Assembly (NCBI RefSeq): GCF_018977255.1
Contig: NW_024704742.1
Span: 1,242,001 to 1,306,000 of the forward strand
From: Callorhinchus milii
Taxonomy: Eukaryota
Direction: 5' to 3'
DNA: 64,000 nt
The first letter of the stretch is position 1. Every line of letters starts with the position of its first letter. Below are positions 1 through 64,000 of this stretch, piece after piece. Under the pieces are notes generated by a model that ran no database searches, had not been told where the DNA came from, and worked only from the letters and a program-made list of their open reading frames with translations. Made by a program: the position numbers and the translations under genes.

Positions 1-530
1 ACGACCGACGCGGTCGAAACCCCCGTCCGCACTTGCGTCACTTCCCGGCTGGACCATTCCAATGCCTTCTTCGCTGGTCTCCCCAGTTCCAACCCACATG
101 AAATCCTATTAATTCAAAACTGGCGTCGCCTGAATACTCACCCGTACAGACTCCACTGGCTCCCAATCACCGGACTGACCGATTTCAAGACCCTCTCACT
201 CGTTTTCAAATCCCTTCATGCCCTCGCACCTCCCGACCTATCTGACCTGCTTACCCCTCATTCCACCACCTGCTGCTTCTGGACTCGTCCCCTCCACTCC
301 ACCATTGGCTGCCGTGCCTTCAGCCTACAACAACCCGAAACTCTCTCAATCCTTCCATCTTGCCCCCTCCCTCCCCACCTTCAAATCCCGCCTGAAGACC
401 CTCCTTTTTGATCGTGCTTACGGTCACCTTCCATCCTCCCACTGGCTCATTGTCGGACTCTACCACTGTCCAGCGCCACGAGATGTTATCCCGTGTGAAG
501 GGCGCCATGTAAATGCATGCTGTTCGTCTT
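1..530 (+). mobile_element. L2 LINE 3' fragment (end of ORF2 + 3'UTR)
   Basis: Degenerate VTSRLDHSNAFFAGLP...HWLP...FKSRLKTLLFD, the typical L2 ORF2 C-terminus, then a gtgaagggcgccatgtaaatgc tail. Confidence 0.8.
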
Positions 531-539
531 GCTGACTGG

Positions 540-885
540 GACTCGTACGGACCTTCCACTCATATAGTGTAAGCTGACACTCCACTGCAGCGCTGGGGGT
601 TGCAATGGTGGAGGTGCCGTTGTTCAAATAAGACATTAAACCGAGCTCCTGCCTGTATATCCAGGTGGCCATTAAGCAGCTGCGGAACAGCTTGAAAAGA
701 AAAAAGGAGTTTTGCTCTGTGTCCTGGCCAATATTTCCCTTCATAGCTGGTTGTCGGACATTGCTGTGCGCAAATTGGCTTCCATGTTCACCCAGAAAAA
801 AGGCACTCCACTTTACAGCACGCTGGGTGAAGCACTTTAGGGCATCCACTTGACATTAAAGGCACTATGCCAAATATGAGGGTCA
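540..885 (+). mobile_element. Old Deu-type SINE (SacSINE1/AmnSINE-like)
   Basis: gtgtcctggccaatattt...ggacattgctgtgcgcaaattggct core plus an aaggcactatgccaaat tail. Confidence 0.7.
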
Positions 886-1121
886 TTATAAATCCACAGC
901 ATCCAAAACATAGGTCCTACATGTTACCGTGAAGCACNTTTTTTTTAAGGGATGCTTCGACTCTGTGGTTCTACAACAATGCAACAAACCCAACAGAAAA
1001 AAAGTTCAAGGAGAAAAGTAGCGGTCTACACCAGACTAGAAATATTTAATAAGCAACATTTTTTTTAAACTGGGTTGGGGACATATAACATTTTCAAATA
1101 TAGGTAGGTCTGTGTACACAG

Positions 1122-1127
1122 TTTATT
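1122..1127 (-). terminator. Polyadenylation signal AATAAA (likely FAM13A)
   Basis: TTTATT on + at 1122-1127, with several TGTA motifs upstream on the minus strand. Confidence 0.6.
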
Positions 1128-3263
1128 TAATAAAGTGTTTGTTAAATCAGACAAATACAATGATGCTAGCACGTACAGCAAAAATATATTTTTTGTGTTG
1201 TACAAAATACAATTACAATCATGTACTAAAATGTACACATCTATATATAGTTTCCATTCTTCGTGTTTACATTCAAAGAAAAATGCAACACCGGTCGGTA
1301 CAGTCTGCATTTTCTGGACATTTTCTCCCCACCTGTAAACATTGATCCAAGGCCAAGAGCGCAACTTGGCCCTGATTTTTACACAATGTGCAGTAAGTAG
1401 TGTTAGGGCTCCTGCCGTGCCACAATTCGTTTTAACACACGATCACAGACACACCAACAACGTGAAGAATGGGCCTTGGGTTTCCGACCATTTCAGTGGA
1501 ATCGGAGGAAGAGCAGCGAGAACTGGTGTACGAAAGCGTGCAACGAAAAAAAAATAAGCTTGGCGCACCTAATCCCGTGGAAGCAAAAGAGAGTGAGATA
1601 ATGATTGCAGCGAGCTAGCATTTACACAACTTTTAATCCAACATGCTACGTAGACGATGTTACTTTCTTGTAATTTTAAGTCATTTTGACAGCTGCCCGG
1701 CACAAAAGGATCACTGAATGCCCAAATATCACTGTAAACCTGTAAAGGTTCGTGCAATGTCACACATATCTAGTAAACACAATACTTGGTGCAGTGCTCT
1801 CTCCCATTGGTATTGGTACCACCAGACAACTGCTGGCGGATATCCAGGATTCCTTCTTGCACATAAGAGTGCAACAGGTTGCCTATTACACTGGTCATCC
1901 ACATCACCGACACGACGAGTGTCCGCGAGGGTCATTTTGAAAGAAATGAGCAAAAAAAGTAGATTTCCTGAGACAGGCCTGCGGGGGACAGATAGGAGAT
2001 ACGAAGCCTGTAAAAGCTTTGACTTTATGCACATTACATCCACCGACATCAGAACTGTTTCTATGGCTTTGGCGGTCTGACTCCCAACGCTCCCAGCCCC
2101 ACGTTAGCGCCTTCTGTGGCACTCACAGTCCCACCAAAGGCTGCAAAAATTCACATATCCTGAGCGTGTGGCATCATCATCATCTCTCCCCCCAAAAAAA
2201 AACAATGTCAGCCCCGACAAGAAAACGGGTGTAGTTGTGGGAGCCAAGTGTCGGCATCACCACACGTGGCCTGAAATTCCCTGTAGCCCAAGTCTGCAAG
2301 AATATTTCACCATCAAAATTGGGATTGCGTTATTATTAGATTCAGTCTCATTGGGAGAGTAGGTTTTCCGCAGTTCTTAAAACTGGGGTGGGGGAGATAA
2401 TGCGAGGAGAGCTTCGAAGTGAAACGTCCCACTCCCGCTGTCTGAAAGACTCTGGTGTCCGTCACAAAAAGAACGTCTTCAAACCACTGCGGTGCTGCAA
2501 TTCGGTCCTCACATGGGCTCAAGGGGTTGAGTGGCCCCCTCCTGTTCCTACGTTCCTATTTTGCCCCGATATAAATTCTACAGGTAGCTCAAAAAATGGT
2601 CTCCCCCACCCCCCCCACCCCCAAGAAAAGGTACAAGTATTTCAATATGGTCCACATTTAAATCGTAAGAGTTTGATTTGCCTGTGGCTTACTCTTACTG
2701 AGATCGAAGACAATGTGCGATTCTTTACTCAACTCGTGAACTTAAACGCCCCCCCCCCCCCCGCTCACCCACCCACCCACCCACTCTTCACACTGAATAG
2801 TTTACCAAAGGCAGACAGAGTCTGGCCATCGCTTTGAGAGAGCCCGCGTTACCAACATCATGCGAGGCAGTCGTACACGGACAAGAAGAAACAGTTACGA
2901 CAAATGGGAAGAAGGTCCAAGTCAGGTCCTCGTCCTTTTAAGGGTGTGCGCAACACACGCCTCAACCGTGTCTGTCGGGCAATACGGCGAAACATTTTTT
3001 TTTATACGGTGGGGGTGGGGGCTGGGGCGGTTGGCATCAGGGAGAAAGCTTTTGACATTAACCTGCAGGTGAAATCTTAATGTGGGATGTTTTTCCTGTA
3101 TCTAAACGCTTGCCTCGGCTGCGAATGATCGAAGGCAATCACACACAGCGTGTGTGCAATCGGTTTCAGAGTCTGACCCCACACCATCAACAATCGCCCC
3201 CCGAAAGTCAGTCACCGCAACTTTCTGTTACAAAGAGCTGCATTTCTTTTTTTATATATATAT

Positions 3264-3306
<43 letters not shown>

Positions 3307-3367
3307 TTTGTCATCATGGCACCTCCTGATTACCCACCTCAGTGAAACCACTAAATATAACGACGGT

Positions 3368-3500
3368 TATCCTTGCATTTGATAACAGTGTCCACGTCGT
3401 TCAAGACGCCTCAAAGTGCTTCACGGAATAAAACGCTGTGAAGTGGATTGACTCTGTATTTTTGCGGCCGAAACGTGGGCAGCCAATTGCGCACGGCGGC
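3368..3500 (-). mobile_element. SINE 3' fragment inside the 3'UTR
   Basis: Reverse complement of the SINE core and tail seen at 6131-6448. Confidence 0.8.
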
Positions 3501-3512
3501 CTCCAGTATTGT

Positions 3513-3513
<1 letters not shown>

Positions 3514-3568
<55 letters not shown>
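3514..3568. repeat. (CAAT)n microsatellite; a (TA)n/(CA)n tract lies nearby at ~3253-3302
   Basis: Direct reading. Confidence 0.95.
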
Positions 3569-3570
<2 letters not shown>

Positions 3571-4492
3571 TATAACATCATGTATAACATCAGTCGGTAT
3601 CGAGAGTAGAGATCTTCACGTGTTCTAAATTCCTGTCCTCGTAAGTCGGCGCACATCTTAGGTCGTCAAAAACGGATCCTTCTTTGGTAACTACCTTTAC
3701 TAGGGCGACTTTCGGAGGAAGAGAATCTCTCGGTTTCGCCTTTCGCACGTGTTTTTTTTTTCACCCCCTCCCCAAAAAAGGGCTGCCAATAATTTTATTT
3801 TGTGAAGAGCTTTCCCCGGGGGAGCTTTGAACTCGTACCCGTGAGAAAAAGAGACGTCGTGGCTTTAGTCTTTAAATCGCCGCGCCTCGCAGGAGCCAGG
3901 CTTCGGCGCCCAAACGACTGTTTACTCGGGCGGATCAGCCCACGGTGATTGCGTGGTTCAGGGCAGTCACTGAAGGGCCGCGCAGTGGTTAGGGGGACCA
4001 GATGACGTTCATGCAACTATTCGGTTTGGGAACCATCCACCGCAGCTTCTCAAACCGTTTTGTCCACCAGCCCAAAAAAAATCAACGCATTTCTTCATCC
4101 CCGCGCCCTCCCCCCCCCCCCCCCCCCACCCCAACCCCACCGCCCGCCCTCATCTGGACATTTTGATTCTCAGAAAAGCTGAGAGGTTTGGCAGCAGTAA
4201 TCACTGGGTGGATAGCAAACCCTTCTCAGATTAGAGGCGTCTGCAATTGTGGTCCATCGCTTGCTGTCGGGTCATCTTTCTCCAAAGGATGGTGCGTGGG
4301 TGTGTAGGCGGGCAAGCAGGCAGGCAAGGCCGGCAGGGGGGCAGTAAATACACTGTCATCAGCCTTCGCTACGGTGCACTGCACAGCAAGAACCCACAAT
4401 GGCCCCTCCAGCCAGTGTTTCTCTGCGGGACCGACCACCTTGCCAAGTACAAGTGGCAACGAAATCTGGAAATGCCCTGACCAGTTCAGGAT

Positions 4493-4693
<201 letters not shown>

Positions 4694-4809
4694 TCATAAT
4701 AATAATAATCTTTGTACTTGATACAATCCCTTTGGGTTGTTTCTTCCGCTCCCACTGAAAAGCAATGACTCCACATTGGTGCAGCTGATGCTGTTTATAT
4801 ATTGAACAT

Positions 4810-4945
4810 TGGACAACTGGCTAAACCGACTATAAAGGCAGGAACATGCGAATGCAGGTAAATGGGAAAGGAATGATTGCTCTTGAAGGAGCCGGTGCAG
4901 ACGGAAGGTGCTGACTGGCCTTCATCTGCGCTATAAATTTCTACA
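4810..4945 (+). mobile_element. CR1-like LINE 3' end
   Basis: ggagccggtgcagac...ctgactggccttc...ctgcgctataaatttc. A related copy lies at ~48490-48590. Confidence 0.5.
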
Positions 4946-5871
4946 GATGCGGCGGTGGGTTTCTGCTTGTGTCAAGGCACCCGACGTGACAGAACAGAAG
5001 ACGGAAGGATTTCATTTAATTAGGGGATTCAGATATCTGGAGCTCGCGACTACACCCGAGCGTGAAATCACAGCCGTGAGGTCACTCTCCCCTCCCCCCA
5101 ATAAGACCAGGAACGATGTGAGGACTAGACATCATTGTTGGTCTCCCTAGTGATTAATTATTGGTGTAAACAATCACCAACCGAGTATTAAAGGTGAAGG
5201 CATTTACTGGTACCCGTACAGAGCATCGAGACTTCCGAGTACTCAATCGTTTCTCTGTCAGGGGCTGATCTGTGCAAAGCATCTGACACTGGCACACTTA
5301 GCATACTCTCCACGCCACTAATACGCCGTTCCATTCGAGCATTTCTCGGTAGACACGGGAGGAATAGGTTTGAAACGAAAGCTGCTCGAAGCTGGGAGCT
5401 TCCCTGGTCAGTTAACCTGCTGGGCTCCTCCTCCTCGAGTCGCTCTGCCAGAGCAGCAGGAAACTATCCATCCCCTACGCAAGTGCCCGCTTACTGTACA
5501 TGATCAGGTTTCACTTGAGGGCCACGTAAAGGGCAGCCAATGTGTAACTGAACAGAGCATCGAGTCTCCGGTCACTCAACGTCATCACAGCTCTTACTGC
5601 AAGAGCGGAACCAGATATAGAACCTAAGCCAGTGCGAGACGGGGCTTTGGGTCCTCAGATGGTTAAGGTACTCCTCGGTTTAATTAGAAGAACCAGCACG
5701 GTTTCTGCACAGCGAGCAATGCAATGCTGTATCTCTCTCACAGCCATGTTCCTCAAAGTTATTGGAATTATAGAAAAAAATGGTTTATGAATCATCCATT
5801 TCCCCTCTCCGCCCCCCCCCCCCACCCCCCATCATCCCCAAACTGTCGACTGATGCCTCGTGAAAATCTAC

Positions 5872-5973
5872 CTTCCGTTTTCCTGAAAAAACGTGTCTTC
5901 AAAGTCCCGCAGAGTCTTGCGGAGCCTTTTCTTGTCTGTTCTGGCTTCCTGTAGCTGCTCCAGCAGTTCGGGC
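5872..5973 (-). CDS. FAM13A: FAM13A exon ([34 protein letters not shown])
   Basis: 102 nt, ttag|...AG|gtagat, phase 2-2; FAM13 coiled-coil segment. Confidence 0.93.
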
Positions 5974-6130
5974 CTAACGACATCAAGAGGAAAATGTTAG
6001 TCAGTGCGTTACGTTACTGCAGACCGACGAGAAGGTAGAAATGACTAGTTTTCTCCTCTTATAGAGATTGAGATGCACGTCATGAGAACGGTCTGGATGA
6101 AGAAGGCCCTTTCGGCCATGCAATCTCTTT

Positions 6131-6448
6131 GTGGAGTCCTGTAGCTCAGTGGTTAGAGCACTCGCTTTGCAAGTGAGAGACCTGAGTTCAATTCCAGGCA
6201 GAGGGCGAAACCTCGGGCAAGTTTCCTTACTCCACACAGAGCCTAATAATAATCCCTCCAAAACCAAAAACAATAATAAATTGGTCATTTTCAATCTACG
6301 ACTGTTTGTGGGACATTGCTGTGCGCAATTGGCTGCCGCGTTCGCCCACAAATATACAGTCAATTCACTTTACAGTGTGTTCTGTGAAGCGCTTTGGGAT
6401 GTCCTCCCGACGTGAAAAGCGCTATATCAAATGCAAGGATTATTATTA
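6131..6448 (+). mobile_element. Young full-length tRNA-derived Deu-type SINE (short form)
   Basis: tRNA-Ala(TGC)-like head with A box TAGCTCAGTGG and B box GAGTTCAATTCC, Deu core, stem-loop tail, (TTA)n end. Nearly identical to three other copies. Confidence 0.92.
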
Positions 6449-6971
6449 ATATCCCTCCGCAACACCCAACCGACCTTTTTATGCAGCTGAGTGACAAGGC
6501 AAAATTCTCTGAGCCACTAAAACTGACTGTACAATCAGTACTAAGTACTCACAAGGATCAGACACACAGAATGAGCTGGGTTTGGGGGAAAAGGAGTTTC
6601 AATGATCCCAAAAATAATCTTTCAAAAATTTACTTTTATAGTGTAGCTGAAGAAAGAAAGAGGAGACTGATCCCAACGTGATTAGCACCAGCCAATTGGA
6701 AGCTGAGCATCCAAAGCCACGTCCATTTCCACTTGCTAGGAGAGAGCGAGAGGGAGAAAGAGAGAGAGAGAGAGAGAGAGAGCGCGCGAGGGGTAAACAG
6801 GACAAGAGCAGAGATGCACGAAGGCTGAGGTTGAACTCAAGGAAGAATAACAGTGTGAGGACAGAGGGAGGCTAAGGCAATGCCTGCAAGTCAGGAGGAG
6901 AGGAGATGTGACTAGGACTGAGATAAGAACAGGGGTGGGGTGGGGGGAACGCAGTTGTATTTTTGACTCAC

Positions 6972-7168
6972 ATGGATGCTGAGTGCAGGTTAGAAAGCCT
7001 CAAATCAAGGGTGCATTTGCCAGCCGCCTTCTCGTCCACGGGTGACACGAAGCCCTCTGCCTCATCGTCCAGCTGGTCCAGGAAGCTGCGAATGGTCAGG
7101 ACTGGCTTCACCGGGACCGTGAAGTCGGGCTTGGCGTTGCAGTCCTCCTCCGAGCCGTCCTCCTCCTC
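6972..7168 (-). CDS. FAM13A: FAM13A exon (EEEDGSEEDCNAKPDF...LSNLHSASM)
   Basis: 197 nt, ttcag|...|gtgagt, phase 0-2. Confidence 0.94.
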
Positions 7169-10100
7169 CTGAAGAACAAAAGCCACGCCGGGGCTCGGTC
7201 ATTAATAAAAGAAAAACCCAATTGAACGTCCAATAGTCCGAGGAGGGAGATTAAAGCCAGGCAACGGGAGGACGTTGTCAACAAACAAACAAACATACCA
7301 TTGGCGGGTAGGTATTCGGCGAAACGACACAAAGCACCCGTCGTGGAACAGCAGGACAAAGTGGAGGGCCAACCTGGTACTTTCCATCAGGTATACCATC
7401 TTCTATTGGTCACACAACGCAACTATTAACCTACTGGAGGGTGGGGTGGTGGGGGGGGGGGGGCGGAGAAGGGAAGGTGGTGTCCAACTTCCAACAGTTA
7501 ACGTGGATCCGTAACAAGCAATCCTGTCGGAACTCTCCGCCTGCAGGAACTCTGCTACGCGATGGATTGTTTTTTTGGCGGCAAGTCACATCACCAAAAC
7601 ATTGCCAAAAGCGAGAGTGAACTTGCGCCCCGGCACCGGATGCAACCCGCCGGTCCAGAGCCGATCGCTGCGATTGTTTTTTTTTTAAAAACGGGCACTG
7701 TCCCCCTGTATACTTGCTACAAGCTACGCAGCTCTCTCAGCTCAGCAAACCTGCCCCCGCCCGACCTGCCCTCTCACCATCAGCGGTGGCCGAGCTTTCA
7801 GCCGTTTAGCTCCCTCCGCTCTCTGGAACTCCATCCCCGTGTTCTCTTCCTCACCCTGCTGCTTTTAGCCTTGAAAACCCGCCTTGTGACCTACCCTTGA
7901 CCAGGCGTTTAGCTACCTTTGACCATGCTTTTGGCCACCTTCCCCCGCCCTCCTCAGCTTCCCCCCTGCTCCCCCACCCTGCCCACCGTAGCTCGGGGCT
8001 CACAGTCAGCGTGGTGAAATCCAGCCGGACACCTGCGATCCCGTGCAGACAGCTCTCGACAGTCTGTGCTCCGGTGAAACAGTCAGCACTATGGTAACTA
8101 ACGGGGCAGATGGACTACACCTGAAGTGTGCGCAGCCAGTACACCGCACTCCCTAAAGGTAGAAGCCAGTGATGAGCAGCTGGGCCAACACTCCTGTCCA
8201 GTTGAAGCTCAGAAGCAGCCGTGGCATAACCTAACCAGACAACACGCTCTTGAACCAGCCGCACCCGAAAAATTCCTCGCAGCCTCGAAAGGTAGCAGGA
8301 CCGGAACCGATCCCAATTCAACACCGACTCATATGCTGGCAGCTGCTTTCCTGCAGTGTGTCCTGCAAACCAAGCCACCCCGCTCTCATTTACCCTCTGC
8401 AATGATACTCGCGCTCTCTCTCTCTCTCTCTCTCTCAAGCATTTCCTTCCCCCACAAACACCCCCCACCACCCCACAAAAATCCCATCGAGTAACTGCTC
8501 CACCGCAATGGAAAGCGATTCCCATTGCTATTCTTGTTTATTTATTCCAATCTGAGTCAAGCGAGTTGGGTATCAATCCAGCAGCCGTTATTCTAACCTC
8601 TGAACCCGGTTTGGTTGATGCCAATTAGGTCTCTCATTTGGATTGTTTTTTTAAAAAATAAAGGATATAAAGGGTTCATAAATTCACCAGAAAACAGAAC
8701 TTTTTATATATATATATATATATAAAGAAAGGGGTGTTTTAAACTCTTTCAAAGGGGAAGATGGTACACTCTGAAAATACCAACGGTTACATGTGTACTG
8801 CACAGCAAAGTAACTGGGTCTTATTCCGCACACTGAACACGTTAAGCACACGCCACAGAACATGCCTCCACGAGTCTGACACAAAACGCTAGTGCCAATC
8901 TCTCGCAAGAGGGCAAACCCTGGAGCACAAAAGTCACCGCAGCTTCCCGGGTCTGCCGTCAACCAGCGCCCAAGGTGCTGGACTCTTTGAACGCAGGACA
9001 ACAGATACTTACGACCCATGCTGCTCGGAGATGCCCAGTAAAGGCTCGGCACTAAAAGCAAACGTTCCTGAAGTCTGATAACAAGCCTGAACAAAACCGC
9101 GTCGCTGCTGTGAAGGTATTAGCTCCCGTCACGTCAAAATGTTTTACAGTTGCGCACGCACACACACGCACACGCACATGCACTCGCGCGCATGCAAAAG
9201 AAGCTCTGGCATTTTACCACTGCATTCTCACAGGGAAGGTGCAAGCGTTTAAAGGACAGAGACACTCATCAGTGCTCTCAGCGCGATGAATAGAACCTGC
9301 GTAAAGAGCAGCCAGAAACATTGCGAGAGAGAGTTTGTGTGTGTGCGCGCGCGCGTGTGCGTGCGTGCGTTTGGAGGAGCGGGACACGTGTGTTTGGCAT
9401 CATGTTTCGCAACCAGGAGCAGTCAACTCTGGCTCAATAGCAGAAGGGGGCGGGGAGCAGACAATTCGTTAATCCAGGCCAAAAAACAAAAAAAGCCTCA
9501 GGAGCTACTCAGTGACCTACAGCAAAAAAAAAAATCAATAACTTCCTCTCAGCAGAGCAACACGATGGATGGATACAGTAATCCTTTCAGGCTTCAGGGA
9601 GAGAGATGTACTGGCAGACTTTAAAAAAAAATGCACCGATTCTCTTTCAAAGCATCGCTCCCCTCAAGTCTTAATCTGGTCCGTGTAGACAACCATCCGG
9701 GCACATAGGCTGGGTCTGATTCTGGGCAAGTCAGTTAATAACCGGAGCGAAAGGGAAAACGGTTACAGATTCCAGAGAGAGAGAGAGAGAAAAAAATATC
9801 CGGCGAGCTAGAAACGGAAACTCATTGATCTCAGAGCCTCTCATTAATAATCAGGGACGTGCTCACTGCAGGCGCCACAGGCAATGTTTGGTTTGCTGGC
9901 AGCCTGGCCCTTTAATCTTTTACCCTGTGAAGCGCATCAAAGTGCGGGGGTGGTGGTGGTGGTGGCGGCGGCGGTGGTGGGAGTGGAAGGAAATCCTGGA
10001 GAAGAGAGGTCGAGACCCGGGCAGATTTTGATCTTGCTCCGGGCGCAAGGTGGATCGGTGCGGTGCAGGCAACCGGTGCACGTTTTTAATGAGGTCAGTG

Positions 10101-11488
10101 CAGCAGAGCAAAGCAGAGCGTGACACCAATGGCTAATTATCCCGGCAAAGCCACGGCCCGGTTTCCATTGCCAATCCCGACGGGCACCGGCGCCCAATCA
10201 GCCTTGCGGATCCCGACGCCAGAGAACGTGGGTGCCAGCCCAGTGGGTGGGGCAGCGTCGCTCCTGCCACTCTGGTCGACGTGCGAATAGAATGGATCTT
10301 TTCCCTCAAGGGAAACGGTTAAATTCACTCCGACCGGCACAAGCAAAATGTTATCCCCAAAGATCCTTTCGGGGGGCGGCGAGGGGGGGCGGGGGGGGGA
10401 GAAGGGGGAGGAGGAGGAGGGGAAAGAGGGGCTGGAGAAATGCTTTCAGATACTTCCAGCTTGGAATTGCACAACTTAAACAGCTGCCAGAGAGATCACA
10501 TCCATAACACGATGAATCACAGAACAGATGGACAGAGAGTAAAATGTACAATTAACTGCAGACTCACTGCACACTGGTCCCCTTTTGAATATCCGTGACT
10601 GGAGCCCGATTTAAGACGTCTTAAATTGGGGCCCAATCTGCTGTGAAAACACAAGTCTCAATCATGCGCTCAACAGTTTGGCCAGGCTTTCACGAAGGGA
10701 AAGTATTCTACGTTGGATTTCACTGTACATAACTTGTCAAAACTGATGTTCCCCTTACAATTAGATCTCTATAATCATACTAATATTAATAATTCTTGCT
10801 TTTAATACAGCGCCTTATCACCTCATTGAGACGTCTCAAAGCGCTTCACAGGATATACTGTTAAGTAAATTGACTTTATATTTTGTGGGCAAAATGCGGC
10901 AGCCGATTGCGCACAGCAATGTCCCAAAATCAGCCACGAAACAAATGACAAATTTCATTTGAGGGACTGGTGGCCACGTCGCCGAGATACTCACTGTACA
11001 GTATACACTTGTGAAGCGCTTTGAGACGCCTGGAGGACGTGATAAGGCGATATCTCAAAGGCAAGGATTATTATTGTTACTAGATTGTTCCCATTTAACC
11101 CCCGTTCATTTACTCCCCTCCCTGCTGAAGCCATTGGGACCCTCCACCCAATCCTCCCGAACCCCAAACCAACCCGAAGCCTCAACCCCCGACGGATGTT
11201 GTCGCTTTGAGTCCCCGCCCTCGTTTTTTTTTGCTGCTTAAAACGCACACAATACTTCTTCGCTTTGATTAACAGATCATTAAAGAAGCCGTTGCAAATC
11301 ACATCAGGTTAGAGCCTGCATTTGTAGCCATTAATGATTCTCAGCGTCACGGACAGGCACTACAGGTAAAATCATCAAACTGGTAACAATCAAGGAAACC
11401 AAGAGGATTGGAACGTCTGGAAAGATCAGCAATTAGTGAACGCCGGGGGGGGGGCGGGGGGCGGGGGGTGGGGGAGGGAGGTTTTCAC

Positions 11489-11572
11489 CTTTGGATCCTC
11501 GAAGAATGAAGCAGTTTCGCCCTCGATAATTGGCTGCAGCAAAGGGCTTCTTCGCTTGTTGGAAGGGGAACC
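11489..11572 (-). CDS. FAM13A: FAM13A exon ([28 protein letters not shown])
   Basis: 84 nt, cacag|...AAG|gtgaaa, phase 0-0. Contains an LxxIxE-type motif (LQPIIE) of the kind bound by PP2A-B56. Confidence 0.94.
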
Positions 11573-14515
11573 CTGTGATGGTGTTAACAAGCATGTTACA
11601 TTCCTTCGCCCCAGCACCCCGAAGGCCAAAACAGCAGCAAATACTCATTTCCTACAGCTCAGTCGGCTTGATCAGAGCACAATTCCCCCAACTTTGCTCA
11701 GTGCGTGCGTGCGTGCGCGCGCGCGCGCGGATGTGGGGAGAATGGGGAAGGAGGCAGGAAACACCAGGATAAAATGCGTGGAGCTTTTCTGGGTGGCCCA
11801 AGGCAGACTTTGAGAGGCCAGCAGACACTCCAGCGCTTGCTTCTCTGTTACTCCGCATTATTCTGTTAGGCCACTGTTACTTCATTACTTTGTGGTACGT
11901 CCGGACTGTAAATCAGAGTCAAATCCCAGCCTCCCAATCCCTCCCCTCCCTCCCCCAGTGTTGACAGGCTTCCATGTTCAATTCTATTTTTGATCTCCCC
12001 CGAGAGAATCCGAAGCTTTAGCAAACTCTTAAATAAAGAGTAGTTGAAATGTTCTCTCACGTAAGTCATGTTAGGCAACAGGTCAAGAACCCTCTCCTCC
12101 GCGCTCCCACCCCCTCCCCACCCAAAAAAAGCCTGGATAAAACTCCTAAATTTGGCACATGTCCTCCAACCCGTCTCTTGTCGACGACTGGAAACAGCGC
12201 TGTTAGCACTGAGGACTCGTTCAACCTCAGGTAAACAAAAAAAGAAACACACACCATTTCAAGAGCCTTCAGAGTTCAGTAGAGGATTCTTGCAAATATC
12301 GTACTGCCTAACGGAACGCAATCGAGTCAACATTCAAATACCTCAAACAGTGCAGTTTTTAAAAGGAAAAAGAAAAAGAAAAATTCGGTTAAGTCCGAGA
12401 TAGTCTCGTTGTTCACATTTACTCCTCGGGAGCTTTTGACAGAAGGCCCTGATGAAATCGGGGCTTGTGCTGAACAGTGCTATGGCTCACGTGGACGGAA
12501 ATGTTGCTTCAAACGAATATTGTGCTCGTCGAGATGCTGGATTCCCTATGATGGGCCCCTGTCAGATCACCAGTCTTTCAACTTGCCGTTTGCCATAAAC
12601 TGGCTTCTAGCCAACGTAGCAACTCGGGTTAAAATTAAATTGGGACGTTTTCAAAATGGACAGTAGCAGCGAGGGAGGGGACCGGGGGAAAGCTACCCTC
12701 TGCCCATGTTAAAAGTTAGAAAATATAGTGAAGCCTTAAATATAATGTGGCAGCGGGAGGAGGGTGGTGGGGGGGGTGGGGGGGGGTCAATAAAATTGTG
12801 ACCGGTGTTTTAAGGTGCTGACTGGTGAGGTCACTGGGCACGAAAGCAGAAAGTTGTTTTCCTGGGCAAAAAAGAAGACAAAAACGGCCGATTTCCGGGT
12901 CATCAGGTCACCACTGACAAAATTTTGTCTCTCTGACATGTGCAGTGAGGAGGAAATGGTGTCAGCCGATAACCTGAAGTCAGTCTTTTTTATATATAAT
13001 ATATATTTATATAGAAAAGTTTGCGGGAAGCTGGTTACAGGTCCGCAGGGGGACCTTCAATATAAGCCAATCCGCGTGTTAACAGAAACAAGAGTTTAAA
13101 ACAAAGGAACACGGAGAGAAAAAAAGCGAAGGGAAAACATAGGCATAACGTTTGATTAAATGTTCTCATTTGAAATAGTGTCTGAGAGTTAACACCAGGA
13201 GAACGAAGATCTCCCCATATTACATTACTTTTTTTTGTTTGTTTAAAATTGCAAGAGCTGAAAACTCCCTCCCTCCCTCCCTCATGGGGTTCACCGGCCA
13301 CTATGTTTAGGAGCTCATTCAGCGAAGATATTGGATGTCTGATGTGGGAAACGGGAGAACAAGAGTTTCCGCTTGGAGAGCAGAGTGCGGTGGTTACCCT
13401 CTGGGTTTAACCTTTGCTATTCCTGATGTGCTTTTGCTGACGCTGACATTGCATGCCTCGAATGAGAAATAACCTTGGGGAACAAGAGCTCCGTTTCCAA
13501 CCCACCCCCCCACCCGCCCCCCCCGCCCTTACTTTGCTGTTTCATCCCATCTCGATGAGCACAACAATTCACGGATAATATCGAAACGAAAATAAAGAAG
13601 TTCCTGTTGGCGAAGGCAAGGTAAAGCTCCGCAATTCACCCTGGAGGCAAATCAACGGCACTTTTACTACCTCATCCCGAGCAGTCAACGGCGATCTGCT
13701 TGTGTACCGTTCACCCACTAAAGTTTAGACAATCGCAGTTAATCGGATAGAAAACCAGCCCAACAGGTAGGGACCTCGTGTGCAAGCTGAAATTTTTTTT
13801 TGGGGGGGGGGTTCTGCCCAGAACGCCGGCAAAGACAGTCACGTGTCTCTTCGTGGTAAATTGAAATGGATGCGATTGTCTGGAACAGAGATCTGTAGCC
13901 AACGGAAGTAAGTGGAATGTCGCCTCGTCTCCTGGAACTCTCAGAGCAACGATTTCTCAAGGAGTGACTATCGCAAAGGCCGCTCAGTTCTCCTGTCAGA
14001 GAGCCGCACACATTTCACCCCCCACTCCCCCCCCCCACCACCGACCACGGTTACACACGAACGACCGGACGAGCAAACGTCACACTTGCAGCCTGTGCAG
14101 CTTCGCGTGATCTTGCGAGCGCTACGTTTGCGTAGATTAACATTGAACAGAGGGGCGGCAGGGCTCGGAATCTAGCAATCGCAAACGAAAACGCCGGCAA
14201 TGGAAATGCGATAAAACGCCCCGCGCTACTTTGGGACTCGACGTTCAGGGGACACACACCCGTTTCTGCTCCGGGACAGCCTCGTTACGCACAGTGACGC
14301 GAAAAAGAATAATTGAGAAACTAAGATGCCCAAACCGGCAAGATTTCCCCGGTCACCGTGCTTTCTGAACATTAACCAGTGTGCGGACCTTAGTTACTTC
14401 ACAGGAGAACCTCCAGGGCTCGTGGTCTTGGCATTTCCAGCTTGGCTTTGAACACAATCTCTCACGCCGTCTCTACCAGTAACGAGCTACATTACATACA
14501 GCAACGGGTACTTAC

Positions 14516-14611
14516 AATGACGGGGATGGTGGTTGCCCTGGACAGGATCTGCTTCACCAGTCGGTAACGGTCGTAGAGAGGCTTCATCACCAACCTCTCG
14601 CTCTTTGTGAC
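14516..14611 (-). CDS. FAM13A: FAM13A exon ([32 protein letters not shown])
   Basis: 96 nt, cacag|...|gtaagt, phase 0-0. Confidence 0.95.
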
Positions 14612-15027
14612 CTGTGGACGCACAGAGAGGTTTCTCACCAGGCTTCCTGCACCCCTTGCATTGATCCATTTTCCCCACCAGGACCAGACAGGCATTTGAA
14701 TAAGGCTCCATGTTCATTCGAACCTCGGCTAATATACCTCCCTCACCTCGTTCAAGGTCCGCCTCAAGGCCTACCTCTTCGATCGCGCTTTTGGTCATCC
14801 GTCTCCTCATTAACCCTCCCCCCAACTAACCCCCTCCAACCGGCTCCCACCCACCCCCAGCTCGGGTGCCAAGCCATTTTCGTTAAGCGCCCCCCCACCA
14901 TGTAATGGGCACGTTCTAAAGATAAATTTGCAAGCAATTTAAGCCTCGAGACCAATCATTCGTAAACGAGTCCCGAAGGGTGGCACAGCTCGAACCCCAC
15001 AGCTCGCAGACCGACGGCCACACTTAC

Positions 15028-15111
15028 CGGGCGCCCGTGGATGCTTTCGTAATATAGAAGACCTTTCTGAAGAGCCACTTTTTCCTCGGATATCTGGTCT
15101 CGGGTCATGTC
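15028..15111 (-). CDS. FAM13A: FAM13A exon (DMTRDQISEEKVALQKGLLYYESIHGRP)
   Basis: 84 nt, aacag|...|gtaagt, phase 0-0. Confidence 0.95.
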
Positions 15112-15854
15112 CTGTTCAGAGGGGGACACAAAAAGGATAAAAGCACCAATGAATTGAGAGCAACAGTGAAAGCAGTTGGGAGACGCCCCCCCCCCCACCC
15201 CACCCCGCCAGAAGGGCAGCGAGACAGTCCACGCAAGGAGCAGCTTTTATTAGATCCTCGATAAAGTGAGCGCGTGAGAAAAATACCTCGGAGATTACTA
15301 CGGCGCAGGCCTGCGCTAACACGCCTGTCCAGATCCGATGTCCGCCCCCCCCCCCCCCACAAACCAAAGCCAGTACAAAATGGCCAATTTCCAGGGCAAT
15401 AAGCACCGCTCGTAAGGTCAGAGGTCGTCCTCAACGAAGTTAAGTTCACAAAAGCCGGCAAAACAGCCCTGACCGGTCCCCCGGAAGCTGCTTTCGTTGA
15501 CGGTGAAATACACCACTTCTCACTATGACCACAGATATATGGTCAATTCACTTTACAGTCTATTCTGTGAAGCGCTTTGAGACGTCTCAAAGACGTGAAA
15601 AGCGCTATATCAAATGCAAGGATTATTACTATTAATATTATGGCTGTTCTCTAGAAACTGCACGCCATTGTTTCCCCCCCACCCCCACCCCCCCCTCACT
15701 TCCAGCCCCTCTTTCCCATCTCCATCACTTTCCCTTTGCCTCATCCCCATCCATCCAATCCCTCGAGAGCGAGAACTGGAGTGGCGGATTCACTGAGCTG
15801 TTGGAAGGTTGGTAAGGTGCGCTGGTGGACTACGTCTCCACGGGCCAAGGTTAC

Positions 15855-16081
15855 CTTGATGTCCTCGGAGCGCTGCATTTCGACACGCTTTTCCTGCAGT
15901 TTCTTCAGGATACTCTCCAGCGTGGTGTCCACAGTGGGTTTCTGCGCTCTCTCGGCAACGTCCGGCTTCTTCTCCTGCTCGGGCCCCTTTTCCAGCTGCG
16001 ACCCGAAGCTCTTCGGGAGAGTGTTGCTGCGTTGCCGAACCTGAGGAGCCAAGTCCTCCTCCGACACGTTCAACTTCACAT
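15855..16081 (-). CDS. FAM13A: FAM13A exon (DVKLNVSEEDLAPQVRQRSNTLPKSFGSQLEK...RSEDIK)
   Basis: 227 nt, gccag|...AAG|gtaacc, phase 1-0. Contains an RxRxxT basophilic kinase-type motif (RQRSNT). Confidence 0.94.
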
Positions 16082-16322
16082 CTGGCACGTTAAAAAACAG
16101 AGTCGGGCGGTGAAATGCGCTCTCGCCTGGCAGCGAGGAGCTTGCAGCACCTTTGGCAACTTTTTTTTTTGTTGTGAAAAACATGCAATGCTTATTTTAC
16201 ACAACGTGGCACAGAAGAGACCTCAAGAAAAATTGCCAGACGTATGACTCAAGCTTCTGAAGTATCAAGGTAAAAAAACACGACACGACACTCGCTCAAT
16301 GTGCTCTACGTAGAATCCTTCA

Positions 16323-16550
<228 letters not shown>

Positions 16551-17964
16551 TTAAATAAATGGGGAGGAGGGGTACAGTCAACCGAAAATTTTGGAGGAAG
16601 AAGAGATCCAAGCTGTGCACGAGACAGATAAGGAATCTAACAAAGGGTTGGATGAACTGGCCGTCAGCAAATCTCGACCAAGATGGTGAAAATGAAAACT
16701 TTTGCGAAGTAGTTGGACAGTTAGCAGAGAGCATAATAGCCGAAGCAAGAGTAATGCCTTTTAAAACAAACAACCCCAAAAATTGGGTTTGCAAAGGAGT
16801 CGTATGCTTTGAAAGCAGCTATGGGACGGGGCGTTCACAAAGTCCTGTTAACCCATTTCTTTTTCTTCCGCGTTGATTTTTTTTATTTTCTGCTGCAGAC
16901 GTGCGGAGCGTAACGACGTCCGACACCAGTAACTTCCTCGTCACTGCATCAAAATGCAGACTTGCCTGGACTCGCGCGAACGTTCGGGGAGGAGAAGGGA
17001 GTGGGGGGGAAACACAGGTGCCTCCTGGCAGCCCCATGAGCTACTTCCGACCACTACACTACTGCTTTAAGCCTATTGTAAGAGATTGGACAAAGGCTTC
17101 CTTGATGGATTCAGGCACAAGCAGTTTGCACTGGTGCGTGTGCGTGTGTGTGTGTGGTTTCCCCCCCCCACCACCACCACACGGACTCTTATATAAAAAT
17201 GGTTCCCAGGCCCCGCTGGCTCCTCCCCCGGGCCAGAGTTTTCCCGCGTGGCTGCCCTCGCTCTAGGGCTCCGACTCGTGGGGAAGGGGAGCTCGCGTCG
17301 CAGCAAGCCTCGTACCTCGTGCACCGTACTGCTCGAACGACAGCACGACGCAACAGGACAACCGACGGCACCGACGGGCCGGACGGGACAGAGCCAACAG
17401 CGCCCAAGAGTGGAGGGCATCATGCCGTCGGCGCTCCTCATTCACGGCTCTCGTCTTGCGTTCGCGACGCGAAAGCCTCGAGGGGAACTCTAGCGACGAG
17501 GGGGAAGGGTTTCAAACGGCTTCGGCCGCTGCGCCCAACCAGGGCCAACGTGGGAGGTTTTCAGCCTCGGGAATCGGGCTGCCAGGGCGACGGGTTGAAA
17601 CGATTTGCCGCTGAACGAGAGCTCCGACAGGTCCTCGCCGCACGAAAGGGGCCGTACACACGTAAATCGTACTGTTGTGCAATCACGTGGGAAGTCGGAC
17701 TGGTGGATGCCTTTGCCCTGCCACGGTTTCTAGAGACTCTCCCCGGCGATCAGGCAATTAAAAGTCTGGGGTAATTAATTTGACAATTAAAAGGCAAAGT
17801 TCTTGTTCGCACCCCGGATGCTGAAGGGTCTCCAATAACATTAGCAGCCTCCGCTTTCCAGGTCTATTCTGGAGCTTGTTCCTTTTCGGCTATTGAATAA
17901 GCGCATAATTATGGAGATGACCTTCTGTCTACCTCCAAATCACGGGCTTGTTAAACAGCAAGCT

Positions 17965-18240
17965 TGGCACTTCCATTTAAAGTGCCCCCGTCGCTCCTTT
18001 CCAATCCAAGCGACATCAAAATATCTACAGCGCCTCTCGTGTGCCGAGGCGCTAGACAGTCAGGGATTTGGACCCGAGCTGCGGGTTGGGATCAGGAGGG
18101 CTGGAGGTCAAGAGTAGGAGGTTGACCGAAGGTGCGGTCGAAGAGAAGGGTCTCGAGGCGGGCCTCGAAGGAGGTGAGGGATGGAACGAGGCAAAGGGAC
18201 TGCGGGATGGACTTTCAAAGGGTGGGGGCAGAAACACTAT
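17965..18240 (-). mobile_element. L2 LINE 3' fragment
   Basis: Reverse complement of the L2 ORF2 end and 3'UTR (cccgcctcgagacccttctcttcgacc...cccgcagctcgggtccaaatccctgactgtc). Confidence 0.75.
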
Positions 18241-18328
18241 AGACGTTGGCCCTTCACTTAGATTCTAGCAAAAAACAATTGAGCTCCATAATTTATAAAC
18301 TGGGGTTGAAGTCCTCTCCTCTCACCCA

Positions 18329-19005
18329 GAGTCCTGTACATCAGTGGTGAGAGCACTCGCCTCACGAGAGCGAGGACCTGGGCTCAATTCCCAGCAGGAC
18401 AAGTTTCCTTACTCCCCAAGCCTCTGCTTCCCTAGCAGTAAATAGAGTCCTGGAGTCCTGTAGCTCAGTGGTTAGAGCACTCGCTTTGCAAGTGAGAGAC
18501 CTGAGTTCAATTCCAGGCAGAGGGCGAAACCTTGGGCAAGTTTCCTTACTCCACACAGAGCCTAATAATAATCCCTCCAAAACCAAAAACAATAATAAAT
18601 TGGTCATTTTCAATCTACGACTGTTTGTGGGACATTGCTGTGCGCAATTGGCTGCCGCGTTCGCCCACAAATATACAGTCAATTCACTTTACAGTATATT
18701 CTGTGAAGCGCTTTGGGACGTCCTCCCGACGTGAAAAGCGCTATATCAAATGCAAGGATTAAATAGGAACCTGGTTGTTAATTGATTGGCGGATCACTTT
18801 TCCAAATAAATTTTTTTTTAATCGCTCAATCCACGGCTGTGTGTGCGGACGCTGCTGTGCACAATTGGCTGCCGCGTTTCACCCACAAAATACACAGTCA
18901 ATTCACTTTACGGCATATTCCGTGAAGCGCTTTGAGACGTCTCGAAGACGTGATAAGGCGCTGCATCAAATGCCAGGTTGATTATTGTTATTATTATTGT
19001 TATTA
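18329..19005 (+). mobile_element. Older long-form SINE (18329-18445, 18761-19005) interrupted by a young short-form SINE (18452-18760)
   Basis: TSD TAAATAG at 18439-18445 and 18760-18766; the host halves rejoin to the long-form consensus. Confidence 0.88.
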
Positions 19006-19098
19006 TCAATCCTAACAGTTTACAAATGTCTGGTTCTGTAAATGAATCCTCAAACTCCCGTGTGAACAAGTTACCCCCCGACACTGAAAGCGACTCAC

Positions 19099-19237
19099 GC
19101 GGTATCTCCGCTCCTCTTCAAATTTCTCCTCAAATTTCCTGATCTTCTTCTTCAAGTTCTGGATTCTCTTGCTCATCTGCGCTGGGGTCAAATCTTCCCT
19201 GTCATCGTCATACGAGCCCAAGGATGAGCTCCGGCGC
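19099..19237 (-). CDS. FAM13A: FAM13A exon (RRSSSLGSYDDDREDLTPAQMSKRIQNLKKKIRKFEEKFEEERRYR)
   Basis: 139 nt, cccag|...|gtgagt, phase 2-0. Confidence 0.96.
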
Positions 19238-19466
19238 CTGGGGACAGCACACAAAAAAGCATCAGGTTAACTGCAACAGTCTCTTTCCACTAACGACAAC
19301 TTGCACTTACGCAAACTCCAAGTACTTTTTTTACAACAAATAGTTTTTTTCTTTGTTGGCAGAGACTGCAACCGTTTTATAGACCCTCAAGTTCGACACT
19401 AAAGCCATGAAGTGAATGGCCAGTTTGAGGGACATGTGGCTGGGACATATGAGTTTTGAATAGCGT

Positions 19467-19780
19467 TAATAATAAGAATAATCCTTGCAATTGGATATAG
19501 CTCCTTATATCACGTCCTCGAGACGTCTCAGAGCGCTTCACAGAATATACTGTAAAGTGAACTGACGGTGCATTTTGTGGGCGGAAGGGATCTTTAACAT
19601 CCACCCTGAACGGGAAGACGGCTTAAGATCTCAAACCAAAGCGAGGTACCTCTGATGACCCAGTGCTCCACCAGTAACCGTACTGTTGCGTTAGCCTGGA
19701 TCACGAGCTGAAGTCCCAATGGGGATAGGTATTAACCCAGAATCTTTGACCCTGAGTGGAGAGAGTCGTACCAAGAGGCA
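19467..19780 (-). mobile_element. Deu-type SINE, internally deleted
   Basis: Tail at 19467-19585 joined to old-type head/body (gggatctttaacatccacc...). Confidence 0.7.
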
Positions 19781-20870
19781 AAACAGCAGCAAAGCGTTTC
19801 AGAACAAAAAAAAAAATAAGTGTCCGACACAAACATAGTACAGATCGCATTATGTCAACCGTTCCAGAATCTTGTGCACTCGCTCTCTAAGTATGCATTG
19901 AAAAGTTCTGAGTTACCCTAATCAACAGCGATGTTAAATCAGTAATGGATTGCGAAATATCTTTTGATGGTTCGCGTTAGCAATCTGATTTTGATGTTTA
20001 GACCTGATCCTGTTTCGGGAGTTCTGTGCAACAGAGCGTAACACGACTGCCTGAGCAACAAGTAAAAAGCATTCCATTCCGCAATGCCCTCCAAGTGACC
20101 AAGCGTGAACGCCTTTTGCTTTGTTTGGGGGTGGGCGGCGGGGGAGGGCAAGAAATGGGAGGAAACAATACACCGCTCGGCTGATGTCCTGAGTGAAATG
20201 AAATAGTTCCCGACAACTGATAGCAATCCTCGCGTTCGATACAGCACTTCATCACGACCGAGGGAATCGCTGCCATTTGCAGTCACCACGTACATGCTTG
20301 TAGGCAGCCAAATTAAGAGGCTCGTGTCAAAAGGACAAAATGATCGAAAGACTATCATCAGCCTGAAATGAAGGAACCAGCCTCCAGCTATATATATATA
20401 TATATATATATACAGATACGTTCAGTTTGAAGTCTGAGGCTGCGCTGCTGGAAACCGTTCGATGTGGAGCTAAAGGAACACAGTCAAAGAAATACAGCCA
20501 ATCCTCGTTTGCTAATGCCAGATTTACAGATTCATCAAAGAATTGGGCCCGGGTTGTTGCAGGTTCAGTTACACGGTCCACTGCACCCGGTCATTCCTGG
20601 GGGCCCGGTGATTGCTTTACTGTTCAACCTCGCATCCGAGGTTCTCCGAGCGAGCAGAGACACAACTATGGGCCAGGCTTCGATATCTCTCTCTCTCTCT
20701 CTCTCTCTCACACTCTCACACACACACACACACACACAATCTTGGTCTCCTGCAACCCATTTAAAAACATTTTCTTTAAAAAAAAACATATGAATTTCAC
20801 AGCGCCTCGGACTGAGAGCTCCCCGGGGCTTCAGAACAAATTAAAAGGCGACGGTTTCCCGGCCACTCAC

Positions 20871-21084
20871 CTCATGAACGAATGCGAGTTGGGTGGGGAA
20901 GGAGGCACCTCCGTATCGTTCTGGAACTGCTGGCTCTGGCCGTAGGCGTAGAAGCGGGGGGACACCATGGGGTGGGTGTCTTCCTCCAGCAGGTGGCGGA
21001 TCAGCCGGCCGGCTTGGGGCGAGAGCCGAGCTTCCTCGGACTCGGCTTCCGGGCGCTGCCACGAGGAAAAGGCCGGGACAGGTT
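20871..21084 (-). CDS. FAM13A: FAM13A exon (EPVPAFSSWQRPEAESEEARLSPQAGRLIRHLLEEDTHPMVSPRFYAYGQSQQFQNDTEVPPSPPNSHSFMR)
   Basis: 214 nt, atttcag|...AG|gtgagt, phase 1-2; close to recalled FAM13A. Confidence 0.95.
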
Positions 21085-21312
21085 CTGAAATGGGATCGGA
21101 CGCTTTTCGTCAGCATTAAACGCCTTCGGTCACCTCTCACAAACCACAGCCAAAATTCCTTTCGTTTTTTTTTGTGAAAAAAAAATCAAGTGACTATTTA
21201 TGCTGCGGGGCGTTGCCGCCGAAAAGTGGGGGGGGGGGGGGGGTGGGGATAAGATCTTCCTTTTCTCCCCAGAGTTTCAAAGAATGGTTTGGGGGTGGGG
21301 TGGGGCACTTAC

Positions 21313-21378
21313 CCTCAAGAGCGTTTTGCTGAAGCAGAGATTTGAAATCAATGTAGGGGAAAGTGAAGGGAGGCGACA
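21313..21378 (-). CDS. FAM13A: Putative 66-nt cassette exon (VSPPFTFPYIDFKSLLQQNALE)
   Basis: Long pyrimidine tract + ttag acceptor, GAGG|gtaagt donor, symmetric phase 1-1, no stop. Resembles the recalled FAM13B segment ASCPITFPLIDFKTMHLQRDGE at the same position. Confidence 0.8.
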
Positions 21379-22374
21379 CTAATAAGAGCAAAAGGAAAAG
21401 AATAAAAGAAAAATCAGAGTGAGCAGACAGACAGACAGACAGACAGACACAGACAGACAGAGATGCTGTAGACGAGACAGGAAGAAAATAAGTCCAATCA
21501 ACTCCTGCATAGCAGGAAGATAGCAGCAGGTCACATCTATATCCAATTACAAGCCACGACCGTGCATTTAATCTCCCCTCCTTCATCACAGAACAAGCTC
21601 AGTTTCCAAAGCTATAAAGCCTTCCTGGTGAGGTTACATTATCCGCTGACACCCAGTCATTTTCTCTAATCAAAACATGAATTCTTTTCGAAAAACTATA
21701 TACTTTTTTGGGGTGGGGGGGGGGAGGGTGAACGCAGGTATATAGATGGATGAAGTAGCCCCATGAAAACTCAACAGCCGGGTCTGAGCCGGGTACAGGT
21801 TTCTTCATCGATCCCTTTTAAACAAAATTCTGGTCATCGTAATCTGGTACCCATCATGACTCGATAGAAAGGAAGGGAAATAAAAATGGCTGTAAAGTCT
21901 ATTAGCATATTTACAAAGAATGTACAGCACAGAAACAGGCCACTCGCCCCAACTCGTCCTCCTCGCCAGTGTTTATATTCCACAAGAGTCTCCACTCATT
22001 CCTTACTCCCTCTTCGAGATGTCTTGACGACATAAGGTGCTATTTCAAATGCGAGGATTTCTACTCCCATTGGTGGAATGGTGTTCTGCCATTTTTTTTA
22101 AACAAAATATATCCCACAATGTACGGTACACACAACAAAAAAAAACAAAGTGGTCGGGGGAAACCTAGGAGAGAGGAACAAAAATCTGATGCTGGTGGGG
22201 AAAAAAAAGGCTACAACTATCCTTAAAAGGGCAAATAACAACGAGCTTGAAAATAAGAAGGAATTTTAAATAAGGTAAACATGAGGGCCTGAGCCAGACA
22301 GAATGAGAAGGATTGATGCTTGGTCCGTGCCGGTTTAGCGGATGTCACTCAGCACAATATTTAGTAACAAACAA

Positions 22375-22760
22375 TATTCCTTGCATTTGATAATAGCAAC
22401 TGATCACATTGTTGAGACATCTGAAAAAGCTTCACAGGATATACTGTGTGTATTTTGTGGATCAACGCGGCAGCCAATTTCTGCATAGCAATGTCCCACA
22501 AATAGCCATGGACTGAATGACCAATTCTTTATTCGAGGGACTGTTGGCCAGGACATTGGAAAAAAAAACCTTCTCTTTTTGAAAACCCTTTAACAGGCAG
22601 ACGGGACGTTGGTATAACGTCTCATGTGAAGGACCGCAGCTCAAGACAATGCAGCACATCCGAGCGCTGCAATGGAGTATCAGCATTGACAACGTGACTT
22701 CCAAGAACCGAAGAGGGGCTTGAACCCACTACGTTTTGACTCAGGGTGCTGCCAACTCAC
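22375..22760 (-). mobile_element. Old near-full-length Deu-type SINE
   Basis: Old-type head (gagtcaaaacgtagtgggttcaagcccc), gtcctggccaacagtccc, Deu core and tail. Confidence 0.75.
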
Positions 22761-24114
22761 ACCATCCTTCTCTGCTGTGATAGCTTCTGACACAACTACA
22801 TATGGCTATGGTCGGGCTGCGATGAGGAGAAGAAAAATCGGCCAAGGTTCCTGATCGCTGAGAGGTGGTCATTAGGTGACGATGGGAATGAAGTTAGCTG
22901 GACAGTCAGTCTAATAGCTTTCCGCGACTCAATCAGGAGAATTGCACACTTGGGTGAGGCACAGAAGAGGAACCACAGCCCAGTTTAAATAAAATGAAAA
23001 ACAAAAAAAGGAGTTGGAAGAGGAGCGAATTGGCCAAGGACATAAAAACGTTATTTAAAATCCCAAAATCACAGGAGAATAAGTGGACCAAATCACAACG
23101 CTTCCCAAAAAGGGAAAAAAAAAAACCAAAACGTTGTAATCTCCTCCTTCTCCCGCTTGGGGAGGGATGGAAATGAGGAGAAAACATTTTCTTGCTCCCT
23201 CTTCTGGGATTCCAAAAGTCACATCCTGCCCGAGAGGTCAAGGCAACAGTCTATTCCCACATTAAGGTTGTGTACCAGCCATAAGGTGGGTCCTGCATTC
23301 TCCCCACTTTCACTCCTTATTTAGGATCTGCCTGGCGCCAGCCAGCAGCTCTTAGATCTGCTTCTCATGCTTAGGGGCGAGAACATTGGGAGAGTGCTTT
23401 GCAATGCGCACCATCCTCCTCCACCGTGAAAGCTTCCAAGCATCAGCTTGTTACCTCCCTCCGTCCATTTGAGAAAAACGGCAAGTTCTTACAATAGATG
23501 TTCTACAGATGCTTCAACAACGACGACTTGCGTTCACATGCAAGATTCCATGGCACCATGCGAAAGGAGTTTCTCCCGGTGTCCTGGCCAACAGTCTCCC
23601 CCAAGTAAATTTGTCGTTCTTTTTCGTGGCGACACAGGGTAGCGCTCTGGGAGAGCATAAGAGGGTATGCAGAGCGGGCTCTCTTCCCAATCCTTCTTGG
23701 TCTACCCGGGGGAAAGGCTGAGGCTGATCCGCTACCCTGGTTTCGGTCCATTCCCCCCACTTTGCCAGCCTCCCGACAAAAAGCAAGCTGCAATCAGAAG
23801 CTCATACCTGCAGCACAATGTGCAAATACCTTTAATCGTAAGGAATGTTATCACAAGGTGCACAGATGCTATGTACACCCCCCACCGCCTTCGCTCCCCC
23901 ACCCCATTGGCCCTGTTAGAAGACACCAATTCACAGAGTACGTTTTGAACGTGAGACATTTCGTGTTTTAGAGACTGACAATATTAAGACTGAAAACAGC
24001 AGCAAAAAAAAAAAATCAATTGTGAACAATATTCTGTATGTTGAAATGTGCAAAGCAGGAACGTGCGGTAAAAAACAGTCTGAACGAATGGCAAATAGTC
24101 GAAACTTTTTTTTT

Positions 24115-24487
24115 TAAATCCTTGCATTTGACGCAGCACTTTTCTACTTCGGGAGGACATCTCAAAGCGCTTCACAGGGGCTGTACTTTATGGGCAAATC
24201 TGGCAGCCTAATTGCGCACAGCAGCGACTCACAAACAGCCACGAAACCGACGACCACTTTTATTTGGGGGGATTGTTGGCCAGGACACTGGGAGAAACTG
24301 CCTCTCCTTTCAAATAGGGCCATGAGATCTTTAACATCCAGCTGATCGGGCATCACACCCCAAGCACTGCGTTGGAGTGTCAGGTTTAGACGATGCAATT
24401 CCAAGTCCCGACTTGGGGTTTCAACCTGCAATCTTCTGTCTCTCTCCCCGGAGGCGAGAGTGATGCCACTGAGCCAGGCTGACCCAT
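24115..24487 (-). mobile_element. Old near-full-length Deu-type SINE
   Basis: Head ggctcagtggcatcactctcgcctc, body, Deu core and tail. Confidence 0.75.
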
Positions 24488-24599
24488 ACAAACAGCATTC
24501 TCGTGCCTTTCCACTTGCCTCCCTCCGCGAGGCCAACAGGGCGGGCGCACAGCCAAACCCGTTCCTACAGTTTTGCCAGTTTTGCTGAGAGCTTGATTT

Positions 24600-24935
24600 G
24601 GAGAACCTCACACTCGCGTACAAAATCACTTCATGCCAGTGGCAACCCCTACCTCTCCGATCTGCCACACCTCACTCCCTTACCCTCTGCCTGGGCTCAG
24701 CTGGCTCAGGCCCCCTGCACGTCCCTCGTCTCGCCCCTATCCGCTCCACCATTGGTGGCTGTGCTTTCAGGCACTGAGCCCCAGAACTTTGGAACTCCCC
24801 GCCTCAATTCCTGTGTCTTGCCCGTCTTCAGATCATACCTGAAGATCTTCCACCTCTCCCTCCTTGGCTCGGGGCCACTGTTAGCCGCTCCCAAGACACT
24901 GCCCCGGTGCGAAGGGCACAATATAAACGCACTAC
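24600..24935 (+). mobile_element. L2 LINE 3' fragment
   Basis: YKSLH..ATPYLSDL-like and FRSYLKIF remnants, then the tail. Confidence 0.65.
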
Positions 24936-25948
24936 AAAACGAGAGCCCCGGCTCTCCCTGTGGGGAGTGCGCAGTGGACGGCTGAGCTACCCGGTGATTG
25001 AAAATCGTATCGTTTTTGCAGTGACATTCTCTTTCCCCTCCCCCCGCGCAGAATAGAGATAATACATTAAAAATCCTTGCGTGTGAAGTAGCGCCTTATC
25101 CCCCTCGCTGAGACGTCTCAAAGCGCTTCGCAGGATACACTGTAAAGCGGACTGACTGCGCGTCTTGCGGGCGAGATTAATGCTCGCAGGGGAAAAAAAA
25201 CACAAAGCAGTTTTTGAACGTAAGTTACTTGAGCCCAGCAGTGGGGGTGGGGGGGGGGGTGGGGTGAAATACATACAGCAGCTCATCAAGTCACTACTTA
25301 TTTAAAGGCCCTCACAAAATGACAGGTTGGTTCCAAGCCTCGGTGACGCTCATTCAGGATTTCAGATATCCCATCGAATGATTAAAACACGACAAGTACA
25401 AATACAAGCAGCGGCTGAAATCAAAAGCCATAATGCGAGCCACGCAGCACTCCGAAAGCCAGCGGTTGAAGCAGAAATATTGTTAATCAAAAGCATCTGA
25501 TCTAACAGGAGGTGGGGTGGGGGGGGAGGTGGACTTGGGAGACTAATCCACATGAAAATGATACACCCAGGCACCAACCTTTACTAACGCAAACGGTCTT
25601 AAAAAAAAATTCGGCTAAACATTTGCGATCAGCGCTCCCACCTTTTACAGTTTTAAAGATCTCTCCCTTTAGCGAAACCCCCCCACCCCAAAAAAAATCA
25701 CACGACTCCCCCCCAAAAAAGCCGAGAGCGCTACCATTCGCGCAGCCCCGAAACCTCGCAAGCGCCCGGAAACAACGCAGAAACCCTCGCTCACGACGCC
25801 CCCACTTGAAGCAATTCCGAGAAGCAGTTCTTCCCCCGGAGACGGGGCAATCAAAGCGACAGCGCCCCAAAACCGCCGCGCGGGGAGCGCGTTCCGCGCC
25901 GCCCCCACCCCCTCCATGCACTCCAACAGACTGAAAAAACTTTATTAC

Positions 25949-26099
25949 CTCCCCAGTCGTTGTGCTCCGACAAGCCGGTCAGGTCCAGCCGAGGGACGTC
26001 CCCCGCCGTGCTCCCCTCCGGGGGGGCCGGGTCCCCGCTTCTCCCCGCTTTGGCTGCGTCGTTTTGACTCTGGGATTCTTGGATCTTCATAGCCGAGTT
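25949..26099 (-). CDS. FAM13A: FAM13A exon (NSAMKIQESQ...DVPRLDLTGLSEHNDWG)
   Basis: 151 nt, cgcag|...G|gtaata, phase 0-1. MKIQE and VPxxDLT match FAM13A. Confidence 0.9.
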
Positions 26100-29000
26100 C
26101 TGCGCCGAGGAAAGGGGGGGGTGTGGGGGGGAAAAAGGCAATGAATAATTCCGGAGCTCAACCGGCAAGAAGGGAAGGAGAGAGAGGAAAGAAAGAGAGA
26201 GTCGAATTTTTTTATGATTTTTTTTTATAAAAAAAAGCGGAACTCCTTCGCTGCTCAAGTTTATTTTTTTATATACAAAAAAACAAGTTTTTTCAATGCG
26301 TTTCCCACAATTGACTGTGCGCCCTGACCCTCCTCCACTGTAGTCAAGCAACGGTCCCCGTGACATCTGAAAACAACCCATCTGCTTAGCTTGGACTCCC
26401 GCTAGCCAGCCTTTCCTACTCCCCCCCTCCTCCTCCTCCTTCTCCTCCCTCCCTCGCACCCCCCTCTTGTTTATATCTAGTCGTGCGTGTAATGAAAAGC
26501 CACTGTGCTCCTTGGAGTAGCCTCTCCTATTGGGCGGGACCTCGAGCTAAACCAACAAATCCATGCTGTTGTGCAGCATCTGCAGTGAGATACACCCTGA
26601 GGTCATTCTCTCTCTCTCTCTCTCCCTCTCTCGTTTGCAAGAACAGATTTTCTTTTGAGGGGGAGAGAGAGAGAGAGAGAGAGAGAAAAAAACCCACCCA
26701 CGGGAGGCCGCAAATATGGATCGCGGACGTGGCTGCACTCGTGCAAGCGCACATACGCGCAGATGGAATGATGAGCGACTGCAACGCTGGCTGCACAGGC
26801 GGCGATTCCCTGCGCTTCCCGTGCAGCCGGATGGGAACACTGAAAGGCTGGCTGGGCGTTGGGAGTCTATTAATAGTGCAGGCAGCAGGCACCACTCAAA
26901 AAGCCCCCTTCGCGACTTGCGAGCACCTCTAACAAAGAATGGTCTGGGATCGAGGGCCGCGTGTGCTGGCAAGCAGCCAAAATGCAACGAGCCAGAAAAG
27001 TCTGCTGTCACTGAACAGCCGTGTTCAGCTGCTGACCGATTAATCGTTTCTCTTTAAAGACCTCTGCAGCTCTTTAATTTTTTATATATACATCTGTGTG
27101 TATATATATATATATATATCCACAAGGGTTAAAAGCCCATTTTAAATTTCAGCAGCAAGTTTTGGCTTAGACTGCTGCCCTATTATGCTGAGCGGAACAA
27201 TGCTCCTTGCGAAATAGTTGGCGAGATCTTTATAAATTCCCTTTCCTCGCTTTTAAGAAGCACCTCACAGCCCACGTCGCTCCATCTTGCACAAGCGACA
27301 ATAAAATGAGTAGCTTCTTTGGCAACAAACTGGACCACGTTCAGCACAGCTTTAATTGCAGCAAAATGACTGAATGAGGTGTGAAAAAAAAATAAAGTAC
27401 TGAACGCCACAGTGTGGAAAGTCATTAATAATTTGTTGACCCACTTAAAGATATCAACTCACAAGGCATGCCAAGTCAGGTGACGGTTTGTTGGGAGAGT
27501 CTGATCAGGGATCTTAATTCCTCCATGAAATTAAACGGAAATTAATTCCCCGATTTAACACACTAAAGAAGAACATTACGATTTTTGAGGAATGCAGACT
27601 GAACTGTAGATAACTTCCATAAACACTGGTGGATTGTACATCATTTATAATAAGAGCTCCCTTAACAACACCATGATTACTGTCAGCTGTAAAACAAACG
27701 AGATGAAGACGTAGGCAAGCAATTTGCAACAAGGATTCACCCAAACACGTTACTGCTTCATATAACATCTTATTTTCTGTTCCGATATTTAGGTTCCAAG
27801 GGAGTGGTTAATAACCTGCTCCTTGCAGGAATGCACCTTAACTTGACCTTGTAACACCGGCAAGAACAGAAACGCAGACTCCATGGTATGTGGTAAAGAT
27901 CTGTATTCTATGAAGTGCTTTGAGACGTCTTGGAAGACGTGATAAGGCGCTATATAAAATGCCAGGATTATTATCATTATTATCTATAGCAGGATTCATT
28001 GCAGGGTGACACCATAGAGTTGGGGGTCGCAACACAAAATGGCAATATACACCTGGGTTTCATCTCATAATAATCCTTCCATTTGATATAGCATCTCAAA
28101 AGGGCTTCAAAAAAATGAATACAATAATAATCATCCTTGCATTTGATGCATCGCCTTATCACATCTCCGAGACGTCTCAAAGCGCTTCACAGAATATACT
28201 GCAAAGCGAACTGACTGTATATTTTGTGGGCAAAATATTATATCGTAAAGCTAGGATTAAAAGAAGAGAGCAAATAAGGTTATCTCATAGGTTTTCCGCC
28301 CTCCAATCTGCAGAAGTGACGATACTTTTTCAGAAGTCTAACTGCAGCAGCAGCCTGGAACTGCACCGTTGGCGCAGACACCTCCCAAACGCTCGACTTC
28401 CGAGCAGCCCCGATCCATCTGGTCACTAGGGAAACACTGCGCTAGCCATTAACAGGTGCTTTGTGATCCGCCTGTGGTTCAGTGAGAAGAGCAAGCCCAC
28501 TGCAAGCAAAATTAACCACGTGGCTAGACTGGTGTTACTGAGGCAAGTGCATGTATCCCTGGGGGTGGCTTTTGTGCTTTGGATCCTCGTTTCAGGACTC
28601 AAGGACTGGTCATAACTAATCCACGCCAACATCCCCAGATTGTTTATCCTTTGAAACGCTTTCCCAGACCACAGTTATTTACATCAACGAGTGCCCATGC
28701 GATCGCAGATTCCTGGTTGAATCCAGACAATGTTAGGAGAGAGAGAGAAAAAAAAAAATCGATGTGACCAAAGTGGTAAGCGCCAGAGACCTCCTGTCTG
28801 GTGATTTTTGCGGAGTCCAAGTCTTTAGATTAGTGGTGACGCACGTGGATCTCCTGATGGAAACAGTTTACATCGGGAGGCACTTTGCGCCAGTGGCCGA
28901 GGGCCAGTAATGCTACTATTTTCCACCGAGAGTGATATTTTTAACAACTCTGGCTTTCAGTTCCAATGAACCAGCTTCAAGTCAAATCTCTTAATCCATT

Positions 29001-30322
29001 CTTTCCAGTTGTATGTTAAACCTATTTGCTGCAATGGTTTTCTGCAATGGTTTTCCCTGGTAACTTATTCCAAACATCTATTAATTTCCTTACCCTTAAA
29101 CTTCATCCCTGGAGTTTGGACCCTTTTGCTGCAGTAAACAACCTGGTCGCATCAACACTGACGGTATTTTGTGGGCGAAACGCGACAGCCAATTGCGCAC
29201 AGCAGTGTCCCCACAAACAGTCGCGGATTGAAATGACCAATTTACTATTATTATTGTTGTGTGTTTTTTTTTTAAAAGAAATTATTACCTCCGGAAAAGC
29301 GTACTGCTAACAAAGCAATCGTGATTACCTCTGGAAATATTCAATCCATTCTCAGTTGCTGCTCTCTGTTCCCCCCTCAACCAATTTCAATTCTCGTGAT
29401 TTAATGTTCTGGCCTTTCCACAGCTTTGTCCTGATTTGTAACAGACTTCCTTTCTTCCTGTCCAGAAAGTTTAAGATAACCTATATTTATCTTCTTTCCT
29501 TTCATTGAACTCCATACACCGTCTCCGCGCTCCAGGCTTTTATCGTTTCTTATGCAGTCCCCATTCAAACTGGTTTGTTATATCTGTGTCTTCCATAGGC
29601 TTTGGTATTTTAATCCCTCAGTCAACACCCTTGATATACCAGATCTCTGATACTCCAATCACACAGAACATTTTCTTCAGTCTAGTGTTTCCAATTTCAC
29701 TAGCTTCTTTCTCGTATTTTACTAAAAAAGTTCTTTACATTTCCTTTTCCTCTCTATTTGTGTCCACAAAATAGTCAATTCACTTTATAGTATACGACGT
29801 GAAGCGCTTTGAGGCGTCTCGAAGACGTGATAAGGCGCTGCATCAAAATGCAAGGATTATTCTTATTATCTGGAGGCACATTTCTGTGGAGCCCACGTAC
29901 TTGTTCTCCCTAGCCTACCCCACAAATACTTTCTAGGTATCTAGAAAACTCTTTTCAACAGGCACCATCCAGCCAGCCATTCATTCATCAACTCTCACAG
30001 CTTATCTCCACTTTTTGAACCAACCGGTTCCCCATTTTCAGTCTTTTTTTTGCTCCAAAGATCAAGGAAAGGAGAGGAATGTTGTGCTTCGTGTGAAGAA
30101 TTCTCGATATATAGCATAACATTTCTCGCCTTTCCATCACTCCAGTTTTCTCTCTTAATCCTCTAAACGTATCTCTTTAATATCCTTCTCTCCTCTCAGT
30201 GTTATTCACTTCTGGTCCCTCTACGTTGGCTCATTGAGCCTCCGCGCTATTTTCAAAATGATCAAAATTTTTATCATTAGCCTGATCTCGTGATGCCGTA
30301 CATAGAAGATCTTATTACTCAC

Positions 30323-30383
30323 CAGAGTCAATTTTACAGGATTGTAAGTGTCCTTTTCACAGAGCATAGTGGCGCTTTCCTTC
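30323..30383 (-). CDS. FAM13A: FAM13A exon (KESATMLCEKDTYNPVKLTL)
   Basis: 61 nt, tgtttcag|...CTG|gtgagt. Phase 2-0 is exactly what the flanking exons require; the peptide itself is poorly conserved. Confidence 0.75.
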
Positions 30384-30977
30384 CTGAAACACAGACCAGA
30401 GCAAATTAAATTCGAGTCAATCAGATTTACGGTTCACTGGCACAGTCAACACTGGCCTTCCCACGACAAAGCTTGTACAACAGATATCTAAACGAGATTC
30501 TTGGAACTTCTTTCAAAATAAAGTATAATCTAAATAAAGTAGAATGGCAGAGAGGAACTGAAGCCCATCAGTTCCCTAAAGGGACGCTACAATTTCCTAA
30601 AATTCAGGGAATCCTCACAATGTGCTTGGCTGGGTCCAAAGCCACGATTACAAGGGAGGCACACACACACACACACAAAAAAAAAAAACCCAGCAGAGTT
30701 CTGGTCATGTCGCCGCTGAGGTCACTGGCTGAAAAGGGAGGTGCGTAACTCGCACGTTCGGAGGGAGTGACGTCAGAGGCCAGCCGATGATCCGCACATC
30801 GGCCTTTCTTGTGCAGGAAGCTGGCCAGTCAGGACTGGAACCCAGGGGCTACCACGTTCTCGATTAGCGCGGGTCAACCCAGATCCTCGCTAAGTGAGGC
30901 AGCGCTCAATTTAAAAAAAAAAAAGGTATCAGAAGGCGGTCACTCCTCACAACAACACACATAAAAATTTAAAACAG

Positions 30978-31320
30978 ATTACTTTTGTACAGCGCCTTCC
31001 ACGTCGGGAGGACGTCCCAAGGCCCTGGATAGTCAGGCACCCGCACCCGAGCTGGACGTTTGGGATCATGAGGGGTGGAGGGCAAGGAGGGTAGGGGGTG
31101 GGTGGGGGGACCGAAGGCGCTGTGGAAGAAGAGGGTCTTGTTGAGACGGGTCTTGAGGGAGATGGCGAGGCGGAGGGACTACGGGATGGAGTTCTGGAAG
31201 GTGGCGGCAAAGAGGCTGAAGGTCTTGCCCTCCAATGTCGGGGCAGGTAAGGCGGGGGACATCAAGCAGGACCGGAGCCTGCTGAGCGGAGAGAGCGGGC
31301 AGGTTTGGTAGGGGCTTAGG
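30978..31320 (-). mobile_element. L2 LINE 3' fragment with intact tail
   Basis: L2 ORF2 end; the 3' end TTGGGACGTCCTCCCGACGTG is identical to the young SINE tail. Confidence 0.82.
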
Positions 31321-34300
31321 AGGAGTTAAACTAATAATCTTCATTATCGCGTAATACGGATAAGATCTGTTCTGCGTTAGTACCAACAATAATTACAAGT
31401 TTAATGGAAATGATGTACAAGGAAAAGAAACCGCTGAAAGCGATGTCCACTTCGGTTTGTCCCCAGGCCTCTAACTGCCACCGATGGCTAGCTGTCCACG
31501 CCTAGCCATCTTTGTTGCCTTTAACGTGCTCATCGGGCCATTCTCCTCAACGCCTCGCCGGGCGTCTGCTTCCACCTCGCCGCCGATAGCGTTTCAAATT
31601 CCACTTCGTCCAATGTTTGGCACCCACAGAAGCGTCAAACAGCTTCTGCCACGGCCACACAGCCACGTCAGGATTAAACACTCCCGAGACCTTACCCTGG
31701 GTGAAGGAGCTTGATTTCAATGCAAGTTGTTGTTGTTGTTGTAGCAAGCATGGTCCCCTTCCAATCCTAATTCCAGGCAGTGCCACGCAGTGATGTAATT
31801 CCCAAAGCACCAGGTTAGCGTCCACGTGGGCACTGACAACAACAACCACCACCACCACCACCTCTACTTCTGCCCTGGACTCTGGGATTGTCACTGCTGC
31901 GTCTGCAATCGAGTCCGATTAACACAACGTACAAGTTACCGCTCTTGCTCTGCCAAACGGACAAAGAGCTAGTCTGTCCGTGAAGCGACTGCAGCCGAGC
32001 AGAGCAAACCTTCACCTTGCCTCGTGGTTCTTAACCGGGTGAACTGCAGCAAACAAAAACATTCCACTACCTATTTATCTATAAGTTGCTTGGCAATGGG
32101 TTTAGTGTCTCTTGGTTACCGAAGAAAACAAACAGTTGGTCAGATTGGCCCGATGGCTCCATCGACAAAGAATGCCGAGGTTCTGCAACTATCAATACTC
32201 CGGTCTTCTCTGGAGTAAGATAAAATGTTGATTACCAATAATGAGAATTCCTGCATTTGATACAGCACCTTGTCACATCGTTGAGAAGTGCTTCACAAGG
32301 TGTACTGTAAAGACTGTGTGCATTTTTTTGTGTGTGGTGGGCGATCACCTAGATTTCGGTTACCAACTGGGCCACAAGGAAGGATTACAAATAAAGGAAC
32401 AGCTGGGTGGTGACACCCCAAAATATAGTAGTCCCTGGCGTTCGTTTCACAAAAAAATGTTTTTTGACGCAAGAGGAAACCAGAGAGGGCTTCTGGCTCC
32501 ATGAGTGAGCCAGCGAGAGTTTCCAGATCTACGAGTTAATGTGGAAATCACAATACCTTCAGTTGTATAGTATGTCCTATGAAGCGCTTCGAGAGGTCTT
32601 GCTGACGTGACACTATGCCAAATGCAAGGATTATTTTACGAAGCATGTACAGCAAAGCACGGAAACAGGCTACTCAGCCCAACCATTCCCAGAGTTTATA
32701 CTCTGCATGTGTCTTTTAATGCAACTTTTGACATCGTATCTGGGTCAATCGGGCTGAAGACTGGATGCCCTGTTCTACTCTCGTTTCTAGATTGGCTCGA
32801 AACACAAACTAGGAGCCCGAGGCTTCAGTGAATGAACACTGAATGACACCACACTCTGCAATTTCTCTTAACAGAGGGTTCAGCACAGGAGGATACAATG
32901 CAAAATTACATTTGTATAGCGCCTTTCACTTCGGGAGGACGTCCCAATGATGTGCCCGCACCACAGGAGGATGCCCACAACCTGGAAAGCCTCGGTAACA
33001 GGACATGCAACATTTTTAAATTGACCCGTGGCACCAATGGCAAATTTCAGGCCGGGCCCAGAATGAAAGTGTGAAGGGTTTATTGCTGCCAAGTCAATGT
33101 TTGTCTGGACCAAAGAACGTTTCATAGAGAAGCTGTTTTTTTTTTTGAAAAACAAACCAACAAAAGTTAATTGAACTAGACATTAGGAAGAGAAAGATAT
33201 TGGGGAAAACAAATCATTGACAATTGGCCGGATGAGCTGTAGGAAAAGAATGATGCATAACTTTCTGAACACTGGTGATGCATAGAAAAGAAGAACTATT
33301 CTGGGGCAGCGAGAGAGAGAGAGAAAATAAATCTCCCAGTAAGTAACGAGTTATTGCGTGTAACACAAGAGACTGCTGAAGAATGGTTAGTTAGTATTAG
33401 ATAAGTACTGTTGATCACTATTATGAAATACTCCCATATTTACTATTAGGGTGAAACGATTTACAAGAGCCAGAATCTTGTGACTTTGCACGGGTGGACG
33501 GATGACGTCTTACTTAGTGGTATGCAGAGGCCGGACGAAGGAGGAAGAACTCGTGAAGGCCACTCGCATTTTCCAAAGGTAACTCTGTTTCACTTCGGTC
33601 GGAAATTGTGCGAGAAAACCGCTCAATAATTGCACAGTGGGTGAAACACAACCACTCGAAGCATGTTTTTTTTTTATATAAAAAAAAGAGGAGAGAGGAG
33701 ATAGCCGGCACGACAGATTAAAAAAAAAGAACGTTTTAATACAAACGCAGCCGCCTTCAAATTGAGGGTTTCACAGCAGCACCACTGAAAGCATAAGCCA
33801 CGACTGAGAAATAAATATCGTCAACGACAAACTCACCCCCCCCCCCCCCCCTCAAATGCTCAGGTACAAACTACCCTTGGAAAAGGGAGAGGAAATGATC
33901 GGCAAAAAAAAAAAAAAAAAAAAAACACATTGTGAATTATCAGTCAACTTTGAGAGTTCGGGTTCGCGTCATCGAATGAAAAAGGAACCCGAGCAGGTTA
34001 CTGAGAAAAACTATTTGCTCCTTCTCCCCTCCCAGCCCCGCGCACCCCACCCTCGTTACCGGCGAAACCAAAGACGTGCACGCATCAAGGACCAGCACAT
34101 CCCTTAACACACGGCAGGCACGGCACAGGCACCTCAGGGTGCTTCGCAAATGCGCTTACAAGTGTCTAAGACGGACAGATCGGTTCAAAGGCACGAGGGC
34201 TCGATTCTGGCAGTGGCGTGATCACGCCACCTTCCGTTCCGCCCTCGAAACATTCTGGGCTTTTGTCGTACAGCGCTTCCATCCGTCGTTGCGGAACTTT

Positions 34301-35029
34301 TCGACGACGAAGCAAAATTTTTTCCAATGATGAGGGCTGAGGACACGTGGCAAATCCCCTGACAGCATAGCGGTAGGAGATAACACCGAGCGGGGAAATG
34401 GCGTACAAAAGCAAGGGTCTTCCCCACTGACAGGACAGTCCCATCGCTGGCAAGAGTAGTTCGGAAAGTGGCAAACGCACCTGCTCTCAACCAATGGGTG
34501 TGGTGTCCCAGCAATACACAGGCGAGGCAAAATGCCCTCTGTACGATGTGCTGCCTTTAATGGTGGCATTGAAGGGTGTGGCTATTGACAGCGGTTCCCC
34601 AACTTGAACGAGAAACTGAATTCAAACTGCACGTCTTTCTGTGGGTCGGCCAAGAGTCTTGACACACGCAGAAACCCATCACCAGGCTCCAGAGTATCCC
34701 AAACAAGACAGTGCCGTGCATCCCAACGACACGTGAAAATTGCCCCCCCCCACCGTCTAGAATTACATAATTCCTGAGACTATTAGGGTGCTGGTTGACA
34801 AGAGCAAGAGCTTGTGGGACGCCAAGGTCTGTTGGAAGCCCGAACAGCTAAAACTGCACGGCTTGCTGCCAAGAGCGCCTGCCTGGAGAGCTTCGCATTT
34901 TGCTTGTCCAGCTCGGACCATCCGACTAGTTAGGACTTTGTGACTTCCAGGGCTTAACGGGAGCCGAATGGAAAGAATGCCTGAACCCCCAAACATCACA
35001 CAAACATTGGATGGTGGAGAAAAACTGAC

Positions 35030-35142
35030 CTGTCCTGTTCACTGACGTCGTCAGGCTGAACCAGAAAGGTCAGGTCACCGCCTGGAGCTCCAGCAAATGG
35101 ATCCTGAGACCACGACGTAGCAAAGCTGCTATTTTCCATTAC
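35030..35142 (-). CDS. FAM13A: FAM13A exon (VMENSSFATSWSQDPFAGAPGGDLTFLVQPDDVSEQDR)
   Basis: 113 nt, tttctggcag|...AG|gtcagt, phase 0-2. Weak similarity to recalled VNMES...PDD...DER. Confidence 0.8.
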
Positions 35143-35174
35143 CTGCCAGAAACAAAAAACACCACCAGTTAACA

Positions 35175-35560
35175 CAACAACAACAAATTACACTTGTATA
35201 GCGTCTTTCACGTTGGATGTCCCAAGCCACTGGACAGTCAGGGGTTTGGACCCGAGCTGGGGATTAGGTTCAGGAGGGGTGGAGGGCGGAGAGGGTAGGG
35301 GTAGGAGGGTGACCGAAGGCGTGGCTTCAAGGAGGCAAGGGAGGGAGCGAGGCACAGGGACTGCGGGATGAAATTCCAAAGGGCGGTGGCAAGAAGAGAG
35401 GCTGAAGGCCCGGCCGCCGATGGTGGTGGGGCGGGCTGGGCAGGGGACATGGGAGCAGGCCGGAGCCCGCTGGGCGGAGGGAGTGCTCAGGTCGGTATGG
35501 AGTTAGCAGGTCGCAGAGGTAAGGAGGAGGAAAGCTGTGGAGGGCTTTGAAGGCGAGGAC
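35175..35560 (-). mobile_element. L2 LINE 3' fragment
   Basis: FKALHS..SLPLRPANS...LWNFIPQSL..A.SLASLKPRL, ending in an (AAC)n tail on +. Confidence 0.78.
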
Positions 35561-37829
35561 GAAACCACATAATCACCCCACGTCCAGAGCTTAAAAAAAC
35601 ACAATCGGTTGTCACTGAGAGGAGCTGAATGTTCACATTGCTCTGCCGCTCACTTCTTTGTTTATACAGCTCCAAAGAGCAAAAATCGATGATGTTAAAA
35701 ACACTGGCCTGCTGTGAGCCGGTGACTGTGGACAATTAATTCCGGGCTACTTAAATGATTCACAGGATGGACTTTAGATAACAGACTGTGTGTAAAACGA
35801 ATTAACCCAAATTCAGAAGCCTTACAATGGTTTTTTTCAACTGCCATCAATGAATACATTCTTTCGCATGGAAAATGTGCTAATACGTTCCACTGCAACA
35901 GAATCTGCTGTACAAATTTTGGCGCTGGTGGCTCTTAAGAAATAAGGAATCGGCTGCCAAATTCAGTTCCTTGCAGATGACCAGAATGGCCTTTGACTGG
36001 AGAGTGGATTGTCTTTGCTCCGATTCATACTTTCCCGAGTCGAGTGGAGCGAAACCCAGACCCCAAACTTCACCCCAGAGCTCCGAGACCTCTACCCGTG
36101 TGTTATGTAAATACAAGTTGCTGTTGCTCCCACTCCTCAGCTCGGCAACTCTTCCTGATGTAGACTGGGAGTCGATAAAAAGAAAATCCGAGAGAAACTG
36201 TCACCTCGCCAGGAAAAACATTACACGTTGTACATTTGTACAGAAGAGATCAGTAACATTTATATGCACTCAGTATGCAGCTAGTGGATTTATAGAGTGA
36301 TTAAGAACAAAGGGAGGGAGAAAGAAATACCATGACACCTTATCACCTGCAACAAAATCTCTTGTGACCTTACGCTTTTGATTGAAATCAGATACTTGCT
36401 TATAGTTACTTAGAGTTCAGTGGAACCTGCATCGTCCAAAACTATTAGATTAATCTCTACTTATGCGTATCCACACACCGCAGGTACGCTACTCACGCTC
36501 ACTACTGTCTCATATACAGTACACAACGAGGGAAAGAGAAACACGCGAGCAAACAATTAGGAAAGGAACATCTCACAGTGTCCTCCAGAAAAAATTGCTC
36601 CTTGGCTTCACGGCTGTTTGTGGGACATCACTGTGAGGAAATTGGCTGCTGTGCTCACCTACAAATACACAGTTACTGCACTTTTATTGTAAAATCCTAT
36701 GAAGCATTTTGGCGACGTGATCCACTCCGACACGCTATCCTACATGAAGGACACTATACAAACGTAAGTAGCTGTTGTTATTATAAGGCGCTACCTCAAA
36801 CGCAAAAATGTATTGGCTTTGCCAGCTCCACAAGGCTGCAGAACTCCATGACCCCTTCCGCACTAAACCCATCACCCTATCATCACCCACTCCACACCCA
36901 CCCCGGCGGACTAACCTCAAAATCCTTGTCCTCCCCTTCAAACGCCTCCACAGCTTTGCCCCATGTTCTCTTCTGGGCACTCCCTCCGCTCTGCCAACAC
37001 TGGCCTGCTTCACGCCCACTGCCCGCTCTGCCCCAGCACTGGCGAGTAAGCTTTTAGCTACCTTGCCCCCACCCTAAGGAGCTGTCTCCGACAACTCTGG
37101 TGTAATATAGGGTTTTGAGTTCTCCCTACGTGAAACAAGTATAAATCAGGGCAGGTAGCCATTGTAAATCCGGATGTGGAGAAGAATGTAATCCAGGGAA
37201 ATCAGAAGGAAAACTGCTTGAAATGCACGCAGGTGAGATGCCGGTCACTTCTCTGGACTGGAACCCTGAATATACACTTCTAATGAAGTTATGGTTTTGA
37301 AATAAAGGAACTGCGACAGCAATTACCCCGTATAATATCTACAGATCAGAGCTGCCTGGACAAGCAAATTTGTGGGGCTAGTTACAGTAATATTGTTCAA
37401 AGAAAATATTTCTTTGAACAAAATATTCGGGGAGGGGTGGGGGGGCGGGGGGGAGAATATTTCAAAACAAAGCAAACAAGTGATTTGTATCATTACAAAA
37501 ATGCTTTCTAAACACGCAGGCAAGAAGCAGATAAAAGTTCAAGTACTTTTTAAAAATTAACTTGCAACGTAACACCCTCACAGAGATGTACTGCAACAAT
37601 GTGCGCTTGTTATTTAACTGTGTTTCCTGCCAAATGATCCCCACCCAGATTTTGTTTTCATTCATTCTTGGCACCAAATGTTGTCCTTCTGGTACCTTGC
37701 CCTCGTGACCAAGCTTTGTTTGAGCTGAGCTACTGGCATGGTTAAAGAATATTGGTTTACGCCAACAGTAACTGGTTCCCGGTCTCTTAACCAGCGGCAC
37801 AATTTGCATGAATAAAGAATTTTTCACAG

Positions 37830-38240
37830 CGTCTTATCAGCCTTTTTTTTAAAAAAAAGCTTCCAAGTGCTTCGTCAACACGGTCAATAGCTCTTCTTTT
37901 TGTAGACAAATCCGGCAGCCATTTTGCACACGGGCAAAGTCCCATAAACAACCATGAGACGAAAGACCAATTCATATAGAGGATTGTTGACCTGAACACA
38001 GTTGGAGACCCCCCTTCTCTTTTTGAATAGTGCCCTGGGTTCCGCCATGAAAACAGGCAGAGCAACCAAATGCTGGTTTAACACTTTGTCTGAAAAGCAA
38101 CACCTCTGACAATGCAGCTCTCTCTCCCAAGTGCTATGCTGAAGTGTTGGGCGTAGCACTAACAGCTCAATTCCCAACATGGAGCCTTAACCTACAGTCT
38201 TCTGACCAAGAGGCAAGAGTTCTACCAACTGCGGCGAGCT
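37830..38240 (-). mobile_element. Old Deu-type SINE, degenerate
   Basis: Same architecture as 22375-22760. Confidence 0.6.
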
Positions 38241-38949
38241 GTGCATTAAAAGAATTCCGTGTTCCCATTTCAAAGAGTAGAGTTTTATCCCCAGTTATCC
38301 TTTCCCCATCCATTTTAAACCATTTTGATCAATCGGTTAGTCTTCTCATCGGCGTTTGTGACCCAGACTAGCTGCCGTGTTTGCCTCTGTGCAAATATTC
38401 AGCTCGTTTCAAACGATTCTCGTTTTGTGAAGAGCTTCACGGCAATCACTGGGGTGAAAGCCAAGCAAGGCCTTGTGGTATAGTGTTAGGAGAGGATTCC
38501 TGGCAAAAGCACCGAAGTTGCACAATGTTAACATATGTTCATCGAATGCCACAGAAAATAACTCATTTATTCTGGGACACTGCTGCATGCAAATTGGCTG
38601 CAGTGTTTGCCTACAAAATAGTTATTTTGGCCCACAAAATATACAGTCAATTTGTTTTGCGGTCGGTATATTCTGTGACGTGCTTTGAGACGTCTCAAAG
38701 ACGTGATAAGGGGCTATTATCAAATGCAAGAATTATTACCAACTAGAGTAAAATCCTGCAAAGCACTCTGAGACGTCTACACAGTGTGAAAAGGCACTGG
38801 GTCAAATATCAAGGATGAACATTGTTATCTTTTTATATATAAACGCTGCTAAGACTCAGCCCGGGGGTGATTTGTGGAAAAATGATTTAATTTGCATCAG
38901 GAAAATACCTCTGTTGCTCTACCTTGAGTGCTTAAAGGCGGAAACTCAC

Positions 38950-39151
38950 CAGGGAAGAGTCTTGATTCTCGTTAAGCTCAGACAGCTTAGAACTTGATTT
39001 TTGCTTCTTTGGCTTCATGCCCTCCTCGATGTAGCTGGTGCCGCTGTCCTTTAGCTTTTTGTCACTGGGCTGGGACGGCTCCAGAAGACCCTGCTTCCCC
39101 TCCTCGTTAGCACCGAACACGGAGGGGATGTTCTCCTTGTTGATATCATCC
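38950..39151 (-). CDS. FAM13A: FAM13A exon (DDINKENIPS...KPKKQKSSSKLSELNENQDSSL)
   Basis: 202 nt, tttgcag|...|gtgagt, phase 2-0. INKEN and KSSxKLSEL match FAM13A. Confidence 0.92.
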
Positions 39152-39904
39152 CTGCAAAGCAAGAAGGTAAAACGGGTTCTCAAAAACAAACAAACAAACC
39201 GAGCTCCCAAGCCAATTCTCTCCAGAAAGGGGACTGGTGCCGAGCTACAACTCACTCCACGGGCAGTCCAAGAGAGTTACAGAACGTGATACAACGCGGA
39301 AACGGGTTATTCGGTGCAACTAAACTGCGCCCGTGTGAACACCAGTCAGGAGCTCCGAACCCCTCCTTTCCTCCTCTATTCCCTGCTCTCTCATTTATTT
39401 ATCAAGTTCTTTCTTAAAATACCTTGATGCTATTTCCTTCAACTACAGCGTCTGGCAGTGAACTGCCGATCTCTCTGCTGCCTCACCTGAGTGCCTACTG
39501 CCCATGTGTCAACCCAGACAGGGAATAAACCCAGATGACTACTTTAGGATGCATTGTGACAGTAGAATAAGAGGACATAGATTTAGAGTTGGCCAATGGC
39601 AACTTCAGGACAGATCCCAGGAGGATTTCCCTTACACAGGGGGAACGGCAGGGCGGATGTTCTGGAGAAACGAGTTGTAGACCAGTATTGTGATCGTCAA
39701 CAGGCATCGCATGAACCTAACATTATTCTCACCCGATACCTACACATGCACTTTTCAGCAGGAATTACAGGTCCCATTGGGGAGAGAGATGACAACCACT
39801 GGCTAATGGGCTAATTACACCAGATACAATTGCAGCGCCCCACCCAAACACTGATCTGGTTGAGATCAGAGAACAGGAATCCAACCTGAGATCTTCTGGC
39901 CTGA

Positions 39905-40500
39905 ATGACTAATTCACAAACCCTCATCCACAACTTCGTCACCTCCCGACTCGACTATTCCCTTGACCTCCCTAGCTCCACTATTCACAAAATCCAATTC
40001 ATTCAAAACTCTGGCACCCGTAAATCCACCTGCTCTAATCTCAGTGCCCCGATCACACCAGTCCTCGCCAGGCTCCACTGGCAACCCAACCCTGGATGGA
40101 TCAATTTAAATATTCTCACATTCGTCTACTTCCCTTCATACCCTGTCATCTCCCCACCTCTAAATCCCTTGACGCCCTGGCTACTCCCTACCTCTGACAC
40201 ACATGCTGCCTACTCCTCGACCTCTGCTCGGCTGGCTCCGACCTCCTGCTTGTCCCTCGTCCCCTGCGCTCCACCATTAGCAGCCATTATGCTCCGAAGC
40301 TTTGGAACTCTCTCGCACAATCCCACCGCTTCGCACCCCCCTCCTTCTCCATCCTCAGATCACGCTAGAAGACCTTCCTCTTTGACCCTGCTTGCGGTCA
40401 ACTCCCCCCCGCCGCCCAGGCTCGGTATTAGGCTCAGGCACTGTTAAACACTCAGAGACACTTCCCTGCATGAAGAGAGCTCTATAAGTGTGAGTTGGTA
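39905..40500 (+). mobile_element. L2 LINE 3' fragment
   Basis: QTLIHNFVTSRLDYS.DLPSSTIHKIQFIQNS...PITPVLARLHW is the canonical L2 ORF2 C-terminus. Confidence 0.87.
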
Positions 40501-41617
40501 TTGGTGCCTGTGCAATTGGTTACTTGACTCAGATTCTGGGTGCAGACTGCCGGAGAAAATCGGGTGACAAGAGTCATCCAATGGGTGGAAATCTGCAGTA
40601 TTTTAATAACAGATTAGGTCATGTGCTATCGTGCATTAATTGACAGACGGTTTCAGGCCTGATCTTCCCCTCCTCTTAGGCTGAACAGTTTGTTCTGTAA
40701 TAGCTTTTGAATATTCAGCTGCAACCCTGAGCAAGTGGCCGGTCTGGACAGCGAGCGTCAACCTGAAGTCTGGTCAGTGGTACGAAGGGAAGTCACAGCC
40801 AAATAACGTACGAGCTGTGCAGGGCCCAAATCGGAACAGGCTTTCCCCAGTTCACAGCTGTATTTTCTGAACGGCATCCAAATCAAAGCATACGTTTTTC
40901 CGAAGGTTAATCAGAAAAGTGTAGGATGAAAACCCCAATGGTTGCATCCGCACCCGCGCACACCTTCCAGCGGGAGTCGAGAGAGAGACCAGCTGAAGGC
41001 GCGAGACGCACTTTTAGGATTTCAGTGACAGCGTCTGAATATTGCCAAGTTGGTTCGATGCTCAGATACACCATTCTGCACGATGGTGAGCGCGGAGACC
41101 TTCAGACATAGTGAAACGTGGTGACATTTGGCCAGGTGGGGGTGGGGGTGGCAGACAAAAACAGGGGGGTTTCATACTGGGCACCAGTATTCAGGACGTA
41201 GATTTTAAGTAGACGCGTTGTTTCAATAGCTGAATTGATAATTATCGAACCGATTCGCAAGCCATGCGTTTTTCAATCTGCGCTTTCCTGATTAACCTTC
41301 GAAAAAAAGTGCACTTCTGGACTGCGACTCGATCAGAGGACGTGCTAGACCTCAAATGCGAGCGAAAAACATCTGTATGAAAGAAAATCATTTGACGTAC
41401 AGAGGAGGATTCACGATTTAAAATCGCGGGACCGTAAAGTTAGCAATCTCTCCCTCGTGCCAACTGCGCGTCCTTTGGGGGGGGGGGGGGGGGGGGTGCG
41501 CGGCGCGCGTGTGTCGCTGCGCGCGCGCAGTTTAAAAATAAAATTAAAAATCCTACCATTAGAGGAGTTAAATCTATGTTTAAAACCGATGTTCGGTTAA
41601 TGTGAAAACAAACGTAC

Positions 41618-41794
41618 ATTTCCCTGCTTCTTCGGGCTTCATCCTGCTCTTTCAGATGTCTCCTCCTCTGCCGAGCAGTAACTGCTGCAGACAAAGATGT
41701 CCCTGCTTCAGATTCCTCTGAACTCTGAACTCCATTGCCATGAACATCAAAGAGATGCTGTTCCACTACTGATCGGATGGTCTGTTCCATAAAA
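41618..41794 (-). CDS. FAM13A: FAM13A exon (FMEQTIRSVVEQHLFDV...ARQRRRHLKEQDEARRSREM)
   Basis: 177 nt, ttttcag|...AT|gtacgt, phase 2-2. TIRSxVEQHLFD motif. Confidence 0.93.
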
Positions 41795-42519
41795 CTGAAA
41801 ACGACGGTTTGGCATTTAGGCAGAAGAGGACTCAACTCTTCCCTCTCAAGGTTAGGATTCGACTATTTTTAATCCATCCCATCGAAACGCTTTCCGCTTG
41901 GCGCGAAATCCGTCGATTCTCGTCGAAAGAAAAAAAAAACACACGCACGCGCGCGCGCACACGCACGAACGCGTGCTCCCCCCCCCCCCACCCGCACACG
42001 TGGGAACGGTGATTCCTAATGTCAAATCACTGGCTGTTAATCCGATGGCCAAATAGGACAGGAGGCGGCCGATTCGAAAATCGTAAGATATTCACATTCC
42101 CAAAGCTGAGTGCGTGCGTGTGCGCGGTGCGTATATGTATACACGCACACACACACACACACACAGACACGTATGTGTGCGCACGCGTAAATATAACACG
42201 CATGCAAATATCAAACTTAAAATGACCCACGTGACAAGCTACACCCGCAGTTCTATAATCTTCAGCGACTAACTTAAGCAAACCTTTACCTCTATATAAA
42301 GGGGGAGAATTTACTTCGAATGTATATATATATATATACACATATAGATTTTTTTTTGCTCGCCAAGTAATCCCCACCTACACAAAAATAATAATCATTC
42401 ACCATTGTTTATACCCATTTCAGACGCTACTGGTGTATAAGGCGGCGAGAATAACCCTGGTTAGGAGACTGAATATCCTTAATACTGCGCATCCCTCAAG
42501 GCCACTCCACTAACATTAC

Positions 42520-42785
42520 AACAACAAAAACAACTTGCTCTTGTATAGCGCCCGTAAACACCGGTCGAAAAGGAAGGTCTTCAGGTGGGACTCGAAAGAG
42601 GGGAGAGAGAGGGGGGGGGGGTGGGGGGGCGAGGCGGAGGGATTGAGGGAGAGAGTTTCAGAGTTTCGGGGCATGGCGCGACCTCCGATGGTGGGGCGGA
42701 GGGTGCGAGGCGGGGGGGGGGGGGGGGGGGGGGGGAGTCTGCCGAGCGGAGGCGCCGGGCGGTGGATTGGGGGAGCGAGGACGTC
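42520..42785 (-). mobile_element. L2 LINE 3' fragment
   Basis: PTIGGRA...SLPSFESHLKTFLFDR plus a (TTG)n tail. Confidence 0.78.
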
Positions 42786-42966
42786 GCATTGGCCATTTGG
42801 TCTGAGGTTTGCACTGAACGGAGTCCACAGCACACGCGCAGGTTACGTGTAACGCCACCTTGACAAGATTCTTTTTCGGGACGTTTTTAAAATTCCGCAC
42901 GCAATGCAGAACCGTCGGGCAAACCGGGCAGGTTTATGGAAAAAGAAAATAATATATAATACTCAC

Positions 42967-43008
42967 TCTCCCGCCGATGAGATGGTGTTGACTGGAGACA
43001 CGTGGGCG
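42967..43008 (-). CDS. FAM13A: FAM13A 42-nt exon (AHVSPVNTISSAG)
   Basis: ttacag|...GA|gtgagt, phase 2-2. Matches recalled human SAHVPQVSNVSATGE. Confidence 0.87.
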
Positions 43009-46000
43009 CTGTAACGATTAAAAGATTTAAACATTCATTAAATCCGGGAGGGGCAACGGGGTACAGGAAAACACGCAGAGACAACAAAACCTGCCACGGA
43101 AAAGGTCACGCAGGCCGAGTTTTTCCTCAAATCCTTTACAGGGCACGAGCAGCGGAGAACCCATGTGCTGGATTAAATCAGGCTCACTGTCAGCACCGAT
43201 TACTTCATGCTTCCCTGACACATTGAAGTCTTTTACTCGAGGCTCTGTTTCACTCGCCGACGTTTCGGCAATTTTTTTTTAAAAAAATAAAAAATAAACT
43301 CCTTGCCCCCAAAAGGCAAAAAGAAAAAAAAAAAAAAAAACTGCCCTCACCTCAACAATCTTAGGTTATGTTGGGCTGCAAAAAAAAATGTCACAACGCT
43401 TCACAGTCAACAGCATTTCGAGACTCCCTCTCGATGTGAAAGGCGCCGTGTCAAATGCAAGAATTATTATTGCTGCGGTTGATTTTCACATGACGGAATC
43501 TAGTGCGAGGCACGAGATCAGTGTCGGAAACACCTAATTACCCTTGAGTAATGTACAGGTCAAACTGGTAAGGTATCCACCCATTCCTTTCACGATTTAT
43601 CGACCCTTGGTTTTACGTCCTCTATATTTGCGCACGTTTCCACGCAACAGATTGCTGCACGGTATATACTTTTTTTTTCCCCAATGGTTTTTTTCTGTAT
43701 ATATAAAAAAAACCTTAAATCTTCATTCCACGTTAAGTACGAAGATTGCGTGGAGCATAACTGCGCACCACATACAGGTGAAACGTTAACAAAAACAGGG
43801 AACTTAACTCACTTTTGTCGCTGTGAATAATTCTCAAAGTAAAACTGCCTTCGAGAAACAATCACATTCACAAAAGCTGGAACAGACGCGTTTAGAATCA
43901 AAAATTTGCGCAGATTAAAGGATTGTTTTTCTTTTGGTCGATGGAATGTCAGTAATTCAACTGATGCGGTTTAATCCTTTACCTTCAAATACTTTCTTTC
44001 GCCAAAAAAACAAACCAGCAATTAGGGCAGTTAGTGTAGCAGATTGAACATTTCTTAAGAGCCACGTTTGCTCAATTAACATACACTCTGAAGCAGAAAG
44101 CAAACTCTTTGCTCAGTTCTGGGTCTGCGTGACCTTCGGGCTTTACAGCTCTGGGGTTTTTTTTTTGAATTGCATTGCACAGAGGACATTAACGGACAAC
44201 TGACAGACAAACTGCCTGCACATGCTCTGGAATCGGAGAGGAGCATATTACTAGGTCGGCGGGCACGTGCGAGTTCAGCGACTTCGGGCAAAAAGTTCAA
44301 CCAAAGGTCCTGAAAACGGCGTTTCAGTATCAAAGATGATACGTTGCAGTTGCTTTCTTCTTTTTTTTAAAAAAAAAGGCACCTGTGCAATCTCCATTCC
44401 ATTTGAACACACGGGATATTGTCAAGTTAATGGGCTGTATATTTGTGGGCGAAACGTGGAGGCTAATTGCACACAGCGATGGCCCACTAACAGTGGTGGA
44501 CTGAGTGACCAACCTATGATTATTTATTACAATTTTTTCCAAGGGATTATTACCCCCGGAAACTGACCTAACAGCTGGGTTCCTACTGACTGCTGGTAAA
44601 CAGAGGCGTGTGGAGTAAGGGAACTTGCTCCACACCTCTTGCTTATCAGAATTGATTTTCGTACTCGTTCCACGTGGGGCACGAATAATGCATCAGCTGA
44701 GCTCGTAGCCGTGTACACCCTTGTGCAATAAATCGATCCCGACAGTTCCTCTATGGTTGAAACCCGTTTGCCAGATGTACGCAGACTGCTCTGCTTTACG
44801 ACTAAGACTATGTGGCGTGCTGTGCGCCACTTTCCAACCGGATTTGTGTGCCAACTAGATACTCTGCTCCTATGGAAGGGAGGAGACATTCTTTTATAAG
44901 TATTAGAATCTTTCAAAACAGATGGATGGACGCCAACTTGCCCACTGTGCCTGCGCTCAAGTCTCTCTACAGAAGAGTTATCCATTCTGCTCCATTCAAA
45001 CATTCATCGAATTCCCTTTTACAAGCAGTCAGCGGGTTATCCCACTTTATTCCACGGCGTCTTGGGTGCAGGGAGGAATCACCTGCACCCATAAACTTGA
45101 CCAGGCAGGGAAGGACCTCGGTTTAACCTCTCATCCAAAGAAAAGCACCTCCCGCCAATGCACTAGTCTCAGCATCGACGGCCAGCGCCAAGTTCAGCCG
45201 TGGAACATGAACTCGCAACCCTCCAACCGAACGAGAGCGCTCACACCGGAAAATAATTACCTACGTTTACGTGAAATGTTATTTTCACTTCGAAATTCAA
45301 GTACTGCGTCTGGACAACTTTTCCTTTCTTTGTGCAAAGGCAGAGACCACAGGGGAGACCACTTTACTTGAGCACTACATTTGTGACTGACTCTTTTCAA
45401 AGTTACTTCAAACGTTTGAACGGCACACTTAAATGGTTCTAACGATACTCTCATTTGAAGTTTTTTTCATTTCACTAAAAGAGCAAAATCAAACGCTAAA
45501 ATCTTTCAAAAACATTTTCTGTTACTTGTGGTTTTGCAATCAAGATCTCAACGTACTTTTGGAATGGTTCAAACTGTTTTGTTTTTTTTTGCCCTTAAGT
45601 GGATGCAGGAAGGAAGACGGGGAATAAAGAAATAAAAAGGAGAAAACTGGCAAGAAGGTAAAAAAACAATTACCTCCGTCTCGGGAGAAGCTGTAACAAT
45701 CTGCCGTCTGTTAGTTAGCAATAAACCAATAAGCAGATTAACGAAGATGTAGAACAACAGGGTTGAACCCACTGGAATCCGATGCACTCGAGAATTCAAT
45801 AAATTTTAGAAAAAAAATTAAGACGCTCAAAATGTTTTACGTTTACTCGGCCTTTGTGTGTATGCAAACGTCCAGCCCACTGATTGTGCTTGAAGGAAGG
45901 AAACCGGTCAGTTTCGCCCCCCCCCCCTTTTGCTTTGTGCTCGACCCAGTCTTCGTGAAGTGCTCGAAGACTAAACAAATAAAGGCTCTTACTAAGTAAA

Positions 46001-46028
46001 CGTACGTCGTAGTTCGATTAGTTTTCGT

Positions 46029-46125
46029 CAGTTCTGACGAAAGGGCATCGAGCTGAAAGGTAACCTCACCGCCCTCTCTCCGTGGATGCTGCCTGACCTG
46101 CTGTGTGTTCCCAGCGACTTCTGTT
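46029..46125 (+). mobile_element. Penelope-like element terminal fragment
   Basis: cagttctgacgaaagggcatcgagctgaaa...ctctctccgtggatgctgcctgacctgctg. A second copy lies on the minus strand at ~54505-54626. Family call from recall of chondrichthyan repeats. Confidence 0.6.
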
Positions 46126-46814
46126 ATGGTTTATAGCAGTCGTTGTTTTGGAATCGGGCACAAACCTAAACGGTATCGCCACCATCGAACATCGAAACCC
46201 CACAAAAGTGGAGTTTGCGTACCACAAGGCTCTAAATGCCATGGATGAATAGAACACCAGTCCACACTGTTATTCAGTCAACTCCTCTTTCTTTTTTTTG
46301 GGGGGGGGGGGGGGAAAAAAAACCCACAATAACTCTAGATTTCAATCCTCGTTCCCTTCTCGGTTCCACTCGGCGAAGCGGTTAACCTTGTTTTCGGAAT
46401 CCAGTCCTGTAACTTTCCACATCAGCAGACTGCTTATACGTGATGCTAATGTGACCTTTTGGAAACCATAATGGCCTGTAAAGTACTGTAAATAACGAAG
46501 GTGCCATGACCTACCAGCACTGGGAAACGTGAAAGGCCTGATTGGAAAAGTACTGGATTGGCAGTACCTCAGGCTGGTAAACCAGGGTTAAGCCACTCGT
46601 CGATGTGCTGCCAGCCAAACATTACTCATCGGGTTTACACAAAACCTTCAGATTTTGCCAACAAACAGGTCACAAACCAAACGGGGAAAATGTGCACAAG
46701 TGAAGGACAACTCGGCTGGCATTCACTTACACACACTTATTTGTGCTCGCAAAACCTGAACCAAATTCACTTGGGNTTTTTTGTAAGTCCAGTTCTTCAG
46801 TGACTCCAGAATGC

Positions 46815-47190
46815 TAAGGGTAGATGATGGGACAGATGGCACAGGATGCAACGAACAAATAAATTCATTCTCTGAGGTGCACCGCGACTCCTGTGATGCA
46901 GAGCTTGGGAGGCAAGAGAGGGGTGAAGGAATCGGTGGTGGGCAGGAGGGGAGGCCGGAGTTGAACTGGTGGAGGAGGAAGATTCTGTCTGGACATTTGG
47001 GATACAGAGGTTTCCCAAAGTGGCGGAGAGGGTTGGGTGAAATCCCTGAAAAGGCAGTTTTTTTCTGGACAGTGGTGGTGGGGAAGGGCAAGGTGGCAAC
47101 CATAGATGCAGTCGCAGAGGTAGATGTTAAGACGGTCGACGACAAACAGAGCCAGGGGTAGGAGTGTAGAACTTAACTGTATGTACAAAG
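46815..47190 (-). mobile_element. Possible Penelope-like ORF remnant
   Basis: Frameshifted CTSEN..LFVRCILC resembles the CTSxNxxYxIxCxxC start of the Penelope GIY-YIG domain. Confidence 0.3.
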
Positions 47191-47350
47191 AGCTGAATCT
47201 TATTAACAGGAATGATATTTCAGCTCTTTCCCACCATGGGCTCAGACCACAAGTTCATTGCAATTCTGTGCTGCAGTTTAATTTTTTAGAAAAAAAACTT
47301 ACATTGCTTGCAAAGCATTGTGGTGGAGAAAATTCCACTGAAGGCTCACC

Positions 47351-47684
47351 ATAATAATAATAATAATAATAATAATCCTTGCATTTGATATAGCGCTTTT
47401 CACGTCGGGAGGACGTCCCAAAGCGCTTCACAGAATATACTGTAAAGTGAATTGACTGTATATTTGTGGGCGAACGCGGCAGCCAATTGCGCACAGCAAT
47501 GTCCCACAAACAGTCGTAGATTGAAAATGACCAATTTATTATTGTTTTGGGTTTTTTGGAGGGATTATTATTAGGCTCTGTGTGGAGTAAGGAAACTTGC
47601 CCAAGGTTTCGCCCTGCCTGGAATTGAACCCAGGTGTCTTGCTTGCAAAGCAAGTGCTCTAACCACTGAGCTACAGGACTCCAC
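47351..47684 (-). mobile_element. Young full-length short-form SINE
   Basis: Near-identical to 6131-6448; long (TTA)n tail; flanking direct repeat CACCATAA at 47347-47354 and 47682-47689. Confidence 0.92.
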
Positions 47685-48027
47685 CATAAAACTATCGCTC
47701 ACCAATTTAATCATCGGTAACTTTCAACAGAGCTATCCTCACGTTTGACCTGGAGCTCGCGGCTGCTCGATTAGTCTCTACTAGTTTGTGCGACCCCCCC
47801 CCTGATCTATTCCACTACACGAAATGTTCAATTGCACATCTGCTATCCCGAACTTGCTCCGTCAACCAATATCCAAGCCTGAAAGTCATCACTCAATTTC
47901 TAACTTGCATTGGCGAGCTGACAGCCACATGAGCAACAACCGAAACTTAGGGCTACTGTCAACATCCTAGCGGCTGTCAATATTTAACATCTCATTGGCA
48001 ATCCTCCATCGCAAGTAAGGTTTCCAA

Positions 48028-48172
48028 AGGATAGAGGGATTAAGGGATAGGGGGATAAGGCGGGCAGATGGAGTTGGGTTAGAAGATCAGCCATGATCTT
48101 ATTGAACGGCGGGGCAGGCTGGCGGGGCTGAATGGCCTACTCCTGCTCCTAATTCCTATGCTTCTGTGTTCC
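48028..48172 (+). mobile_element. CR1 LINE 3' end
   Basis: gatcagccatgatcttattgaacggcggggcaggct..ggggctgaatggcctactcctgctcctaattcctatg. Confidence 0.8.
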
Positions 48173-50484
48173 GTCCAGTTCCCCAGACATCCGGCGTTTA
48201 AAACAAGCGAGGAAATCATTTGACTTTACTTCGCTCGTTTTAAACAAAATATACACAGGAATATTCCTAAGAGGGAATATTTGTTATGAGTTTAAAGAAG
48301 ACAAAGTATTGCTGATTATTGACCTAAAGGCAGCGTGTATGAGGACGGATGGATAGCTTACATTTGTATAGTGTCCTTTGCCTGGCTAGAGTCTTGGACT
48401 ACTATCTCGACTCAATTAATCAAAATGACCTGCTAGCCCTCAAAACATCCTGGACTGGCTTTATAAAGGAGTAAACCGCAAAGGAAAAATGCAGGTAAAC
48501 AGGACTGAAAGCAAGGATTGCTCTTTGTAAGGACCAGCACAGAAACGATGGGCTGACTGGCCTTCTTCCGTTCAGTAAATTTCAATTCTATAGTACCGCC
48601 CTTGACCATCTCAACAGCAGCGAATACAGAATTATAAACCCAGCCTGTACGACAAGGCAAACCGACCTTTGGTCAATGAAAGCGCAAGAAGGTGGTCAAT
48701 TGAAAAAAGGGTACCTTAAATAAAAAGGGGACATAGGCCGATCATCCTCTTGAGCGCTGAAAAAAAAACACAAGAGATGCACAGGTCATACAGGACTTCT
48801 CTGGGCACAGTCAAATCTCAAAAATCACCATTCGTCACTTATTGTGGTCAGTAAGCGTGTGCGGCAACCAGTCACTCAGGGGGAAAAAAAAAAAGGACTT
48901 AAAATAACCAGCGAAAGCGGGCAATAAATTCTTCAATTTGCAGATTGCATTAAAGAATTACACATTCTGATGCGCATTCCAAGGCACTTAACACATCTCG
49001 AGGTCGAGTCGACAACGGAGCTCTTTGGTCTCGCTGGTTCGACACCACTGCAACACTCGCGTCTAAACAGAAGTGAAGCTTCGTGCGGGCTGAACAGATA
49101 TCGTAAACGCTGCGAAATGTTGCCAGAGACGAGCATCCGAGAGAGAGAGAGAGAGAGAGGGAGAGAGGGAGAGAGAGAGAGAGAGAAAGGGGGAAAAAAA
49201 AACTATCTTTACCGTTGCCAAACCACAACGATTATTTGTTTGTCTGGAAAAATTGGAGTTTTTTTTTAAAAAAAAAGCATCAACCTCACGTTTCACAATG
49301 ACTCGAGTTCTGAACTCAGGACAGAGAGTTCAACTGTTACACAAGATCCCAACCAACGGTAGACAGACACCCTTATCAGGTATTGCTGTCCCTCAGATGA
49401 GGTATTTAAACAAAATTCCTCAAAGTCATCGAAAAGCGCTGCAGTTAAGAGTCATGGGATGTCTAGAAGGCATGAAAAGTGCTATATCAAATACAAGGAT
49501 TATTATTATTAATATTATTATTATTATGATGATGTTCCCCTGGCTTCACATTAAAAAAAGGAAAATAAATTGAACTGAAGACAACCTCAGAGAGGATGTC
49601 TCAAACGTGCTTCACAGGATGCAGCGACGATGCGTTTTTGTTGGCAAACCACAATCAGTAGCGTCTGACAAACAGCCAATAAAGCCATCGCTTTATTTAC
49701 CCAAACCCTCCTTCGATGGGCTAATTCCCCTCGCACGGTATTACACGATTCCACTGTAAAAACATGTTTGCTTTGCGTTCAGCACAAACCCGAACGTTGC
49801 TGATTTAAATAAGTTTCGGCGTGTAGTGCTGCAACACTAATTTTCTATCAGTTTTGTTGATCGGCGAAATAGCTGAACTCGATCAACTTTTCTTTTTTTA
49901 AAAAAAACACACGCACAAATACAAATTTACAAAAAAAAAAACAGAATCCCACTAAAATCCAATCTAGTGTGACAAATTCCACGGAAACATTCATGCCACG
50001 AACAATCACCACCACATTATATTCCTCCTGGTATGAAGCGTGTGGGAAGCCTTTTTCTTTTTGCAAAAGAAAAAAAATCAGAAAACGGGGCATAAAAGTT
50101 AAGGATAAATTCACCGCTACTGTTCTGGTGTTTACGATACTTGCTGCGGAGGTTCGCTTTGCAGCTGGTTGTGGGTAAAACCATAGATTGGCAAGAGTCC
50201 TGGTGCTCTATCCTGTATACCCAGATACTAAAGACTTGTTGAATCCAAAGGGCATTTATTTGTCTGCTGGCACAGAACAGAAGCGTTCAGGTTAACATGT
50301 GATTCACATCCATCCTCCAAACTCCACTTTTACGGAAGACAAGTCAAACGTAGGAATTTGTAATAAAAGTATATTGGGGCAAAGTGCATTGGACGATGGC
50401 AAAACGTATCTGGAATTTATACAACAGACTTGGAATATTACAGCAGCGTTACCTTTCCTTACTGCAGGCCAGCGAGCCTAAAAA

Positions 50485-50517
<33 letters not shown>

Positions 50518-51410
50518 GCGCACACACACACACACACACACGCAGGGCTGCGATATCCGCCTGCGCAAACAATTCCACTGCTGCTCTCGGCTCCGATATC
50601 AAACAACAACAAATTGCATTGGCGTAGCGCCGTTCGGGCCAGAAGGAAGTCCCAAGGTGCTGGACAGTCGCGGGTTCGATATCTGAGCAGACAGCCCTCT
50701 AAACTGCTCCACGTGGTCACAGTGGGAAAACAATTACGCCAAGTCATTTGCCTACCGAATGCACTGAAGCTATTCCGAACGGCACCGATCAGTTTTAGAG
50801 GTCTTAAGAGGGAAGAATAAAAGCAGACCGCTCAAAGATCGCCGAGCTGCCTTTACCTTAACAGCTGGAGGACTCGGACTGGCTGCGGTAGATTGGATCA
50901 AATACATGCAAGCCGATATTATCGTAATTATTATTATTATTATTATTATTGGCCTCACCAGTGGGAGAGCACATTAAGGCAGCGCTTTCCAACGTGTCAA
51001 GTGCTGCTCCCACTCTCCCACGTGCACGCTCTTCGACCTGCTCCCACTAAAATAACTTTTCTGACGCAACGACGAGCAAATCAAACCCTCTGTGGAAAGC
51101 GGGGTCCAAACACGACACGGGGTATTTTTATTTTTACCCCCCCTCGGCACACCAGCGCACACAACTGCCGTGCGGTCGGCATGAACTTCTGCGCAACTTT
51201 AATCGTATTTCCCGAAGAGTGGGTCAATGTCGCATTCACTACCTGAATAATTCAATGACTGGAAAGAAAAAAAAAAGAAAAACAACTCTCCAGAACGGAT
51301 GCATTTTTTTAACCCATTCGCGCTTGCTGCTGAGTTTTGGAAGCCTTCCAAAACATAAAATTGAGGTCTAAAACGCCCCCCCACACCCACCCCCCCCCCC
51401 GCCAACTTAC

Positions 51411-51492
51411 TCAAAAAGTCTTATGCTCCAAAGTCTGCCTTTAGCTCCTCCAGTCCAAGAATTTGTCTTCTCTGCTTCCCAGTTTTCCATCA
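51411..51492 (-). CDS. Candidate upstream FAM13A exon (MENWEAEKTNSWTGGAKGRLWSIRLF)
   Basis: 82 nt, tttttaaag acceptor, gtaagt donor; the one open frame ends in phase 2 as required downstream. Faint E..NS..G....[KR]L similarity to human EDMNSAEGAISAKL. Confidence 0.35.
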
Positions 51493-51585
51493 CTTTAAAA
51501 AGGCGCGGGCTACTTGTAGCAATTCATAACAGGAATCGTTAACATCGACGCTTATATTTTGGTCAGCGGGGTGCCGGTCTATAAT

Positions 51586-51910
51586 ATAATAATAATAATC
51601 CTTGCATTTGATATAGCGCTTTTCACGTCGGGAGGACGTCCCAAAGCGCTTCACAGAACACACTGTAAAGTGAATTGACTGTATATTTGTGGGCGAACGC
51701 GGCAGCCAATTGCGCACAGCAATGTCCCACAAACAGTCGTAGATTGAAAATGACCAATTTATTATTGTTTTAGGTTTTGGAGGGATTATTATTAGGCTCT
51801 GTATGGAGTAAGGAAACTTGCCCGAGGTTTCGCCCTGACCTGCCGGGAATTGAACTCAGGTCTCCCACTTGTAAGGCGAGTGCTCTAACCACTGAGCTAC
51901 AGGACTCCAC
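51586..51910 (-). mobile_element. Young full-length short-form SINE
   Basis: Near-identical to 6131-6448. Confidence 0.92.
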
Positions 51911-54211
51911 GTCCTTTACAGCTCTTTTGAGACGTCCTCCTGTCGTGAAAGGCGCTATACCAAAAGCAAAGACGAGGATTATCATCATCATCATCACCGC
52001 CACCGCCATTCTTACCACCTTCAAAGAACGCAGCCGCTCACAAAATTAGCTCACTTGTAAATTTACCAAACGCGAAAAAAAAAAAACAAGAGCAAAGCTG
52101 TTAGAGAAGAGAAGTGGGTAAAATTTAGCAAGTGGTCCTCGGAGGGCTGATTCAGTCAGCTCTCTCTTTAAATATGCTGTGCAACAACAACACACCAACT
52201 GGCAGCATCCAAGCCTCCCGCCTATATATAGTACACAAACCGCCAATTATAATAATATACAAGATTTCTTCCCGAAGGGGACAGGGAAAATAAGACACCA
52301 TTTAGGCATTTACAATACGGGTTAAACTTCAGCTGAAACGTTACCATTAATTGCAACACTGTTCGCCCACAAACGTACAATCATTTTGGGTGAAAATCTC
52401 GTTAAAAAAATGATTTCTTCCTAAAGAAGTCTAACGGATATTTTGGGGGATTTCTCAGGATTTATAAACGCGAGTAATCACAGTCCCGACGTGTAAACCA
52501 TGCACTCGCGGCTCTAATGTTATGTAATACATTTCCATCACCTATTCCTGCACCCAATTATACTGTTAGAATCACTCAGATTTGTTGCTTGCGATCCGAG
52601 TAAAAGAGGGTTTTCATGTTGTAGTTGGGAAACATTTTAGGCCCTTTCCTTCGTATGGGCAGAAATCATAACTCGGTTCGTACCAAATTTACCTGCGTTT
52701 GCGTCAAGCTCTCCTCCCTGATTTGACGCAAAAAATAATTCCTGAACAATACCAGGTTTTTAATATTGTGGATAAACACAACTTTATTGGTCCTTAAATA
52801 CACACAGTCACTCGAGGTGTGTTTGAGCCCCTCCTATAACAGGAACAAATACTGTTATGTACACTGCATCATAAAATGCCACTAAGCCACGCTGATCTAA
52901 GGACTCCAGTCAACGGTACGTTAAAATGCACAAGCAAGATATTTCAATGCAATTACCCCTCAGCTGTAAAAACTCTTCCCGTGCCCGCAATGCACTCCCC
53001 GCAGATTAAGTTGCCTCACAAACTCACGCGTGTGGTGCAATTGGCCCTGAGGATTTCATCACTCGGCACATTATAAGAATAGAGTTGCTGTGACTGGTTT
53101 AAAACATCAAAACTCCCAACAAGCAGAAACTGGGAATTAAAACCTTGGTGTTTTTTTTTTGAAAAAAAACCAAAAAAGAATCCCGAGTGCGCTCCGTAAT
53201 GTGAAGTGTGACCGAAGGGTTGAGAAGCTGCACGTTTAGCGAGGAATTCAGACAGGTTATAATGCCATCTTGCATTTATATCGTGCCCTTCACCCTGAAT
53301 ACCGAGTCAAGGCAAAAGGAGAGGCGTTTAATGGTGAAAGAGTTGGTTTGTGTTCTGTGAAGCGCTTTGGGACGTCCTCCCGACGTGAAAAGCGCTATGT
53401 CAAATGCAAGGATTATTATTATTATTATTATTACTTAAAGTGGGATTTGAAGATAACGTAAGGAGTGGGTGAGGCTGAGAGGTTCGAGCAGTGCGTTCTG
53501 CATTCTATGGCATCGATACTGACTTTAAATGAATCTCAACCTTAAAAAAAGAAGAAACACAAAACTCCGAGCAAATTGCACGATGGGGGAAAAAAAAATA
53601 CATTATTTCCGGTTTTCAAAACCCAGATTCCCGTCGGTTAAATAAATGCCTTTGCCTTTGTTTTTTTGTTTTCTTTCCCGAAAAAAAAGTCTTCTCGTGA
53701 GCGATAGCGTTGAAAAGATTTAAAAAAAATTTCAAACGCAGGATTTTTAGGGGAGGCAATACTTCCTTTTGGTTAAACTCACACAGGTTACATCATTTAA
53801 GGCAGTGGCCAAACAGTCTGGATCTCACCAAAAAATATCCACCCCTACCACATGCGGAGCATTAAAGAATTCCCTGTACTTGAGACCACACCGATACAAT
53901 CGTAACTTTCAGATGTTGATGACAACATAAGGTGTTATGTCAAATATTATTAATAAACAATAGACCACTCGCCCGTATTATGCCCAAAATGTTTCCCAAC
54001 GACAACGTGAAGCTCGATATTCCCAGGTCTGCAGTCCCTATCGCTCACAGGACGGTCGTTTTCCATTGCTTTAATCGAGTATTACGCCGGACACACAAAG
54101 TGGAGGCATACGGTGAGTTATGGACTGTTAAGAAAGGTTTTTGATTCCACACCTGTAGTTCAGTCACACTTTCCTAACGTCGTTTTTAAAGTCGTGAATA
54201 AATTTGTCCNT

Positions 54212-54295
54212 TTTTTGTTTGCGCATAAATTGCCCATTTTTGTTTGCGCATAAATTGCCCATTTTTGTTTGCGCATAAATCGCCCATTTTTGTTT
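54212..54295. repeat. 25-bp tandem repeat x3+ (TTTTTGTTTGCGCATAAATTGCCCA)
   Basis: Units at 54212, 54237 and 54262 (one mismatch), then a partial unit; no spacers. Confidence 0.92.
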
Positions 54296-54716
54296 TTTCT
54301 TTAAAAAAAAAGCTTTTTCGCCTACCAGCAGTCGCAGAAGCTCGCGAGGCACTTTTGAGTGGTTTCGGGCAGTACACTGAAGAATTTTCGCACGATACGA
54401 AATGACATTTGCAAAAGCGCCTTTCGGGTCGGGTTCGCGAGGGCGTCCCGAGGCACTGAACGGTCAGGGAAACGCAGGGCGTAAAACAAGAGGCAGAGCA
54501 CGGCGGCGGCTGGAAATCTGGTACAAACACGGAAGTGGCGTGGGGACAAGGAGCAGGTCAGGCAGCATCCACGGAAAGAGGAAAACGAGTTGACGTGTTT
54601 AGACCTATTGACCTTTCGGCAGAACCGCTGCGCACGGCGTCGTTGGGAATTTTCATAATCAACTCGAAACGGTATAATCACCCGTTTCTCTTGCAGAAAC
54701 AGGAGGAGGATATTCA

Positions 54717-55030
54717 TGTAGCCCCAGCGGTTAAAGAGCGCCCGGTTTGCAAGCGAGAGACCGGGGGTTCGATCCCCGGCAGGACAGGGTGAAACCTTGG
54801 GGCAAGTTTCCTTACTCCACACGCACGCCTGATAATAACCCCTCAGAAAAAAAAACGGTAATAAATTGGTCACTTCAATCCACGGCTGTTTGTGGGACAG
54901 ACGCTGCTGTGCGCAATTGGCTGCCCACAAATATACGGTCAATTCACTTCACAGCCTATTCCTGTGAAGCGCTTTGAGACGTCGAGAAGACGTGAAAAGC
55001 GCTGCATATCAAATGCGAGGATCATTATTG
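54717..55030 (+). mobile_element. Diverged short-form SINE
   Basis: tRNA head gtagccccagcggttaaagagc...ggttcgatcccc, Deu core and tail. Confidence 0.85.
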
Positions 55031-55099
55031 CTATATTCTTGCATAACAAGAAGCGAGATCCAAGTCAACCTTCTCCGAGGGCTGTCAATTTGCTGCTCT

Positions 55100-56400
55100 G
55101 CTGGAGGAGGAGCCGCCTCCGGGGCCCCAAGGCATTCATTCCGTTAACCCCGGGCCAAGTGACCCGCTCGCCAGGCGCCCGGCCGGTCAGCGGACGCCGG
55201 CAGGCCGTGACGGGCCGTTAATGCAGGTCAGCCCGGGGGGGGGGGGGCCTGTTCTCGCCCCACGTCCACGTCCACGTGCGTACACTTCCCAGCAGAGGGC
55301 ACCGTGCAGCAAACAGGAACAGGGGAGGAATTCCACCCGCCCCGCAGCCAAACACACGCGCAAGAACGTTAGGAAACACGAGACGAAAAGAGACTGAGGT
55401 CCATCTAATCCCCCTAACTCCTGGCCGGTCACACGCACCGACCGGTGTCCCCGAGCTCCCTACGGACCGCCAACCCATAACACCATTTTTTTAAAAAAAA
55501 ACATTTTCCGGTCGTGCAGGGTTGACAGTTTTCGTTGGTGTTGGGGTGTGGGGGGCGGACGGGGGGGGGGGGGGGGGTCTGGTGGGTGGGGGGGGGTAAA
55601 AAAAATGCTTCGTTCGGTCTCGATTTTGAACCCTTTTTTAAAAAAAACAGTACCCCCCCTCAGCCTTAAACCTCTCCGCGTTCCCAATCTCTTGTGAAGC
55701 CTCTCCCTCCGCTGGTTTGCTCAGGCTGCCGCACTCGTCCGCCGCCCGCCCGCCCGCCCCGACCCACCGAGTTCCATTTCGACCCCCACCGTGGTCACCT
55801 CCCCCCCACACCCCCCCTCCCACTCCCTCCCTTGACCGTTGCGTGGGGCTCCGAGACACAATCCCGGAACGAATGGAAGCGTGTCGCCGCTGCTGCTGTT
55901 ATCGCCATCGTAATAATTCAAGCGATCAAACCAAAACACCTTCAAAACGATCATTGATTCCTTTTTTTTAAAAAAAATTTTTTGTTGGGGTGTGGGTGGG
56001 TGGGGGGGGGAGGGAGACAAATCCTACAAAAACCCTAAGCCGCCAACGCAAGCCAAAACCCCGGGGGGTCGGATCTCTTGCCCCGAGAAATCACGATTTG
56101 ATCCGTTGCCCTCCGAGAAGGGCTCAGCATCACCTGCGCCAGCAGACACACAACCCCCACCCCCCCCCCCACCCTCACCCCCTTGGACACATTGGCATCA
56201 CAACTCTCTCCGAACGAACCCAACATTTTTAACCCGCGCCTCAATGCTCGCGAGGACATCGTCCCTCGCAGGCAGCCGCTTCTTTGGGTCCTCGTCAGGG
56301 GTTACACAGCAGTCCCCCTCCCACGGGAGAAGCTGAAAACTGTCCCCGCGGAGGGTTTGCCATTCAGAGCCACAGCCGCTCCATGAACCGCCACCAAGCT
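55100..56400. promoter_or_regulatory. GC/CpG-rich intronic segment (possible internal promoter or enhancer)
   Basis: Visibly high CpG density and GC-box-like runs; not quantified. Confidence 0.25.
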
Positions 56401-56475
56401 GGAGGTGCCATAAATATTGCTCTTAACGCCAATTATGACTACTTTATTTTTTTTAAAAAAAGTACAGAACAAATG

Positions 56476-56712
56476 AGGGAATGGGGGGGAGAGGGGGAGG
56501 AGGGGGAGAGGGGGGGGGAGGAGGGGGGTGGGGGGGGTAGAGGGGGTGAGGGGGAGAAGGGGGGGGAGAAGGGGGGAGAAGGGGGATGGAGAGGAGGGGG
56601 AGAGGGGCGATGGGGAGGAGGGGGATGGGGAGGAGTGGGAGAGGGGGGAGAGGGGGATGGGGAGGAGGGGGAGAGGGTCGATGGGGAGGAGGGAGAGAGG
56701 GGGAGGGGGAGG
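56476..56712 (+). repeat. G/A-rich low-complexity tract (G-quadruplex/H-DNA prone)
   Basis: Nearly pure purine GnA units over ~235 bp. Confidence 0.92.
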
Positions 56713-57404
56713 ATTGCGAGCAAAACAATAGCAACCCACTGCGCACAGCAGTGTCCCACAAACAGTCATGGAGCACTGGTGTGTGCTTCGCAGGAATTGC
56801 CTTTCGTGTGTAGTGGCTCTGCTTCTGTCGGCAAAAACGGTTGTCATTTTGGGGGGACATCAAATCCCACCAACGGCCATGAGGTGAAATGACCTACAGG
56901 ATTCTTCCAAGCTAAAATTTGGAAAAATCTGTTCGCTGTACTTCTTAACTTTTTTTTCTTACCTGTCCTTTTCAGCCGCAGCCCCGACCCCATCCTTGGC
57001 CTTTAACCCAAGTTTCTCAATTTAGGGAAAACAGATGTGGAATTGTAAGTCCCCAGTGGTCAGTGAGGTGACCTCATTGACCACCAATGGCAAATCATTG
57101 TAGACCTTGCCAGATTGGAGAAACACTAACTTGATAATAGCCGGAGTGTAAGTCAATAACCAAAGTATAAGTAGGTAGGGCTGTGCATTCAGATCCTTCT
57201 TATCAGGTCCAACTAACCAGCAAACAATGAACTAACTGCCTTCCGTACCCAGCGATGCATTCCTTAGGTCCTTCTCAGTCGGCTGCCAACAATCAGAGAT
57301 ACACAAAGAGGCCGCAATACTGACCCTCTTTCTCTACCCCAACCAGTTTGAGAGACTTATATCCATGAGTCGAATTAATGAACCCATTTGCTACTAGTTA
57401 ATAA

Positions 57405-57800
57405 TAGTAATAATAATAATAATCCTTGCATCTGATGTAGTGCCTTATCACGTCTTCGAGACGTCTCAAAGCGCTTCACAGAATACACTGAAAAGTGAAT
57501 TGACTGTATATTTTGTGGGCGAAACTACTTCTCTCTCATTTACTTCATTGTGCACAGCAGCGTCTCCACAAACAGTCATGGATTAAACGACCAAATTATT
57601 TTTATTTATTTTGATGGGATCATTACCCCCCGGAAAAGTGATGCGCAATCGACCAACAACTGGGGTCCTGCTTACTGCTAGGTAAACAGAGGTGTGTGGA
57701 GTAAGGAAACATGCGCACGGTTTTGCCCTGCCTGTCGGGAATCGAACCCAGGTCCTCTCCCTTGTCAGTCTCTTAACCATTGAGCTGCACAGGACTCCAC
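57405..57800 (-). mobile_element. Long-form tRNA-headed Deu-type SINE
   Basis: Includes the internal cctctgtttacctagcagtaag...gtcgattg segment that is absent from the short form. Confidence 0.85.
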
Positions 57801-59429
57801 CTGAAACACAAAGGCCATTAATTTACCACCCCACCTCCCCATTTCCAGGCCTCCCACGAGAAAAAAGTATTCACCACGTCTCAGCCTCCCCACTCGAGTG
57901 ATCGGTGATCAATCGGAAGGGTGAAATCAATACAAATAGGAAGCTGTCTGCTCTGTCAGTGGGGCTGAGTCTGCCTTCAGGGGATTTCAAGGAGAGTTTT
58001 CGACGCACTGGTACATGCACAGTTGCAGGCAGACGTACCTTATGCCTGCGTTTGAAGGGAAGCAAAAGGCAAAGAGGTGCAAAAAAAAAAAACATGCAAA
58101 GAGAAATCTTTCTTTGCCATTTTATTCACAAGGAGCTCGCTGGTGTCTGAATCCAAACGCGGCTGCCTTATCCCGCGTTTGAAGCAATTCAAGACTCCGT
58201 GCTCCCACCTAATGAACAAAACAGGATGAGTAACTGTGTTTGCCCTTCACGACACACACACACACACACACACAAAAAAAAATGCTTTCTTCAAACCCAG
58301 GTAAAAATCGCTTCGTCGCTAAATTTAGCAAGAGAGCGTGTTCCACATCGGACCTGACCGGTCTATTTTGAGAGCGCCTTTGATTTCGAGCCATTCGTTA
58401 AGCCTTTTAAAACGCAGATGGGTTTCAACGTGCATATGGACAACCTTATTATGAGAGGCGAAATGTGGAGCTCACCTCGTCGCTCAGTGGGTAAAATGCA
58501 GTGTTGCCTTGGCCAGTCAGACCAGAAGACTTGACACCCACCCTCCAACCCTCTCCCCCCACCCCACCCACCCGTCTGTGCTTAGTTAGTTGTGCTGTTT
58601 CTGGTCAGCCGGGTGTCTTGCCACGTGTGGAAACCCTTCATTGTGCTTAAGAGTATCCAGACCAAACAGAGTTCCACGCATCCCACCTACATTCGGAAAT
58701 TCCAGAGATATTTATTGGAAAGGAATGCGAGCTCTCTCCCTGGAGGGGCACATCCTGCCGACCTAACTCGGAAACTCTGGCACACGTTGGCAAGAACCAA
58801 GGCTTGGGCTACCCCCCCCACCCCCCGCCCCACACGGGGTGTGTGTTAAGGTAACCGCAGGAGTCTTAACTAGCTAAAAACACACCTAACTTGCCATTGA
58901 TGGCACCGTGGGGCCAGCTTTCCCGCTGCTTGTCCAGCGAGGACCACCCTTTGGCTCACACGGTTAACAGGAGCTGAGCGGGATGACTCCCTTGCCCCCA
59001 GTTACTGGTCTGCCCTTCCAGGTCCCGCCGACGAGCCACGTCGGACTGTGCTGTCATCAGCAGTGCCCTGGAATACTGCGGCTAGATCAGCTCCAAGGGG
59101 AACCCGCTCACCCTCCATCTCTCCCCCCCCCCCCCCCCCCCGAGGATAATTAGTGCTTAGTTAGCTGCTTGGGGCGGCGGAGGAAAGAATCAGACAGGAG
59201 CTACCGCTCCTCAGTTGCTATTTGAGGGTGACCACTAGGTGACCACTGGAAAGTATGTGTGTGTGTGTTGGGTCAGGATGTGATCGGACGCAGCCATGAT
59301 TGCTGTGGGCCCTGCCCCTCCCCCCCCCACCCCACCCAACCATGATTGGACTGGGACCAAAATACATGCATGTCATCACGTTCATGAGAGGAGGGGAAAA
59401 AAGGAATGAATGAATGAATCAATCAATCA

Positions 59430-59775
59430 ATGGAGGGAGGGAGAGAGAGGGANNNNNNNNNNNNNNNNNNNNNNNNNTCCTCTCTCCCCCCTCTCTCCCC
59501 CTCTCCCCTCTCCCCCCTCCCCCCCTCTCCCCCTCTCCCCTCTCCCCCCCCTCCTCCCCTCTCCCCCCCTCCTCCCCCTCCCCCCCTCCCCCTCCTCCTC
59601 CTCTCCCCCCTCCTCTCCCTCCCTCTCCCCTCCTCCCCCTCTCCCCTCCTCTCCCCTCCTCCCCCTCTCCCTCTCCCCTCCCTCCCCCTCTCTCCCCCTT
59701 CTCCCCCCTCTCCCCCTCTCTCCCTCTCCCCCCCTCCCCCCTCTCCCCCCTCTCTCCCCCTCCTCCCCTCTCCCC
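59430..59775. repeat. Short G-rich stub, assembly gap (N, 59453-59477), then a ~300-bp pure C/T tract
   Basis: Direct reading. Confidence 0.92.
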
Positions 59776-60189
59776 AATACAGTCACTACTCATGACAGTA
59801 CATATCCTGTGAAGTACTTTGAGACGTCTCAACGACTTGACGATATGAAATGCAAGGATTACAAAGCGCTTTGAGATGTTTTGGTGTTACAGGCATTAGA
59901 TAACTGTAAGTACTGTTATTATATATTATAGGATTGATAAGGAGTTCCACAGACTCAAAGCCCTGGGAAAGAATCGGTCAAACGCAATGTGTTGTTCTTG
60001 TTGTTGTCAATGTCGAGTGAGCAGCAGCTGTAGTAAAGATTGAACACTGAAGTAAGTGTCCCCATGAAAACTGTTGGGGAAAAGATGATTTGAAATAGGG
60101 TGGTTTCTTTTTTTTAACCCCCAAAAAATCTACGCTTTCATTGATATTCCCCCCAGCCCGCCCCCCACTGACCCCTGCACGAGTACACT

Positions 60190-60515
60190 TTGTGGGCACC
60201 GATCACCCTCTAGGTCATTCTGCAAGGTTGAGAAGAGAAGACGTTCAAAGGTGGAAGAGATGGGACAGGGTGGATTGAAACCAGGCAAATGCGCTGCCGG
60301 AGAAGTAAATGAGAGAGAAGAAGTGCTCAAGGAGGATGGAGTGGTCGCTGGTGTCATAGGAACATAGGGGTAGGAGTAGGCCATTCAGCCCCTCGAGCCT
60401 GTTCTGCCATTCTATTAGATCACATCTGATCTGTACGTCAACTCTATTTAACCCGACTTTGCTCCATATCCCTTGATACATGTCAAAGGCAGGAGAGACA
60501 TCGGGAGCCCTGATA
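60190..60515 (-). mobile_element. L2 reverse-transcriptase remnant interrupted by a CR1 3' end (60357-60480)
   Basis: DVSPAFD|TSDHSILLEH...SAFAWFQS RT motif split by the CR1 tail; TSD TGTCA at 60352-60356 and 60481-60485. Confidence 0.8.
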
Positions 60516-61069
60516 AACTGAGAGTTTATCCCTTGTAACTTTAACTTGGTGCTGCGGCTGGAAAGCAAGGTGGGCTGGAGGCGTTTAACTGGGAATGGGG
60601 AACAAAGTTTGGTGTCGGCAACACACTGCAGACCTTTGATGCGACGAGCGGGTTGGAAATGGCCCGAGTGACGTGGGTGAGACAAAGTTTCATATTGCAC
60701 TTACATAACTTTGGCTTTGTGTCACTGGCAGGCATGAGTCACAACCAATAAATGATCACTGGTCTCACAGTGGTGACATCTGCCATCAGAAGATAGAATA
60801 TCTAACCTGAATAGTCCTGTGGTTTCATTTAGATCCTATTTGAGATAATTGTATAATGATTGTAACAAATATCCATCGTGGGAATAGCTCAGACTTAGCG
60901 TAAACACCTATTGAAACCTAACTTCTGATGTCATCAATGTTGTTCAATTAAAACATTTTGGATCTCCATCAGAATCCATGTCTGGTGGCGGCGGTGAAGG
61001 AAACCAGCCCTTGTGTTGATGCCTCATCCGAACACACTGCTCACATGGACAATCGATATAATAATCCCG

Positions 61070-61381
61070 TCTTCGAGACGTCTCAAAGCGCTTCACAGAA
61101 TGTACTGTAAAGTGAACTGACTGTATATCTTGTGGGCGAAATGGTCGTACTGGCTGAAGGCATGGCCACTGGAGGGGTCAGTGTCCCACTAACAGCCGTG
61201 GAGTGAGTGACCAATTTATTATTTTTCTCAAGGGACTATTACCCCCCAGAAAAGCGATCCGCCAATCGACTAACAACCGGGTTCCTACTTACTGTTAAGT
61301 AACAGAGGCGTGTGGAGTAAGGAAACTTGCCCAATGTTTCGCCCAGCCCGGGAATCGAGCCACTAAGCTACAGGGCTCCGC
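61070..61381 (-). mobile_element. Long-form SINE
   Basis: Same family as 57405-57800. Confidence 0.8.
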
Positions 61382-61689
61382 GTGTATGGCTATAGGCGTA
61401 TTGCGGGTCTGTGGGACACCCATATCATCTGCAGAGCAACAATATACTTGAAGCGCAGCAGTGTAGGGGTGGTATACCTCCTAATGCAGCTACGACTGAC
61501 GAGTTGGCTGCTGATCGCTGACGTCACCTCCCGCTCCTTCCTCCCTTTCGGTACCAGACACAGACTAAGTGAAAGGCTGCCAGAGCTATCCTGCGTGCGT
61601 GAAAGGCGCTGCATAAATGCAAGTTGTTGTTATTGTTGTGCTACCCGAACACACTCTCTTCTGTCCAACCAGTCACTTACGTGAAATCT

Positions 61690-61980
61690 GCTTCGATTCC
61701 CGGCAGGGCAGGGCAGGGCGAAACCTGAGGAGAGTTTCCTTGCTCCACACGCCTCTGTTTACCTAGCAGTAAGTGGGAACCCGGTTGTTAGTCGATCGGG
61801 GGATCGCTTTCTGGGGTTAATAATCCCTTCAAAAAAAATAATAATAATTTGGTCACTCAATTGGTGACTGCTGTGCGCAATTGGCTGCCACATTTCGGCC
61901 GCAAAATTTACGGTCAATTCACTTTAAAATATATTCCTGTGAAGTGCTTTGAGACGTCTCAACGACGTGATAAGACGCTA
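61690..61980 (+). mobile_element. Long-form SINE, 5'-truncated
   Basis: Runs from the B box onward, with the internal segment, core and tail. Confidence 0.82.
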
Positions 61981-62680
61981 AATTATACATATATATATAT
62001 ATATATTCACCAATAAGGAAAACACAAGGTTGTGGACCTGCCTTGTGAGGGGAAGCTCTGTGTAGCACCTTTTGTGTTGGATCTGAAAGCTGAGTTTGTT
62101 GAGCTTTATTTTTATTTCTGCGGTTATCGATTCTCCCCCACCGTTACAATGTGGGCCATTGTAATCCACTGCACCGATAAAAATAATCTTTCCTAGGCTG
62201 CCGACAAGAGGTAACACCTCAAGAGTTAAAGCCACGCTGGGTGAACATGTTGTTATTCCAGCACTGCTGAAATGAGGTGAAATACAAGCAAGGCAACTAA
62301 AGACAACAAACGGATCCAATTTTAAGCTTTCAATTTAAAATGCTTTAAGACTCCGCTCACGTTCCTTTCTATTTAGAGCAGATTACTCAAGTGGATTCGT
62401 GACTCAGTCCATTTCTTTTTGTAACTGTCAAGTCATTCATTGAGGACACCTCATCCCTCTTTTCCAGTCAATGCACCCAGGCAAAACAATCTCGGGGAGA
62501 ATGCTCTTCACCAAATATGGCTCTGTAAAGCGATCCACCGGTTCAGGTTTCCACCATTTATCCGCATGAAACCTAAACACCTAAAGACACATTAGGGGTT
62601 GAATTGCAAGGAGTCACAACCTGGATTTGTGTAGTATTTGTCCTTCTGGTAACCAGATGTACGTCACACTGACTGACTGC

Positions 62681-62728
62681 GGGAACTCTGCTCTGACTTT
62701 GTCTACTTTTAGTCAGAGCAGAGTTCCC
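62681..62728. repeat. Perfect 18-bp inverted repeat with 12-nt loop
   Basis: GGGAACTCTGCTCTGACT (62681-62698) / AGTCAGAGCAGAGTTCCC (62711-62728). Confidence 0.95.
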
Positions 62729-62819
62729 ATGGGGTCAATGTAATGCCCTCCCTGGTAACAAATCCTGTAAATACCGAGGTTGTAAGTCCTTGTGTTTCTG
62801 ATGTCATTTTTTGGACTCT

Positions 62820-63132
62820 CGTCCGTCCTTCGGATGAGACGTTAAACACAGGTCCCCTCTGCCTGTTCATGCGGATGTTAAACGTTCAAAAGGAGGAGGG
62901 AGTTTCTCATGGTGCCCTGGCCAACAATAAAACAATAAAAAAGAATCGGTCACTCGCACCATGACCGTTTGTGGGACATTGCCGTGCGCAAATTGGCTGC
63001 CGGGATCACCCAGAAAATACACAGTCACTCCACTTTACAGTGTATCCTGTGAAGCGCTTTGAGACGTCTCGGCAATGCGATAAGGTGCTATATCAAATGC
63101 GAAGGTAGTTATTGTTAATATTATTATTATTA
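62820..63132 (+). mobile_element. Old Deu-type SINE body and tail
   Basis: ccttcggatgagacgttaaac...ggtgccctggccaac...tgtgggacattgccgtgcgcaaattggctgcc. Confidence 0.8.
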
Positions 63133-63784
63133 TCTTGTCATTACGAGATCGGCATTTAACACCGCTGCTGACTTTTCTTGGAACTGCTGAATTCCTTCAT
63201 CAACAAAACCGTTTGAACAGGAAAGGCTAAACACTTCAGTCAAATAGGTATCTGTGAATCACGTGTGGCAAAGAGGTGTTTTTGTTTTGTGCTACAATAT
63301 TTTTTAACCTTCAGAACACATTCCAGCAAAACTATATTGATATAGTTAATGTTAGCACAAGATCACATTACAATGATAAGGCACAAATGATATGATTTCA
63401 GAGTAACTACAGCACACAAAGCCAGACTGGTGCAACAACATGCGATGTTGTTGCCTTAACAACACTGGTGATTAAATAGGTTTTCATTAAATGATTTCGT
63501 ACAAAACATGAGTAGTTCCAAGAGCAAAGGCTGATTATCGCGCATGATGAGGTATTCGAGTTGGAGAGACGGTTCCTCACTGTTTGAAAAGAAGGAACTT
63601 GCACTTCGCATGCTTCCAGCACGTTGAGATGTACCAACGAGCTACTTTACAGTGATTACCCTTTAAGGGTAACAAGCCAAATACTTTCCGGAATTAAGTA
63701 AGCTGATTGCAACCCTTCAGGGGCAGAGTGCACATTCCATTCGAGACGCAGGGAAGTTTCTGTGTGTAGGCGGCAGGCGGGCCG

Positions 63785-64000
63785 TGGTGTTCGCGCAGCA
63801 TAGAAGTCCCGTTGCTCGCAAGCGAGAGGACCCGGGTTCGATTCCCGGGCGGGCTGAAACCTTGGTCGACTTTCCTTGCTCCACACTTCTTTGTTGACCC
63901 GGCCGTAAGTAGGAACCCTGTTGTGAGTCGATTGGTGGATCGCTCTCCGGGGGTAATAATAATAATAATAATCCTTGCATTTGATATAGCGCTTTTCACG
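63785..64000. mobile_element. 5' half of a + strand long-form SINE joined to the tail of a - strand young SINE (runs off the window)
   Basis: Head and internal segment to ~63955, then (TAA)n + ccttgcatttgatatagcgcttttcacg. Confidence 0.82.

Follow-up and report, generated by a model that had tools for sequence, protein, structure and literature searches.

A conserved, usually skipped 66-nucleotide cassette exon of FAM13A in the elephant shark and its candidate origin by tandem duplication of a short motif

The DNA of Callorhinchus milii analysed here (the window, 64,000 nucleotides) contains the 3' part of FAM13A on the minus strand. Residues 1–352 of XP_042192378.1, which include the RhoGAP domain, gave no match in the window, and the 15 kb on the 5' side of that matched part (48756–64000) gave no match for the first exon of the short isoform of birds and sawshark; the 5' part of FAM13A is outside the window. 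Within the matched part lies a 66-nt segment that is almost certainly a real C. milii FAM13A cassette exon. The features of the locus are as follows.

4496..48756, minus strand: 3' part of FAM13A, 17 matched coding stretches (residues 352–1063 of XP_042192378.1)
25949..26099, minus strand: upstream exon, 151 nt, joined to 21084 in the contigs from three of four runs
25997–25950, minus strand: motif copy 1, the final 16 codons of the upstream exon, starting VPRLDL
21379..25948, minus strand: intron 5' of the cassette, 4570 nt
21379..21465, minus strand: 3' splice region, with AG at 21380–21379 and an AG-free zone of 85 nt
21424..21461, minus strand: (TCTG)x10 microsatellite within the AG-free zone
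21313..21378, minus strand: 66-nt cassette exon, phase 1-1, adding 22 residues (from splice signals, frame and homologous peptides)
21361–21314, minus strand: motif copy 2, codons within the cassette, starting FPYIDFK
21307..21312, minus strand: 5' splice site GTAAGT, after an exonic G
21085..21312, minus strand: intron from the cassette to the next exon, 228 nt
20871..21084, minus strand: downstream exon, 214 nt, encoding EPVPAF... and several Ser-Pro sites; identity to C. milii FAM13A is 100%

A pyrimidine tract with ttattag at its end precedes the cassette, and G|gtaagt follows it. The upstream exon stops after the first base of a codon, and the frame is open, without stops, whether the cassette is included or skipped; direct translation of the codon-frame stretch 21379–21314 on the minus strand gives VSPPFTFPYIDFKSLLQQNALE. 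A preliminary description of this DNA had reported a segment with a pyrimidine tract, an AG, a G|GTAAGT donor and phase 1-1 between an exon ending in DWG and the EPVPAF exon. Both the signals and the placement hold, on the minus strand at 21378–21313 with flanking exons at 26099–25949 and 21084–20871. Among 18 acceptors measured in the gene, some of which were placed from tblastn edges, that of the cassette has the highest pyrimidine content (82% over 60 nt) and the second longest AG-free zone. With a strict filter (YAG preceded by 40 nt of which at least 80% are pyrimidines, and a G|GTRAGT donor within 250 nt), the cassette was the sole candidate between 48756 and 4616. The TCTG repeat is UG-rich and is a possible splicing-regulator site, and a long AG-free, UG-rich acceptor region would fit a regulated, often repressed exon. 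Two other in-frame acceptors, at 21504 and 21465, were considered with the same donor and set aside; they would encode microsatellite or pyrimidine-tract sequence with no fish counterpart.

Homologous peptides point to the same segment. The gar 22-mer found the cassette as its best tblastn match in the window (E 9.9e-5; runner-up, E 0.056), and of seven homologous peptides compared with the 127,870 ungapped six-frame 22-mers, six ranked the cassette at the top, each time in exact register; the exception was the lamprey 22-mer. A tree of 17 proteins, built solely from residues downstream of the junction and without the cassette, placed the C. milii gene next to Heptranchias FAM13A (97/95), within a clade of FAM13A proteins (86/94). 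Forced grouping with three FAM13B rows was rejected (p-AU 0.022), and a quick tree of 52 rows was concordant (support 97). The assignment to FAM13A made in the preliminary description is thus borne out by both the placement and the rejected grouping, and, given that the gene groups with FAM13A and not with FAM13B, the phylogenetic objection foreseen there does not apply. For these reasons we assign a negligible probability to a chance pseudo-exon or a misnamed FAM13B gene: the missing annotation in C. milii is what a pseudo-exon would predict, but a best match for 6 of 7 homologous peptides speaks against chance, and the cassette-free tree against misnaming.

An insert of 22 residues at the same junction is present in FAM13A entries of gar (6 of 10), bowfin (3 of 5), Colossoma (4 of 7) and Pygocentrus (1 of 2). 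It was first met in a gar protein among 50%-cluster representatives, as 22 extra residues at the junction, and RefSeq isoform pairs differ by exactly this length (in gar, XP_015200131.2 with the insert and XP_015200132.2 without). The insert was found in none of five sturgeon and none of four coelacanth FAM13A entries, and no tetrapod FAM13A model in the sample carries the cassette, in agreement with the proposal that mammalian FAM13A lost the exon or has it unannotated. A homologue search with a 40-residue read-through query of the exon returned two candidates, none with E<=10, and a two-row profile search returned 15 candidates with three matches; the list of species with the exon is a lower bound.

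The C. milii 22-mer is identical, in register, to those of gar at 13, bowfin at 12 and Colossoma at 11 of 22 positions. Compared with gar, identity in the cassette (59%) is higher than in the 50 residues upstream (21/50, 42%) and lower than in the downstream residues (52/71). The gar, bowfin and characin exons thus share gene, junction, length and register with that of C. milii; they are annotated as alternative, whereas the C. milii exon is unannotated and its inclusion is very probable. The exon is therefore not new for FAM13A, being already present in RefSeq isoforms of several fishes, and is new only for the C. milii annotation. As an optional exon of FAM13A, it dates to the jawed-vertebrate ancestor. 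Intact splice signals together with identity across the split between cartilaginous and bony fishes suggest that the cassette is under selection, and a cassette still under selection would still be used in some tissue or stage.

None of the 6 C. milii and none of the 20 shark or ray FAM13A models that we examined contains the cassette. These models belong to a set of 170 proteins (including 4 from coelacanth, the remainder being mostly from primates, birds and squamates), in none of which was a motif insert found; given that all were retrieved by likeness to the downstream exon, the set is not a fair sample. The junction could be scored in 163 of the 170, and any insert was present only in two chinchilla models, with 18 residues at the same junction that lack the motif and were not counted as the cassette. 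Three UniRef models of C. milii FAM13A show apparent translated intron around exons 26099–25949 and 21084, which is likely the result of annotation errors.

The RNA check covered assembled contigs of 4 of 13 listed runs, the RNA nature of which was assumed. Contigs of three runs, all from one study, joined 25949 directly to 21084 with intron-type ends (depths of 704.6, 124.6 and 67), and the fourth run showed no joint. The two inclusion joints that the preliminary description had proposed to look for, 25949 to 21378 and 21313 to 21084, were not among the 15 joints listed of 47, which derive from contigs that drop rare forms. Contig cover of the bin 21276–21469 was 0.08, 17.9, 0 and 0 in the four runs, values that are not evidence of absence. 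Skipping was dominant in the sampled runs. A relic that was silenced recently and has dropped out of the spliced mRNA would yield the same picture, with only the skipped joint in 3 of 4 runs and no trace in the 6 C. milii and 20 shark or ray models. We consider such a relic improbable, given the open frame, the consensus donor, the most pyrimidine-rich acceptor of 18 and the 59% identity to gar, and given that contigs lose rare variants and that the tissues of the runs are not stated. Inclusion of the cassette very probably does occur in C. milii.

The 22-mer is not confined to FAM13A. It is present in 2 of 2 Heptranchias FAM13B proteins, 9 of 9 Heterodontus FAM13C proteins, 1 of 2 lungfish isoforms of the FAM13C clade (XP_043945932.1 with the segment, XP_043945933.1 without), 4 of 4 lamprey entries and one hagfish protein, and was absent from one bird FAM13B isoform and seven proteins of the FAM13B clade. 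The segments of FAM13B (Heptranchias XP_067852371.1) and FAM13C (Heterodontus and lungfish) share with FAM13A the junction, the length and a P-x-I-D-F-K core; they retain an ancestral H..D-G/D tail, whereas the FAM13A version has QQ..E. Cassette length is 22 residues in every lineage, and every jawed-vertebrate cassette seen retains P-x-[IL]-D-F-K, so that the conserved core is this pattern instead of the TFPxIDFK originally proposed. Identity of the C. milii 22-mer is 8/22 with shark FAM13B, 7/22 with shark FAM13C, 10/22 with lungfish FAM13C, 4/22 with lamprey and 3/22 with hagfish.

The homology to a 22-residue segment at the same junction of FAM13B, which the preliminary description had drawn from a peptide given for human FAM13B, is seen with shark FAM13B, the peptide of which resembles the quoted version. 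The label "FAM13B-type" that accompanied this comparison does not fit, given that the C. milii peptide shares fewer residues with shark FAM13B (8 of 22) than with the FAM13A exons of gar, bowfin and characins (13, 12 and 11), and it is also too narrow, given the presence of the 22-mer in FAM13C and in cyclostomes. An origin before the FAM13A/B split stands, and the exon is older still: its occurrence in FAM13B, FAM13C, lamprey and hagfish indicates that it predates the three jawed-vertebrate paralogues. It probably also predates the split from cyclostomes, the lamprey and hagfish 22-mers being assumed from length and position to be separate exons. The observation at the core of the preliminary description is thus confirmed, and its interpretation is supported in part. 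Lungfish proteins that carry the name "FAM13A-like" group with FAM13C in the trees, and one of these has a RhoGAP domain. We take mammalian FAM13C to be devoid of this domain; lungfish FAM13C, at least, keeps it.

The end of the upstream exon holds a related copy of the motif, which the preliminary description had overlooked. Both copies comprise 16 residues with the pattern hydrophobic-P-x-hydrophobic-D-hydrophobic, lie at the same distance from a phase-1 junction and are set 22 residues apart in vertebrates. Amphioxus and 25 other distant FAM13 proteins have one motif each, typically [IV]PPLD[LF]xxLHxHxDG, which in most of the 26 directly precedes an EP[IV]P-like stretch, and no second copy was found within 30 residues upstream of it in these proteins. 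We built a 16-column profile from these 26 single-copy proteins, the taxon being identified for amphioxus only; they were chosen by a pattern taken from the vertebrate copies, and scores for the core are therefore partly circular. In shark FAM13B (872 residues), the two copies ranked first and second on the profile (16.7 and 8.8 bits; p<0.005 and 0.005, respectively, with 200 shuffles). In C. milii FAM13A with the exon placed in silico, copy 1 ranked first (14.3 bits) and the cassette second (1.3 bits, p=0.085), and in gar FAM13A the cassette was outside the top three. The 10 tail columns, which were not used in picking the 26 proteins, scored +14.1 for copy 2 of shark FAM13B and +6.4 for that of shark FAM13C; the tail columns favour copy 2 of FAM13B and FAM13C, and the core favours copy 1. 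By homology to one ancestral segment, phase and register, the signal of duplication is clear in shark FAM13B and weak in the C. milii cassette.

Convergence would offer a different account, in which a real and ancient exon is unrelated to the end of the upstream exon and only one of the two copies derives from the invertebrate motif. Direct identity between copies 1 and 2 is only 2–6 of 22 residues (24 of 66 bases at the DNA level), FAM13A-type cassettes score poorly on the single-copy profile, and an HMM of the same motifs gave no significant match in the six frames of the window (best E 0.85), all of which convergence would explain. It sits poorly, however, with the finding that the copies in shark FAM13B are the two best windows of 872 residues and exactly 22 apart, as well as with the similarity of amphioxus to both copies in the same register (9/22 with C. 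milii copy 1, and 7–8/22 with copy 2 of FAM13B and FAM13C). We therefore regard convergence as unlikely, and tandem duplication of the final 16 residues of the upstream exon as the probable origin of the cassette.

In its simplest form, this duplication would have occurred once, in the vertebrate stem. The ancestral animal FAM13 would have had one motif (hydrophobic-P-x-L-D-L/F, followed by L-H-x-H-x-D-G) directly before the EP[IV]P exon, and the cassette would have been inherited vertically from the vertebrate FAM13 ancestor. FAM13C would later have lost copy 1, FAM13A would have altered the tail of copy 2, and copy 2 was probably lost from tetrapod FAM13A. Alternative exons born by tandem exon duplication form a general class, in which, as here, two neighbouring and related coding segments share a phase and one is alternative. 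FAM13 differs in that the two segments do not exclude each other: copy 1 forms the 3' end of a longer, retained exon, so isoforms contain either one copy or both. Given that the upstream copy of FAM13C has decayed, skipping of the cassette there removes the motif entirely. Among cyclostome-clade paralogues, some models have copy 1 only and others copy 2 only, a pattern that suggests reciprocal loss; absence of the cassette from a single model may also reflect a skipped isoform.

A structure model of gar isoform X1 obtained with AlphaFold2 had pLDDT values of <50 for residues 470–703, a stretch that spans both copies and lies apart from the RhoGAP and COOH-terminal helical parts. Coverage of the protein in PDB and Pfam is restricted to the RhoGAP domain. 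With the region being disordered, what the exon changes is most likely not a fold but how many short docking motifs are present, or of which type, and we think it reasonably likely that a conserved island in such disorder is a binding motif of some kind. The motif directly precedes several Ser-Pro sites, and an RRRSSS stretch is located about 90 residues further downstream. Skipping of the cassette would leave copy 1 adjoining the Ser-Pro-rich region, and inclusion would put copy 2 beside this region and push copy 1 back. The available text of a study of mouse Fam13a (PMC4357514) maps a 14-3-3 site at residues 315–329, two nuclear localization signals and a B56 region at 460–609; in comparison with these data all such sites lie downstream of the motif, and from its position we equate the RRRSSS stretch with the mouse 14-3-3 site. 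A candidate partner would be a proline-directed kinase or a phosphatase that acts on the Ser-Pro sites and the downstream 14-3-3 site. That the partner is a kinase or phosphatase at all is a tentative suggestion, doubtful rather than probable.

A selected exon might instead act as a spacer or local modifier and not as a second docking site, either by separating copy 1 from the Ser-Pro cluster or by contributing an aromatic-rich patch. The constant length of 22 residues and the loss from the FAM13A version of the H-x-x-x-D-G tail kept in FAM13B and FAM13C would suit such a role. Retention of P-x-[IL]-D-F-K in all jawed-vertebrate cassettes seen does not, and a pure spacer does not explain lungfish and shark FAM13C, where decay of copy 1 has left the cassette as the sole motif; we hold the spacer to be quite unlikely. 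We thus favour, with a probability of roughly 0.7, a functional, usually skipped and inherited cassette that carries a candidate second docking motif derived by tandem duplication.

Known docking motifs were compared with the FAM13 copies. The MAPK D-motif, the calcineurin PxIxIT motif and the Cdc14 PxL motif likewise have spaced hydrophobic residues after a proline, and likewise occur in disorder upstream of Ser-Pro sites. Basic residues characteristic of the MAPK D-motif, one to five positions before hydrophobic-P-x-hydrophobic-x-hydrophobic, were missing from all 8 cassette copies and all 6 jawed-vertebrate copies 1, and were present in 19 of 26 distant proteins and in 2 of 2 cyclostome-clade copies 1. 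A PxIxIT-like pattern (P-x-hydrophobic-x-hydrophobic-polar, with no proline inside), which is loose and was scored without a background control, was matched by 8 of 8 cassette copies, 6 of 8 copies 1 and 5 of 26 distant proteins. A CtBP-type PxDLS, seen in 10 of the 26 distant proteins and in none of 16 vertebrate copies, was set aside. The Cdc14 PxL pattern (hydrophobic-P-x-L), as given in the accessible part of PMC8728146, fails on jawed-vertebrate cassettes, and in the passages available from PMC7458460 the PxLxL forms are spellings of PxIxIT. None of the MAPK D-motif, PxIxIT and PxL classes fits all copies of the motif, and none explains the invariant D/N and the histidine tail of the FAM13 motif. 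Complex prediction for gar residues 598–668 with the RhoGAP and COOH-terminal helical parts of the same protein, performed without alignments, gave a score of 0.00, which counts neither for nor against binding, and a feature search of the ESM Atlas with the amphioxus motif region gave no usable match.

FAM13A contains other exons that vary between models. A 28-residue exon at 11572–11489 on the minus strand includes LLQPIIE and so has the LxxIxE pattern, which we take to be the docking motif for PP2A-B56. This exon is present or absent between FAM13A models in C. milii, white shark, coelacanth, gar, bowfin, macaque and gecko, and gar and bowfin show all four of its combinations with the 22-residue exon. 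It is a second, very old motif-switching exon, and its toggling in seven lineages indicates that motif switching by splicing is a habit of FAM13A. A 42-nt exon at 43008–42967 on the minus strand, with an AG-free zone of 80 nt, is probably another conserved cassette, its 14 residues being missing from some shark isoforms and present in others. Two splicing events described for FAM13B, a 192-nt event in the accessible text of PMC4835787 and an RBM10-sensitive event in that of PMC5520337, concern different exons; the primers for the latter event appear, from the part of the paper available, to lie in the COOH-terminal part of FAM13B.

A literature search found no account of the exon, the motif or the duplication; splicing databases and most subscription journals, which may catalogue the human FAM13B exon, were outside its scope. 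It likewise found no work linking FAM13A to a MAPK docking motif or FAM13 to calcineurin PxIxIT, and none of relevance on CDC14A. At the least, the results correct the gene model of elephant shark FAM13A. The type of event, a conserved cassette exon arising from a local duplication, is ordinary. The motif is the more useful point: kept across animals, located in disorder, duplicated and toggled by splicing, it is a good candidate for an interaction that the paired isoforms make directly testable. A broader reading, to which we give not quite an even chance, is that an undescribed FAM13 docking motif extends from amphioxus and more distant animals to mammals, was duplicated in the vertebrate stem and has its dose set by splicing and reciprocal loss, such that fish FAM13A, like FAM13B, carries one copy or two, lungfish FAM13C one or none, and tetrapod FAM13A copy 1 only. 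FAM13B has been linked to atrial fibrillation and FAM13A to fat distribution in the available text of PMC10714175 and PMC6456441, respectively. If the broader reading is true, the 66-nt exon would be a natural switch that exposes a partner of FAM13A, FAM13B and FAM13C, genes associated with lung, fat and heart traits.

In all four runs the summed contig depth was very high over short stretches of the window, at approximately 23400–25200 and at 39905–40444 on the plus strand, which resemble dispersed repeats. The 180-residue frame at 39905–40444 resembles a LINE fragment, and a repeat whose translation ends in the same tail recurs at several sites in the window.
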